Positions 1-64,000 of a stretch of 64,000 nt of DNA are shown in pieces. The position numbers and the translations under genes are program-made. This stretch comes from Macrostomum lignano (taxonomy: Eukaryota), in contig NIVC01002451.1 in assembly GCA_002269645.1 (NCBI GenBank), positions 62,001-126,000 on the forward strand. The letters run 5' to 3'. The notes beneath the pieces are model-generated. The model ran no database searches, was not told the DNA's origin, and was given only the letters and a program-made list of their open reading frames with translations. Every line of letters starts with the position of its first letter. Position 1 is the first letter of the stretch.

Positions 1-594
1 CTAAGAGGGAATCAGGGATCATTCTAAGAGGGAATCAGGGATCATTCTAAGAGGGAATCAGGGATCATTCTAAGAGGGAATCAGGGACCATTCTAAGAGG
101 GAATCAGGGATCATTCTAAGAGGGAATCAGGACCATTCTAAGAGGGAATCAGGGACCATTCTAAGAGGGAATCAGGGATCATTCTAAGAGGGAATCAGGG
201 ATCATTCTAAGAGGGAATCAGGGATCATTCTAAGAGGGAATCAGGACCATTCTAAGAGGGAATCAGGGACCATTCTAAGAGGGAATCAGGGATCATTCTA
301 AGAGGGAATCAGGACCATTCTAAGAGGGAATCAGGGACCATTCTAAGAGGGAATCAGGGACCATTCTAAGAGAGAATCATGAACCATTCCGAGGGAATCA
401 GGGACCATTCTAAGAGGGAATCAGCATCAGGGACCATTCTAAGAGGGAATCAGCATCAGGGACCATTCTAAGAGGGAATCAGCATCAGGGACCATTCTAA
501 GAGGGAATCAGCATCAGGGACCATTCTAAGAGGGAATCAGCATCAGGGACCATTCTAAGAGGGAATCAGCATCAGGGACCATTCTAAGAGGGAA
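1..594. repeat. Minisatellite, 23-bp unit CTAAGAGGGAATCAGGGA(T/C)CATT, changing to a 29-bp variant (+ATCAGC) from about 410
   Basis: Direct tandem copies; the array runs off the window start. Confidence 0.95.
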
Positions 595-1343
595 TTAATG
601 ACTGCTCTAAGAGAGCCGCCGGGAACATTCTAAGAAGAATCAGTGACTCATTTAGAAGGCAATCAGGGAGTCCAAAAGACCCTTCTAAGAGAGAATTCAG
701 AGACAGTTAGTAATGGATTAGGACAATTTAAACACCACGGTACAAACACTACAACGGCAGAAAATTCTTAGTTGCTCGGAAGCATAAGTGTAAAACTCTC
801 ACAGGCAGAGTAGAGGTACAGAAAAATTGCTAAGGTGGAATTTTCTAATCGTCTTAGATAGCAGGAGCAGCAGAAGCAGCAGAAAAATGTGTAAGTTATC
901 CACACAGACCCAATATTTAGTCAGGTTGGAATTTCAGAAACGAGCCAGTCAGTGTTTTGCCCCACCCCAACACCCTAGCAACAGACCTGGGAAGTCACAG
1001 CTGCGAAATATCTGGCAAAAATATCCCCCCATCCACTCTTCTTTCCCTCTCCTCTCTGACGACTCTCCCACACTTGAGAGATCTGATCCCATAGACCCGA
1101 AGCCGGCTTGCTTTCTTGATCCAAGCGGTAGGGCTAGTAAGGAAGGACAGTAGAACAGGGGGGGGTTCCGGCAATATTCAGGGAATTAATACTTGATCTC
1201 CCGTGAACAAAAAAACTGGATGAGTCAACTCTAGGAATTCCTCGCTCTCTTGATAAAAAATGAATTTCTAACTAAGAAGAAATTCCTCACTGACTCAAAC
1301 GGAAATCCCCACTAACTTGGGTGGGAATTTCCCACTAACGCCA

Positions 1344-2371
1344 AGGGAATTCCTGACTCACGCTGAAGGGGATTCCTGATTCACGCTGAAGAGAATTCCT
1401 CACTCACGCTGAAGAGAATTCCTCACTCACGCTGAAGATAATTCCTCACTCACGCTGAAGAGAATTCCTCACTCACGCTGAAGATAATTCCTCACTCACG
1501 CTGAAGAGAATTCCTCACTCACGCTGAAGAGAATTCCTCACTCACGCTGAAGAGAATTCCTCACTCACGCTGAAGAGAATTCCTCACTCACGCTGAAGAT
1601 AATTCCTCACTCACGCTGAAGAGAATTCCTCACTCACGCTGAAGAGAATTCCTCACTCACGCTGAAGAGAATTCCTCACTCACGCTGAAGAGAATTCCTC
1701 ACTCACGCTGAAGGGAATTCCTCACTCACGCTGAAGAGAATTCCTCACTCACGCTGAAGAGAATTCCTCACTCACGCTGAAGGGAATTCCTCACTCACGC
1801 TGAAGAGAATTCCTCACTCACGCTGAAGAGAATTCCTCACTCACGCTGAAGAGAATTCCTTACTCACGCTGAAGATAATTCCTCACTCACGCTGAAGGGA
1901 ATTCCTCACTCACGCTGAAGAGAATTCCTCACTCACGCTGAAGAGAATTCTTCACTCACGCTGAAGGGAATTCCTCACTCACGCTGAAGAGAATTCCTCA
2001 CTCACGCTGAAGAGAATTCCTCACTCCCGCTGAAGAGAATTCCTCACTCACGCTGAAGGGAATTCCTCACTCACACTGAAGGGAATTCCTCACTCACGCT
2101 GAAGAGAATTCCTGACTCACACTGAAGCGAATTTCTCACTCACACTGAAGAGAATTCCTCACTCACGCTAAAGAGAATTCCTCACTCACGCTGAAGGGAA
2201 TTACTAACTCACACTGAAGGGAATTCCTCACTCACGCTGAAGAGAATTCCTCACTCACGCTGAAGATAATTCCTCACTCACGCTGAAGGGAATTACTAAC
2301 TCACACTGAAGGGAATTCCTCACTCACGCTGAAGGGAATTCCTCACTGACACTAACGCTGAAGGGAATTCC
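1344..2371. repeat. Minisatellite, 23-bp unit CTCACGCTGAAGAGAATTCCTCA
   Basis: More than 40 tandem copies with GAG/GGG/GAT variants. Confidence 0.95.
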
Positions 2372-2769
2372 AACTCTCAATTCATTTGCCAAATATGAAA
2401 ATTTATCCTTAGCTACAAAAATAATAAAGACAAAAGAAAATAAATGCAGACTAAACATAACAAGAATACCTTGCAGTGGAGAAATGCAAACGCGTGTATA
2501 TATTTAATAACAAAGCGAATAATTGAACTTATTGACACGCTCGGCAAAGTAAGCAGATGCTAAAAGGAAAAGATTTATTGTAAAGCTGATAAATAGCGGA
2601 AGCTAAGCTTGACTGGTTTAACAAGCTGTTGATATTAACTCCGTCTGCTTTCGATACTGACAAGATTCAGGTGCAATAAAAAGCAAAAAAGAACAACAAA
2701 GCTCGCATTCAATAAAGATTGCCTTATTTTCATAGGTAAGTACACAATGGAAGCGATGCAGCAGCTTTT

Positions 2770-3954
2770 TAGGTACAGTAAGGTCCGGTATTAGGTAGAG
2801 TAATGTAATGTTAGGTAGAGTAAGGGCCGGTATTAGGTAGAGTAAGGTAATGTTAGGTAGAGTAAGGGCCGGTATTAGGTAGAGTAAGGTAATGTTAGGT
2901 AGAGTAAGGGCCGGTATTAGGTAGAGTAAGGTAATGTTAGGTCCAGCAAGGCCCGGTATTAGGTAGAGTAAGGTAATGTTAGGTCTATTAAGGGCCGGTA
3001 TTAGGTAGAGTAAGGTAATGTTAGGTCCAGCAAGGCCCGGTATTAGGTAGATTAAGGTAATGTTAGGTAAAGTAAGGGCCGGTATTAGGTAGAGTAAGGT
3101 AATGTTAGGTAGAGTAAGGCCCGGTATTAGGTAGAGTAAGGTAATGTTAGGTAGAGTAAGGCCCGGTATTAGGTAGAGTAAGGTAATGTTAGGTCTATTA
3201 AGGGCCGGTATTAGGTAGAGTAAGGTAATGTTAGGTCTATTAAGGGCCGGTATTAGGTAGATTAAGGTAATGTTAGGTAAAGTAAGGGCCGGTATTAGGT
3301 AGAGTAAGGTAATGTTAGGTAGAGTAAGGCCCGGTATTAGGTAGAGTAAGGTAATGTTAGGTAGAGTAAGGGCCGGTATTAGGTAGAGTAAGGGTTGGTA
3401 TTAGGTAGAGTAAGGTAATGTTAGGTCCAGTAAGGGCTGGTATTAGGTAGAGTAAGGTAATGTTAGGTCCAGTAAGGGCTGGTATTAGGTAGAGTAAGGT
3501 AATGTTAGGTCCAGTAAGGGCCGGTATTAGGTAGAGTAAGGTAATGTTAGGTCCAGTAAGGGCCGGTATTAGGTAGAGTAAGGTAATGTTAGGTAGAGTA
3601 AGGGCCGGTATTAGGTAGAGTAAGGGTTGGTATTAGGTAGAGTAAGGTAATGTTAGGTCCAGTAAGGGCTGGTATTAGGTAGAGTAAGGTAATGTTAGGT
3701 CCAGTAAGGGCCGGTATTAGGTAGAGTAAGGTAATGTTAGGTCCAGTAAGGGCCGGTATTAGGTAGGGTAAGGTAATGTTAGGTCCAGTAAGGGCCGGTA
3801 TTAGGTAGAGTAAGGTAATGTTAGGTCCAGTAAGGGCCGGTATTAGGTAGGGTAAGGTAATGTTAGGTCCAGTAAGGGCCGGTATTAGGTAGAGTAAGGT
3901 AATGTTAGGTCCAGTAAGGGCCGGTATTAGGTAGGGTAAGGTAATGTTAGGTCC
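2770..3954. repeat. Minisatellite, 42-bp unit built from two related ~21-bp halves (GTAAGGGCCGGTATTAGGTAGA-GTAAGGTAATGTTAGGTCCA)
   Basis: Tandem copies; explains the 14-aa periodic ORF at 3589-3987. Confidence 0.95.
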
Positions 3955-4431
3955 ATGAAAGTACAATAAGATACAGCATATACACAATAAGTCAGCTTAA
4001 GCTTACCAATTTACATGAATAAGGAAGAATATTGATAGGCTTAGTTGCGGGAAGGCTTTTAGATTAGGGACTAATGCATATTTGGAAAAAAAAATTCTTT
4101 GCAGAGTATGGAAGAATTGATTAAAAGTAAGTCAGCTGGACAGATATGCATGCAGCTCGTATTAGAAGCTCAAATCTTAGCTCTTTGAAAAGCGAATCAA
4201 GAGTCAAGAGTGCTACAGTACGGATATCGGATTGATTAATAAACACTTCACCAACCCTAAAATAACAAAAACTAAAAAGTCTGTAAATAAATATGCTCAT
4301 AACTTTATCGCAAAGAAAATGCTTGTTCATATTGGGTTTAAACATTATAAACGAATCAACGGTAATTAATATGTTGCATAACAACTAATTTGTTTACCTC
4401 GGATACCAGAAAAATGACTAATTATTACAGG

Positions 4432-4687
4432 CTTGTTTACCCTGGGTACGGACCATTATTACTAATACGAATACGAGAACCAGCTGCGTGACTAGCTGCA
4501 TAGCAACGGGCTTGTTTACCTTGGATACGGCCTATTATTACTAATACGAATACGAGAACCAGCTGCGTGACTAGCTGCATAGCAACGGGCTTGTTTACCA
4601 TGGATACGGCCTATTATTACTAATACGAATACGAGAACCAGCTGCGTGACTAGCTGCATAGCAACGGGCTTGTTTACCATGGATACG
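4432..4687. repeat. 79-bp tandem repeat, about 3.2 copies, downstream of the Tudor gene stop
   Basis: CTTGTTTAC unit starts at 4432, 4511, 4590 and 4669. Confidence 0.9.
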
Positions 4688-4782
4688 GGTTCAATGTACT
4701 ATTGCGATAACTGGCTCAATTATAACAAACGATTGTCCAAAACAAGTCGATGTGTTTAGCTGAGGTAACAAGCAATGAGAGA

Positions 4783-7110
4783 TCAATGCTCGAACAGGCT
4801 GACCAAGGTGCAACCGTTGGCGGTGACAAAGAACTGCACAGCCGGCAGCAGACAGTTGGCAATAGAGGCCAACTCGGCTGAGGCGTCAAAATTGTCCGGC
4901 CCGGCTTTGTTAAACAGCGGCGCGCAGGCGACGGACAGAACCGGCGCCGCTCTGGCCGCGTCGGGGATCAGGGCGAACAGGCGTCGGTCCTGGCACGGCG
5001 CCGGCACGCGCACCATGGCGCCGAGATCAACCAGGCGAACGATGACGCCAGCGGCTGCACCGCTGCTGTCGTTATCAACGGCGAGAATTCGAGCCCGATA
5101 GCACTGGCCGTCGTCTAGTTTAGCTACGCAGTTGGCGCCAATTCGAATGTCGCCGGCGCGAAGCGGCAGCGCCATCTGGCTAAGCTCGCTATACAGGTAC
5201 TGCAGCCGCGAGTGCAGCGCCTCGAACTGGCCGGCAAATTCGGCCAGCGGCAGAACTCGAACTCGATCGGCCGTGCCGCCGGGTAGCAACACGGCTGCGC
5301 GCCGTTTATTGTCAGTCAGGCGCAGGCTGGCCGGCGCTTCGCTGACATTACAGTCGGCGCCAATTTGAAGCAACTTTTTGATGGTGTAGCGCAGCCGGCG
5401 CGGGCTGGCAGAGTGGGGGAGGCGCTCGCCGCTGCCGCCGCCATTGGAAGCAGCCTGCAGTACGCCGCTGCGCACCCGCTGCCGGTGCTGCTCGCTGAAA
5501 AACTCGGCCAACTCCGGCCGGTCCAGCGGCAGGCCGTCTAGCAGGCCGGCCGGGGAGATGAGCTGCACAGGCCAGGCTGAATCGTCTGCGGACATGCAGC
5601 CGAATTCCACCAGCACCTGCGGGCGGACAGGGTGTGGGCAAGGGTTTATTATTATTAGCCTCACAGGTAGTTAGCTATTAGCCTCACAGGTATTAGCTAT
5701 TAGCCTCACGGGTATTTAACTATTAGCCTTACAAGTATTAAACTATTAGCCTCACAGGTAGTTAACTATTAGCCTCACAGGTAGTTAGCTATTAGCCTCA
5801 CAGGTAGTTAACTATTAGCCTCACAGGTAGTTAACTATTAGCCTCACAGGTAGTTAAATATTAGCCTCACAAGTACGAGTAGTTAGCTATTAGCCTCACA
5901 GGTAGCTAATTATTAGCCTCATAGGTAGTTAACTATTAGCCTCACAGGTAGCTAATTATTAGCCTCACAGGTAGTTAGCTATCAGCCTCACATGTAGTTA
6001 ACTATTAGCCTCACAGGTAGTTAACTATTAGCCTCACAGGTAGCTAATTATTAGCCTCACATGTAGTTAACTAACAGCCTCACAAGTAGCTAAATCTTAG
6101 CCTCACAAGTAGCTAATTATTAGCCTCACATGTAGCTAATTATTAGCCTCACAAACGTCTATCTGTGGTGCAAATGAGCGCTTCATAGTAGGCATGCAGA
6201 CGACCACTAATTAGTCCTAAAAATGGCCACTTATTTTAGCCCCACTAAATGGCCACTTTTAGCCGCAAAAAGGTCCTTCATTAGTCATATATACAGTTGC
6301 AAGGCAAGAACTAACCTCGCGTTCCATTAGCCGTTTGGCCAACCAAGCGGCGGCCACCTCGCCGTACTGTCTATGGCACAAACCGGCCAGCTGACTACGA
6401 TAGGAACGCGGCGGCGGGCCCTCATCTTCGGCCAAGTCTAGCGGACAACAGCGCAACAGGCAGGCGGGCAGACAGCACCTATTGCCAAAGTCCACAAATT
6501 CAACTAAGCCAAATCCGCCAGCCAGTACGCGCAATAACTTAGCCCGAAAATAACCGGCTTCAGGCGGGAAGTAAGCTACGCAAGCGACGTCGCTGCCAAC
6601 GTTGTCAATAGGCAGATGAGGCAGAGAGTCTGCAATCCGACGCAAATAGCTGTGCATGCTGGCTAGCTCAGCGCGGCATTCAATCGGTACTAAGCAGATC
6701 TGTTTAGTGCCCTGGGTGTGCAGCACAACGCACCGGGTCGGCTCGCTTGGTGGAGGCGGCTGACGACAGTAAGCTGTGGCGTAGCCCTGCTGGTTGTCAG
6801 GCTTTGAAACGCTATTGTTGTTGTTGCTTAAACTGCTAATGTTGTTGTTATCGCGATTGCGCGTATCATCTTTGTGACTAGCAAGATCGGCGGAAAGTCC
6901 GTTATGGACATTGTTAACATTGTCAACTATTCCACTGTCAAAATGTATTGGCGTTGTATTTCTTGGCGTTTCCGATTGCTGCTGCTGCTCAGCTGCTTCC
7001 TGCTCCAATTGTTGGCACGATAAACGACGACGTTCGAGAAAGTCGCGCCTAACCCGGTAGTATAATCCTCTGCTACTAGTGGAAGACCTTTCGATGATGT
7101 TCATGGTCAT
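4783..7110 (-). CDS. Tudor domain-containing protein with two extended Tudor domains, about 542 aa, 2 coding exons
   Basis: Exons 7110-6316 and 5616-4783 joined by a phase-0 intron (GAG|GTTAG...CCGCAG|GTG). Tudor motifs CVAYFPPEAGYFRAKL...VEFVDFGN and CVAKLDDGQCYRARIL...VRLVDLG. Confidence 0.8.
5652..6153. repeat. Intronic minisatellite, 23-bp unit ATTAGCCTCACAGGTAGTTA(A/G)CT
   Basis: Tandem copies filling the Tudor gene intron. Confidence 0.95.
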
Positions 7111-7235
7111 GATGGTGTTCGCGTGTCTCAGACCGCACTTCTCTCCGCCAGCTGAAATATAGCAATGCGAATATCCGGGTTAATTAAGCGCAGGTAAAAC
7201 ACCTATACGTTAGCTTTTTTACCTGTTAGGCCAAG

Positions 7236-7493
7236 GCTCAATGTGGAGTTGCTGAGATGTTCAATGGGGAGTTGCTGAGATGCTCAATGTGGAGTTGCTG
7301 AGATGTTCAATGGGGAGTTGCTGAGATGCTCAATGGGGAGTTGCTGAGATGCTCAATGGGGAGTTGCTGAGATGCTCAATGGGGAGTTGCTGAGATGCCA
7401 ATCGGCTTAATGGGGAGTTGCTGAGATGCCAATTGGCTCAATGGGGAGTTGCTGAGATGCCAATTGGCTCAATGGGGAGTTGCTGAGTTGCCA
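7236..7493. repeat. Minisatellite, 23-bp unit GCTCAATGGGGAGTTGCTGAGAT with longer variants
   Basis: Tandem copies between the POGZ-like and Tudor genes. Confidence 0.9.
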
Positions 7494-8131
7494 AGCCTCT
7501 CATTTGTCTATCTGTACTTTTGTACCTGCTTGTATATCCTGATCTTCCCGTAGGGACACTAATGGATTGCTAACTACTAGATAGAGGAGACAAAATTGAA
7601 TGAAAGTCATCAAACAAGATAGTAATTAACATAAGAGACAGCGCATGCATAGTATAACACGATACTGTAGTGTTGGCCAATGCTTTTTATGCTTCAATGG
7701 TTTTTAGTGCAGTGCATAGGAGTACAGGCAGTGCAAGTCACGAGCGTAAAAGTAATAGGGTTTTGTATTTTTCATAATTAGAAGAAAAGAGCGCGCACAT
7801 GACAAAATTTAAGATTATTAACAAGGAAATTAATGACTCAGTAAAAAACTAAAACCGGAACAGGTAGACCTATTGTCGTAGCACAACACGTACATATAGC
7901 AACTATTATAACACGCAGTAATTAATGATAACGTTATAGTCGTACGAAGATTACAGTATCAAATATAAATTTTTGAAAAAATGTTCCATTAGCTGCAAGC
8001 ATGAATAATAAATTATTAATTAACAATAGCAAAAAATGCCAATTAGACAATAAAATAAAAATGTTCGCAAAGTACTTTAAACAGAGCAGCAAAAGTGCAG
8101 CAGTAGCATTCGGATTTTATAATAAATGAAC

Positions 8132-11100
8132 TCAGGGCATCTCGGGCAGCAGCAGGGCACTCTGAGAGCCGCAGGCGCCGGCCTCCAAATGCTCAGCCAT
8201 ATTGTCGCCAGAGTCGGTTGCAAATCCGCAAGTCGGGCAATAGAAATCGCCCAAGCCGTCTTCATTCTTGTCGGCGCTGTCGTCAGTTTCCATGGCAACC
8301 GGCGGTGTAGCGGCGGCGGAAGCGTGGCTAGCAACGTGCCGCTGGTAGGCGGGCCCGCAGCAGGTGGCGTAGCGGCACTGGCCAGCAGTGCAGGGCACAT
8401 AGTGCCGATGGTCGGGGCCGTTCAGAGGCCGGCGACACTCCAGACAGAGCATGGCGCTGTCCAGGTGAGGCGGCAAAGCGACGCCGCTGAGATCGCGGGC
8501 CGTTTCAGCTGGGGCGGCGTTCAGCGACTTCAGCTGCTGCGACGAGCCGGGGCCTTTCTGCAGAGCGAGTAGAATGTCAAGAAAGAGACCTTCTTTGACA
8601 CTCACCAAGATTCTAATTAATTGTCTCAGTATTATAACTAACAACCTCAGTATTGTAATCGATAATCTTAGTATTCTACTAATCGATAATCTCAATATCC
8701 TAATCGATAATCTCAGTATCCCAATCGATAATCTTATTATCCTAATCGATAATCTCAATATCCGAATCGATAATCTCAGTATCCTAATCGATAATCTCAG
8801 TATCTTAATTAAATCTTAGTATCCTAATCGATCATCTCAGTATCCTACTCGACAATCCAAGGATTTAATCTACTAAACTCAATTATGGAGAATCCGATGA
8901 TCCTGATTAATAATTCAATATAAAAATCTGAGTCTAATTTGTCAGTTCATCGCAGGGGCACTAATACTCTTACTTGGCTGGCCATACGTGAAAAGCTAAA
9001 GTTAGAGCTCTCAAAGAACAGCCTTAGATCATTTAACAGAGGAAGTGAACTGCTGCAAGTGAAAATGCGCACAACATGCATAAGAATTCTATTTGGACAG
9101 CTGATTTGGCACTTAAATCTGACGTTAAATCCAGCTAACTCGACAGAGTTGAGGTGGGGGGGGGGGAGAAAGTTAGGAATAAATTGAGAAATTTTTTGAA
9201 ATGCAATATAGAGTAAACTAACTCTAAAAAACTGTAGGAGAAAATTTATTACGTTTTTTTACGTTAAGAGAATTTCTAATTCTCTTTATTGAAAGCCTAG
9301 TGGTTTAATAAGCTGATAAAGTGCAGTGCTTTTCATGTCAAAGACAAAGGCAAGAGTGAGGCAGAACGGAACTGTAACACCCAAGGAGGACCAGTAACAC
9401 CCAGGGAGGAACTGGAACACCCAATATGGAACTGTAACACCCACCAAGGACTTGTAACACCCACCAAAGACCTGTAACACCCACCAAGAACCTGTAACAC
9501 CTACTAAGGACCTAGCGCAGAAGCAAGCAACCAACCTGAGGCGAGGCAGACTGCTGGTGCTGTTCCAAGTCCTCGAGCTGCTGCAGATCGCCAGGCCGAT
9601 GGTCCAGCTGCTGGTGCATGTTCAAATCTGATTTAGTAACAAAGCTCAACTGGCACTGGTTGCAACGTTTGCCGCTACTAGAAGCAGCAGCAGCAGCAGA
9701 AGAAGAATTATCGTCGTCAAAGTGGCGCTGCAGATGCTGGGTGAACACGCCGGTGAGGCCGCTAGAATCGCCGCCGATCGCCCCAGGTGCGTAGGCCGCG
9801 CCAGACGAGCTGGGGAAAGTGATTCGGATAGCTTTGAGACAGAGCGGGCACAGCAGGTGTGGCGAGGCGGCGTGCATCCGGCAGAAGTGAGTCAGGATGT
9901 CGCGCAGTACGCTAGTCCGGAAGCTGCACAGCTGGCAGGCGTAGGGCATCTGCCTGCGCAGGTGGCGAGTCCGCATGTGCCTGGCGAACTGCTCCGTATT
10001 GGCGAACTCTCTGTCGCATACGCGGCACAGTTTTCGGCCAGCCGGAGTCAGGTGCGAATCCGCTCGATGCTCGGCCAGCTGGTAGTGTCCGGCAAAGGTG
10101 GCCGGACAGGCCGGACAGCGGACAATCTCGGTCGAGCAGTCTTGCAGCAGAGCCGAAACCGACTGCGAAGCCGGCTCAAAATGGCCGAGAATGTGCCGAA
10201 CTGTGCTCAAATTCGAATATAGAATCTTTGAGCACAGGTGGCAACGGAAGCGAAGGTCCTGACGTGGCTCCGGCTGGGAGGCCTGCTGGCACTCCTGTCT
10301 GGCGAAGTAGTACACGTCTAGGGCCACCAGCACCTGCGAGAGGTTGGAGAATATCATTTCGAATCGATAGGCCTAAAATTACTGCCAGAATCCTTCCTAC
10401 CCATGATTGTACATGACATTTACGTCGTATTCCATATTTGTATATGGCTTTCACATTATATCTCATATCTGTACATGACTTTCACATTATATCCCATATT
10501 TGTACATGACTTTCACATTATATCCCATATCTGTACATGACTTTCACATTATATCCCATAATTTTACATGGCTTTTACATTACATCCCATAATTTTACAT
10601 TTTTTATATTATATCCCATATCTGTACATGACTTTCACATTATATCCCATATTTGTACATGACTTTCACATTATATCCCATATCTGTACATGACTTTCAC
10701 ATTATATCCCATATTTGTACATGACTTTCACATTATATCCCATATCTGTACATGAATTTCACATTATATCCCATACTCGTATTTGTACATTACTTTTACA
10801 TTATATCCCTATTTGTATATGACTTTCACATCCTATCCTGAATGCATTTGAAAAGTTAGCCGCAGACCATTTATTGACATACAGTCGCACTCACCGTATT
10901 GCCATCCTGATCGCACGGATTCTGAGAGTCGTGCACGTACAATTGATTTGGATCGTCGCCAAAAGTGACAATTTCGATGCCTTCTTCTAGTAGGGGAAGG
11001 CCCTCTTCGTCAGCTGCCGATTCCGCTTGTGTAGCAGCGACAGCCTCCGAGCCCTGCGGGGAGGGAATGCAAGATTCGGGTTGTGGAGATTCCAAGATTC

Positions 11101-11984
11101 TGGATAGAGATCCCAAGATTCCGGATAGAGGTCCCGAGATTCGGATAGATATCCCAAGATTCGGGATATAGATCCCATGATTAGGGATAGAGATCCCAAG
11201 ATTCGGGATATAGATCCCATGATTAGGGATAGAGATCCCAAGATTAGGGATAGAGATCCCATGATTAGGGATAGAGATCCCAAGATTCGGGATAGCGATC
11301 CCAATATCAGATTTGTTGACAAACCTTTGCGGCAGACTGAGCAGCAGCGGCGGCAGCAGCAGCGGCAGCGGCGGCGGCTGCAGCGTCAGCCTCGGCGCTG
11401 GCGAGCTGGCGGAGCTCAGCCGCGGTGGCAACCCGAACTCCGGGCGGCAGCGGATCGGTGAGGCCGGCAACCCGGCCCTGGACCAACAAGCCGTTATGCT
11501 TGGGCCGCTGCACGCAGCTGGAGATGTGAATGGCTCCCTGATCCCTATGCTGGAAGGCGGATTCGGCCAAATCCAGAGCCTGGTGCTCTTCATCGCCGAC
11601 GCCCAGTCCGGCTAGGGCGCCTTTGACCGGGCTGGACCGCTGCGCCTGTCGCTGGCAGATGACGGCTGGCGCGCCATCTTCAGTCAGCAGCCGGTCCAGT
11701 CGCCAGTCCTGCTGAGCTAGAGCTTCGTGAGCAGCTGCTACGCCAGCGTGAGCTAGTACGCCAAGCGAACTAGTCAGCAGAAGGCCGTTGGCATCTGTGG
11801 CGGCCTCCTCGGCGGTGCCGACAACATTCACAGCCTCGGCTAGGGGTCGCATGCCAGATTGAAAACGCTCCAGATTGGCTCTGCGCCTGTCCAGCTCTTG
11901 CAGTTGAATGTCTGACAGGGGCTCCTCTTCGCATGTCATTGTGAGACTGCGGCCAACGCCGCGTAGCACCTGCGGCAGCAGCAT
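8132..11984 (-). CDS. POGZ/ZNF280 family C2H2 zinc-finger protein, about 680 aa, 4 exons, no pogo transposase domain
   Basis: Exons 11984-11325, 11053-10895, 10333-9536 and 8557-8132, all phase-0 GT-AG joins. Motifs VLVALDVYYF, CRVCDREF..HMRTRHLRRQMPYACQLCSFRTS..HF..HAASPHLLCPLCLK and CLEC..HYVPCTAGQCRYATCCGPAYQRH parallel the POGZ/ZNF280 zinc-finger array. The start codon is uncertain. Confidence 0.8.
8605..8850. repeat. Intronic minisatellite, 21-bp unit ATCGATAATCTCAGTATCCTA
   Basis: Tandem copies in the last intron of the POGZ-like gene. Confidence 0.9.
9370..9510. repeat. Short degenerate 20-bp tandem repeat CTGTAACACCCACCAAG(A/G)AC
   Basis: About 6 copies beside the exon 3 donor. Confidence 0.8.
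10407..10830. repeat. Intronic minisatellite, 31-bp unit TGTACATGACTTTCACATTATATCCCATAT(C/T)
   Basis: Tandem copies in intron 2 of the POGZ-like gene. Confidence 0.95.
11085..11305. repeat. Intronic minisatellite, 21-bp unit GATCCCAAGATTCGGGATA(T/G)A
   Basis: Tandem copies in intron 1 of the POGZ-like gene. Confidence 0.9.
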
Positions 11985-12149
11985 GGCTGTGCTGAGCTAG
12001 CAGTGCTGAGATGGGGAGAGATATGGAATATGAGGACGGTTTTATGGCCTTATAACATACGTGCATAGGGCATATAGTACAGTATAACAATACCCCATGA
12101 CCGAAAAAAGTGTGGCAAAATAGTCCATGATCCTAAAATGGTCTCAAAA

Positions 12150-13734
12150 TACCCTATGAGCCAGAATAGCATGGCCAGAATACTCCATGATCCAGAATAG
12201 TATGGCAGGAATACCCCATGATCCAGAATAGTATGGCAAGAATACCCCATGATCCAGAATAGTATGGCAAGAATACCCCATGATCCAGAATAGTATGGCA
12301 AGAATACCCCATGATCCAGAATAGTATGGCAAGAATACCCCATGATCCAGAATAGTATGGCAAGAATACCCCATGATCCAGAATAGCATGGCCAGAATAC
12401 CCCATGATCCAGAATAGTATGGCAAGAATGCTCCATGATCCAGAATAGTATGGCAAGAATACTCTATATAATCCAGAATAGTATGGCAAGAATACTCTAT
12501 ATAATCCAGAATAGTATGGCAAGAATACTCTATATAATCCAGAATAGTATGGCAAGAATACTCTATATAATCCAGAATAGTATGGCAAGAATACTCTATA
12601 TAATCCAGAATAGTATGGCAAGAATACTCTATATAATCCAGAATAGTATGGCAAGAATACCCCATGATCCAGAATAGTATGGCAAGAATACCCCATGATC
12701 CAGAATAGTATGGCAAGAATACCCCATGATCCAGAATAGTATGGCAAGAATACCCCATGATCCAGAATAGTATGGCAAGAATACCCCATGATCCAGAATA
12801 GCATGGCCAGAATACCCCATGATCCAGAATAGTATGGCAAGAATGCTCCATGATCCAGAATAGTATGGCAAGAATACTCTATATAATCCAGAATAGTATG
12901 GCAAGAATACTCTATATAATCCAGAATAGTATGGCAAGAATACTCTATATAATCCAGAATAGTATGGCAAGAATACTCTATATAATCCAGAATAGTATGG
13001 AAAGAATACTCTATATAATCCAGAATAGTATGGAAAGAATACTCTATATAATCCAGAATAGTATGGAAAGAATACTCTATATAATCCAGAATAGTATGGC
13101 AAGAATACTCTATAATCCAGAATAGTATGGCAAGAATACTCTATAATCCAGAATAGTATGGCAAGAATACTCTATAATCCAGAATAGTATGGCAAGAATG
13201 CTCCATGATCCAGAATAGTATGGCAAGAATACCCCATGATCCAGAATAGTATGGCAAGAATACCCCATGATCCAGATTAGTATGGCAAGAATACCCCATG
13301 ATCCAGAATAGTATGGCAAGAATGCTCCATGATCCAGATTAGTATGGCAAGAATACCCCATGATCCAGATTAGTATGGCCAGAATACCCCATGATCCAGA
13401 ATAGTATGGCAAGAATACCCCATGATCCAGAATAGTATGGCAAGAATACCCCATGATCCAGAATAGTATGGCAAGAATACCCCATGATCCAGAATAGTTT
13501 GGCAAGAATACCCCATGATCCAGAATAGTATGGCAAGAATACCCCATGATCCAGAATAGTATGGCAAGAATACCCCATGATCCAGAATAGTATGGCAAGA
13601 ATACCCCATGATCCAGAATAGTATGGCAAGAATACCCCATGATCCAGAATAGTATGGCAAGAATACCCCATGATCCAGAATAGTATGGCAGGAATACCCC
13701 ATGATCCAGAATAGTATGGCAGGAATACCCCATG
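12150..13734. repeat. Minisatellite, 31-bp unit ATCCAGAATAGTATGGCAAGAATACCCCATG with blocks of a 33-bp variant
   Basis: About 50 tandem copies; source of the many periodic ORFs at 12050-13786. Confidence 0.95.
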
Positions 13735-15742
13735 CAACATAAAACAGTATGTCATTTACCCATACTACTAAGTTGGCATGCACCACGCATGAAAATAGGC
13801 GAAGGCAAAGGCCAGTATTTTAAGGATAAATAGACAGTCAACTCTAATTTATTTAGTTATTATGATTACTAATGTAGTCCTTTGGCGAGGCAAAATAAGA
13901 ATTATTCGGTACTAAACTATACAAATAAATTAGCGGGTTAGGAAAAGGAAATCATTAATGGATTAATTGATTATTGCTAAACTATGCTGCTGTCTATAGG
14001 TAGAGCGGCTACTACGTTAAGAAAGTTAAACTAAATTATAAATTATAACAAATTCTAACGGGCGCGAAAAAAGATGATTGGATGAACTATCATAAAAAAA
14101 TGTTTTCAAAAAATCACACACTCTGTTTAATAGATTATAATCATAATAGGGGGAAAGCGATTCATAAATAGATATTCTACATATATTATAAGCTACAACA
14201 TGAGCAGTGTGAGCACACTAGAGTTTTTCTACCAATTTAAATTATCTGTTCAACCCAACAAGCCGCTACTCAGAATTTGTTATTCGTAAGACATGCCAGC
14301 GGAGAGCCGATTTTTGAATAGAAAGAAATAAAAAAACACACAATATTACTTAGGAAAACACAACTTATACGAGTAGATTATATATACTACTAAAGACCAC
14401 AAGCCAATGAGTAGTGTATAAGAAAGTGCGATTTTTTGTTTAAAAATGGCTAATTGTTTTTATAATGAAAAAATGTTAAATTGAACAATTTTTTTGTTTT
14501 AATCGATGGATGTAAAATGAGGAAAATGTGTTTTTCGATAACAGAAGAGACAAAAAATGATTTTGATTTGTTATAAAAACAGTATTTAAATTTCACTGGT
14601 CAAATGTTCATCCGCTCGCTAGCGACAGTTTCTGCTTTAGAAACCTCAGTTTAGCGGGCACCGGGCAGTGTGGTCTGTTGAAATTTGTAGCTTATAATTG
14701 TTCTAATGATTGAATTAAATAGATCAAGATTAGTTAAGCCTCGTGCGTACATTTATGAGAACAGTAGATGAGTTACCAAGAAGAAGTTATTGAAAAAATG
14801 ACTTTACATAACAGTATTACAGCTTTTTTGTTTTAGTCTGAGACAGACAAAAATTGAAGGCAACTCCGCTTGGCAATGTCTTTCAAAAGTATCCTCAATA
14901 ATCTTATTAACACCTGTAATTTTGTCTAGAGAGAATTCCAACCTGTGCTCACAACTGAAGTTGTTTAAAAAACGAACAAAAAACACACAACAGAAGAAAA
15001 TTTGCAAATCCTACAGATATTTACTAATTAGTAAGGTGAATAAATAATCACCATTATATGATACGCACTCTAGCTATAATCTACGAGTATGAAATCTAAG
15101 CAAAACAACTAAAGCTAAAATGTGCCAATCAAAAGGTTGACAGGCAAGCAGGAAATAAAAAAGCAACACTATGGATGAAATATGAAAGATAGAAACTATT
15201 GTATGAGCGTAGTTATACGCGATAAACACATGGGGGGAAGCAAGGCTCAAGTTAGGATGCCGTATAGACATGACCAATTACATTTTTGTAAAAATTCATA
15301 TCCTAAAAAGCTATTTTTCGAAAATTTTATTGAACTAAACTACAAGTATATATTCATTAGTACAAGGAGAGGTGGTAAGACACGTGGTGCTCCTATAGAT
15401 TTCAGACTGTGAGTTGATAGGTTAGCAAGTTTTAGAATTAGAGAAAAAAACCACAGATCCTAAAACACTCGATTGGTCCCGATTTATGCTACTTTCTTTA
15501 GTCTATAGCAGCATATAGAGTGCAAATAGCTGTCGGATTTTGCGACGAGACCTCAGACTTGTCACAGTTAGAGCAGGAAGCTCGTTGGACCACGCTGGTT
15601 TTAGTATCTGTGATGAAAAAAACACTAATTGAAATTACTTTTATAGGGCCAAGTAGAGGCGCTAAAGTTCAAAACTGAAAAAGTGTTCTATTCTACCGCA
15701 AAGCGTCAATTTCTAGCCGACAAAAAAGAGCTTGTCGTCCTT

Positions 15743-18700
15743 TTACTTCGCCCCTTTCTTGTTGCCAGCGGCGGCAACAGCGGCTGCGGCAGCTTCGTCG
15801 CTAAGCGGCTTCTCGTGCGGGGCCGGCAGCTTAATGCCGTGCGGATCAACGCCCCAGATGTCCTTGGCGTACTCCATGATGGTGCGATCAGACGAGAACT
15901 TGCCAGACGCGGCAATATTGAGCAGGCTCATTTTCGCCCACTTGTTCGTGTCCTGTCGGTGATTGGTGTTTTTGGTTGGGAACTAAATCGTGTATGATTT
16001 ACAGTACATACTACTTCTCTTGTAAACAAGAAGTAATGTATAGCGAAAGTGGAATTTGCACAATTGATGCAACATAGACGTTAAAAGATATCAAAAACAG
16101 CCCATTTAATTTCTATTTACTGGCACTGGAATCTGGTTCCGTTGTGCCTGTCCATATGCTAGATAAACAAGATCACAACTGTATCAAGACACAAAAATAC
16201 AAACACACATAAACAGTATTATCACTATATCAGCAGTAGAAAAGACAATTGTGTACTTTAAAAAGTAGCGTGGAGCCATGCAAACGTTAAATGTCGTGAA
16301 AGGCTGTTCGTTGGCTTGCAGGTACAGATAGAGAGAGAGAGGAGAGAGATAGAGGGGAGGAGGAGCGAGAAAATAGAGCGCTGGCTGTATGTACTGTTTA
16401 AGCTACAGTCGAGGTAAACTGCATTAGCCTAGACAAGCAATGAATTCAGTCTGCGATGCCACCCGTAGGCTTGGCAGAATAGAATAAGAAGAATATAAGA
16501 GAGAGAATTTGCAATGTTTTGGAATTATGAGAGCAAAAAATAAGCATTGCATACAGCACTATAAACTGCTGATGGCTGACATGTTAGGGTACCTGGCTGG
16601 ATAAGATGAGACTAAAACACATGCGTCGTACAGTGCGCACTAGTAATGAATGAACCGCAACTTGTGTGAATTTGTCATTTGTAGGCTTTTTATTAGCAAC
16701 ATTAACCAACTCTAGCCATAACTATTTACTCTCTCCTCGCCGGTCTAAGCTGGGGCATTGCCGACCCCCAGTTGAGACGAGAAGAACCACTGGCTTAGTG
16801 TGAATTGCGTCACTTGGGGCTGAGATCTGAGCAAATTTGACCACTGGTTTCGAGGTGGAAACTTTAACAGGTTGCCGAGTGTACACAGTAACTATCTGTG
16901 TTTAAAAGCATAACAGGGTCTCCAGTTAGCCAATATATGGTTTTGGCAGTCAAACAGTTCAATAATCATGAAGGGATGTACTTAATGACCTTGAAGGGGT
17001 ACTCAGCTACTATGAAGGTGTACTCAATCATCATGAAGATGTACTTGTTTATCATGAAGGGTACTCAATGATCATGAAGAGGGAGTCAATGATCATGAAG
17101 GGTACTCAATGATCATGAAGGGGCACTCAATGATCATGAAGGGACGAAACAGGATGCGTTAGAACTCACCATGTAGGCGGCGGACACCTCTTCCTGAGCC
17201 CGCATATAGTCCTCATAGTCGGCCAGGAGCATGAAGCGATCGTGGTTCACCAAATTGTTGTAAATTTCTTGAAACAAAGCAGGATTCTCCGGCGAGAAAG
17301 CGCCATCCCGGATCATGTCCAGGCAGCGGCGCAGCTCGCCATTCTTCTCGTAGTACTCACGCGGTTTATAGCCGCGCTGGCCTAGCTCCTTGACTTGATC
17401 AACTGACATGCCGAATACGAACATATTCTCGCGGCCCATCTCTTCGCACATTTCAACATTGGCGCCGTCCATTGTGCCAATAGTCAGGGCTCCGTTTAGC
17501 ATGAATTTCATGTTGCCGGTGCCAGAAGCCTCGGTGCCGGCCGTGCTAATCTGCTGGGACAGATCGGCTGCCGGGAAGATCTTCTCGGCCAGACTGACTC
17601 GATAGTTTTCTAGGTATACAACCCGAAGTCGCTTGCCAACAATGGGATCGTTGTTGACGACCCGGCCGACCGAATTGATGAGCTTGATGATCAGCTTGGC
17701 CATGTGGTAGCCTGGAGCGGCCTTGCCGCCGATCATGACAGTCCTGGGCGCGTGCTTGCCCTGCGGATTGTCTCTGATGCGATTGTACTGCGTGATCACG
17801 TACAGGCAGTTGAGCAGCTGGCGCTTGTACTCGTGAATGCGCTTCACCTGCGAATTAAGGGCGGCGGATGAGGCATCAAATGCTGCTGAGATTCTCAAGG
17901 GTTTCAAGGGAATTTCCAGGATCAACTATGGCTTCTACGGGAATTTCTATGATTGATTATGGCTTCATGGATATTTCTATGATCGATTATGGGGTTATGG
18001 CTTCATGGATATTTCTATGATTGATTATGGCTTCTACGGGAATTTCTATGATTGATTATGGCTTCTATGGGAATTTCTATGATTGATTATGGCTTCTACG
18101 GGAATTTCTATGATTGATTATGGCTTCTACGGGAATTTCTATGATTGATTATGGCTTCTACGGGAATTTCTATGATTGATTATGGCTTCTATGGGAATTT
18201 CTATGATTGATTATGGCTTCATGGATATTTCTGGGATCGACTAGGGCTTTAGTGGAATTTCTGGGATCCACTAGGGCTTCAGGGAAATTGGTGAGATAAG
18301 CTAAAACTTCAGCGTTCTCAGGAGATTGGTTTCCAAGTTTCCAATTGTTTTGTCTATAAATAACAAGATTTATAGAACAGGGAACTTGAGCACATTGAGA
18401 ACAAATGGCGGCTATAAGATTATAAGTAAAACAAACCTGTATGTCAAACATGCTCGAAGGGTCGACCTTGATCTTGAACTCGCGGTCAATATATTCGGCA
18501 AACTTGCGCTTATTCTGATCCTTAACCTTCATTAGTTCGCGCAAGAAATTCTGATCATTTTGCAGCGACTCCAGGCCGCGCAGTTTGAACAGATCGGTGA
18601 CCCAGTCGAATCCAATCTTCTCAGTGATAAGCTCAGATAGGTTGGGGTTGCACAGCAGTAGCCAACGCCTAGGCGTGATTCCGTTAGTCTTGTTCTGAAA

Positions 18701-21700
18701 CTTCTCTGGCCACATGGCGTAGAAATCGCGGAACACGTCAGATTTGATGAGCTCAGAGTGGATCCGGGCAACGCCATTCACAGCGTGGCTGCCAACCACG
18801 CACAGGTAGGCCATGTTGATGCGCTTGTCGCCGTCCTCCTCAACTAGGCTCATCCGGCGAACGCGGTCCATGTCGCCGGGGAATTTTTCCAGCACAAGAT
18901 GGATGAAGCGCTGGTTGATATCGTAGATAATCTCCAGGTGACGGGGCAGGCAGTACTGCAGGGTGGCAACTGGCCAGCGCTCCAGAGCCTCGGGCAGGAT
19001 AGTGTGATTAGTATAGGCGAAGGTCTTCACGCAGATGTCCCAGGCCTCCTCCCATTTCAGGCCTTCAATGTCAACAAGCACCCGCATGAGCTCGGGTATG
19101 GCCAGGCTGGGATGCGTGTCATTCAGCTGGATGGCCACCTTGTCCGGGAAGGCGGTAAAGTCCGTGCGCACGTGAGCGGTTGAGCCAAATTTCGAGGCCT
19201 TGAATCGGCGAATGATGTCCTGCAGGGTGGAGGCGACTAAGAAGTACTCCTGTTTGAGACGGAGCTCCTTGCCTTCGAAGAAGTTATCGTTTGGATAGAG
19301 CACTCGGCTGATGTTCTCGGCTTCGTTGCGGTCGCACACGGCCGAGATGTACTCACCGGAGTTAAATGAGTGCAGATTGAAGCTCTGCGGAGCTTTGGCT
19401 GTCCACAGGCGCAGCGTGTTGCAGTTGTTATTGCCGTAGCTGGGAGGGGTGGAGGGCATTTATTATTAGCCAATCAGTTTTTATCACCAAGGATTTCTAA
19501 AGTATTCAGATTTTACTTAGGGAGTCAATGGGTTTTTTGTTAGTCAATGTACTGAGGGAATTTATCAGATATAGTCAAGGAACCAAGGGGAATTTATCAG
19601 ATATAGTCAAGGAACCAAGGGGAATTTATCAGATATAGTCAAGGAACCAAGGGGAATTGATCAGATATAGTCAAGGAACCAAGGGGAATTGATCAGATAT
19701 AGTCAAGGAACCAAGGGGAATTGATCAGATATTGTCAAGGAACCAAGGGGAATTAATCAGATATAGTCAAAAGGAACCGAGGGGAATTGATCAGATATTG
19801 TCAAGGAACCAAGGGGAATTAATCAGATATAGTCAAAAGGAACCGAGGGGAATTGATCAGATATAGTCAAGGAACCAAGGGGAATTGATCAGATATAGTC
19901 AAGGAACCAAGGGGAATTGATCAGATATAGTCAAAAGGAACCAAGGGGAATTGATCAGATATAGTCAAAAGGAACCAAGGGGAATTGATCAGATATAGTC
20001 AAAAGGAACCGAGGGGAATTGATCAGATATAGTCAAGGAACCAAGGGGAATTGATCAGATATAGTCAAGGAACCAAGGGGAATTGATCAGATATAGTCAA
20101 GGAACCAAGGGGAATTGATCAGATATAGTCAAAAGGAACCAAGGGGAATTGATCAGATATAGTCAAGGAACCAAGGGGAATTGATCAGATATAGTCAAGG
20201 AACCAAGGGGAATTGATCAGATATAGTCAAGGAACCAAGGGGAATTGATCAGATATAGTCAAGGAACCAAGGGGAATTGATCAGATATAGTCAAGGAACC
20301 GAGGGGAATTGATCAGATATAGTCAAGGAACCAAGGGGAATTGATCAGATATAGTCAAGGAACCGAGGGGAATCGATCAGATATAGTCAAGGAACCAAGG
20401 GGAATTGATCAGATATAGTCAAGGAACCAAGGGGAATTGATCAGATATAGTCAAGGAACTGGGGGGGGGGGGAATTTATGCGTGTTTTAACGCATCAATC
20501 TGCACCAGAATGAGTAAATAAAACAAGCAGGGTTCCAAACTCACCCAGGCACAGGCGTATCGTAGGGCATAGCAAAGATGACCTGGGTGTCCACCCACTT
20601 CTTGGCACCGTTGCGCGCAGTCTCCACTCGGCCATAGAAATTCACAGGCAGCAGGTACTCAGGCCGGGCCTTCTCCCACGGATTTCCGAATCTCAGCCAG
20701 TCGTCTGGCTCTTCGACTTGCCAACCGTCGGCAATCTTCTGCTGGAAGATGCCATAGTCGTAGCGAATGCCATAGCCATAGGCGGCCAGGCCCAAGGTGG
20801 CCATGGAGTCCAGGAAGCAGGCGGCCAGCCGGCCGAGACCGCCATTGCCCAGCCCGGCGTCCTCTTCAATCTCTTCGAGTTCCTCGAGCTCGAGGCCCAG
20901 TTGATAGAGCGACTCGTCAATGGCCTGGGTCAGGCCCAGATTAGTCATGGTGTTGGTCAGGGTGCGGCCCATGTAGAACTCCATGGACAGGTAGTAGATG
21001 CGCTGATTATGGGGTAAGGAAAAGTTTTTAGCTGTTACATTTTTTAGAATTAATTACCTTTTTAATAAAGTCACCATTTATATAGACTTTCCCTAGGGTA
21101 GAGCTTTAATCTGCTAGCCAATCTAGGCACTAGCTAGTATGAATTGTGGTAGACCAAGACTAAATGACAAAATTAATAACTTTTTGGACCCTATTTTTGA
21201 TGGCAAAGGTTTTTACCCTATCCATAGAAGTTGCATAGCCTGTGTAATTTAATGACTATACAGATATGACATAATAGCTTCCTACTCTAGTGTTGTAAGT
21301 GCTTAATTGTCTATTCAATTTATCATTGTCTTCTAAAAATAAATGGGAACTAATATAGAACTTACTAGAAAAAAAGTAAGTAAAAAAGCAAACTAAGAAA
21401 AAAATATATAGAAAAAACTAATGCTCAGGACTTCTGATGAGGGTTTCATGACTTTATAATGTGAATGGAAGGCAACTTTGAGGAAAAGTAGGTTTTTTGC
21501 AAATGCATAACTTTGCAATATAGTTATACAGATAGAATAGCAAATACAAACTAGAAAAAGAGAAGAATATTTTGTCAAATAAAAAACCTTTCAAAATTTA
21601 TATACTCGTAGTTATCAAGTTGGGAGTACAACGTTTGCTTGCGGGAATTTTGCTTGCCGAACTTTGCTTGCAGGAATTTTGCTTGCCGAAGTTTGCTTGC

Positions 21701-24208
21701 CGAACTTTGCTTGCGGAATTTTGCTTGCCGATGTTTGCTTGCCAAACTTTGCTTGCCGAATTTTGCCTGCCGAAGTCTGCTTGCCAAAGTTTGCTTGTGG
21801 AATTTTGCTTGCCGAAGTCTGCTTGCCGAACTTTGCTTGCAGGAAATTTGCTTGCAGGAATTTTGCTTGCCAAGGTTTGCTTGCGGAATTTTGCTTGCCG
21901 AAGTTTATGGCAAAGTAATGCTAACAAAGACTAAGCAAATATACATATTTTTATACTTGTATTTTTATTATACTATCACTATTAGTTTGTAATTATAAGC
22001 AGAGCATCAGTAGCAGATCCAGAAAATTTTGAACAGGGGGGCGCAGACTACTAAGGTACATATATATTCATATCATGTACAAGTATATGTACATGATAAT
22101 GTGTATTTTCCATATAAAAAATCAAAAAAATCAAACTCAATAGGGGGTGCACCCTGTGCGTCCCCTCCAAATCCGCTACTGCAGAGCATTGGGTATCCTA
22201 ACGAATCAACAATTCACAGATCAGTGGTACATGCTATATATGGAAAATCTATTCTGTACATTTTGCTGCCTAAATCATTCGACATGTATTGTTATCCAAT
22301 TTTTGTTGAAATATATTCCCAGTAAAAAACCTGAAATTTTATATTTCTGCATTGCGGCTTTTGAAATCTACCATATTCTTATACAAAATGAAAATTAGAA
22401 ATAAAAGAGCTCAAAAATTGGTTCTTTACGGTTCCGCTAAAAAAACTTTGGATAGCGAACCTTGATCAGCAAGCAAATTTCTTGCAAGCAAAGTTTGGCA
22501 AGCAAACTTCGGCAAGCAAAGTTTGGCAAGCAAACTTTGGCAAGCAAATTTCTTGCAAGCAAATTTTATAGACCCAGCAAGTTATGTTTTAAGCTGATAA
22601 AAAAGTCCCTAATTATCCCCTTGCTTGTTTCACCTATTCCAAGTCCAATTTTAATTCCTTTTTTGTTAAACCTAGCTTCTTGGTATCACAACAACTATGA
22701 GCAAAATGATATTTATTATTTCATTTATCATATATATATCATTTTAAATGATATTAAAAAGTATTTAATTTTTATACCTAGGTTACTTAGGCTCCACTTT
22801 ATGAACTTAAGTTGACAAGCCCTTTGTAACAATCTAATCAAATTTGATAAAAATAAAGAAAGAACAATTATATATTGACCCTAGCCTAATCTTATTAATT
22901 CTTCTAATACAATTAGATTACAATCTACAATGCGATAATACAATCCCATGGCATATGTAGAAGATAGGGCAGCTATCTCGTCAGTATGCCATGCAGATAA
23001 GCAGAAAATTATTCCTACGGTACCATAGGGATAAGCACTGCCTTTTTTCAATCAAAGGTCATATCTTATGAGCTTTAGTATAAAATAATTGTAATTCCTT
23101 TGTAGCTAAAAATACTACAAGTATATTATTAAATGCATTGAAAAACAAAAACAAAGTCTAAAATGCATATAGATATATAAAAAATACTTGTTGCCAAACT
23201 TGCTTTTTTGAATTTGTCCATATTAATTTTCTGTTGCCAAATTTATTAGTTGCAGAAATCTAGGTTTATTTTTTATGTGTAGAGTATGTGTATACACCCT
23301 AAATTTAAAAATTGCACCTAGAAATTGAAAGTGGGTGCAGTTAAATGCAATCTCATAACCTAGGCCTATTTTTCCTTTAAAGCCTTATTTGCACTGCATT
23401 TATTGTTTTATATAATAAAAAGAGAAATTGCACTTTGAGCCTTAAATTTGCACCCTGAAAGTGAGCATAAGCGATTTTGTACCTCGTCTCTGGCAAGAAA
23501 GAAAACCCTGGCAGAAATTGTCTGCATCCATATTGCCAATATAGGGCCTATTATAGTATTAAATTACAAATACCTTTATTGAAATTATTTATAACTTTTA
23601 TAGTAGTCGATAAAATGTACTGTAATAAAATAGTATAATAATAGGTTATAACAAACTACTTAATCTTGAGTGGACTACTCGAAAATTGTTGAATGTTGTT
23701 ACTACTTGACTCAAGCAGTCGCGCAACCAGGGGGTGTCGGCGGTCGCCCCCCCCCCTCCTAGGCGCAGACCAAAAAAATCAAAGGGTGGTTACAAGCAAA
23801 TTTTCGCCAAAATACAGAGCTGCATTCCCACCGCCCCTCTTTGGGTCCTTACCCTCCAGAATCCCCCCCCCCAACAAATTTCTGGTTGCGCTACTGGACT
23901 CAAGCTCGGCTCCAAAACCTAGGCTTATAGACAACGTAGAAAACATAGACAACAATGAAATTTACCTTAGGATCCTGATCATAGTAGAACTGCTGAGTTC
24001 TAATCCACCGACTGACAAGATGATCCCAAACGGTGTGGGCCAATGAAAGGTAAAAGTCTCTCGGTGTAGCAACATTGCGATCTTTAACCAACGTGAAATG
24101 AAGGTGCCGGTTGAATGTCTTCTTAATATTCGCCACATTTTCTACCTCAGCAATGCCACGTACACTTATGGCACCCTTTCTTTTATCAGAGTCCGTCAGA
24201 GGGTTCAT
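15743..24208 (-). CDS. PYG: Glycogen phosphorylase, 863 aa, 5 exons
   Basis: Exons 24208-23966, 21002-20545, 19439-18437, 17847-17170 and 15952-15743 total 2592 nt in frame. Motifs [89 protein letters not shown] and GKFSSDRTI. Confidence 0.98.
16965..17140. repeat. Intronic minisatellite, 20-bp unit TCATGAAGGGTACTCAATGA
   Basis: Degenerate tandem copies in PYG intron 4. Confidence 0.85.
17905..18290. repeat. Intronic minisatellite, 31-bp unit TATGGCTTCTACGGGAATTTCTATGATTGAT
   Basis: Tandem copies in PYG intron 3. Confidence 0.9.
19556..20459. repeat. Intronic minisatellite, 32-bp unit GATCAGATATAGTCAAGGAACCAAGGGGAATT with a 34-bp variant
   Basis: Tandem copies in PYG intron 2. Confidence 0.95.
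21628..21905 (+). repeat. Array of a ~14-bp unit, TTTGCTTGC core
   Basis: Tandem copies in PYG intron 1; an inverted counterpart lies at 22467-22562. Confidence 0.9.
22008..22181. mobile_element. MITE, 174 bp, hAT-type
   Basis: TIRs CAGTAGCAGAT / ATCCGCTACTG; perfect 8-bp TSD CAGAGCAT at 22000-22007 and 22182-22189. Confidence 0.9.
22467..22562 (-). repeat. Inverted copy of the TTTGCTTGC array (GCAAGCAAA units)
   Basis: Its reverse complement matches units within 21628-21905. Confidence 0.85.
23716..23896. mobile_element. MITE, 181 bp, hAT-type
   Basis: 15-bp TIRs CAGTCGCGCAACCAG / CTGGTTGCGCTACTG (14/15); perfect 8-bp TSD GACTCAAG at 23708-23715 and 23897-23904. Confidence 0.92.
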
Positions 24209-25020
24209 GACAATTGATAATCTGATAGTCGCCAAACAGGTCTAAAAAAACAATTGCAAGCGACTGGGCTTAAATTTTCTATTATTCTGTTTGTTAAATG
24301 TGCGCGTTTTTAGTTTCCTTTGAACGTTTTAAACCCTAAAAAATTAAAACAAAGTTTTTACATTAATGTAAATTCGTTAATAAAATAAGGTACAATTCAG
24401 AAAAAAAATACATGTTTATTTTAATGAGAAAGCTAATTAAAAGTTTATCTTAAATACAATTGAAGGAAGCTTTTCATGAAGATTTTACCCTCTAGGCCGG
24501 AAAATCAATTAGAAATGCAACGCATCATTCGATCTACTACTGCTCTCTGTTTTTAGTATACTACATTTGGTAGGAACTGATTATGGGAGAGGAGGAAATG
24601 ATCCTGTTGAAACACTTCAAATTCTAGAGTTTATTAAAAACGAGCAGAAGTAATCAATAAAAGACTATGCTGGTCGAGTAAATGTATGAGATGAACCATT
24701 TATTATAAGCAATTTTAGACCGATCCACAGCTAACTTTCGGCGCTACCTGACCCGGTGGCCGCCTTTGGTAGAGATACTGTACACTGACAATTTGAGACC
24801 GGCTATTTCTTTCGCCGGCTTGGGGCTTCATTTGGAACAGTGCCCTGGAGATGAAAGGGATTCTTGGAGCCCTCAATAGGGTGCAAGGCTGCGCTTGTCA
24901 AGCTATCATGAGCGCGACTCCTTCTTACGCCTTTAGCTGGCATACTCATTATTGGACTTTCCCCCCGACCTCTGTCAGAGTAGGCCCACCCGCCGTCTCT
25001 CTCGGATCTCTCTCGGATTA

Positions 25021-26055
25021 TTTTTTTAAACAGACAGGGGTCACAGCAGGGGTCCAGCGAAGCACCCGCTTATGGAAAACAGCTGAGTCCAGCCCAGTTG
25101 CAGACTGAGGGGTAAGGCCCAGAGCCTGCAAGTCAGTGAGAAAAGTGTCGATCAGAGTGATGCAGCGCTCCTGGCCCCGGCGGCGTCTCCCACAAGGTCG
25201 CAGGTCGGCAAGCGGGGGCCCCAGTGCCCCGTGTGTAGGCCCACAGGCAGTGGCCGATCAACATCTGGCGTCACCTCTGCAGGGTGCGGCCCAGGAGAGG
25301 CACGCGCGCTGGCGCGCGGGCTGTCAGCTCGGCGTTGCTCACGCGCTCAGGGAACCAGATGCCCAGGGCATTGCGCAGGAGGCAGGCCTCCAAGCTCGCC
25401 TCACGAGTGGCAGTCATGGGAACAGCTTCCAGCTCATATAGGTCAGCACCGTCTCAACTGCCGAGCGGAAGAGGGCGACCTTCAGGCTGTCGGTGGCGAG
25501 CCGGCAGTTGAAGATGGAGCGGAGAAGGTGGGAGGCCCGCCACGCCAGCTACTTGCGGTTGTTGACAATGGAATCCGGGTCAGTGACCAGGACGCCCAGA
25601 TACTTGAACTGGTTGCACGGTGCGATGGTTTGCCGTCCTGTCGAAGCAGCGGAGGAAATTTGGAAATGCCAACATGCAGCACCTCTGTCTTGCCGTAGTT
25701 GATGTGGAGCCCCACGCGCTTTCCCGACTCGGCGCCCTCTGCGCAGCTTCGGGGTTGCAGCAGGTCAGCGCCAAGTTGTCGGCGTAGGCGAGGCAGGTCA
25801 GCTTGACACAGGGAAAGTGGGAGCTGCGGCGAGGCACCACTTTATATCTGTCTTCGTCGCGCAGAGCCAGCCGCATGACGTAGTCGATCAGGATAACGAA
25901 TAGAAACGGTGATAGGGTGTCGCCTTGCAGGACCCCGGAGGTGGTGGCATATTCAGATGTAGGGCCGTGGTCAGTCTGGACAAAAGCCTTGGACGAGCTG
26001 TAGAAGTCCATGATCGCCTGAACCAGCAGCTGAGGAACTCCATGCTGCTGGATGC
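25021..26055 (-). mobile_element. 5'-truncated, frameshifted non-LTR retrotransposon (RTE-like reverse transcriptase)
   Basis: GVLQGDTLSPFLFVILIDYVM, LAYADN (decayed YADD), GLHINYGKTEV and FKYLGV across shifted frames; a short A-run near 25021 may be the 3' end. Confidence 0.8.
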
Positions 26056-26991
26056 CAGGCAATGGCCGCCCAGCTGACGGAGGATCTGCAAAACTTTTCT
26101 GTAAAGGATCTCTCTTGCAAGTTGTAAAACTCATTCTACACCACACGGGGGCATACAGTTACGTAATCATTACTCTGAGCAATCCTGTCACCACAAAAGT
26201 AATGGTATAGCATCGTTTATTTAGTTTCGCAAACGTTCGAATTACAATGTTCAATTCAGAAAATTCCTTAATCCAAGAGAAGTTGCTTAGTGGCACAAAA
26301 TGTGGCCACTTTTCCATATGTTGCTGCGTATGTGTATGGTTTCGAATAGGTAAAAGGACTCAATCTGACGAGCATTTTAAGTTTAATAAGTTGCTTTTAC
26401 CTAATTTAGTGCTTTCTGTATAATTCTCTTGATACCCAGTGAGCGTTAGAAGAATTAAGCAGAAAATTATAGAATATGTTTCATACATCGTCATATTCAT
26501 ACAAAAATACACAAAGGGCTTGTTTAACCGGAGTTGGAATGCTATAGGCAGGCATAATTCATCTGTTCCCAAAATAGAAATTTGGGTGTACTGCACAACT
26601 ATCACATAGAAATTTAGAATACATGTACATTACGTGCATACAGCCTACCCACTGTTTGTGTGTCCCGTGACTTGGTCATTACTAGAGAAAAATGTCTCTC
26701 CTTCTCTCTAGTTCAGAATTCACGAAATGGCAGACAAGATAGGAGAGAAGTAGAAGGAGAGAGAGGGCTTCACACAGCAGTGCGTCGACAACAAGCGTAT
26801 ACACCCACACAACTGTACACCCGCACTACAGGTCTGCAAACCCAAATCTTTTATAGGCAGGCTTCACAGGAGTCTCAGGCTTAACTAAATTATCATTTTA
26901 GCAAGCTGTTGTTTTGTAATAGAATTATTTATTAAACCCCAGCTATTTTGTCACTTTTAGCTCCTTTCAGCTCCTTACTTTACTTGCGGCA

Positions 26992-28144
26992 ATGGCGTCG
27001 TGTAAGTAGCTCTTTTGTCTTCGTGAATCATTCATGATTGGGACACAAAAATGACCATGAAAGTTCTCCAACACGTGTAATTTCAGCATCCAAAAAGAAA
27101 CTGGAGTCGCAGGTGTCCCTGGACATGCGCGAGAATGACTCAAAACAACTACTGGCCTTTCTGAATTGCGCCAAGTGCCGCGACTTGGCATGCGACGCTG
27201 TTGAGACCCATTGCTGCAGAGTGCTGCTCTGTGCTAAATGCCTTGAACAGCGAGCTAGCCAGTGCCCGAAGTGCTCGGAACCATGCAGCGCATCGCCGTG
27301 CCACCTGGCCAGACGCCTGATCGGCATGCAGCCATGGTGCTGCTCTGAATGCGGCAAGGAGACGAACCGGTCTGAGCAGGCCGACCACCTGCTGATCTGT
27401 CCGCAGCGGGTCCGGTCGTGTCCAGCCAGCGGATGCAGCTTCACCGGCCTCACTGACACGTTCATCGATCATCTTATCCAAGAGCACAAAGATGCCCTGA
27501 TGAAAGAAGTCGACAAGCTGTTCCCACCAGTTAAGAGGCAAAGGCGTTCTTCTGACTCAAGCGAGTCTAGCAACGACTCTGATAGCAGCAGGCGCCGTGC
27601 GATGGTCTTGCGCTACCAACGGTACAGAGAAAGAATGCACGATTCCGCTATTCGGGAGCGCTCGCGCGTCCGTTTAGCTGTCACTGGCAAAAACTACTGC
27701 ACGGGACCGCTCAACGGACCGCCTTGCAACTGTTGCGACGGCAGGTGCGGGCCAGACAACGGATGCAACTGTGTAGACTGCATGCGTCTCGACCTTGCTA
27801 GCTTCAACATCAGCAGGCCGCTAGTGCTGATTAACCGAGAGGGCGCCGTGGCGCGAATCAGCTTACAGACCGGCAAGTTCTACTGCGGCCGAGCTGTGAT
27901 GGGCAACGACCCGAGAACTGACGGATTCTGCGGTCCCAACGACGGCAACAACTGTCACGCCTGTTACAAGCTGGATCAGCAGCTGCGCAATCGCTACGCC
28001 GACATTGCCGCAGAATGGGACCTGGACGGACTCGGTGTGAGAGACGTCATAGACATGACCGAAACAAACGAAAACGACGACGACGAGTACGATTTTGATG
28101 ACGACGACGGCCTGGTCGCGATGGGTCTTGACGTCATCGATTGA
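26992..28144 (+). CDS. RING-like + TRAF/SIAH-type zinc finger protein with a duplicated Cys-rich C-terminal module, about 355 aa
   Basis: Exon 26992-27001 (ATGGCGTCGT|gtaagt), an 85-nt intron, then exon 27087-28144 in matching phase. CAKC..HCCRVLLCAKC..CPKC; CSECG..HLLICP..CPASGC..HLIQEH; two YC..DG.CGP..G.NC..C..LD repeats; acidic tail. Confidence 0.8.
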
Positions 28145-28846
28145 GAAAGAGGAGTGAAGTTCTCCCGATTGTAGTACCTCTTTGAATTAATTTTTTTAAA
28201 AGAATGCCTGACGCGGTCGCTCCTAAAGATTAAACAAATCTGGCTAGTTTTTTCAAGTTTTTAATTCACAAAACTTTTCCTAATTATGCTGGATCGGCAT
28301 GCTAATGTAATACACTCAGAATGACGCGATTGATGTACATATGAAGATCAAGTCTGGTTGCCCACCCAATATTCGGATTCTTCCAGTTTGTTATTATAAA
28401 CCAGAATAATATATATCTTATATACACTATCATGATGAAGAAAGATACCGCAAGATTCGCTGGTTTCGGGGTAAAAACGTAAATAATTAACAAAAGTATC
28501 GTTCATTGTTTCTTCTTTTCCCCCACCATTGTATGTTAAAACAACCGTGGTAACTTTTTATCTTCAATAAAATCTTCCAAAACGTCTAATTAAAGCTTTG
28601 CTGACCAACTTAAATATATTTTGACAGCAACATAAATTTTGTTTAAGCAAACGATGTAGCGTTGTTGCGAGCGGCGTTATTGGCAGTTAGATCGGGCGGT
28701 GAATGACCAGAGATACTACTAAAAGTAGGACTTTCAGACACTAGCAATTTCTGAAATGCAAGGCCAAATGGGAGTTTCTGAGACGCCATGGGTTTCAATG
28801 GATACGAATGGATCGTAGTTTCTGAGATGTCAACAATAGAAAATGG

Positions 28847-29082
28847 ATGTGAACTTAAGAGTCAAAATGGAGCCTAAAGCATTGGGTCCCGATTTCTCTA
28901 CGTCAATCCCTTCATTTGGAGCCAAATAGCTCCCGTTATGCCGAAAACCCGACCACTTTAGCATTTGGGGATCTCTATGGGGATAAATGGGATAAATAGG
29001 GGTTTCATGTGAACTTAAGGCTCCAGAATGGAGCCTGAGGCATTGGGTCCCGTTTCTCTACACCAATCCCTTCATTTGGAGC
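28847..29082. repeat. Two ~76-bp imperfect direct repeats 160 bp apart
   Basis: ATGTGAACTTAAG...CATTTGGAGC at 28847 and 29007. Confidence 0.7.
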
Positions 29083-29785
29083 TTCTCGTAATGCTTAAAT
29101 GACGAGATGTCCATGATGATCAGATGACCAGAGCGTTAGCATAGTCCTCAGAACCATCAGTCCCAGGACGACCACACCACAGCCTCTGCTGAAGCGGCCC
29201 CTGAAGTGGCCCCTGCCGCGGGGCATCTGCACGTCAAACCCAGCGGCCCGCCGCCGACAACGTCAGACGCCCCGACTATGGACCCAGCCGTCTCATCCCC
29301 GATCACTGCCTCGTCATCTGCTGCACCTCTCATCGACGTCTTCCACGACTGCGATGATGCAGCAGAATCAGTTGCTCATACAACAGCTCACCGCTAATAC
29401 CCATCCTGCCCGACATCAGCATCGTCGTCCGCTGCGACTGAGCGCGATCCGGCCGCTCTCATCGGATCCAATGTCCTTCAGATGTCCGACATTCGACGGC
29501 ACGTACCCTGCCGCATTCCCCAGGTTTTTGGGACGCTTTCCTCTTCAGCGTCGACCAATCCAGTCTCAACGACGTCGACAAGTTCGAGGCACTCCGCGGT
29601 CTCCTATCCGGCCCCGCCCTCAGGAAGCTGGGCGCCCTCGACACCTGCCAACCCAACGCCTACGCCGAGGCCTGCCGCGTCCTCCAGGCAAACTACGCCG
29701 ACGCCCAGGAGCAGAAGAACACCTGCTTCCAATGCCTCCTCGCACTATTCTGCTGCTCCGCCTCCGATTTAGACGAGCTCGAGAC

Positions 29786-31426
29786 CAGGGACAACTTAAA
29801 CTACCGGGACGCGAAACAAGCCAAATCATGGCGAAAAAAGTTGGGGGCTCGTTCATTCTATGGTCCTATAGCTGAGATACTTTAATTAGATTGGAAAATG
29901 AAATTAGAATTGGTGCAGAAATGTCGTGAAAAATTGTACGTGAAAAATGGCGTACAATACTTGCGACAAGCAGTCATAACAAAGTATAAGGGAACATAAC
30001 AAAAGAGTAAACACTTGTAAGAAAAACTGATGTGTGCGTAAAAGAAAACGAACAGCGCCTGATTACTTCACAAAGTATTTCTAAGCTTCCGCAGTTTTCT
30101 TTCGTGCGACGTTGTTGGAATCGGGGTAATTTTTGACGAGCGCCTCACCAAGCCTTTAAAAAAATGTTTGTAAATCTTCGAGTGACGCCGCTGATAGTAG
30201 ACTCCTTTTCGGTGGAAAAGTAGTACTCGCCAAGAAAAGAGAACAATTTTTGCACGCGAGTCGCGCATGTTGGCGAATGAAGAATAAAGCAGCTGTAACA
30301 CAGGCATGAAAAATCGAACAGCCATTGACGAGGATGACACAGTTTTCCACATGACACTTCCTCTGTGAATTCACTTGCAGGAATGCTGTCATCAGAAATA
30401 ATATCCGTTCCGTTGATGCCCTCCTTTGCAGCTGCATATCATTTAAGAGCGGAAGAGTTTGTTTTCGGAATTGATTCATAGTTTTCAGAGTTGTAGTTTG
30501 ATCTGGCTTTGTCTCTTAACTACAGGCGCATGATTCTTAGAGCTTGTTAAAAATAATAGAAGCCCTTTAAGCAGTTGACTTACTTTAGTATTGGTTTTTG
30601 CATGCTAAGTGAGACATTTTTCAAGCAATCTGAGACTGAATAGCAAAAACACTATTGTCTATGGCCACCCCTCGCTGCAGCCCATCTTTTTGGGATCGCC
30701 TTGCAAGCAAAGTGAGAAATTTTTTTAAAGCTAAGTGAGAACCATATTAGTCTCATTTTCGATGGTCCAAATTTTCACCAAGGGATTGAGATACCTGAGC
30801 AGTTTGAGGATCTCATTCGTCTGCAAATTTTACCGGCGTACTCGCCGTTTTTGAATCCCGTGGAGATGGCGCACAGCGCTCTTAAGAATGAGATTAAGCG
30901 TCGCCTTGTAGAGCCCGCAATCGTGGCTGAGGAAAACGTTTGCCCACCAGGCATGACACGAGATGATTGGCGATACATGCTGATGGATCGGCTTGGAAGA
31001 GAATCGCTGCATGTCATTACTCCGCACAAGATCGCAGGCTGGGAGCTCCACTGCACTCGAAAGTTTGCTCAGTGTATCAACATGCAACCCTTTATTTGAA
31101 CGCTTATAACATTATCAACAATTTTTGTACCACTTGTTTTGTTGTGTTCCTGTGTATCCTTTTCTAAATATATAGTTTCCGACAGTACATCATTTTGTAA
31201 TTTCGACTCAGATTCTTCTGATTCGAAATCTTAATAAATCTTAATAATAAGTCTTAATAAAGAGATTTACCCGATCAAAACGTTTCGATAGTAACTGCAT
31301 ATAAAATATTACATTACATTACATTAGACATTACATTTTGCACAGCCATAGACAAACAAACGAGCCCCCAACTTTTTTCGCCATGATTTGGCTTGTTTCG
31401 CGTCCCGGTAGTTTAAGTTGTCCTTG
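29786..31426. mobile_element. Non-autonomous DNA transposon, 1641 bp, with hAT-type ends
   Basis: 68-bp TIRs with one mismatch (CAGGGACAACTTAAACTACCGGG...); perfect 8-bp TSD CTCGAGAC at 29778-29785 and 31427-31434. Confidence 0.92.
30740..31099 (+). pseudogene. IS630/Tc1/mariner transposase C-terminal fragment carried inside the hAT-type element
   Basis: One frame reads IFDGPNFHQG...LPAYSPFLNPVE, with D at 30761 and E at 30863 (33 residues between), matching the YSPDLNPIE motif. Confidence 0.75.
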
Positions 31427-34400
31427 CTCGAGACCTTCACCGACCGCCCTCCGACTCGCTACCGGCTAGCTCCTCCGCCTTGGCGAGCTCGCCTGCACAA
31501 TCGACAGCCACGTCTACGTCATCTGGAGCCGCCTCCCGATCGAGCTCCAGAACGAAATCCGCAACATCCATCCTGAAAACGGGCAGCCTCTCATGCCAAC
31601 TATGGCACAGCTCCAGAGCCACCTTGACTGCAAGCTTAGGACTCTCAGGGCTGCCGCCACGACTACACCGACTGCGCCCTTTGCTTCCGCTGGCTTCCTG
31701 AGCAACACTGAATCTCCGCCGCCAACAGCGCCCTACCCCAGTGATCGAAGCCAGTCCACCACTCCTCGCGCGGGCGCCAACCCATCGACTCGTCCCTCAG
31801 AATGCTTCGCTCAGACCTCCAACCAGCAGCAGCATAAGCCCAGACGCCCACGCCTATATTGCGACAGCTCCGAACATGCCACCATATCTTGCTGCAACAT
31901 TCGCAAGCCCGATGAAAATAGTTCGGAACAAGAACCTTTGCCGCAACTGCCTTCGCCGACACCACACCAGGGACTGCCGCGACAACCGACACTGTCTTAC
32001 GTGCGATGCCCCACACCAGCTCGCCTAAGACAGGCCAAAACGCCCACATTAATTCAGGTGTCCTGAATTAACTCCAAAGAGACAGCCAACTCCCTAGTCT
32101 CTGCCGCAGCCTACGGAGGCCTCGTGCCGACCATCATGGCTACCTTCCGGGCCGCTCGGTCGACTGCACAATTCTTCTCGACTCAGGCTGCTCATACTCG
32201 CATCTCGACGGCACCGTTGCCCACAAGCTTCGTCTCAAAGCCGCCAAGAGACTCACGATAGCTATCTCTACCTTCCACTCGGAATCCAGGCGTCAGGTTA
32301 CTGCGGACCTCGTCAGTTTCGACCTCCAGGCCCCAGACAGCCGTCGCTGAACAATCACAGCCCTCACCACCGACAAGCTAGCAGCCCCAATCTATATACC
32401 AGCCGTTAAGCTCCCTAAAGATGTCCTTAACACCCTCGACAGTTGTCAACAACGGCGTCTGCAACCTTCCGCCCAACCACGATACAGACGGTACCCTTGA
32501 CCTCATTCTCGGTGGCGACGTCAACCAGTTACTCATCAGCCCTGTCATTCGTGCCCTCGCTCTTTCACCGACTCTACCGGCCTACCTGACGCCCTTCGGA
32601 GCCATCCTCAACGGTGCTATCAATGACACGAGTGCCCGCAGCATCAACAGCTTCCTCGGGTCCTCGCAGGCCTCTCAGTTCCTCGTCGCTAACACCTACC
32701 TCAACATCAACAACGATAACCTTCGCTTCAAGCGGCTCCTCGATCGCATGACTGACCTCAAGTGCTCGGAATCGCGAAGGACGCTGGGAAAGCATGGCCT
32801 CAAAGACGACGAGCTGACGACGCCTTCTCGCGTCCATTACCCGTGACTCCGATGGCCGCCTCTCCGTCGACCTGCCATTCAAAGACGGCGATGCACTTCT
32901 TCCATCAAACTTCGGCCAGGCCTTTTGGCCTTTCTTCAGGCTACTCACCGACGTCGTATGAGCCTTCCCGAGCGCGACTAGAGGGTCCTGAAAAAAACAC
33001 AATAAAAAAATTAAACTCAAAATAACGCAGGCCAAGGTTTCAAAGCACAGCAGTTTTTTAAATTGAATCATGAAATCAACATTTGTCTACGGTTAAAATG
33101 TACAATTTTAATATGGCCAAACGGGTATAAATAGATTATAGTTCCGTTTATTTTAGTCTATAGTCTGAAGCATAAGCTTCAGCCAAGATCGAGTCCTCTC
33201 TTCTTTTGCTTCAGACCAAAGAAATAAATAACCGGTAATAACCTATAATATATATTTACATATATACAGAATTCTGTATTTTCAGAATTCTGTATTTACG
33301 AAGCCAGCACAAGCCAGCACGCACAGGTACGAATACAATTAGTAGTGCGACTGCCCCACAGACTCTGGCGGAATCCAACAACACCTTGTTTGGTAACTGC
33401 ACACACGCTATGCTGCTGTTTTACAAGTGGCTCGCATAATAACGCATTTCTATATTCCAATGACAAGGCAAGGGTTTGATTTTCTCCTATATTTACAGCT
33501 CTTGCATGCATGCATAGTTAGTTAGGCAACCGCCTGGTTCGGTCGGTCACGGCTCCCAGGAAATGCACATGTATATTAAAGCGCTCGTTCCGCTTCAGTA
33601 GAGCACGCTGCTGCAACCAATGTGCTACAGGTAGGTTCCCCCTTCCCTGGCTGCAATTTCACTTGCTTTCGAAAAAGAAATTTTCTGATTTGCTAAAGCC
33701 AAACTCATTTGCATGCACCTTTTTATTTGAAGGCCGCAACTCTACCAAAAGTCGGAACTGTTTCGCATTCCCGAGGTAGCGAAAGAATCCATAGCGACTT
33801 TGACTACTCCTTCGAAGACTTCACGACATTAGTCGCTTTAACGACTAATCCAGGTAAGATAGTGATCAATTCGATGTTTTATTATAAAAATATAAAAAGC
33901 CTGGTAAATTTATTGACAGGTAGCGATTTACCTGAATTGGTAAGAAGCATGCCAATTATTAGCCTAGCTAAAAGGAATCAATCAAGCAAATATTAAGGCT
34001 TTTAATTTTTCTGGGTCATCGAAATTTCTGATTCGTCTTTAAAAAACAACAAAAATAATAATTGTTTCTTTTTTGCTAAAATAGAAGCTTTTGGGCTTTG
34101 AAAGCAATTTTTAACCAAATTTGCATCAATTAGTTATAAATTAATCTCCATACAGATGGTACATTAGCATAGATAGAACGCTTTTCTAGAGATTTTAAAG
34201 ATTCTGCTTCAGTTTACGTTGCTTAACCTTCAATTAAAAATTTTTAAAGTAGGTCACATTTTTGTTTAAATTAATTAAATTGCAGACAAAGAGAAGTAGA
34301 CACCAAGGGTAACGGAGTTGGGTAAGCATTTTTATTTCATATTGTGCGTTTCGGGCACTATTTCTATATGCATTTTGCGGACGTTTGTAACGCTAAACAA

Positions 34401-34564
34401 ATTCATAGCCGGCTACAGGAACATCATCATCTTGAGCAGCTATTTCGTTATTCTTGTTGGCAAACTCAACGCAATACTCGTCTAGTAACTCTTCATTGGC
34501 GCTAGCATACTCAATGTCTGTCGCTGTCACCACTGTTTAGAACAGGACAACCTTTCATATTTGC

Positions 34565-36403
<1,839 letters not shown>

Positions 36404-37028
36404 AGGAAATCGCTAAAATGCTTGGAAGAAAAAATGATCTCGGCTGACTGACCAGAGTAACGAAATCTATACAACCTTAGCAGAGACTTTTTTCCTTGAG
36501 TTTTTTCACGAGCTTAAAAGAAATAGATTTATGACAATTAGCTCGTAGCTCGTAGCCCGCATTGGGCGAGAAACTTGTACTGCTTGAGTATGACGTGAGA
36601 TAATTGACTAGGAAAAGTTTTTAGTGTCTGCATGTGTGACGAAATTGCAAATTGTACTCTAGCTTAAGCTTTAGGCAACTTACCTAAGTTGCCGCTACGC
36701 TCGTACATGTAATTTCTGTCAATTTCCAAAGATCAATTTCCAACTCACTTGTCCTACTAGTGAATCAGAATTTACCGAGGCCCCCAAGGGGGGAAACGAA
36801 TGTGCTAGTCCTCGTATACTAAATGATAATAGTAATAATGATGAAGTTCTTGCAACAACAATAAATAAAAGGGTCAAAAACAAGGCTGGGAGGTCCCTCA
36901 ATAGTGGGAATGCTAAAACTTACCTTATTCAAAACTACGATATTGTGAGATTGAAAAATATTGCCAGTTCCGTAATGCTATCTGTATCTGATGTGTTTCT
37001 GTTGTATTTTCGCCGCCTGACAGGCACC

Positions 37029-40000
37029 ATGCCTGGCGCCGGGGCGGGCAATGGCCACCTCGAAGGCTCAAGGAAATGCAGCTCAGACCAGGACTTGTAC
37101 GCATTTCTGGCTGACTGCGAGCTGGAGCACTACTACACAGCCATGGTGCACTCGCTGAAAGTTACCGGAGTAGCCCAGCTGAAGTACGTTGAAGACCCCG
37201 ATCTGGCCAGCATCGGCCTGACCAATCCGGAGATGCGCCGGCTTCGGAAGCAGTTCCGGCTCCGGTGTCCACAATCTGCCGTGGACCGGCTTCGCCTGCG
37301 GCTGGCCAGGGCGCGCGGCCTCCAGCCCAGACAACGACCGTCGGCGACACCCGAAGCCGAGTTCAGTCGAGTTAGTAGCCGAAACTCGCGTCTCATTCCA
37401 AGATATCAACTTCAGCTGGGCAGGCAGATTGGGGAGGGTGACTTCGCCAGAGTACACCAGGCCGTTTGGCGGCCCTCTGGCGATCGCGGCCTCTGGCTCC
37501 AGGTAAGCCATGTAAAACGGGCTGCAAGTGGTTTTTAGGCATCGAAAAGTAATCTGAACAATTACAGACAACCAATTTAGTTTCGTAGTTTCACGTGATT
37601 CGCTTAGTTAATAGGCTTTGTTGTTATAGCATCGTGGTCTGTTGATGTATGCCCGTGCAGCCAGTGGACCTCCCAGAAGACGTTGCACAGCTTCGGTCAC
37701 TTCCTGGCGTCTTTTGCTGGCGATCGAAAGTAGCGGCGTGCGTTGTCTAATCACCAGCTTCCAGCCGAGCTCTGACGACTGCTGAATTTTAATTTTAGCC
37801 TCCCCTGCTGCGTCTTCCATCCACTGTCGAGCCCGGCTGGGAGCGTTTCGCGCGCGCCACCGACTTCGATGTCAACGTGCTGGCGTCTCCTTGACCGAGA
37901 CGCCTGCGCCAGCCGTGTCATGCCTAACCACCAGACTTTCCTCTGAAGCCGGTCGATGGACTTCCTTTGGCCGAATTGACCCTGGCGGACTCAACTGATG
38001 GTCTGCTGCCAAAGTGCTGCAGATACAACGATATTTCTGCAACAACGATCTTGCTGCCCCTGAGCACCACGCCTTCAAGCATCCAGAGCTCTCCCTTGAG
38101 CGAGTGGAAGCTGCCGGGCTGGGCTGTAGCGTAGGAGCGTCAGTTGCTAGTCGCCAGTAGTTTTGAGACTTGACTTTTAGTGCGGACTTGACAGTTTTGA
38201 GCTGCTCTAGCGATACTCTGTCCTGGGCTGGTTGCTCATATTTTAGAGCATCGGTCGCCTCTCTGACCAGTGCCTGGGCCTGCGTCCCCAGACTTAGCAG
38301 CTGCAGCGTTGTTGACTGTTAAAGTCGCACAGCCGAGCACTCTAGTGCTCCTTTTTGGGACGATGATAAAGCTGGCGCGCTGGACCATCGAGCCGACCGA
38401 ACGAAACCTGCAGACTCCCAGAGTCGCAGAGGTTTTGCTGAACGAAATCAGAAGATCTTCTTTGTTGTCGGCTGCAGGCCTGGGGGTCCCGGAATTTTCA
38501 CCAGGCTGCCTCGGTGAAGATGTTACAGTCGGCGCTAGAGTCGCTTCCACCAGCACTGTGGCAAGAGCCGCTGCCGCGGCTTCGTCGGAGACCATCACTG
38601 TCAGACAGAAGGCGTCGTCCTCTGCAGCTGAACTTTCGCTGCTGGCCCATAGAGCTCGCACATCCTCCGACTAGAAAAGGAAGGCATTGGCGGGCGATTT
38701 GGCTTGGCTTGCCGCATCGGTTTCAGATCTTGCCGAATTCGTCACAGCGAATGCACTTTGGCTGCGTGCGATCGGCTGTCTGTGTGGCTGATCTGTGCGG
38801 CTGCTCTGGCGGCTGGACTCGCGCTTCCGCGCCTCCGCTGCCTCCGTGGTCTTGCCTGGCCCAGGTCTCAGCAGCCTCCTGCGGATCTGTTGGGAGCTAC
38901 AGCCGGTAATCAACTAATCAGCGATTAGTGACTTCTGAAGGCTTTCGAATTTATAGTAGACCGCGGTATCGTTGAGTCGCCTCAGCCAGTCGTCCAGGGA
39001 TTCTCTGGTCTGAATGCTGGATCTACAGCCGAAACTGATAGCGAGTGAAGGGCAGTTTGAGCTGGCTGATGGAGTGCTCATTGAGATCATTTACGAGCTT
39101 GTCGGCGTCATCACCGGCGTCCAGTTTCAATGGTCTGTAGGTCCTCGCCCGATGTTTAGAACAGGAGTTGGCGCCGTCGCTTCTGGTCAGAGATGTCAGC
39201 GGCTGCGGTGAACAGCTGGAACTGAGCCAGCCAATTGCTTCACTTTGTATGCGCCGCTTGGGGCTCTTCGCACGAGTCCAATGGGGGCGGGTAGAAGTTG
39301 GCCTCTCATGGCCGTATATTCGAATACGTACGCAGGTACACACTCACACAGGGTAACGGCGGCTTCGACCTTCTTGTTGTTTGACGTGTGTAGTTTGCAG
39401 ATTGGTACTCACGAGAGTAGCATGAGTTGCACAAAAAAACCACAGCGCGAAGATCGAGCCTAGGAACTTTGGCGCAAGGAGCCAGACGTGTCACTCCGGT
39501 GTCTCTATGCTTCTACTTTAAGTAATATATAGCAAAATTTCACCACAGGTGGCAGCAAAGGTCTTTGTCAAGGCCCGACTCGTTGAGATTAATGGTGACA
39601 CTTTCGATGCTGTGACTAACTTTCTAAGCGAGGCTGCCAAGCTCTGCGACATCGAGCATCGAAGCTTGACGCGTATGTTTGGCGTGTGCGAGCTCAGCGA
39701 TGATAGTCTGGCGCTGGTCACGGAACTTGCGCCCCTGAGGTATCAATCTATTGCTTAACTTATAAATTAAATCGTCAAACGATTGATAATAATTGCCATT
39801 CAATAAAAAGGTCTCTACTCGAGTGCATCCGTGAGCCGGCCCTGCGACCCAGTTTTCATCCCGGCGTACTGTGCGACGCTGCCCAGCATATTGCGGAGGG
39901 CATGTCCTATTTGGAGAACCGGCAGATTGTCCATCGGGACCTGACGGCGCGCAATATCCTGGTTTTCAGCTCGTGCTTCGTGAAGATTTGCGACACCGGG

Positions 40001-43000
40001 GTCAGCAGAGCGATGGGACTTGGACAAGAGTACTACCAGGTGGGTTGTTTCAACTGTCTGACTAATTTGAGACTTTTAGCCCTGGGGTTCTTTATGTTCT
40101 GTGAGACTGTTTTGTATCCTGTCAATTTGGTTTTTGTCTGTCGGACTTGTTTTTAATCTGCCAGACTGGTTTACTAAAACGATTCTCACTTGCAATTCCG
40201 ATGCTGAACCGCAGGCGAATCTCAGCCCCAGCCTGAAACTTCCCGCGGCCTGGTGCGCCCCTGAATGCGTGAAGCGCCAGGTCTTCACTTCGGCCTCCGA
40301 CGTCTGGTCCTACGGCGTCCTCTTGTGGGAGATTTTCACCTACGGCTTCCAGCCGTGGGCCGGCCTCACCAAGCAGCAGATCCTGGCTGCGGTGGACGAG
40401 CCTCAACTCGGTCGACTGAACTGCCCGGATGCGTGTCCGGCCGAGCACTATGCCCTTATGCTGCGCTGCTGGTCTCCCGAGCCGTCAGCTCGGCCAAAGT
40501 TTGCCGAATTGGCTGCCCACCTACCGAAGATTATTCCAGAGCGAATGACGGCCCTGCGCGACTGCGTTGACGAGGACGAGGGTGAAGGCGACGACAACGG
40601 CGAGTCAGATGAAAGATTTTTGCACTTCTCTGCTGGCGACTGTGTTCTAGTGCTGGACAAGAAGGTCGGCGAAGGACTCTGGCGTGGCATTAGGCTGGCC
40701 GGCGGCGGGTCCGGACTCTTCCGGCCCTGGCTAATGAAGACGCAGGACCTGACGCAGTCTGCGGCAACGACCGATAGCGAAGGTAAGTTTGATCGTAGAC
40801 ACCAAAATCCTGTTAGAATGGCAATTTTTACGAAAGGTAAATACATGGAACAGCTTTAAAGATACCTGGGTAGCTGCAAGGTGGCTAGGTGGGGCAGACA
40901 AAGGTGCATCCAAAAGTTATTGTGAATCTTGTAAAATATGTTTTCTTGAATAGTGCTGACTATTTGCGATAAACTGGCGGAGACAGAGCACAAAGCATCA
41001 AAGCAAGGACGTTTCGGATTGGGGCATAAAATTAAATCTAATTTGGTTTGCCTTAAGTGGGATGGCTTCGTTAGGCTTTACTTTATTACTTTACTTTAGG
41101 ATTAACAAAATTGCTATCATTTAGCTCGGGCAAAATCGACTTTGAAAAATCGGAATCGTCGGCACAGCCACTCCGCTGCGACGTTGATATCCGATCCGCA
41201 ATCGTTCCGACACGTTGGACACGTCGGCATCAACGGGGCCGTGTTCGGCGACGTCGGATTGCTGGCTGAGTTCAACGAAGCAATGACGGCGGCGAACGCT
41301 TCTAGGGAAAGACGAAACGACGGAGCTACGTCGCCTGTAGACAATGGCGACGAGCTGCACTTGGGTAGGTGCTGAAGGGAATGCAACCATTTTTGATCTG
41401 TCGGTTGGTAGATTCCACTGCCTTCCCTAAACTCGTAAGTTGGTAAGAGTAACCCTCATCTAGGCAAATTTTGGGGAATTTATTAGTTAGCCTTCATTAT
41501 GATATGTCTTTTTATTATTTTACTCGTATGATCAAAAGGACAGATTCATCGTCTTGTCGCTTCCAGTCGTCCATACTAAACCAGCAAGGCCGTTTATAAT
41601 TTTTATAAGTTTATTCTACTACCCTATATAGCATATATACGCTCGTAGTATTGAATAATCGTATTTATATTTGAGCTACACTACGAGTATATGCACTATA
41701 ATATATTATCTATATAAAAAGTTCAGGTTTTTATTGTATAGAAGTACACGAAATCTGTATACATAAGATGTTATCGCTTGATAAATATCGGAAAACTTGC
41801 ATATTATACACCGATGTTTGTTGGAAACTTTTGGTGTAGCCATCCATGTTTTGGTTCAGTGTGGTTGCCTGCATTTAACAGTGTAGCAAGCGGCAATTTC
41901 CCCAACTCTCCCACTGATCCAGACCTGGGAAACTCACTACTGGACGAAATGTTAAACTACTGGCACACCGACTGCACCAAAGGCGAAGGCGACAGATCGA
42001 CGATCGACCCACTCGACGAGTGCCCAGGCGAAACGGATGCCGAAGCAGCAGCCGTCGACGTTCCTGAAGCGAGGCGACCTCGCGTCGACTCCAACGTGTC
42101 CAGCCTGGTCAGCTCTCTGGCCGACGAGGTTCCAGTCGCCGCAGGACCCGCTGGAAGCGCCAATGATCGTAGGAGGTGCTCGTCTTTACTAGCGATACCA
42201 TCGACCACGGGTCGACTTCACTTTCCTCAGCAGCAGCAGCAGCAGCAGCAGCAGCAAAAGCAACAACAGCAACAGTCTCCAGTGCAGAAGCAAACAAGCA
42301 ATACCGAAAATCAAGGCCAACAGCTGCAACAACAGCAGAAGAAGTACCTTCAACAGCAGCCATCAACTCTGAGGTCGCTGCGGCCGAAGGAGGCATTCCG
42401 AGCTCCACTGGGCGCTCGTCCGCCGCCAAAGCCAGTACGGCCGCTTGAGCCGAATGGCAGCCCGTGGGGCTCCGCGTTCAACGTCAGCCTTGATGCGCCC
42501 GGAGTCGCTGCCGCCAGGTGAGATATGGATGGGACGGGGGTGTCCATCGGGGACTGGCTCTTTGTTGGTTTCATTTGAATTCAAAACATATCAAAATTTG
42601 ACATGCCACTCTTTTTGTCTCCATGGTCACACTTATGCTGCTCGAAAAAAACACAATTGATTCCCAGACAACCAAGGAGTTTGAAATCAAATTAAAAGGT
42701 TGAGTTTATGTAACAGAGATATTTTTCATTCCTGTAACCCTCCACCCAAAGTGACGGCAGCGCACTAAATAGTACGCACTGGATGGCCCAAACCAAACTA
42801 TGATACGTGAGACTCGCATTCTAAAATTGCGCTTGTCTTGCTCAGCTTTGGAGTTTGTTACGCTCGTAGAGGTCACTACGGTGCCACTTAAAACGCATGC
42901 AGTCTTCTCTTTTGCTTGCTATCATTGTCCACACTCGCCCTTCGTGCTGCGAGCCTGCCTGCTCCCGGAGGTGAGCTCGAAATCTTCTTTGCTTGCTAAG

Positions 43001-43495
43001 CTCGCAGGTCAACCAGTTCGGTCGGTCTAATTCAAGTGTTCAGCTGAGTGGAGCTGCTCCAGTTCTCTATCTTCGGTCAGCTGGTCCATGGCGCTGAACT
43101 AAGCTTAAAAATTTTTTCACTTCTTATTAGATGCCATCGCTTCGAGACTTTAGCATTGCTTGTTTGAAAATATTTATACATTGAATTGAAAAGCTCTTGA
43201 ATCGAACAGCTAGTTGGTAGCTACTACTTAAGTAGTCATTCATGCTGGCTACATATTTTTTGCCTCCCATTTTAAACCTGCGGCTTCCTCTGTTCGTTCC
43301 AGCTCCACGCCGACCCAAGCGTGCACCGACGATGCATGGATGGAGAAGCCGCAGAATTGGAACGACTACGATACGGAGGTGAGACTCGCATTGCATGTAG
43401 CTACTTAGAGTAGCATCAGCTGCATTCTCTAAACTGCTCGTTCTCGTACTCAACTGTTCTTACCTTTCAGGGTGGAGAATACGACGAGATTGTGA
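37029..43495 (+). CDS. Ack-like: Ack-family non-receptor tyrosine kinase of the Ack-like/PR2 type (SAM-kinase-SH3-CRIB), about 785 aa
   Basis: Exons 37029-37502, 39549-39739, 39811-40039, 40215-40782, 41125-41364, 41887-42517 and a tentative 43471-43495 total 2358 nt in frame. SAM LYAFLADCELEHYY; HRDLTARN; LKLPAAWCAPE; SDVWSYG..TYGFQPW; SH3; CRIB ISDPQSFRHVGHVG. Confidence 0.88.
37620..39330 (-). mobile_element. Degenerate, internally deleted Ty3/Gypsy relic in kinase intron 1, antisense to the host gene
   Basis: Broken frames: gag-like WLAQFQLF..ISDQKRRRQLL, LNEH..PFTRYQFR, RESLDDWLRRL..LIAD*LITG..IRRRLLR; integrase zinc-binding-like ELWMLEGVVLRGSKIVV and NIVVSAAL..QGQFGQRKSIDRLQRKVWWLGM. 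RT absent. Confidence 0.65.
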
Positions 43496-45231
43496 ACTTG
43501 TGAACTTTTAATAGTTTCTTTCTAAACATACTGTTTTTTGCATCTCGATTGTTGTGTTGTGGCACATCGCTTATATTCGAGGACTCGGTCGATTTTTGAT
43601 TAATTAAAGCGTCTCTCTTCCTGATTCATTGCACTTTTACAATGCACTTTGTGCTAACATATTAAGTTTGATAAACTGATCGTCAAAAACACCAAGTAAC
43701 TCTAACTAACACTGCTAAAGCCGGGTTATCAAAACGAGCAATAAATCTTTTGTAACGCTTTTCTTATCGAATAAGTCAATTTTGATAACTGAATTCGATT
43801 ATTCTTTGTGAAAAAACCCGTGCAGCAATCCGACGTTGGCAAATGGGTACTTTTACATTACATCGACGTTTGACTGACGTGTAGCATCACGCCGGTGGAC
43901 GTCGGAGTATTGCACGGTGGAAGGACAACAGAACGCAGCGCTCTTGACAGACTAAAAAGACTGCTGCGTTTTAAACAAAACTATCTCTCTAAGAAGTTCC
44001 TTCACGTGGATAATCCATATTCCTTCTTCCACTGCTTTTATCAATCAGCAAAGCCCGTGAGGCTTCCCTCCGGGCTGGAGGCAGCGCAGGATTTGTTTAT
44101 TCAAGGTTGGTCGGCGGTGCGGCTTCGTTGCTCTGGCCAGCGCTGGGCCTGGAGCCGCCACTTCACTCGTCAATGAGGAGAGAATCTGAAAAAAAGCTGC
44201 TTACTCCTAGGCGAGGGAGCGACTGGATAAAGTGGGGGTTGATAGATCATTTCTGTTCGGTCGATGGGACCAGAGCGGGAGACAGCAGCGGAAATAGGCT
44301 TAGATTTGCTGGGGGGAATTGTAAAGATGAGGATGTGGGAAGTTTCCCGGAACAATAATAAGCTTCGGGCGCTGATTTCGGCTGGCTGAGAGTGGTTATG
44401 AGGAAAATGCGGTCCACGGGGAGGTTATTCCCCGTCAATCCACTGGGGAGCTGATGGAATTCTGAACTGAACAGAGGCATTTTGGTCTAAATATTTGACG
44501 CACATCCTGCCTAAACTACTGCAGTTGCACTTTAACTGGGATTGTAAAACAAGGAATTAACTCTCCACTTGAGTAATCATATTTTCTTGCAAAAAGCGAT
44601 AACGAAACATACATGTAGGACAAGATCATTTGAAACTCGGTTTCACAAGTTTGTCAACTTAGATTTGAAACAGATATTCTTCAGGATTCAATAAGGAAGT
44701 TATAAGTTCTGTTCGTCCCTGTATTTTAGTAATTAGTTGAAGACGTTTTTAACTTTGCTGCATGGATTAAACATGCCTCTATCGCTCTCCGCTTCATTTA
44801 GTTTGCTACGCTTCAGACCAACCAATCAGAATTCGCCAACATTGTGATTCGAGTATTGCAAAATTCCTCCATCCTTGATAGGAGCTTAGTGATAGATAGA
44901 CTAGTATTGGGTGGTTCGAGTCTCAGTGACTCTCGATACGTATCGTCTAGAATCCCTCCGGATCCTGATCTAGGCCTGGATTAACTGCATATCAGTTTAC
45001 GAACTATTGGAGACCGAATAGCCGAATTCTTTTAAAGCAAATCTCCAACTGATCTTCCATCGTCACACTTTTGGGAAGTTCGAGGTAGGCAGCATTGACC
45101 TAGAATTGCAGTACGAGTGTGATAGGAAAAATGCGGTGCTTTTTTTGTAGAAGTTTTGTTCCCATTATTGATTAATGAGCTATTATCTGATACGAGCTAA
45201 TTTGTGGCGTCGACATGAATCGCACGTCTCA

Positions 45232-46456
45232 GAACAGTTGCATCATCCTCCAATACCATTGAGAACCTCTCAACAGTTGCATCATCCTTCAGTACCACTG
45301 AGCACCTCTCAGAACAGTTGCATCATCCTTCAGTACCATTGAGAACCTCTCAGAACAGTTGCATCATCCTTCAGTACCATTGAGAACCTCTCAGAACAGT
45401 TGCATCATCCTTCAGTACCATTGAGAACCTCTCAGAACAGTTGCATCATCCTTCAGTACCATTGAGAACCTCCCAGAACAGTTGCATCATCCTTCAGTAC
45501 CATTAAGAACCTCTCAGAACAGTTGCATCATCCTTCAGTACCATTAAGAACCTCTCAGAACAGTTGCATCATCCTTCAGTACCATTGAGAACCTCTCAGA
45601 ACAGTTGCATCATCCTTCAGTACCATTGAGAACCTCTCAGAACAGTTGCATCATCCTTCAGTACCATTGAGAACCTCTCAGAACAGTTGCATCATCCTTC
45701 AGTACCATTGAGAACCTCTCAGAACAGTTGCATCATCCTTCAGTACCATTGAGAACCTCTCAGAACAGTTGCATCATCCTTCAGTACCATTGAGAACCTC
45801 CCAGAACAGTTGCATCATCCTTCAGTACCATTAGAACCTCTCAGAACAGTTGCATCATCCTTCAGTACCATTGAGAACCTCCAGAACAGTTGCATCATCC
45901 TTCAGTACCATTGAGAACCTCTCAGAACAGTTGCATCATCCTTCAGTACCATTGAGAACCTCTCAGAACAGTTGCATCATCCTTCAGTACCATTGAGAAC
46001 CTCTCAGAACAGTTGCATCATCCTTCAGTACCATTGAGAACCTCCCAGAACAGTTGCATCATCCTTCAGTACCATTGAGAACCTCTCATTGCATCATTCA
46101 GTACCATTGAGAACCTCTCAACAGTTGCATCATCCTTCAGTACCATTGAGAACTCTCAACAGTTGCATCATCCTTCAGTACCATTGAAACCTCACAGAAC
46201 AGTTGCATCATCCTTCAGTACCATTGAAACCTCTCAAACAGTTGCATCATCCTTCAGTACCATTGAAACCTCTCAACAGTTGCATCATCCTTCAATACCA
46301 TTGAGAACCTCTCAACAGTTGCATCATCCTTCATTACCATTGAGAACCTCTCAACAGTTGCATCATCCTCTAATACCATTGAGAACCTCTTAGAGAACAG
46401 TTGCATCATCCTTCAGTACCATTGAGAACCTCTCAGAACAGTTGCATCATCCTTCA
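45232..46456. repeat. Minisatellite, 41-bp unit CAGTTGCATCATCCTTCAGTACCATTGAGAACCTCTCAGAA
   Basis: About 30 tandem copies ending about 27 bp before the aquaporin ATG. Confidence 0.95.
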
Positions 46457-46482
46457 ATGTCAACGCGACAGTCGCTCAACTA

Positions 46483-49172
46483 ATGGGCGTCGTACAACGT
46501 CTCCGACGAGAAGTGTGCACCTTCCGGTTCTGGAAGGCGGTTCGCGCCGAATTCCTTGGCACCCTTCTGCTGGTGTACTTTGGCTGCGGCGCCACGCTGG
46601 CCGTAGCGCCATCCGCTCCCGGCTGCGAAGGCGGTGCAGGAGATCCGGCACTGACGGTGGCGCTAGCGTTCGGACTGGCGGTGGCAGTTATTACGCAATG
46701 CACAGGTGAGCGGTGTTGTACATCATTAGGACTCATGGAGTCATGAATGAATACAGGAAGCTACAATGCAGGGGTCGATTCCGTGCAACTCTCACTCATG
46801 AGGGCCAACCCGCAAGGCAAGAGAGAGTGTGCATGTACATGGCCATGAGAATTAAGTCAGGACCGCTGTACATCCCCCGTGAGTGCGTGCCTACGAGGGT
46901 TGTGTAAAGCTTTCCCAGTGCTTGTCAGCACAGAGCTGCTACGTTACAGAACTTCATGTAGCTTTTATAATCAATTTCAGTGTTAAAAGCTACGTTGATG
47001 AGATATCAAACTTCCATCGCAGTCCATGAATCCTGCTATTTACACAGAACTGTTAGTGGGTGAACTAAAATTTGAAAAGCTACGAGTTGGCTTGTTACTC
47101 CTACCGGAACCGATGGGCATCAAATCTATTTTCCAGGTCACGCTAGCGGCGCCCACTTGAACCCGGCTCTGTCGCTGGCTATGCTGGCCACGGGCCGCAT
47201 CAGTGCAGCCAGGGCGCTGTTCTACACCCTGGCTCAGATTGTCGGCGGTCTGAGCGGCTCCGGCCTGCTGATTGGCGTCGCTCGTCAGCGTTTGAGCTCG
47301 GCGGCAGCCACTGAGGCTTCCGTCAGCAATGAAACATCACCAGTTGCAGTCGGGCCGGTCTACTTTCTGCCTACGGTGGCGTCCGACACGCATCCAGGCC
47401 AGGCGTTCGGCGCCGAGTTCATGGCCACCTTTGTCTACGCGTTCGCCACCTTCGCCTGCATGGAGCCGCGTCGGCCTGTTGAGCTCGGCTGTCGATCCGT
47501 CATTGTTGGACTGGCCGTTGCTATGGGACACCTGGTGTCTGTGAGTACCGTGTGACATGCTGGACACCTGGTGTCTGTGAGTACCGTGTGACATGTTGGA
47601 CACCTGGTGTCTGTGAGTACCGTGTGACATGTTAGACATCTGGTGTCTGTGAGTACCGTGTGACATGCTGGACACCTGGTGTCTGTGAGTACCGTGTGAC
47701 ATGTTGGACACCTGGTGTCTGTGAGTACCGTGTGACATGTTAGACATCTGGTGTCTGTGAGTACCGTGTGATATATTGGGACACCTGGTGTCTGTGAGTA
47801 CCGTGTAACATATTGGACACCTGGTGTCTGTAAATTACGTGAAGGGATATGCTATAAAACATTAGGACACCTAGTTTTATAAGTTACCTATGCAGAGTGG
47901 CCCCGTAAGAAGTTGTCTTTAACATCTGAAGTCCTAAAACTTGATTTAACGCCTCAAAGTGCATGTTTTTCTGGTCAAAAAGCTCAAAGATGTATAGAGT
48001 GTGATACCCAGCTAGCGGCGGCTCATCCAAGGCCCAGCAGTATCGCTCGGCTCGCGCTAAAAAGAAACTTTTTTACCATCGAAAAAAGTTAATCATCTTC
48101 GTGCCGAGGGGATTGCGGGAAGGGGAAAGGCCTGAGGGAGGCTGCAGCCTGGGAGCGGAGCACGGCGCAACAGAATCTGGTCTCTTGCCACAGCCGGCCA
48201 GTTGGTTCGGAAATGAAGGAGGAGCCGCCGAGCTCGAGCCGCGGCACAAATTCCCGGATCGCTTCATCATCCGCCAATTTGGCCGAGAGAGGAGAGACTG
48301 GGCGAGGCCGGGAACGGATCAAGGAGACCTCAAACGAGGAATCTGGAACTAGCCAATCCAAACAGTCTGATCAGCCTACACACACGTATACAAAACGGAC
48401 AAATCATCAATTTTGTTCGGGCGAACGATGTTTTAAAAAATGTTTTAATTTCATCTTGCACTGAAAATCATGGGGATTCCGACAGACGGCTTGGCTGTAG
48501 AGTTTACAACTCCAGATTCCTCGTTCACGGTGTCCTTGGCGTAGGCTGGCCGCCAGCGGCAATCAAGGCAAATTTGGCGTCGCCAGAAGAGACGAGAAGA
48601 CCGGCCGGCGGCGAGTCAGGGGATAACGAACTCAAATCCATGCGATGGGAAAATAGCTGACGGGATCAACAGGCGCACGGACTGCAGCTTAGTACAATCT
48701 GTAGGGCCTGGATTTTGCGCACTCTGGACTGCTTAGACCTGCAATAACGGGGCATTTCACCGGGGCAGTCAACTGACGGACTCTCCAATATTGAAGATCG
48801 GAGTCCCTGAAACCTCACTAGTTTCCGCCTAAACCTCCGCCCTTTCCACAGCTGCCGCTCAGCGGGGCGGGCCTGAACCCGGTGCGCTGCCTCGGTCCCG
48901 CCCTCCTGACCGGCAGCTGGCGGCACCACTGGCTGTACTGGGCCGGGCCGCTGCTCGGCGGCCTGGCTGGCGGCCTCACCTGCGAGTACGCGCAGGATTC
49001 GCGCAGCGAGCTGCACTACCTGCGACGATCTCTGCTGCTGCGCGGCATTGGACGCGGCGGCGGCTTGCGGACCGGTGGTAACGGTGGCGGGGGCGGCGGC
49101 GGAGGCAGCGAGGGAGTCACGGAGTTCACGTTCACACCGTCGACTACGTTTGAAAATATTCGCTCTGGCTGA
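46483..49172 (+). CDS. AQP: Aquaporin (MIP family, classical water-channel type), 315 aa, 3 exons
   Basis: Exons 46483-46705, 47137-47540 and 48852-49172 total 948 nt. AEFLGTLLLVYFGCG, SGAHLNPA, AEFMATF, GAGLNPVR, HWLYWAGPLLGG. Confidence 0.95.
47526..47830 (+). repeat. 36-bp tandem repeat containing the end of aquaporin exon 2 and its 5' splice site
   Basis: Unit GGACACCTGGTGTCT|GTGAGTACCGTGTGACATG(C/T)T, about 8.5 copies. Confidence 0.95.
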
Positions 49173-49199
49173 GGTCTAGCTGAGACGGAATTGTTGAAC

Positions 49200-49680
49200 T
49201 GGGGTGTCAAACTTGAGGTATCAGATTTGGGGTGTCAAACTTGAGGTATCAGATTTGGGGTGTCAAACTTGAGGTATCAGATTTGGGGTGTCAAACTTGA
49301 GGTGTCAGACTGGGGTGTCAAACTTGAGGTATCAGATTTGGGGTGTCAAACTTGAGGTGTCAGACTGGGGTGTCAAACTTGAGGTATCAGATTTGGAGTG
49401 TCAAACTTGAGGTGTCAGATTTGGGGTGTCAAACTTGAGGTGTCAGATTTGGGGTGTCAAACTTGAGGTGTCAGATTTGGGGTGTCAAACTTGAGGTGTC
49501 AGATTGGGGTGTCAAACTTGAGGTATCAGATTTGGGGTGTCAAACTTGAGGTGTCAGATTTGGGGTGTCAAACTTGAGGTGTCAGATTTGGGGTGTCAAA
49601 CTTGAGGTATCAGATTTGGGTATCAAACTTAAGGTGTCAGATTTGGGGTGTCAAACTTGAGCTGGTGTCAGACTGGGATG
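49200..49680. repeat. Minisatellite, 28-bp unit GGGGTGTCAAACTTGAGGT(A/G)TCAGATTT
   Basis: Tandem copies starting about 28 bp after the aquaporin stop. Confidence 0.95.
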
Positions 49681-50267
49681 GGTTTTCTAGTCAGGTGATA
49701 TTAGACAGACTTGCAGGTCTTATGCTTAGCTGATCAAATATCAATGTTGTTTCACGTAAAAAAATGTTTGATTTTGACAAATAAATTTTTCTTGGACATT
49801 CGAGCACACTCAGTGAGTGGCTGCTCAGAAGCAGTGCGAGTTATATTCTACAGTATCTGCTAGTTTGCTTGGCAGTAGAGCATTATAAAAAACCATTATT
49901 TACCAATGCCCATCGCCATTTTATTGCTAATCCACCGAATAAATTTATTTATTAATGGCAGGAAAAACCAGCTAATGTTTCTAATTCGGCTTGAGCCAAC
50001 TTTGCCGCAATGCAATATTTCATAAATATGGTTTTGCATCCATTAGTCGGAAAAGTCGGAAATGTCCCGTTAGACTTGCATGATTTATTGCTTCGTATTG
50101 CAGTTTTAAGAGCATCTCTGGACACTCTGAACCCTTGGACTAAAATGGAACTTAAAAAGAGAAGAAATGTAAATATTATAATTTCGCTGTCTCAATAAAA
50201 GTACACAATTGTACTATAACATCAATAAGGTTTATTCTAGCCCAGCTAGTTAGTTAGTGTGGGACTA

Positions 50268-50843
50268 GTGACAAGTTCAGTGTGACAAGTTCAGTGTGAC
50301 AAGTTCAGTGTGACAGGTTCAGTGTGACAAGTTCAGTGTGAGAAGTTCAGTGTGACAAGTTCAGTGTGACAAGTTCAGTGTGACAAGTTCAGTGAGACAA
50401 GTTCAGTGTGACAAGTTCAGTGTGACAAGTTCAGTGTGAGAAGTTCAGTGTAACAAGTTCAGTGTGACAGGTTCAGTGTGACAAGTTCAGTGTGAGAAGT
50501 TCAGTGTGACCAGTTCAGTGTGACAAGTTCAGTGTGACAAGTTCAGTGTGACAAGTTCAGTGTGACCAGTTCAGTGTGACAAGTTCAGTGTGACCAGTTC
50601 AGTGTGACAAGTTCAGTGTTACAAGTTCAGTGTGACAGATTAAGTGAGACAAGTTCAGTGTGACAAGTTCAGTGTGACAAGTTCAGTGTGACAAGTTCAG
50701 TGTGACCAGTTCAGTGTGACAAGTTCAGAGAGACAAGTTCAGTGTGACAAGTTCAGTGTGACAAGTTCAGTGTGACAGATTCAGTGTGACAGGTTCAGTG
50801 AGACAAGTTCCGTGTGACAAGTTTAGTGGGACAAGTTCAGTGT
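50268..50843. repeat. Minisatellite, 14-bp unit TGTGACAAGTTCAG with scattered substitutions
   Basis: About 40 tandem copies. Confidence 0.95.
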
Positions 50844-51403
50844 GCAAGTCCAGCCGGATATTCTCTCTGGAGAATCAATTTCGAGAAATTTCATATTTTC
50901 TTCGTTTCCATCTCACTGCCAGTGCAGGATAGAATTCCTGCAAACCGCCTTGCTACAGTGTGCTCAATATAAGGTTCTCAAGTATGCCATTCATTCTCAG
51001 CTCACTACTTCAGCTCACCCTGCCTCCTCCTGACTCCTCCTGCAGAAGCAGAAGCAAGGCAGGACCCGTTAACCAGTATTACAGATCGATCCTGTGGCAG
51101 AATCTGATTTTATCTCTCCCCCACACCCAGTCTCCCCGCCTCCCCATCGCTGTCCCAACCCTTATCTCACTGATGGATGGGGATTTCCGTGATTAAATTA
51201 TCATCTACTCGGGATTGTGCCACCTTCAGCGCCTCTCCAATCTTGCCTGTCGCTCTCCTCCTATCTTCTTCTAATTTCTGCTTCTAGTGCCTCTGCTGCA
51301 GCGTCTGCTGCAACTTGGCTCATAAATCTTGCAACATGGCATAAGGCTATACATTTATTCATTTACTAATGTAAATGGGAGCACAATAAGTTTACTGTAG
51401 GAA

Positions 51404-52249
51404 CTTATCCCACCGAGCTTATCCCACCGAGCTTATCCCACCGAGCTTATCCCACCGAGCTTATCCCACCGAGCTTATCCCACCGAGCTTATCCCACCGA
51501 GCTTATCCCACCGAGCTTATCCCACCGAGCTTATCCCACCGAGCTTATCCCACCGAGCTTATCCCACCGAGCTTATCCCACCGAGCTTATCCCACCGAGC
51601 TTATCCCACCGAGCTTATCCCACCGAGCTTATCCCACCGAGCTTATCCCACCGAGCTTATCCCACCGAGCTTATCCCACCGAGCTTATCCCACCGAGCTT
51701 ATCCCACCGAGCTTATCCCACCGAGCTTATCCCACCGAGCTTATCCCACCGAGCTTATCCCACCGAGCTTATCCCACCGAGCTTATCCCACCGAGCTTAT
51801 CCCACCGAGCTTATCCCACCGAGCTTATCCCACCGAGCTTATCCCACCGAGCTTATCCCACCGAGCTTATCCCACCGAGCTTATCCCACCGAGCTTATCC
51901 CACCGAGCTTATCCCACCGAGCTTATCCCACCGAGCTTATCCCACCGAGCTTATCCCACCGAGCTTATCCCACCGAGCTTATCCCACCGAGCTTATCCCA
52001 CCGAGCTTATCCCACCGAGCTTATCCCACCGAGCTTATCCCACCGAGCTTATCCCACCGAGCTTATCCCACCGAGCTTATCCCACCGAGCTTATCCCACC
52101 GAGCTTATCCCACCGAGCTTATCCCACCGAGCTTATCCCACCGAGCTTATCCCACCGAGCTTATCCCACCGAGCTTATCCCACCGAGCTTATCCCACCGA
52201 GCTTATCCCACCGAGCTTATCCCACCGAGCTTATCCCACCGAGCTTATC
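51404..52249. repeat. Homogeneous minisatellite, 14-bp unit CTTATCCCACCGAG, about 60 copies
   Basis: No variant copies seen. Confidence 0.98.
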
Positions 52250-53010
52250 TTCTTCCACCGAAATGTTTTGTCCCATTGAATCATATCTTTTGTGTTTTCC
52301 TTGCATAACTGCATGTATTTGAGGTCGGATTTTACGAGTAAAACAATATGTTTTTACAGTATATTATGATATCATTTCTTAAGTTACTACTACTTGGACG
52401 CCAGTTTCAGGATAGTCAGTAGTACAGCCAGGTCGCGATTACTAAAACGTCAGGATTGACGAAATCCGAACTTTACTGATTTTTTTCCGCTAGAGCCCAG
52501 ATATGCAGGTAAAAACTATTGTAGAGAAGGACCTTCAACAGTCAGGAAGTTGAGACCTCGCCCGCCTCCATTTGCCTTTACTTATTCCTAGCATTACTCT
52601 GTCTGACACCCGCTAAAAGCCCCGTATCGCGTTTCTGTTTCTACTCATTTCCTGTCAACCATACAGCTGATGCAGGCACTCAACACTTCCCCATCAGCTA
52701 CGAGTATTTAGTGCTGCATTCCATTTGTGACACAGTTCGCTTTTCAATAGTTATCGATGTGGGCTCGGATTTATGGTGCAAACTGGAGCTGGTATTTTCT
52801 CAAAGGCTTAGAATTAAGCTGGATTAAGTGACTGGGGGTATTGGCTTTGGTGGATTAGCAACTGATACGCCTCTCGAGAGCTCAAGGTGTAAAACTTCTG
52901 AGGAGCTTGCAGCGCGCTTGGAACTTCAAAGATGTAATAAATTCGAGTTCAAGAGAACTTTAATGCCTCTCCTTTCCTGTCGTTTTTTATTAGCTATGAT
53001 TAGTCAATGG

Positions 53011-54016
<1,006 letters not shown>

Positions 54017-54690
54017 CCCTCCTTCCACCTCTCTTTTTTCTTCTTTCGGTCCATTGATCAGACCTTTTTCGCAAATTTTCAAGTTCTACGAGTGCTGGAA
54101 TTCTTCTCCCTGCAGTTTCAGCAGCCGTGTTCATCGTCAGAGAGGAGCAAAGCAGACTTTTTCGTAGCTGGTCCCATAAGGCTGTCTGTTCATGCTCGGG
54201 GAAGCAGGTCGATTGGACGAATAGTGAGTAAGACAGAGACAGCCTGGATGAGGCGAGGGCAGCGAGAAAAGCAACAGAGAATGGCTGGAGAGCCATACGC
54301 TTTTCTATACTAGCAGACTTCTTCAGCTCAAGTAGAGGCCATCACGCATGAGAGCCTCCTAGATTATTGTAGGGTTCTGGGAGCGGCTCGGCGTAAAATC
54401 GGGCTTGCGAGTTTTAGACTAATGCGAGCCCGATTTAAGCTGATAGTGGGCAACTTGAAACTATAAAAGCTATGTCAATAGGAGTCACCGAGTTCGAGTA
54501 AAGTATTTGTTTGGTCCAATTAGTTGCAAGCATTAGCAACGAATGAGTCAATTTTGATCTGAGTGGAGCAGTACCGGAACGGTGAAACTACGAAGCGCTA
54601 TCCGGGAAGGATCACAGAGTGCAAGCAAAGTTCAAGAGGACTTGAAATCTTACGTTATTGTCTCGAGTGAGGTTCTGCGAAAGGAGAGGG

Positions 54691-57199
54691 AAGGAGACAA
54701 TGAGGGGGAAGGAGACACAATGAGGGGGAAGGAGACAATGAAGGGGAAGGAGACACAATGAGGGGGAAGGAGACACAATGAGGGGGAAGGAGACAATGAA
54801 GGGGAAGGAGACACAATGAGGGGGAAGGAGACACAATGAGGGGGAAGGAGACACAATGAGGGGGAAGGAGACAATGAAGGGGAAGGAGACACAATGAGGG
54901 GGAAGGAGACAATGAAGGGGAAGGAGACACAATGAGGGGGGAAGGAGACACAATGAGGGGGGAAGGAGACACAATGAGGGGGAAGGAGACACAATGAAAT
55001 GGAAGAGACACAATGATGGGGAAGATACACAATGTGGTGAAGAGACACAATGAGGTGAAGAGACACAATGAGGTGAAGATACACAATGAGGGGGGAAGAG
55101 ACACAATGAGGTGAAGATACACAATGAGGGGGAAGAGACACAATGAGGGGGAAGAGACACAATGAGGGGGGAAGAGACACAATGAGGTGAAGATACACAA
55201 TGAGGGGGAAGAGACACAATGAGGTGAAGAGACACAATGAGGGGGAAGAGACACAATGAGGTGAAGATACACAATGAGGGGGGAAGAGACACAATGAGGG
55301 GGGAAGAGACACAATGAGGTGAAGAGACGCAATGAGGTGAAGATACACAATGAGGGGAGGAGACAATGAGGGGGAAGAGACACAATGAGGTGAAGAGACA
55401 CAATGAGGGAAGAGACACAATGAGGTGAAGATACACAATGATGGGGAAGAGACACAATGAGGTGAAAGAGACACAATGAGGTGAAGAGACACAATGAGGT
55501 GAAGATACACAATGATGGGGAAGAGACACAATGAGGGGGAAGAGACACAATGAGGGGGGAAGAGACACAATGAGGTGAAAGAGACACAATGAGGTGAAGA
55601 GACACAATGAGGTGAAGAGACACAATGAGGGAAAGAGACACAATGAGGTGAAGATACACAATGATGGGGAAGAGACACAATGAGGTGAAAGAGACACAAT
55701 GAGGTGAAGAGACACAATGAGGTGAAGAGACACAATGAGGTGAAGAGACACAATGAGGTGAAGAGACACAATGATGGGGAAGAGACACAATGAGGGGAAG
55801 AGACACAATGATGGGGAAGAGACACAATGAGGTGAAAGAGACACAATGAGGTGAAGAGACACAATGAGGTGAAGAGACACAATGAGGTGAAGAGACACAA
55901 TGAGGTGAAGAGACACAATGATGGGGAAGAGACACAATGAGGTGAAAGAGACACAATGAGGGGGAAGAGACACAATGAGGGGAAGAGACACAATGAGGTG
56001 AAGAGACACAATGAGGTGAAGATACACAATGATGGGGGAAGAGACACAATGAGGGGAAGAGACACAATGAGGTGAAGAGACACAATGATGGGGGAAGAGA
56101 CACAATGAGGGGAAGAGACACAATGAGGGGAAGAGACACAATGAGGTGAAGATACACAATGATGGGGGAAGAGACACAATGAGGTGAAAGAGACACAATG
56201 AGGAGGAAGAGACACAATGAGGTGAAAGAGACACAATGAGGGGGAAGAGACACAATGAGGGGAAGAGACACAATGAGGTGAAGATACACAATGATGGGGG
56301 AAGAGACACAATGAGGGGAAGAGACACAATGAGGGGAAGAGACACAATGAGGAGGAAGAGACACAATTAGGGGAAGGAGACACGATGAAGTGGAAGAGAC
56401 ACAATGAGGGGAAGATACACAATGATGGGGGAAGAGACACAATGAGGGGAAGAGACACAATGAGGAGGAAGAGACACAATTAGGGGAAGGAGACACGATG
56501 AAGTGGAAGAGACACAATGAGGTGAAAGAGACACAATGAGGTGAAAGAGACACAAAGAGATAAAAGAGACACAATGAGGTGAAGAGACACAATGAGGGGG
56601 AAGAGACACAATGAGGTGAAGAGACACAATGAGGTGAAGATACACAATGAGGGGGAAGAGACACAATGAGGGGGAAGAGACACAATGAGGGGAAGAGACA
56701 CAATGAGGAGGAAGAGACACAATTAGGGGAAGGAGACACGATGAAGTGGAAGAGACACAATGAGGGGAAGAGACACAATGAGGTGAAAGAGACACAATGA
56801 GGTGAAAGAGACACAAAGAGATAAAAGAGACACAATGAGGTGAAGAGACACAATGAGGGGGAAGAGACACAATGAGGTGAAGAGACACAATGAGGTGAAG
56901 ATACACAATGAGGGGGAAGAGACACAATGAGGGGAAGAGACACAATGAGGTGAAAGAGACACAATGAGGGGAAGAGACACAATGAGGGGAAGAGACACAA
57001 TGAGGGGAAGAGACACAATGAGGTGAAGAGACACAATGAGGTGAAGAGACACAATGAGGGAAAGAGACACAATGAGGTGAAGAGACAAAATGTGGTGAAG
57101 AGACACAATGAGGGGAAGAGACACAATGAGGGGAAGAGACACAATGAGGGGAAGAGACACAATGAGGGGAAGAGACACAATGAGGGGAAGAGACACAAT
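54691..57199. repeat. Purine-rich minisatellite, 18-21-bp unit with core GAGACACAATGAGG(G/T)GAA, cut by the LTR element
   Basis: More than 100 variable copies; the last unit GAGACACAAT abuts the LTR. Confidence 0.97.
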
Positions 57200-57469
57200 T
57201 GTTTTGATGGTTCATTCAATAAATTGAGTCTTCGCAGTAAGCGACTATTTTTCGGCTACTAGCCAACCGAACAAAACAACCAGCGTGCGCACTCTCTCTG
57301 GAGAGGCTGATAACTATATATTGCAATAATTTTAAATAAATGGGGTGGGTGCTGCTGAACATTATAAATGGGGGCTGGGGCTGAAACGTACGTATCAAAA
57401 TCTCTGCTATGAAAGTTACGCGTAGGTGAATGAAAAGTACACTCGTACATGTAAGCCAACTCCTAAACA
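57200..57469 (-). repeat. 3' LTR, 270 bp, termini TGTTT...AAACA
   Basis: Preceded on the minus strand by the PPT; direct repeat of 63964-64000; TATATA at 57320-57315. Confidence 0.92.
57213..57256 (-). other. Spliced-leader-like sequence inside the LTR: GCCGAAAAATAGTCGCTTACTGCGAAGACTCAATTTATTGAATG
   Basis: The 3' 33 nt match 31/33 to the M. lignano SL as I recall it (CGGTCTCTTACTGCGAAGACTCAATTTATTGCATG); also present in the 5' LTR at 63977-64000 and beyond. Confidence 0.8.
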
Positions 57470-57481
57470 TTCCCCCCTTCC
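57470..57481 (-). other. Polypurine tract GGAAGGGGGGAA
   Basis: Immediately precedes the TG of the 3' LTR on the minus strand. Confidence 0.85.
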
Positions 57482-58077
57482 TGACAGAGCAATGTCAGCA
57501 ACAAAGACCGGAAACACTGAACTTGAGTACCTAGTAACCGAACGGACAAACTATGACCATAGCAAAAAAAAACATACAACGCCTGGGAACAGCACGAGAA
57601 GCGTGAGGGCTCAAAAGAGCTCAAAAGCCAAACTGAAAAGATGTTTCGGCACCCGCCACCAAGACTCGCAAATGAAAACAATGAAAATGCGCAAGACCGC
57701 AAACTGAAATAAGTTACCACTAAACATCAAAAAATATAAAAATTTGCAACTCAGCTTAAACTCGCAATTTTAATAAAGTCGAAAATGGTTGACAGAAAAA
57801 ACCCATCACCGTAACTTAACAGAAACTTCAAACAGCTCAAACTCAAAGGAAAAACAAATGCGCCAACTGCGCTCCAAAAAAATCTGATCCCAAAAAAAAC
57901 CATGAACAAAAACAGACACAACCAATAATCAAAAAGGCAACGGCTTGAAAAGCCCAAAACTGGCAGAAAGCCTACTGAACGCACACGATACAGTACAAAC
58001 AATTTGAAAACTCAGCGTAAACTCGGAAAAGTCCGGAAAAGAAAACAAACAGTTCTTAAGCAAATGATCAACTCCTC

Positions 58078-61000
58078 TCACTCGAGATAGCACAGTTTGC
58101 TCACAGGCCGCACGAATACCGTCCCACCGACCTGGACCTTGGCCACCCGGACTCGATTGTCTGAACCTGGGTAGACTTCGACTACTCGTCCCAACGGCCA
58201 GTGTCCCCGCGGTGAGTCTGCTTTGATGACGAGAACGACATCACCTGGCTGTAAATCACGCTGCGGTCCCGCCCACTTGGCTCTCGGCTGCAACCCTGGC
58301 AGCCATTCGCGCATCCAGCGTCGCCAGACGTGCCTCACGAGTTCTTGGACGCGCCGCCACCGCCGCCTCGGGTCAGCCGCGACGTCGTCGGGCACATCCG
58401 GCGCGAATTGTCCACCAGCTTGACCGTGCAGGAAATGGTTTGGCGTTAGTGGCTCTTCGTCTCTCGGATTCGCCGATTGATAGGTGATGGGGCGCGAGTT
58501 GATAAGCGCCTCCGCTCCAGTGATCGCTGACTGAAGCTCCTCGTCGGTGACATCTGCGCTGCCCAGAATCGCGTGTAGCGCTCGCTTCGCAGCCCGAATC
58601 ATCACCTCGTGGGCTCCACCAAAGTGCGGGGCGGCTGGCGGCTGGAAGTTCCACTTGACTCGCTGCTTGGATGTCTCGCGACTGATCCTTGTCCTGTCCA
58701 GCTCCTCCAGAAGTCGCAGTTCATCTGCACCTTTTACAAAGTTGCCACCGTTGTCAGAATACATAGCCTTGGGTAAGCCACGCCTGTTCACCATTCGGTA
58801 GAAGGCGTTCAAGAAAGAGTCCGCGTCAAGGCTGTAGGTCATCTCGAGGTGTACCGCTCGCGTCTCGAGGCATGTGAACAGCGCCAAATAGCGTTTCTGC
58901 CTCTTCTTAAATCGGCCTTGAATAGTGACGAACGGCCCTCCCATGTCGACGGCTACGTTCGTGAAGGCTTTTAAGGATCCTGCGACACGGGCATCAGGCA
59001 GTGGCGCCATCTGTTGTACGATGGGACGAGCTTTCTCTCTCTTGCACACAGCGCATTCAACCTCCCACTCGCGAATAGCTTCCCGAGCACAGATAACCCA
59101 ATACTTGGCTGACAGCGCCGCCAGAGTTTGGTTAGTCCCACCATGGCTCTGCTGCTCGTGATATTGTTTGATGATCAGCTTGGTGATCCAATGCTTCCGC
59201 GGCAAAATAGATGGATGTCTTGCTGCAAATGGCGCCTGTGGCCTGAATTTCAACCGGCCATCCACTCGTAGGACTCCTGCTGCATCACGTACCGGCTGCA
59301 AGCACCGCAGCTTCTTCTCGTTCACTGTATCCGTCTTGAACGCTTCCTCCTGAGCTAACCTTACCAAACGCTCCTCGACCTCCTCGAGCTCATCCACCAA
59401 CAGCTCACCGCCGCTCCGCTGATACTTCTCCGTCTGACAGTTCCGAATGAACCGCAACACCCAAGCGAAGACGCGCTGCAGTCGATGGAAACTAGAGAAT
59501 CGCTCTGGTTTGAGTCGCCAGCCTGTCTTGTCTTCTTCATCGGTGGTGACCAGACATACGGGCTCTGCACAACGCTTCTGGATGCTTGCTAGCTCTCTTC
59601 GACGGGTATTCGCCTCAGTAGTTTCTGGCGCAACTGGAATCAACATTTCTGGCCAATCGTTTGAGCACCTCGCCAAGAATCCAGGGCCGTTCCACCACAG
59701 CTCGTTGTCCATCAGCTCTTGCACACTGCAGCCACGGGATGCCACATCCGCTGGATTCAGACCTGTTGGAACGTACCGCCATTGATTTGGCTGCACCTGC
59801 TGCTGGATGAAGGCGACTCGGTTCGCAACGAAAGGCTTGAACGCTCTACTCTGCCTGCGAATCCACCAAAGCACATTGTGACTGTCACTCCAAAACACCA
59901 CAGACTCAATCGCGATCTCCAACGCCTCGGCCACTGCCCTTGCGAGCCGAAGTCCTAGGACTGCCGCCATCAACTCCAGTCGAGGGATGCTCACCGCCAT
60001 CAATGGTGCTACCTTAGCCTTTGCAGCAACGAAACGGACCGTCGTCTTACTCATCGTTTCGCTCCGCAGATATACGACGGCTCCGTAGGCCTCTTGCGAT
60101 GCGTCTACAAACGAGTGAAGTTCGATGGATCCGTTGTCTGGACGCAGACACCGAGGCACGGCTAGTCTCGTAGCTTTGGAGAGCTCACTGGTCCACTGAA
60201 ACGCTTGATCAGCCAACTCAGGATCCAACGCTTCATCCCACCCAACACCTTGTTGCCATGCCAACTGCAGCATTATCTTTCCTGTGATAACTACCGGAGC
60301 TAGGAAGCCACAGGGGTCAAACACCTCGGCCACACCGCGCAAAAGCAGTCTCTTCGTCATCACCTTGCCGCTAGCATTCGACTCGCTGATGGAAATTCCT
60401 AGGACGTCCTCTTTCGCATTCCAATTCACTCCAAGCGCCTTAGCGGTTCGGGCCTCACCTTTCAATAGCAACTCGGCGCGTTCTGCGCGGTCCTCGACTG
60501 GAACGTGTTGCAGCACTTCTAACGAATTCGACATCCATTTGCAAGCTCGCATCCCTGCCTTGCTCCATAATTCTACGAGTTGTTGGAAGAGTTTCACCGC
60601 TTGGCCAACGGTTTCTACGGAGTCTAGACTGTCGTCCATATAAGTGGAATGCAGCACGGTGTTGGCCGCCAGCGGCAGCTGTTGCTGATAGTGTCGCGCA
60701 TTCTCCTGTGCCACAAACTGAGCCAGAAACGGAGAGCAGTTTACGCCAAATACCACACTGCAGAACTCATAGCTCTTCGGCGTTTGCTTCAAGTCTAAGT
60801 CTCGCCACAGAAATCGGAAAAATCTTCTGTCCTCCGGCGCAATTCGAACTCTCAGATACATCTCCTCGATGTCGGCTGCTAGCGCCACGGGATGCTTCCG
60901 GAACCGTAGGAGCACCTTTAGCAAATCCTGCTGCAACTTCGGTCCCGTATGAATGGTGTCATTTAGGCAGACCCCATTGCTCCGAGCCGCTGCATCAAAC

Positions 61001-63102
61001 ACAATTCGAACTTTGGTCGTCTCCTTATCGGCCCGCACTATCGCGAAATGCGGCAAGAACCACTGGCCAGCCTGACTTGGCTCGCTGATGCCGACCTCCC
61101 GCACATAGCCTTTTGCCAGATGCTTGTCTATCACAGCCTGGTACGCCTTCGCTAGCTCCGGGTTCTTCAGCAAGCGCTTTTCTGTGCTGACGAGACGCTG
61201 TAGGGCAGCTTCGTTGTTCATAGGTAGTTCTTCCGGATTCTTTTTCCAAGGAATCGCCACTTGAAACCTGCCGTTCTCCATCTTCAAGGATGCTCGTGTC
61301 GCTTCTACGATCTTTTGATCTTCAGCGGACATTCTGGCCTGCTGTCCTCCATCTGGCACTTCATCGATCTCCCACATCTTCCGCAGAAGATCAGATGCCT
61401 CGTTCTCCGCCGTCACCGTAAAGAATGTCTGCTGCTGCTGCTCTTCTGCAGTTCCTACTTGATTCACTGGTCCAACGCAGGTCCACCCAATTGGCGTCAG
61501 TCTGGCAATCGGCTCTCCAGGTTGCCCACCTACTTCGCGACAGGCAAAGTGCAAGTCTGCATTGTCCACACCAATGAGCATATCCACAGTCTGCTTCCCT
61601 TTAATTTTGTCGAACGGCACGCCCCTCAGATGAGCCCAACGCTTTGCAAGCTGGCTCCAATCTACGGCTTCCATCCCACCGGTCACTTTCTCAGTTGTGT
61701 GGGCCGTAACTGTGGCACGAAAGGCGCCGTCCAGACTGCGGATGTCGACCTCAACCGGAACCGTCTGAAAGGTGCTCACCTGGCCGTTCAGAACCTTTAC
61801 CGTCATCGGTTCGAGGTTGCCTTCCAAGCCGAGTTCCGCTGCAACGTCAGAGTTCAGGTACGACCGGGTGCTAGCGTCGTCCAGCAAGACATTCACTCGG
61901 ACTTCCCGACCGCCGTTGGATAAAATCACGGGCACAGTCCTCAGCGCTATTGACGGCGATGTTCTGGCCAGTAAAGTGCATGCCTCTTGCGGCTCTTGAA
62001 CTGTGCTCTTCTTCTCCTGGAAGGACTTTGGTCTTTCGATCGTTTTGGGCGACCCCCCTTCATGCGGATTCGCCGTTGTCGCCGCCGGCCCTCGTTGATG
62101 CAGCAGCCGATTATGGTTTGCTTTGCAGCCATCAACACCGCACACTCTCGCTCGCTTGCACGCACCGGCTAGATGGTTTGCTCCCAAGCAGCAGAAGCAC
62201 AGGCGCTTGTCACGAACCGTCGCCCATCTGGCTCCAGGTTCCATTCGTTGAAACCTTGGGCAGCTCCAAACTCCGTGCTGTTCTCCGCAGAGACCACAAC
62301 CTTTTCGCCCTTCCGCCTGTTCTTTGTTTTGGCTATTCGAATCATTCGTCTTCACAAAAAACGAGCGTGCTGCGGCTGCCCCTCGGGAAACAGTTTTCTT
62401 GGCTTTTACACTGTCGTGCCGTCCGGTCTCACCGGAAGAAGCCACGCCTCTTACCGCCTCACACGCTACTGTCATGTACTCTGCCTCCGTCAGAAGCCAT
62501 CGATGCAACGTTCTGAGCGAATCTTCTTTCCTAGCTTCTCCGATCCACCGATGAAAACGAGCTAGGGTTTCGGTTGGCAGCTTCTTTTGCACTCTCAAGT
62601 ACATAAGTCCATTGTTGCTTAGCTCACTCTCTCGCCCTGCAGCCTGTAGATTAACTACCGTAACATCCAGCAAGTCGGCCAGCTTTTTTAATTGACTTGC
62701 ATTCTCTATCTGAATAGGTTGGAAACTATCCAAGTCCTCCAGTGCCAGCATCAGTCTTCGTCTCTCTCCACCATACTCCCGCTCAAGCCTTTCCAGAGCC
62801 GCTTTGTAGGCGAACTCCGAGTAGCCAAGATTCGCAACAAGTTTTAATGCCTCTCCTCGCAGCGACTGGCGCAATTGCAACAACTTATAGGCTTCTGAAG
62901 ATGGCGAGGCATGCACGCAGGCATAGAAAGCCGCCCGCCATCCTTCAAACTCCCGTTTGTCTCCACTAAACACCGGTATCGCAACTCTCTGCAACTGCCT
63001 CCACATATCCTGACCGATTCTTTCCTCAGCCCAAGCTTTCGCTGTACATTCTGCTGCGGCGGCCGGTGAAGCCCCAATTGGCGAATTAGCTCCACCGTAC
63101 AT
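58078..63102 (-). CDS. BEL/Pao Gag-Pol polyprotein, 1674 aa
   Basis: DUF1759-like IPVFSGDKREFEGW; three Cys/His knuckles; protease LLDDASTRSYL; RT TYMDD; RNase H FVDASQEAYGAVVY; integrase H..H..CAVC, DMGGP, SDNG, HEVM; DUF5641-like WRRVQELVRHVWRRW. Order PR-RT-RH-IN. Confidence 0.97.
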   Translation of the reverse strand: MYGGANSPIGASPAAAAECTAKAWAEERIGQDMWRQLQRVAIPVFSGDKREFEGWRAAFYACVHASPSSEAYKLLQLRQSLRGEALKLVANLGYSEFAYKAALERLEREYGGERRRLMLALEDLDSFQPIQIENASQLKKLADLLDVTVVNLQAAGRESELSNNGLMYLRVQKKLPTETLARFHRWIGEARKEDSLRTLHRWLLTEAEYMTVACEAVRGVASSGETGRHDSVKAKKTVSRGAAAARSFFVKTNDSNSQNKEQAEGRKGCGLCGEQHGVWSCPRFQRMEPGARWATVRDKRLCFCCLGANHLAGACKRARVCGVDGCKANHNRLLHQRGPAATTANPHEGGSPKTIERPKSFQEKKSTVQEPQEACTLLARTSPSIALRTVPVILSNGGREVRVNVLLDDASTRSYLNSDVAAELGLEGNLEPMTVKVLNGQVSTFQTVPVEVDIRSLDGAFRATVTAHTTEKVTGGMEAVDWSQLAKRWAHLRGVPFDKIKGKQTVDMLIGVDNADLHFACREVGGQPGEPIARLTPIGWTCVGPVNQVGTAEEQQQQTFFTVTAENEASDLLRKMWEIDEVPDGGQQARMSAEDQKIVEATRASLKMENGRFQVAIPWKKNPEELPMNNEAALQRLVSTEKRLLKNPELAKAYQAVIDKHLAKGYVREVGISEPSQAGQWFLPHFAIVRADKETTKVRIVFDAAARSNGVCLNDTIHTGPKLQQDLLKVLLRFRKHPVALAADIEEMYLRVRIAPEDRRFFRFLWRDLDLKQTPKSYEFCSVVFGVNCSPFLAQFVAQENARHYQQQLPLAANTVLHSTYMDDSLDSVETVGQAVKLFQQLVELWSKAGMRACKWMSNSLEVLQHVPVEDRAERAELLLKGEARTAKALGVNWNAKEDVLGISISESNASGKVMTKRLLLRGVAEVFDPCGFLAPVVITGKIMLQLAWQQGVGWDEALDPELADQAFQWTSELSKATRLAVPRCLRPDNGSIELHSFVDASQEAYGAVVYLRSETMSKTTVRFVAAKAKVAPLMAVSIPRLELMAAVLGLRLARAVAEALEIAIESVVFWSDSHNVLWWIRRQSRAFKPFVANRVAFIQQQVQPNQWRYVPTGLNPADVASRGCSVQELMDNELWWNGPGFLARCSNDWPEMLIPVAPETTEANTRRRELASIQKRCAEPVCLVTTDEEDKTGWRLKPERFSSFHRLQRVFAWVLRFIRNCQTEKYQRSGGELLVDELEEVEERLVRLAQEEAFKTDTVNEKKLRCLQPVRDAAGVLRVDGRLKFRPQAPFAARHPSILPRKHWITKLIIKQYHEQQSHGGTNQTLAALSAKYWVICAREAIREWEVECAVCKREKARPIVQQMAPLPDARVAGSLKAFTNVAVDMGGPFVTIQGRFKKRQKRYLALFTCLETRAVHLEMTYSLDADSFLNAFYRMVNRRGLPKAMYSDNGGNFVKGADELRLLEELDRTRISRETSKQRVKWNFQPPAAPHFGGAHEVMIRAAKRALHAILGSADVTDEELQSAITGAEALINSRPITYQSANPRDEEPLTPNHFLHGQAGGQFAPDVPDDVAADPRRRWRRVQELVRHVWRRWMREWLPGLQPRAKWAGPQRDLQPGDVVLVIKADSPRGHWPLGRVVEVYPGSDNRVRVAKVQVGGTVFVRPVSKLCYLE

Positions 63103-63403
63103 AGCTTGGATACCTAGCTGTCCGCGGGTTGGTTAGAATCAGCGTGGTCACACTTGCCGCCAGTTGGGGTGGGTGGTATTGATTTTTCTCCGGCCTTTAC
63201 TCTCTCACCCCCTTGCTCAGCGCTCCTTAGTTGATCTGACCCTCCCCAATTAAGGGGTTGACTGAAGGGTCGGCTTGAACCATGGGGTTGGCGACTGGTA
63301 CTGAGTACGCAGCTTGCGATTGGACGGCCGCTTCTACCCGTAGTTGAGAGGAGTACAATTGATCATTTGCACTCGCTGACGTCTCTGCCAGTCTTAGCGC
63401 ATC

Positions 63404-63901
63404 CTATCTGACATCTAACTCGCGCTGCCTCTCTGCAAACTCCTGCTGCATTCTGCGCTCCTCCTCCTCCATCTCTATCCGCTGCCGCCTGACTGCCTCC
63501 AACTCCTTCTGTCGCATCTCTTTCTGCTCGATCTCCCTCGACTCTAGTCGCACCTCTCGTTCCCTCTTGCGCAATTCTCTCAGCAAATTTACAATCTCAC
63601 CGTACTCAGTCTCCAGCTTTTCCAACTCCTTTACTGTCTGGACTTGCACTGGTAGATTCCCGACGACCTCGGGCAGAATCGCTTGTAGCACCGCACTAAC
63701 TCGCTCGTAGTGGTCATCCAGAGTGCCGGCCAGCGGTTCCACGTCCGCTAAAGTAGCTCCGTCCGAGCCCAATACCTTCAGTAGACGATTCCGCTGCTTC
63801 GTGAACGCGCACTTGTCGACCGCTTTTCTGGCCTTCAGCGAAATGAGACGGCTGTCTCCCTCCGGCACTTGTTCTTGCATCTCTGCTTCTTCATCAGACA
63901 T
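63404..63901 (-). CDS. Upstream ORF1 of the BEL/Pao element, 165 aa, coiled-coil (gag N-terminal-like)
   Basis: First long ORF after the PBS; E/R/K/Q-rich helical C-terminal half; TAG stop at 63404. Confidence 0.7.
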   Translation of the reverse strand: MSDEEAEMQEQVPEGDSRLISLKARKAVDKCAFTKQRNRLLKVLGSDGATLADVEPLAGTLDDHYERVSAVLQAILPEVVGNLPVQVQTVKELEKLETEYGEIVNLLRELRKREREVRLESREIEQKEMRQKELEAVRRQRIEMEEEERRMQQEFAERQRELDVR

Positions 63902-63943
63902 CTTTTACCAATGAAGTAGAACCACAAGTAGAACCACAAGTAG

Positions 63944-63961
63944 AACCACGCTCTGCTACCA
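63944..63961 (-). other. Primer binding site TGGTAGCAGAGCGTGGTT, complementary to the 3' end of initiator tRNA-Met
   Basis: Lies 2 nt after the CA end of the 5' LTR; resembles the tRNAiMet PBS consensus TGGTAGCAGAG..TGGTT. Confidence 0.8.
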
Positions 63962-63963
63962 GA

Positions 63964-64000
63964 TGTTTTGATGGTTCATTCAATAAATTGAGTCTTCGCA
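63964..64000 (-). repeat. 5' LTR, U5 end, partial
   Basis: Identical to 57200-57236. Confidence 0.92.

What the first reader, a model, noticed from the sequence alone, without database searches (positions are those of the whole stretch)
57213..57256. An LTR retrotransposon carries the host spliced-leader (SL) sequence in its own LTR
Seen: the minus (sense) strand of the LTR reads TTGTTTTGTTCGGTTGGCTAGTA-GCCGAAAAATAGTCGCTTACTGCGAAGACTCAATTTATTGAATG-AACCATCAAAACA. The visible part of the 5' LTR is identical, and the PBS follows it. A TATATA lies about 60 nt upstream, and a T-rich tract with two AGs sits directly in front. No GT donor follows the ATG, so this is not an SL-RNA gene. The ATG opens a 7-codon uORF (MNHQNIW*) that ends in the PBS. 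Knowledge, from memory: the M. lignano SL ends in CGGTCTCTTACTGCGAAGACTCAATTTATTGCATG (31/33 match here) and I recall it starting GCCGTAAAGA; flatworm SLs end in AUG. Inference: the element captured the SL by reverse transcribing its own trans-spliced RNA and keeps it as the R/U5 region. That would let minus-strand strong-stop DNA made from an SL-capped genome still anneal to the 3' R, so first-strand transfer survives trans-splicing. It might also mimic SL-dependent translation or host-self recognition. I know of no description of SL mimicry in an LTR.
Basis: partly seen in the sequence, partly recalled or inferred. Interest (0 to 1): 0.92.

Follow-up and report, generated by a model that had tools for sequence, protein, structure and literature searches.

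The report
Host spliced-leader copy inside a retrotransposon LTR
A flatworm BEL/Pao retrotransposon carries, 13 bases before the end of its terminal repeat, a slightly diverged full-length copy of the host's trans-spliced leader exon; this is most simply a scar of a trans-spliced element RNA having been reverse transcribed, and no function has been shown for it.

Summary
Window 57213-57256 (minus strand) aligns end to end with the 45-nt Macrostomum spliced leader (SL): 39 matches, 5 mismatches, 1 gap, including a 25-nt exact run. It lies at positions 214-257 of a 270-nt LTR (57200-57469, TGT..ACA). The element is a BEL/Pao retrotransposon with an uninterrupted 1674-aa pol ORF. The visible 37 nt of the 5' LTR are identical and are followed by a clade-conserved primer-binding site (PBS).

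Similarity to a genuine SL RNA gene from a metagenome contig is confined to the exon. It starts at SL nucleotide 1 and stops at the splice-donor boundary. There is no GTAAG donor, no Sm site, no SL-RNA fold and no promoter similarity. That supports RNA-level capture from a trans-spliced element transcript.

No AG acceptor sits at the block's 3' edge, so today's element cannot be trans-spliced in register. It is also unresolved whether the block lies in R or in U5.

No other copy of the family could be reached, so conservation versus neutral decay is open. I found no prior description in the searchable literature. It is a new variant of known SL relics, moderately to highly interesting, and rests on one copy.

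The parts
57213..57256 (-). SL-derived block (44 nt), LTR positions 214-257. It is a copy of the 45-nt Macrostomum spliced-leader exon and ends in the SL's ATG (57213-57215).
   Evidence: 39 matches, 5 mismatches, 1 gap against the published SL; 25-nt exact run; E = 2e-9. SL from PMC8629364 and PMC10468722 and from the SL RNA gene in L005.
57200..57212 (-). The last 13 nt of the LTR (AACCATCAAAACA), ending in CA. Inferred to be the exon part of the ancestral trans-spliced leader and the integrase end.
   Evidence: Sequence read. The same 13 nt precede the PBS in the 5' copy.
57200..57469 (-). Complete 3' LTR, 270 nt, TGT...ACA.
   Evidence: Starts right after the polypurine tract and ends where identity with the 5' copy ends and the satellite begins.
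57470..57482 (-). Polypurine tract AGGAAGGGGGGAA.
   Evidence: Read. The relative L008 has an analogous purine tract immediately before its 3' LTR.
57257..57282 (-). G/T-rich tract TGGTTGTTTTGTTCGGTTGG followed by CTAGTA. Together with the block's first G (57256) this reads TAGTAG directly in front of the block. It could be a weak acceptor-like site or a poly(A) downstream element.
   Evidence: The acceptor consensus [T/C]TNCAG comes from PMC8629364.
57315..57322 (-). AATATATA: a TATA-like box and/or the variant poly(A) hexamer AATATA. A second TATA-like motif, TATAAT, lies at 57361-57366.
   Evidence: Motif positions. No AATAAA or ATTAAA occurs in the LTR.
58078..63102 (-). gag-pol ORF, 1674 aa, with no internal stop. 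Pfam domains in order along the protein: DUF1759 (gag-like), Asp protease, RVT_1 (with YMDD), Peptidase_A17 (the Pao family marker), integrase zinc finger, DUF5641.
   Evidence: Pfam, motif check, about 50% identity over 98-100% of its length to BEL/Pao polyproteins of other animals.
63404..63901 (-). ORF1, 165 aa, charged and probably coiled-coil, the first ORF after the leader. It has no detectable homologue.
   Evidence: It is separated from the pol ORF by about 300 nt with stops in all three frames.
63944..63961 (-). Primer-binding site TGGTAGCAGAGCGTGGTT, 2 nt after the LTR end.
   Evidence: An identical 18-mer sits at the same place in relative L007. L008 has TGGTAGCAGAGGATGGTT there. 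That this complements the 3' end of initiator tRNA-Met is from memory.
63964..64000 (-). Visible end of the 5' LTR (37 nt). It holds the last 24 nt of the SL block plus the 13-nt terminus.
   Evidence: 100% identical to 57200-57236.
63956..63979 (-). 7-codon uORF (MNHQNIW*) opened by the SL-derived ATG and closed by the TAG inside the PBS.
   Evidence: Read.
63914..63949 (-). Perfect 3 x 12-nt tandem repeat (GTGGTTCTACTT) overlapping the 3' end of the PBS, in the leader.
   Evidence: TRF.
54688..57199 (.). 18-nt satellite array (about 135 units) directly abutting the 3' LTR end. It is the insertion context.
   Evidence: TRF.

Best explanation
The block is a DNA-encoded relic of the host spliced leader inside the LTR of a young, apparently coding-competent BEL/Pao retrotransposon.

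Most likely history:
1. An ancestral element had a trans-splice acceptor 13 nt before the end of its LTR.
2. One genomic RNA was trans-spliced there, giving cap-SL-AACCATCAAAACA-PBS.
3. Minus-strand strong-stop DNA primed at the PBS copied those 13 nt and the whole SL to the RNA's 5' end.
4. A non-homologous or microhomology-guided first-strand transfer joined it to the 3' U3/R.
5. Normal completion of reverse transcription then placed U3-(old R)-SL-13 nt in both LTRs.

The new variant stayed replication competent. The SL is now simply part of its 5' leader, in U5 or the R/U5 border, and its AUG opens a 7-codon uORF.

A plausible selective benefit is that the capture replaced the outron and acceptor. 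That fixes the 'spliced' leader in DNA and removes a site whose use would strip R from the genomic RNA. Otherwise the block is a passenger.

Shown: identity of the block, its exact exon boundaries, its place in the LTR, its presence in both LTRs, and the intact pol.
Inferred: the ancestral acceptor, the aberrant strand transfer, the R/U5 assignment, and any benefit.
For: - Match to the SL: 39/45 with a 25-nt exact run. The SL sequence was verified in PMC8629364, PMC10468722 and in a genuine SL RNA gene, L005:615-659.
- Homology to the SL RNA gene is limited to the exon. The upstream local alignment scores 20 against 19.3 +/- 3.9 for shuffles. The downstream one scores 19 against 19.4 +/- 4.2.
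- The gene continues with GTAAG and folds into three hairpins with a U-rich Sm-like site (z = -3.3). The LTR continues with AACCATC and shows no such fold (z = -0.1).
- The block starts at SL nucleotide 1, the cap site, and ends at the donor boundary. That is the signature of a mature spliced leader copied from RNA.
- It is joined to the element's own 13-nt LTR end and PBS. The PBS is conserved in relatives at about 50% protein identity.
- Both LTRs carry it. By the logic of LTR reverse transcription, that is expected only for sequence copied from the RNA's 5' end.
- BEL/Pao identity and an open 1674-aa pol.
- The block already differs from the SL at 6 positions while the two LTR ends are identical. 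It is therefore inherited element sequence, not cDNA contamination.
Against: - Only one element copy was available. The 5' LTR is seen for just 37 nt. No SL-less ancestor or sister family was found, so the ancestral acceptor is hypothetical.
- First-strand transfer without R homology is a rare event.
- The 6 differences are unevenly placed, 5 in the first 16 nt and 1 in the last 29 (p = 0.017, post hoc). This could mean that the 3' part is under selection, which would be function rather than relic. It could equally come from error-prone copying near the capped 5' end or from a variant SL gene.
- The acceptor-like tract immediately upstream of the block is not predicted by the simple model.
- TSS and poly(A) site are unknown.
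- ORF1 and pol are separated by about 300 nt with stops in all frames, so full competence of this copy is not certain.
- Host identity is not independently confirmed.
Confidence: 0.6

Rival explanations
1. Functional SL mimicry. The element keeps the SL as its R region so that strong-stop DNA made on a trans-spliced, SL-capped genome can still anneal to the 3' R. Alternatively, its RNA looks like a trans-spliced host mRNA for translation, export or escape from silencing.
For: - The block lies in the leader between the TATA-like motifs and the PBS.
- The 3' 29 nt of the block are almost unchanged (1 difference) while the 5' 16 nt carry 5 (p = 0.017). Selection on the 3' part, or partial 'refreshing' of R from genuine SL during early strand transfer, would predict this.
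- pol is intact, so the block has been carried by a working lineage.
- AATGAA, formed by the SL's ATG, could be a weak poly(A) hexamer that places the cleavage site near the LTR end.
Against: - No AG acceptor at the block's 3' edge (GAATG|AACC), so a genuine SL cannot be spliced in register.
- The upstream TAGTAG fits [T/C]TNCAG poorly, and using it would create tandem SLs, which are not observed.
- The C-to-A change 4 nt before the end of the block persists, which argues against refreshing from genuine SL.
- A Pol II LTR transcript would carry an m7G cap rather than the trimethylguanosine cap. In nematodes the SL sequence works together with that cap (established knowledge; not tested here).
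- The leader has no unusual predicted structure (z = -0.66).
- No conservation data.
Confidence: 0.15
2. Capture by template switching onto a foreign RNA. While copying the element's leader, reverse transcriptase jumped after 13 nt onto a co-packaged host trans-spliced mRNA or SL-containing RNA. The element's own RNA was therefore never trans-spliced.
For: Retroviral reverse transcriptases switch templates often and co-package host RNAs (established knowledge). The end product would look the same as.
Against: The jump would have to land exactly on the last nucleotide of the SL exon of the foreign RNA. A junction that coincides with the splice junction is explained without coincidence if the element RNA itself was trans-spliced. 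No foreign mRNA sequence lies between the SL and the element's 13 nt.
Confidence: 0.08
3. DNA-level origin. The LTR picked up part of an SL RNA gene by recombination, gene conversion or read-through after inserting next to one. The reverse is also conceivable, that the SL exon descends from this repeat.
For: SL RNA genes are multi-copy (eight copies of a 109-bp gene in the deduplicated M. lignano assembly, PMC8629364). Other retroelement families are known to associate with SL genes (from memory).
Against: No similarity beyond the exon on either side. No donor, Sm site or SL-RNA fold. The element sits in an 18-nt satellite, not in an SL gene. The SL is identical in three Macrostomum species and in L005, whereas the LTR copy is the diverged one.
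Confidence: 0.04
4. Chance resemblance or assembly artefact (cDNA contamination, chimeric read).
For: None beyond the fact that only one locus was seen.
Against: A 25-nt exact run and 39/45 identity; 0 of 100 shuffles gave a match; about 1e-6 such matches are expected per genome. The block is present in both LTRs of the element, 6.7 kb apart. It differs from the SL at 6 positions and is continuous with LTR sequence on both sides.
Confidence: 0.01

Closest known systems
Relict spliced leaders of dinoflagellate retrogenes ('mRNA recycling', Slamovits & Keeling 2008; reviewed in PMC3229502, PMC6050394, PMC5585692)
   Same: A DNA-encoded copy of the SL sits at the 5' end of a transcribed unit. It is bounded by the SL exon ends and is explained by reverse transcription of a trans-spliced RNA. 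The relic decays by mutation.
   Different: Those are host retrogenes made by someone else's reverse transcriptase. Their relics are usually truncated at an internal AG and stacked in tandem. Here a single, full-length relic lies inside the LTR of an autonomous retrotransposon, so it is copied at every replication cycle. The host is an animal (flatworm).
SL-gene-specific non-LTR retrotransposons (SLACS, CZAR, CRE1/2 of trypanosomatids; NeSL-1 of nematodes). Recalled from memory, not tested here.
   Same: A physical association between a retroelement and SL sequence. The element's transcripts can start with SL-derived bases.
   Different: Those are non-LTR elements that insert into SL RNA genes at a fixed site, so the SL belongs to the target. 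Here the SL is part of the element's own LTR, the element is BEL/Pao, and it sits in a satellite.
Genuine Macrostomum SL RNA gene (109 nt; PMC8629364; example L005:615-723)
   Same: The 45-nt exon sequence (39/45).
   Different: No GTAAG donor, no Sm-like site, no three-hairpin fold, no shared flanks. It cannot donate a leader.
Cellular-sequence transduction by retroviruses and LTR elements through aberrant strand transfer or read-through (established retrovirology)
   Same: Host-derived RNA sequence is fixed in a retroelement through an irregular reverse-transcription event and is then inherited.
   Different: What was captured here is not a gene fragment but the 45-nt leader added to the element's own RNA by the host's trans-splicing machinery. 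It landed in the LTR.
LTR / trans-splice-site interplay in tapeworms (ta-TRIM solo LTRs splicing onto ancestral SL acceptor sites; PMC4558846)
   Same: Flatworm LTR transcripts interact with the SL trans-splicing system.
   Different: In that case an LTR donor competes with the SL for a host acceptor. No SL sequence is encoded in the LTR.

Membership tests
BEL/Pao LTR retrotransposon (Belpaoviridae) | Polyprotein with the Pao-type domain (Peptidase_A17), RT and integrase in BEL/Pao order | tested here: met
   Pfam: DUF1759 at 45-183, Asp_protease_2 at 397-454, RVT_1 at 727-852, Peptidase_A17 at 916-1074 (E = 4e-48), Integrase_H2C2 at 1307-1359, DUF5641 at 1580-1673. YMDD at residue 821. About 50% identity over the full length to BEL/Pao proteins of other animals.
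BEL/Pao LTR retrotransposon (Belpaoviridae) | Two direct LTRs with TG..CA ends, PBS after the 5' LTR, polypurine tract before the 3' LTR | tested here: met
   3' LTR 57200-57469 is TGT..ACA. PPT at 57470-57482. The 37 visible nt of the 5' LTR are identical. PBS at 63944-63961 is shared with relatives L007 and L008. The rest of the 5' LTR is outside the window.
BEL/Pao LTR retrotransposon (Belpaoviridae) | Target-site duplication flanking the element | not testable with these tools
   The 5' flank lies beyond base 64000.
SL RNA gene | SL exon sequence | tested here: met
   39/45 identity to the exon of L005 and the published SL.
SL RNA gene | GT splice donor immediately after the exon | tested here: not met
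   ATG|AACCATC in both LTR copies, against ATG|GTAAG in L005.
SL RNA gene | Sm-binding site and three-hairpin SL RNA fold | tested here: not met
   L005:615-723 folds with z = -3.3 and has a U-rich site between hairpins 2 and 3. The LTR-derived 108 nt give z = -0.1 and no such fold. No Rfam hit for either.
SL RNA gene | Shared upstream promoter region | tested here: not met
   The upstream 100 nt align no better than shuffles (20 against 19.3 +/- 3.9). Only one reference gene was available.
Relict-SL retrocopy (as in dinoflagellate mRNA recycling) | Genome-encoded SL bounded by the SL cap site and the donor boundary, fused to downstream transcript sequence | tested here: met
   The block begins at SL nucleotide 1 and ends at the SL's ATG, fused to the element's 13-nt LTR end and PBS.
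Relict-SL retrocopy (as in dinoflagellate mRNA recycling) | Transcripts of the copy are again trans-spliced, giving tandem truncated relics | tested here: not met
   Only one SL-like block occurs in the LTR and in the whole window. RNA data are not available.
SL-gene-targeting retrotransposons (SLACS/CZAR/CRE/NeSL) | Non-LTR element inserted at a fixed position inside an SL RNA gene | tested here: not met
   The element has LTRs and a BEL/Pao pol. Its 3' flank is an 18-nt satellite. The SL lies inside the LTR.
   No RNA end data. Motifs allow either reading: TATATA or AATATA at LTR 148-155, G/T-rich tract at 188-207, AATGAA at 254.
   No AG at the block's 3' edge. The nearest AGs are at LTR 210 and 213 (in front of the block) and at 224 and 239 (inside it). 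Acceptor consensus [T/C]TNCAG.

The most novel reading that the evidence does not exclude
The SL copy is not a scar but an adaptation. On this reading a retrotransposon encodes the host's spliced leader in its R/U5 so that its RNA passes as a trans-spliced host mRNA. Possible benefits are translation, stability, neoblast or germline expression, or evasion of transposon surveillance. Alternatively, reverse transcription could tolerate or exploit trans-splicing of the genomic RNA. The near-perfect 3' 29 nt of the block would then reflect purifying selection or repeated refreshing from genuine SL.
Probability: 0.15. Interest if true: 0.88.

Novelty: new variant of a known kind. Interest (0 to 1): 0.62.

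Why it matters
If confirmed across the family, this would show three things about an animal: an LTR-retrotransposon genomic RNA was SL trans-spliced, the spliced RNA was reverse transcribed and integrated, and the resulting lineage stayed viable.

That makes the conflict between trans-splicing and LTR replication directly testable. Trans-splicing removes the 5' R region, and LTR replication needs R. It also offers a natural reporter for what an encoded SL does without a trimethylguanosine cap.

There is a practical consequence too. Macrostomum trans-splice sites are annotated by pulling SL-containing reads, trimming them and mapping the rest (PMC5730564, PMC10468722). LTR-encoded SL copies with 2 mismatches in 33 nt could be counted as trans-spliced 5' ends. 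Conversely, 100%-match searches for SL genes (PMC8629364) would miss them.

Tried and rejected
**Looking for further copies or family members (all failed)**
- ORF1 against the protein database: no hit.
- pol: best 50% identity, all from other animals.
- Exact-protein look-up: nothing on record.
- SL-core pattern in viral contigs: 0.
- pol in viral contigs: 0.
- LTR against the rest of the window: only 11-13-mers.

**Host identification**
- Through glycogen phosphorylase: no Macrostomum protein in the database.

**RNA-level checks**
- Rfam: no family for the block, the window or the SL gene.
- Leader RNA structure: not distinguishable from shuffles.

**Relatives' LTRs**
- L007 and L008 confirm the PBS. 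They are not alignable in the LTR and carry no Macrostomum SL.

**Ideas considered and rejected**
- SL RNA gene or pseudogene: no donor, no Sm site, no flank similarity.
- 'R refreshed every cycle from genuine SL': there is no in-register acceptor, and the C-to-A change persists.
- Treating TATATA firmly as the promoter: it overlaps an AATATA that has a textbook downstream G/U-rich element, so the R/U5 borders cannot be called from sequence.
- Poly(A) signal usage from the five metatranscriptome mRNAs: the contigs do not end in poly(A), so this was uninformative.

**Supplements**
- The M. lignano LTR-family paper has no supplementary files held as text.

Full report
**1. What is in the sequence**

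On the minus strand the window ends in a retrotransposon that runs from beyond base 64000 down to 57200.

- Its large ORF (58078-63102, 1674 aa, no internal stop) carries DUF1759, an aspartic protease, RVT_1 with YMDD, Peptidase_A17 (the Pao marker, E = 4e-48), an integrase zinc finger and DUF5641.
- It is about 50% identical over its whole length to BEL/Pao polyproteins from many animals.
- A polypurine tract (57470-57482) is followed by a 270-nt LTR, TGT...ACA (57200-57469).
- The LTR's last base abuts an 18-nt satellite array at 54688-57199.
- Only the last 37 nt of the 5' LTR are inside the window (63964-64000), and they are identical to the 3' copy.
- Two bases further on lies TGGTAGCAGAGCGTGGTT (63944-63961).
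- The same 18-mer sits at the same place in a relative from a Logan assembly (L007). TGGTAGCAGAGGATGGTT sits there in a relative from an ENA assembly that has perfect 362-nt TG..CA LTRs (L008).
- This is therefore the clade's primer-binding site. From memory, it is the complement of the 3' end of initiator tRNA-Met.

**2. The block**

LTR positions 214-257 (window 57256-57213) read GCCGAAAAATAGTCGCTTACTGCGAAGACTCAATTTATTGAATG.

- The M. lignano SL is published as the 35-mer CGGTCTCTTACTGCGAAGACTCAATTTATTGCATG (PMC8629364).
- The full 45-mer GCCGTAAAGACGGTCTCTTACTGCGAAGACTCAATTTATTGCATG is given for M. cliftonense, and a 43-mer for M. hystrix (PMC10468722 supplement).
- A scan of metagenome contigs with the SL core found five mRNA-like contigs that begin with this leader. 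It also found one genomic contig, L005, with a genuine SL RNA gene.
- In that gene the same 45 nt are followed by GTAAG, a U-rich Sm-like site and two more hairpins. It is 109 nt long, as published, and folds with z = -3.3.
- The LTR block aligns end to end with the 45-mer: 39 matches, 5 mismatches, one 1-nt gap, and a 25-nt exact run.
- This is far beyond chance.

**3. What it is not**

It is not an SL RNA gene or pseudogene.

- The 100 nt upstream of the block and the sequence downstream of it align to the flanks of the genuine gene no better than shuffled sequence. Scores are 20 against 19.3 +/- 3.9, and 19 against 19.4 +/- 4.2.
- There is no donor, no Sm site and no SL-RNA fold.
- It is not an assembly artefact or cDNA contamination. 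It is present in both LTRs, is continuous with LTR sequence, and has six differences from the SL.

**4. How it most likely arose**

The similarity starts at SL nucleotide 1, the cap site, and stops exactly at the exon's last base. There it is joined to the element's own final 13 LTR bases and PBS.

A sequence with those two boundaries exists in the cell only as the leader of a trans-spliced RNA. The simplest source is the element's own genomic RNA, trans-spliced at an acceptor that once lay 13 nt before the LTR end.

In LTR reverse transcription, whatever lies between the PBS and the RNA's 5' end is copied into strong-stop DNA and ends up in both LTRs. That matches the block's presence in both copies.

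The step that needs an irregular event is the first-strand transfer, because a trans-spliced RNA has lost its 5' R. A non-homologous or microhomology-guided jump is assumed, not shown. I note that GCC at the block's start completes a GGCTA-G-TAGCC palindrome across the junction.

After the event, the old promoter, R and poly(A) signals in U3/R would be unchanged and the SL would replace the outron and acceptor. The lineage would then be immune to trans-splicing at that site. That is a possible advantage, and it is inferred.

**5. Does it do anything now?**

This could not be tested. I could reach no second copy of the family in any collection, so 'conserved more than its flanks' remains open.

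- First, the block's 3' edge is GAATG|AACC with no AG, so a genuine SL cannot be added in register. The AGs in front (TAGTAG) fit the M. lignano trans-acceptor motif [T/C]TNCAG poorly (PMC8629364) and would produce a tandem SL-SL leader. Only one block is present.
- Second, the R/U5 borders are ambiguous. The LTR has no AATAAA or ATTAAA. The 'TATATA' overlaps AATATA, which is followed by CA dinucleotides and a G/U-rich tract at LTR 188-207, the classic layout of a poly(A) site. That would place the block in U5, whereas the strand-transfer model needs it in R. An alternative promoter motif (TATAAT at LTR 104) exists, and a weak AATGAA is created by the SL's ATG.
- Third, the six differences from the SL are unevenly spread: five in the first 16 nt and one in the last 29 (hypergeometric p = 0.017, post hoc). 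This is the one hint of constraint on the 3' part. It is equally explained by error-prone copying next to the capped 5' end, by a variant SL gene as donor, or by chance.

The leader has no unusual predicted structure (z = -0.66).

**6. State of this copy**

pol is open and has its RT motif. The first ORF after the leader (63404-63901, 165 aa, no homologues) is separated from pol by about 300 nt with stops in all frames. Relatives encode one 1800-1900-aa protein. This copy may therefore carry damage in the gag N-terminal region, or it may use two ORFs. LTR identity is known for only 37 nt.

**7. Comparison with what is known**

- The closest phenomenon is the relict SL of dinoflagellate retrogenes, where trans-spliced mRNAs are reverse transcribed and re-integrated (PMC3229502, PMC6050394, PMC5585692). 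The present case differs in host, in being full length and single, and above all in lying inside the LTR of an autonomous element, so that it replicates with it.
- SL-gene-targeting non-LTR elements (SLACS, CZAR, CRE, NeSL; from memory) associate with the SL by insertion specificity, not by carrying it.
- Tapeworm ta-TRIM LTRs interact with SL acceptor sites but encode no SL (PMC4558846).
- Papers on M. lignano trans-splicing, its genome and its LTR families (PMC8629364, PMC5730564, PMC12801592, PMC10468722) do not mention an SL in an LTR.
- A full-text search for the SL core sequence returned only the 2016 transcriptome paper.
- Within the limits of open-access text, I found no prior description.

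**8. Verdict**

RNA-mediated capture of the host SL into a BEL/Pao LTR is well supported by the exact exon boundaries. The adaptive readings are possible but unsupported, and one of them faces a concrete mechanical objection.

The finding rests on one element, and the host genus is inferred only from the SL itself. The window's very high minisatellite content (about a quarter of it) fits the repeat-rich M. lignano genome described in PMC5730564, but that is weak evidence.

I rate it a new variant of a known kind. It is of moderate to high interest, and it can be settled quickly with the public Macrostomum assemblies and RNA data.

Noticed in passing
L005:615-723 (metagenome contig Ga0302322_100095745): A complete, canonical Macrostomum-type SL RNA gene sits in an environmental metagenome contig: 45-nt exon, GTAAG donor, U-rich Sm-like site, three hairpins, z = -3.3. 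Seventeen nt upstream of the exon there is a partial duplicate of its first bases (GCCGTAAAC). A long ORF follows at about 1774-2922.
   Followed up: partly
L001-L004, L006 (Ga0316592 contigs): Five mRNA-like contigs from one JGI sample begin with the Macrostomum SL, all with the canonical ...TTGCATG ending. A Macrostomum-like worm was therefore present in that environmental sample. None carries the LTR variant (GTCGC / TTGAATG).
   Followed up: partly
window 63914-63949 (-): A perfect threefold 12-nt tandem repeat GTGGTTCTACTT overlaps the 3' end of the PBS, in the leader before ORF1. Its first unit shares GTGGTT with the PBS. It could be a packaging or dimerisation element, or slippage.
   Followed up: no
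window 63951-63961 (-): The PBS itself contains TAGCAG|AG, a partial match to the M. lignano trans-splice acceptor motif [T/C]TNCAG. Trans-splicing there would give a translatable RNA that cannot be reverse transcribed. This is purely a sequence observation.
   Followed up: no
window 63102-63404 (-): About 300 nt with stops in all three frames separate ORF1 (165 aa, no homologues) from the gag-pol ORF. Relatives encode a single 1800-1900-aa protein. This is either damage in the gag N-terminal region of this copy or a two-ORF layout.
   Followed up: partly
window 54688-57199: An 18-nt satellite (GGGAAGAGACACAATGAG, about 135 units) directly abuts the LTR end. It generates long spurious ORFs of up to 854 aa (54655-57219).
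   Followed up: partly
window 1-54016 (many sites): Roughly a quarter of the window is tandem arrays with 14-42-nt units (for example 1325-2347, 2769-3952, 12089-13734, 19556-20459, 45227-46456, 50268-50853, 51404-52249). There are also two microsatellites longer than 1 kb, (AGAT)n at 34565-35743 and (GTTA)n at 53011-54016. Several arrays lie between exons of host genes.
   Followed up: no
window 17134-19459 (-), 4783-7110 (-), 9512-10357 (-), 27038-28144 (+), 40101-40859 (+): Host gene fragments: glycogen phosphorylase (two large exon ORFs), a Tudor-domain protein, a C2H2 zinc-finger protein, a Sina-like zinc-finger protein, and a tyrosine-kinase domain followed by SH3 (Pfam). A 31-nt minisatellite at 17908-18262 spans the gap between the two phosphorylase ORFs and overlaps both by a few tens of bases.
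   Followed up: partly
protein database: Neither the element's proteins nor the host's highly conserved glycogen phosphorylase has a near-identical entry (best 50% and 70%). The host genus therefore seems absent from the searchable protein collection. This is why no sibling copies could be retrieved.
   Followed up: yes
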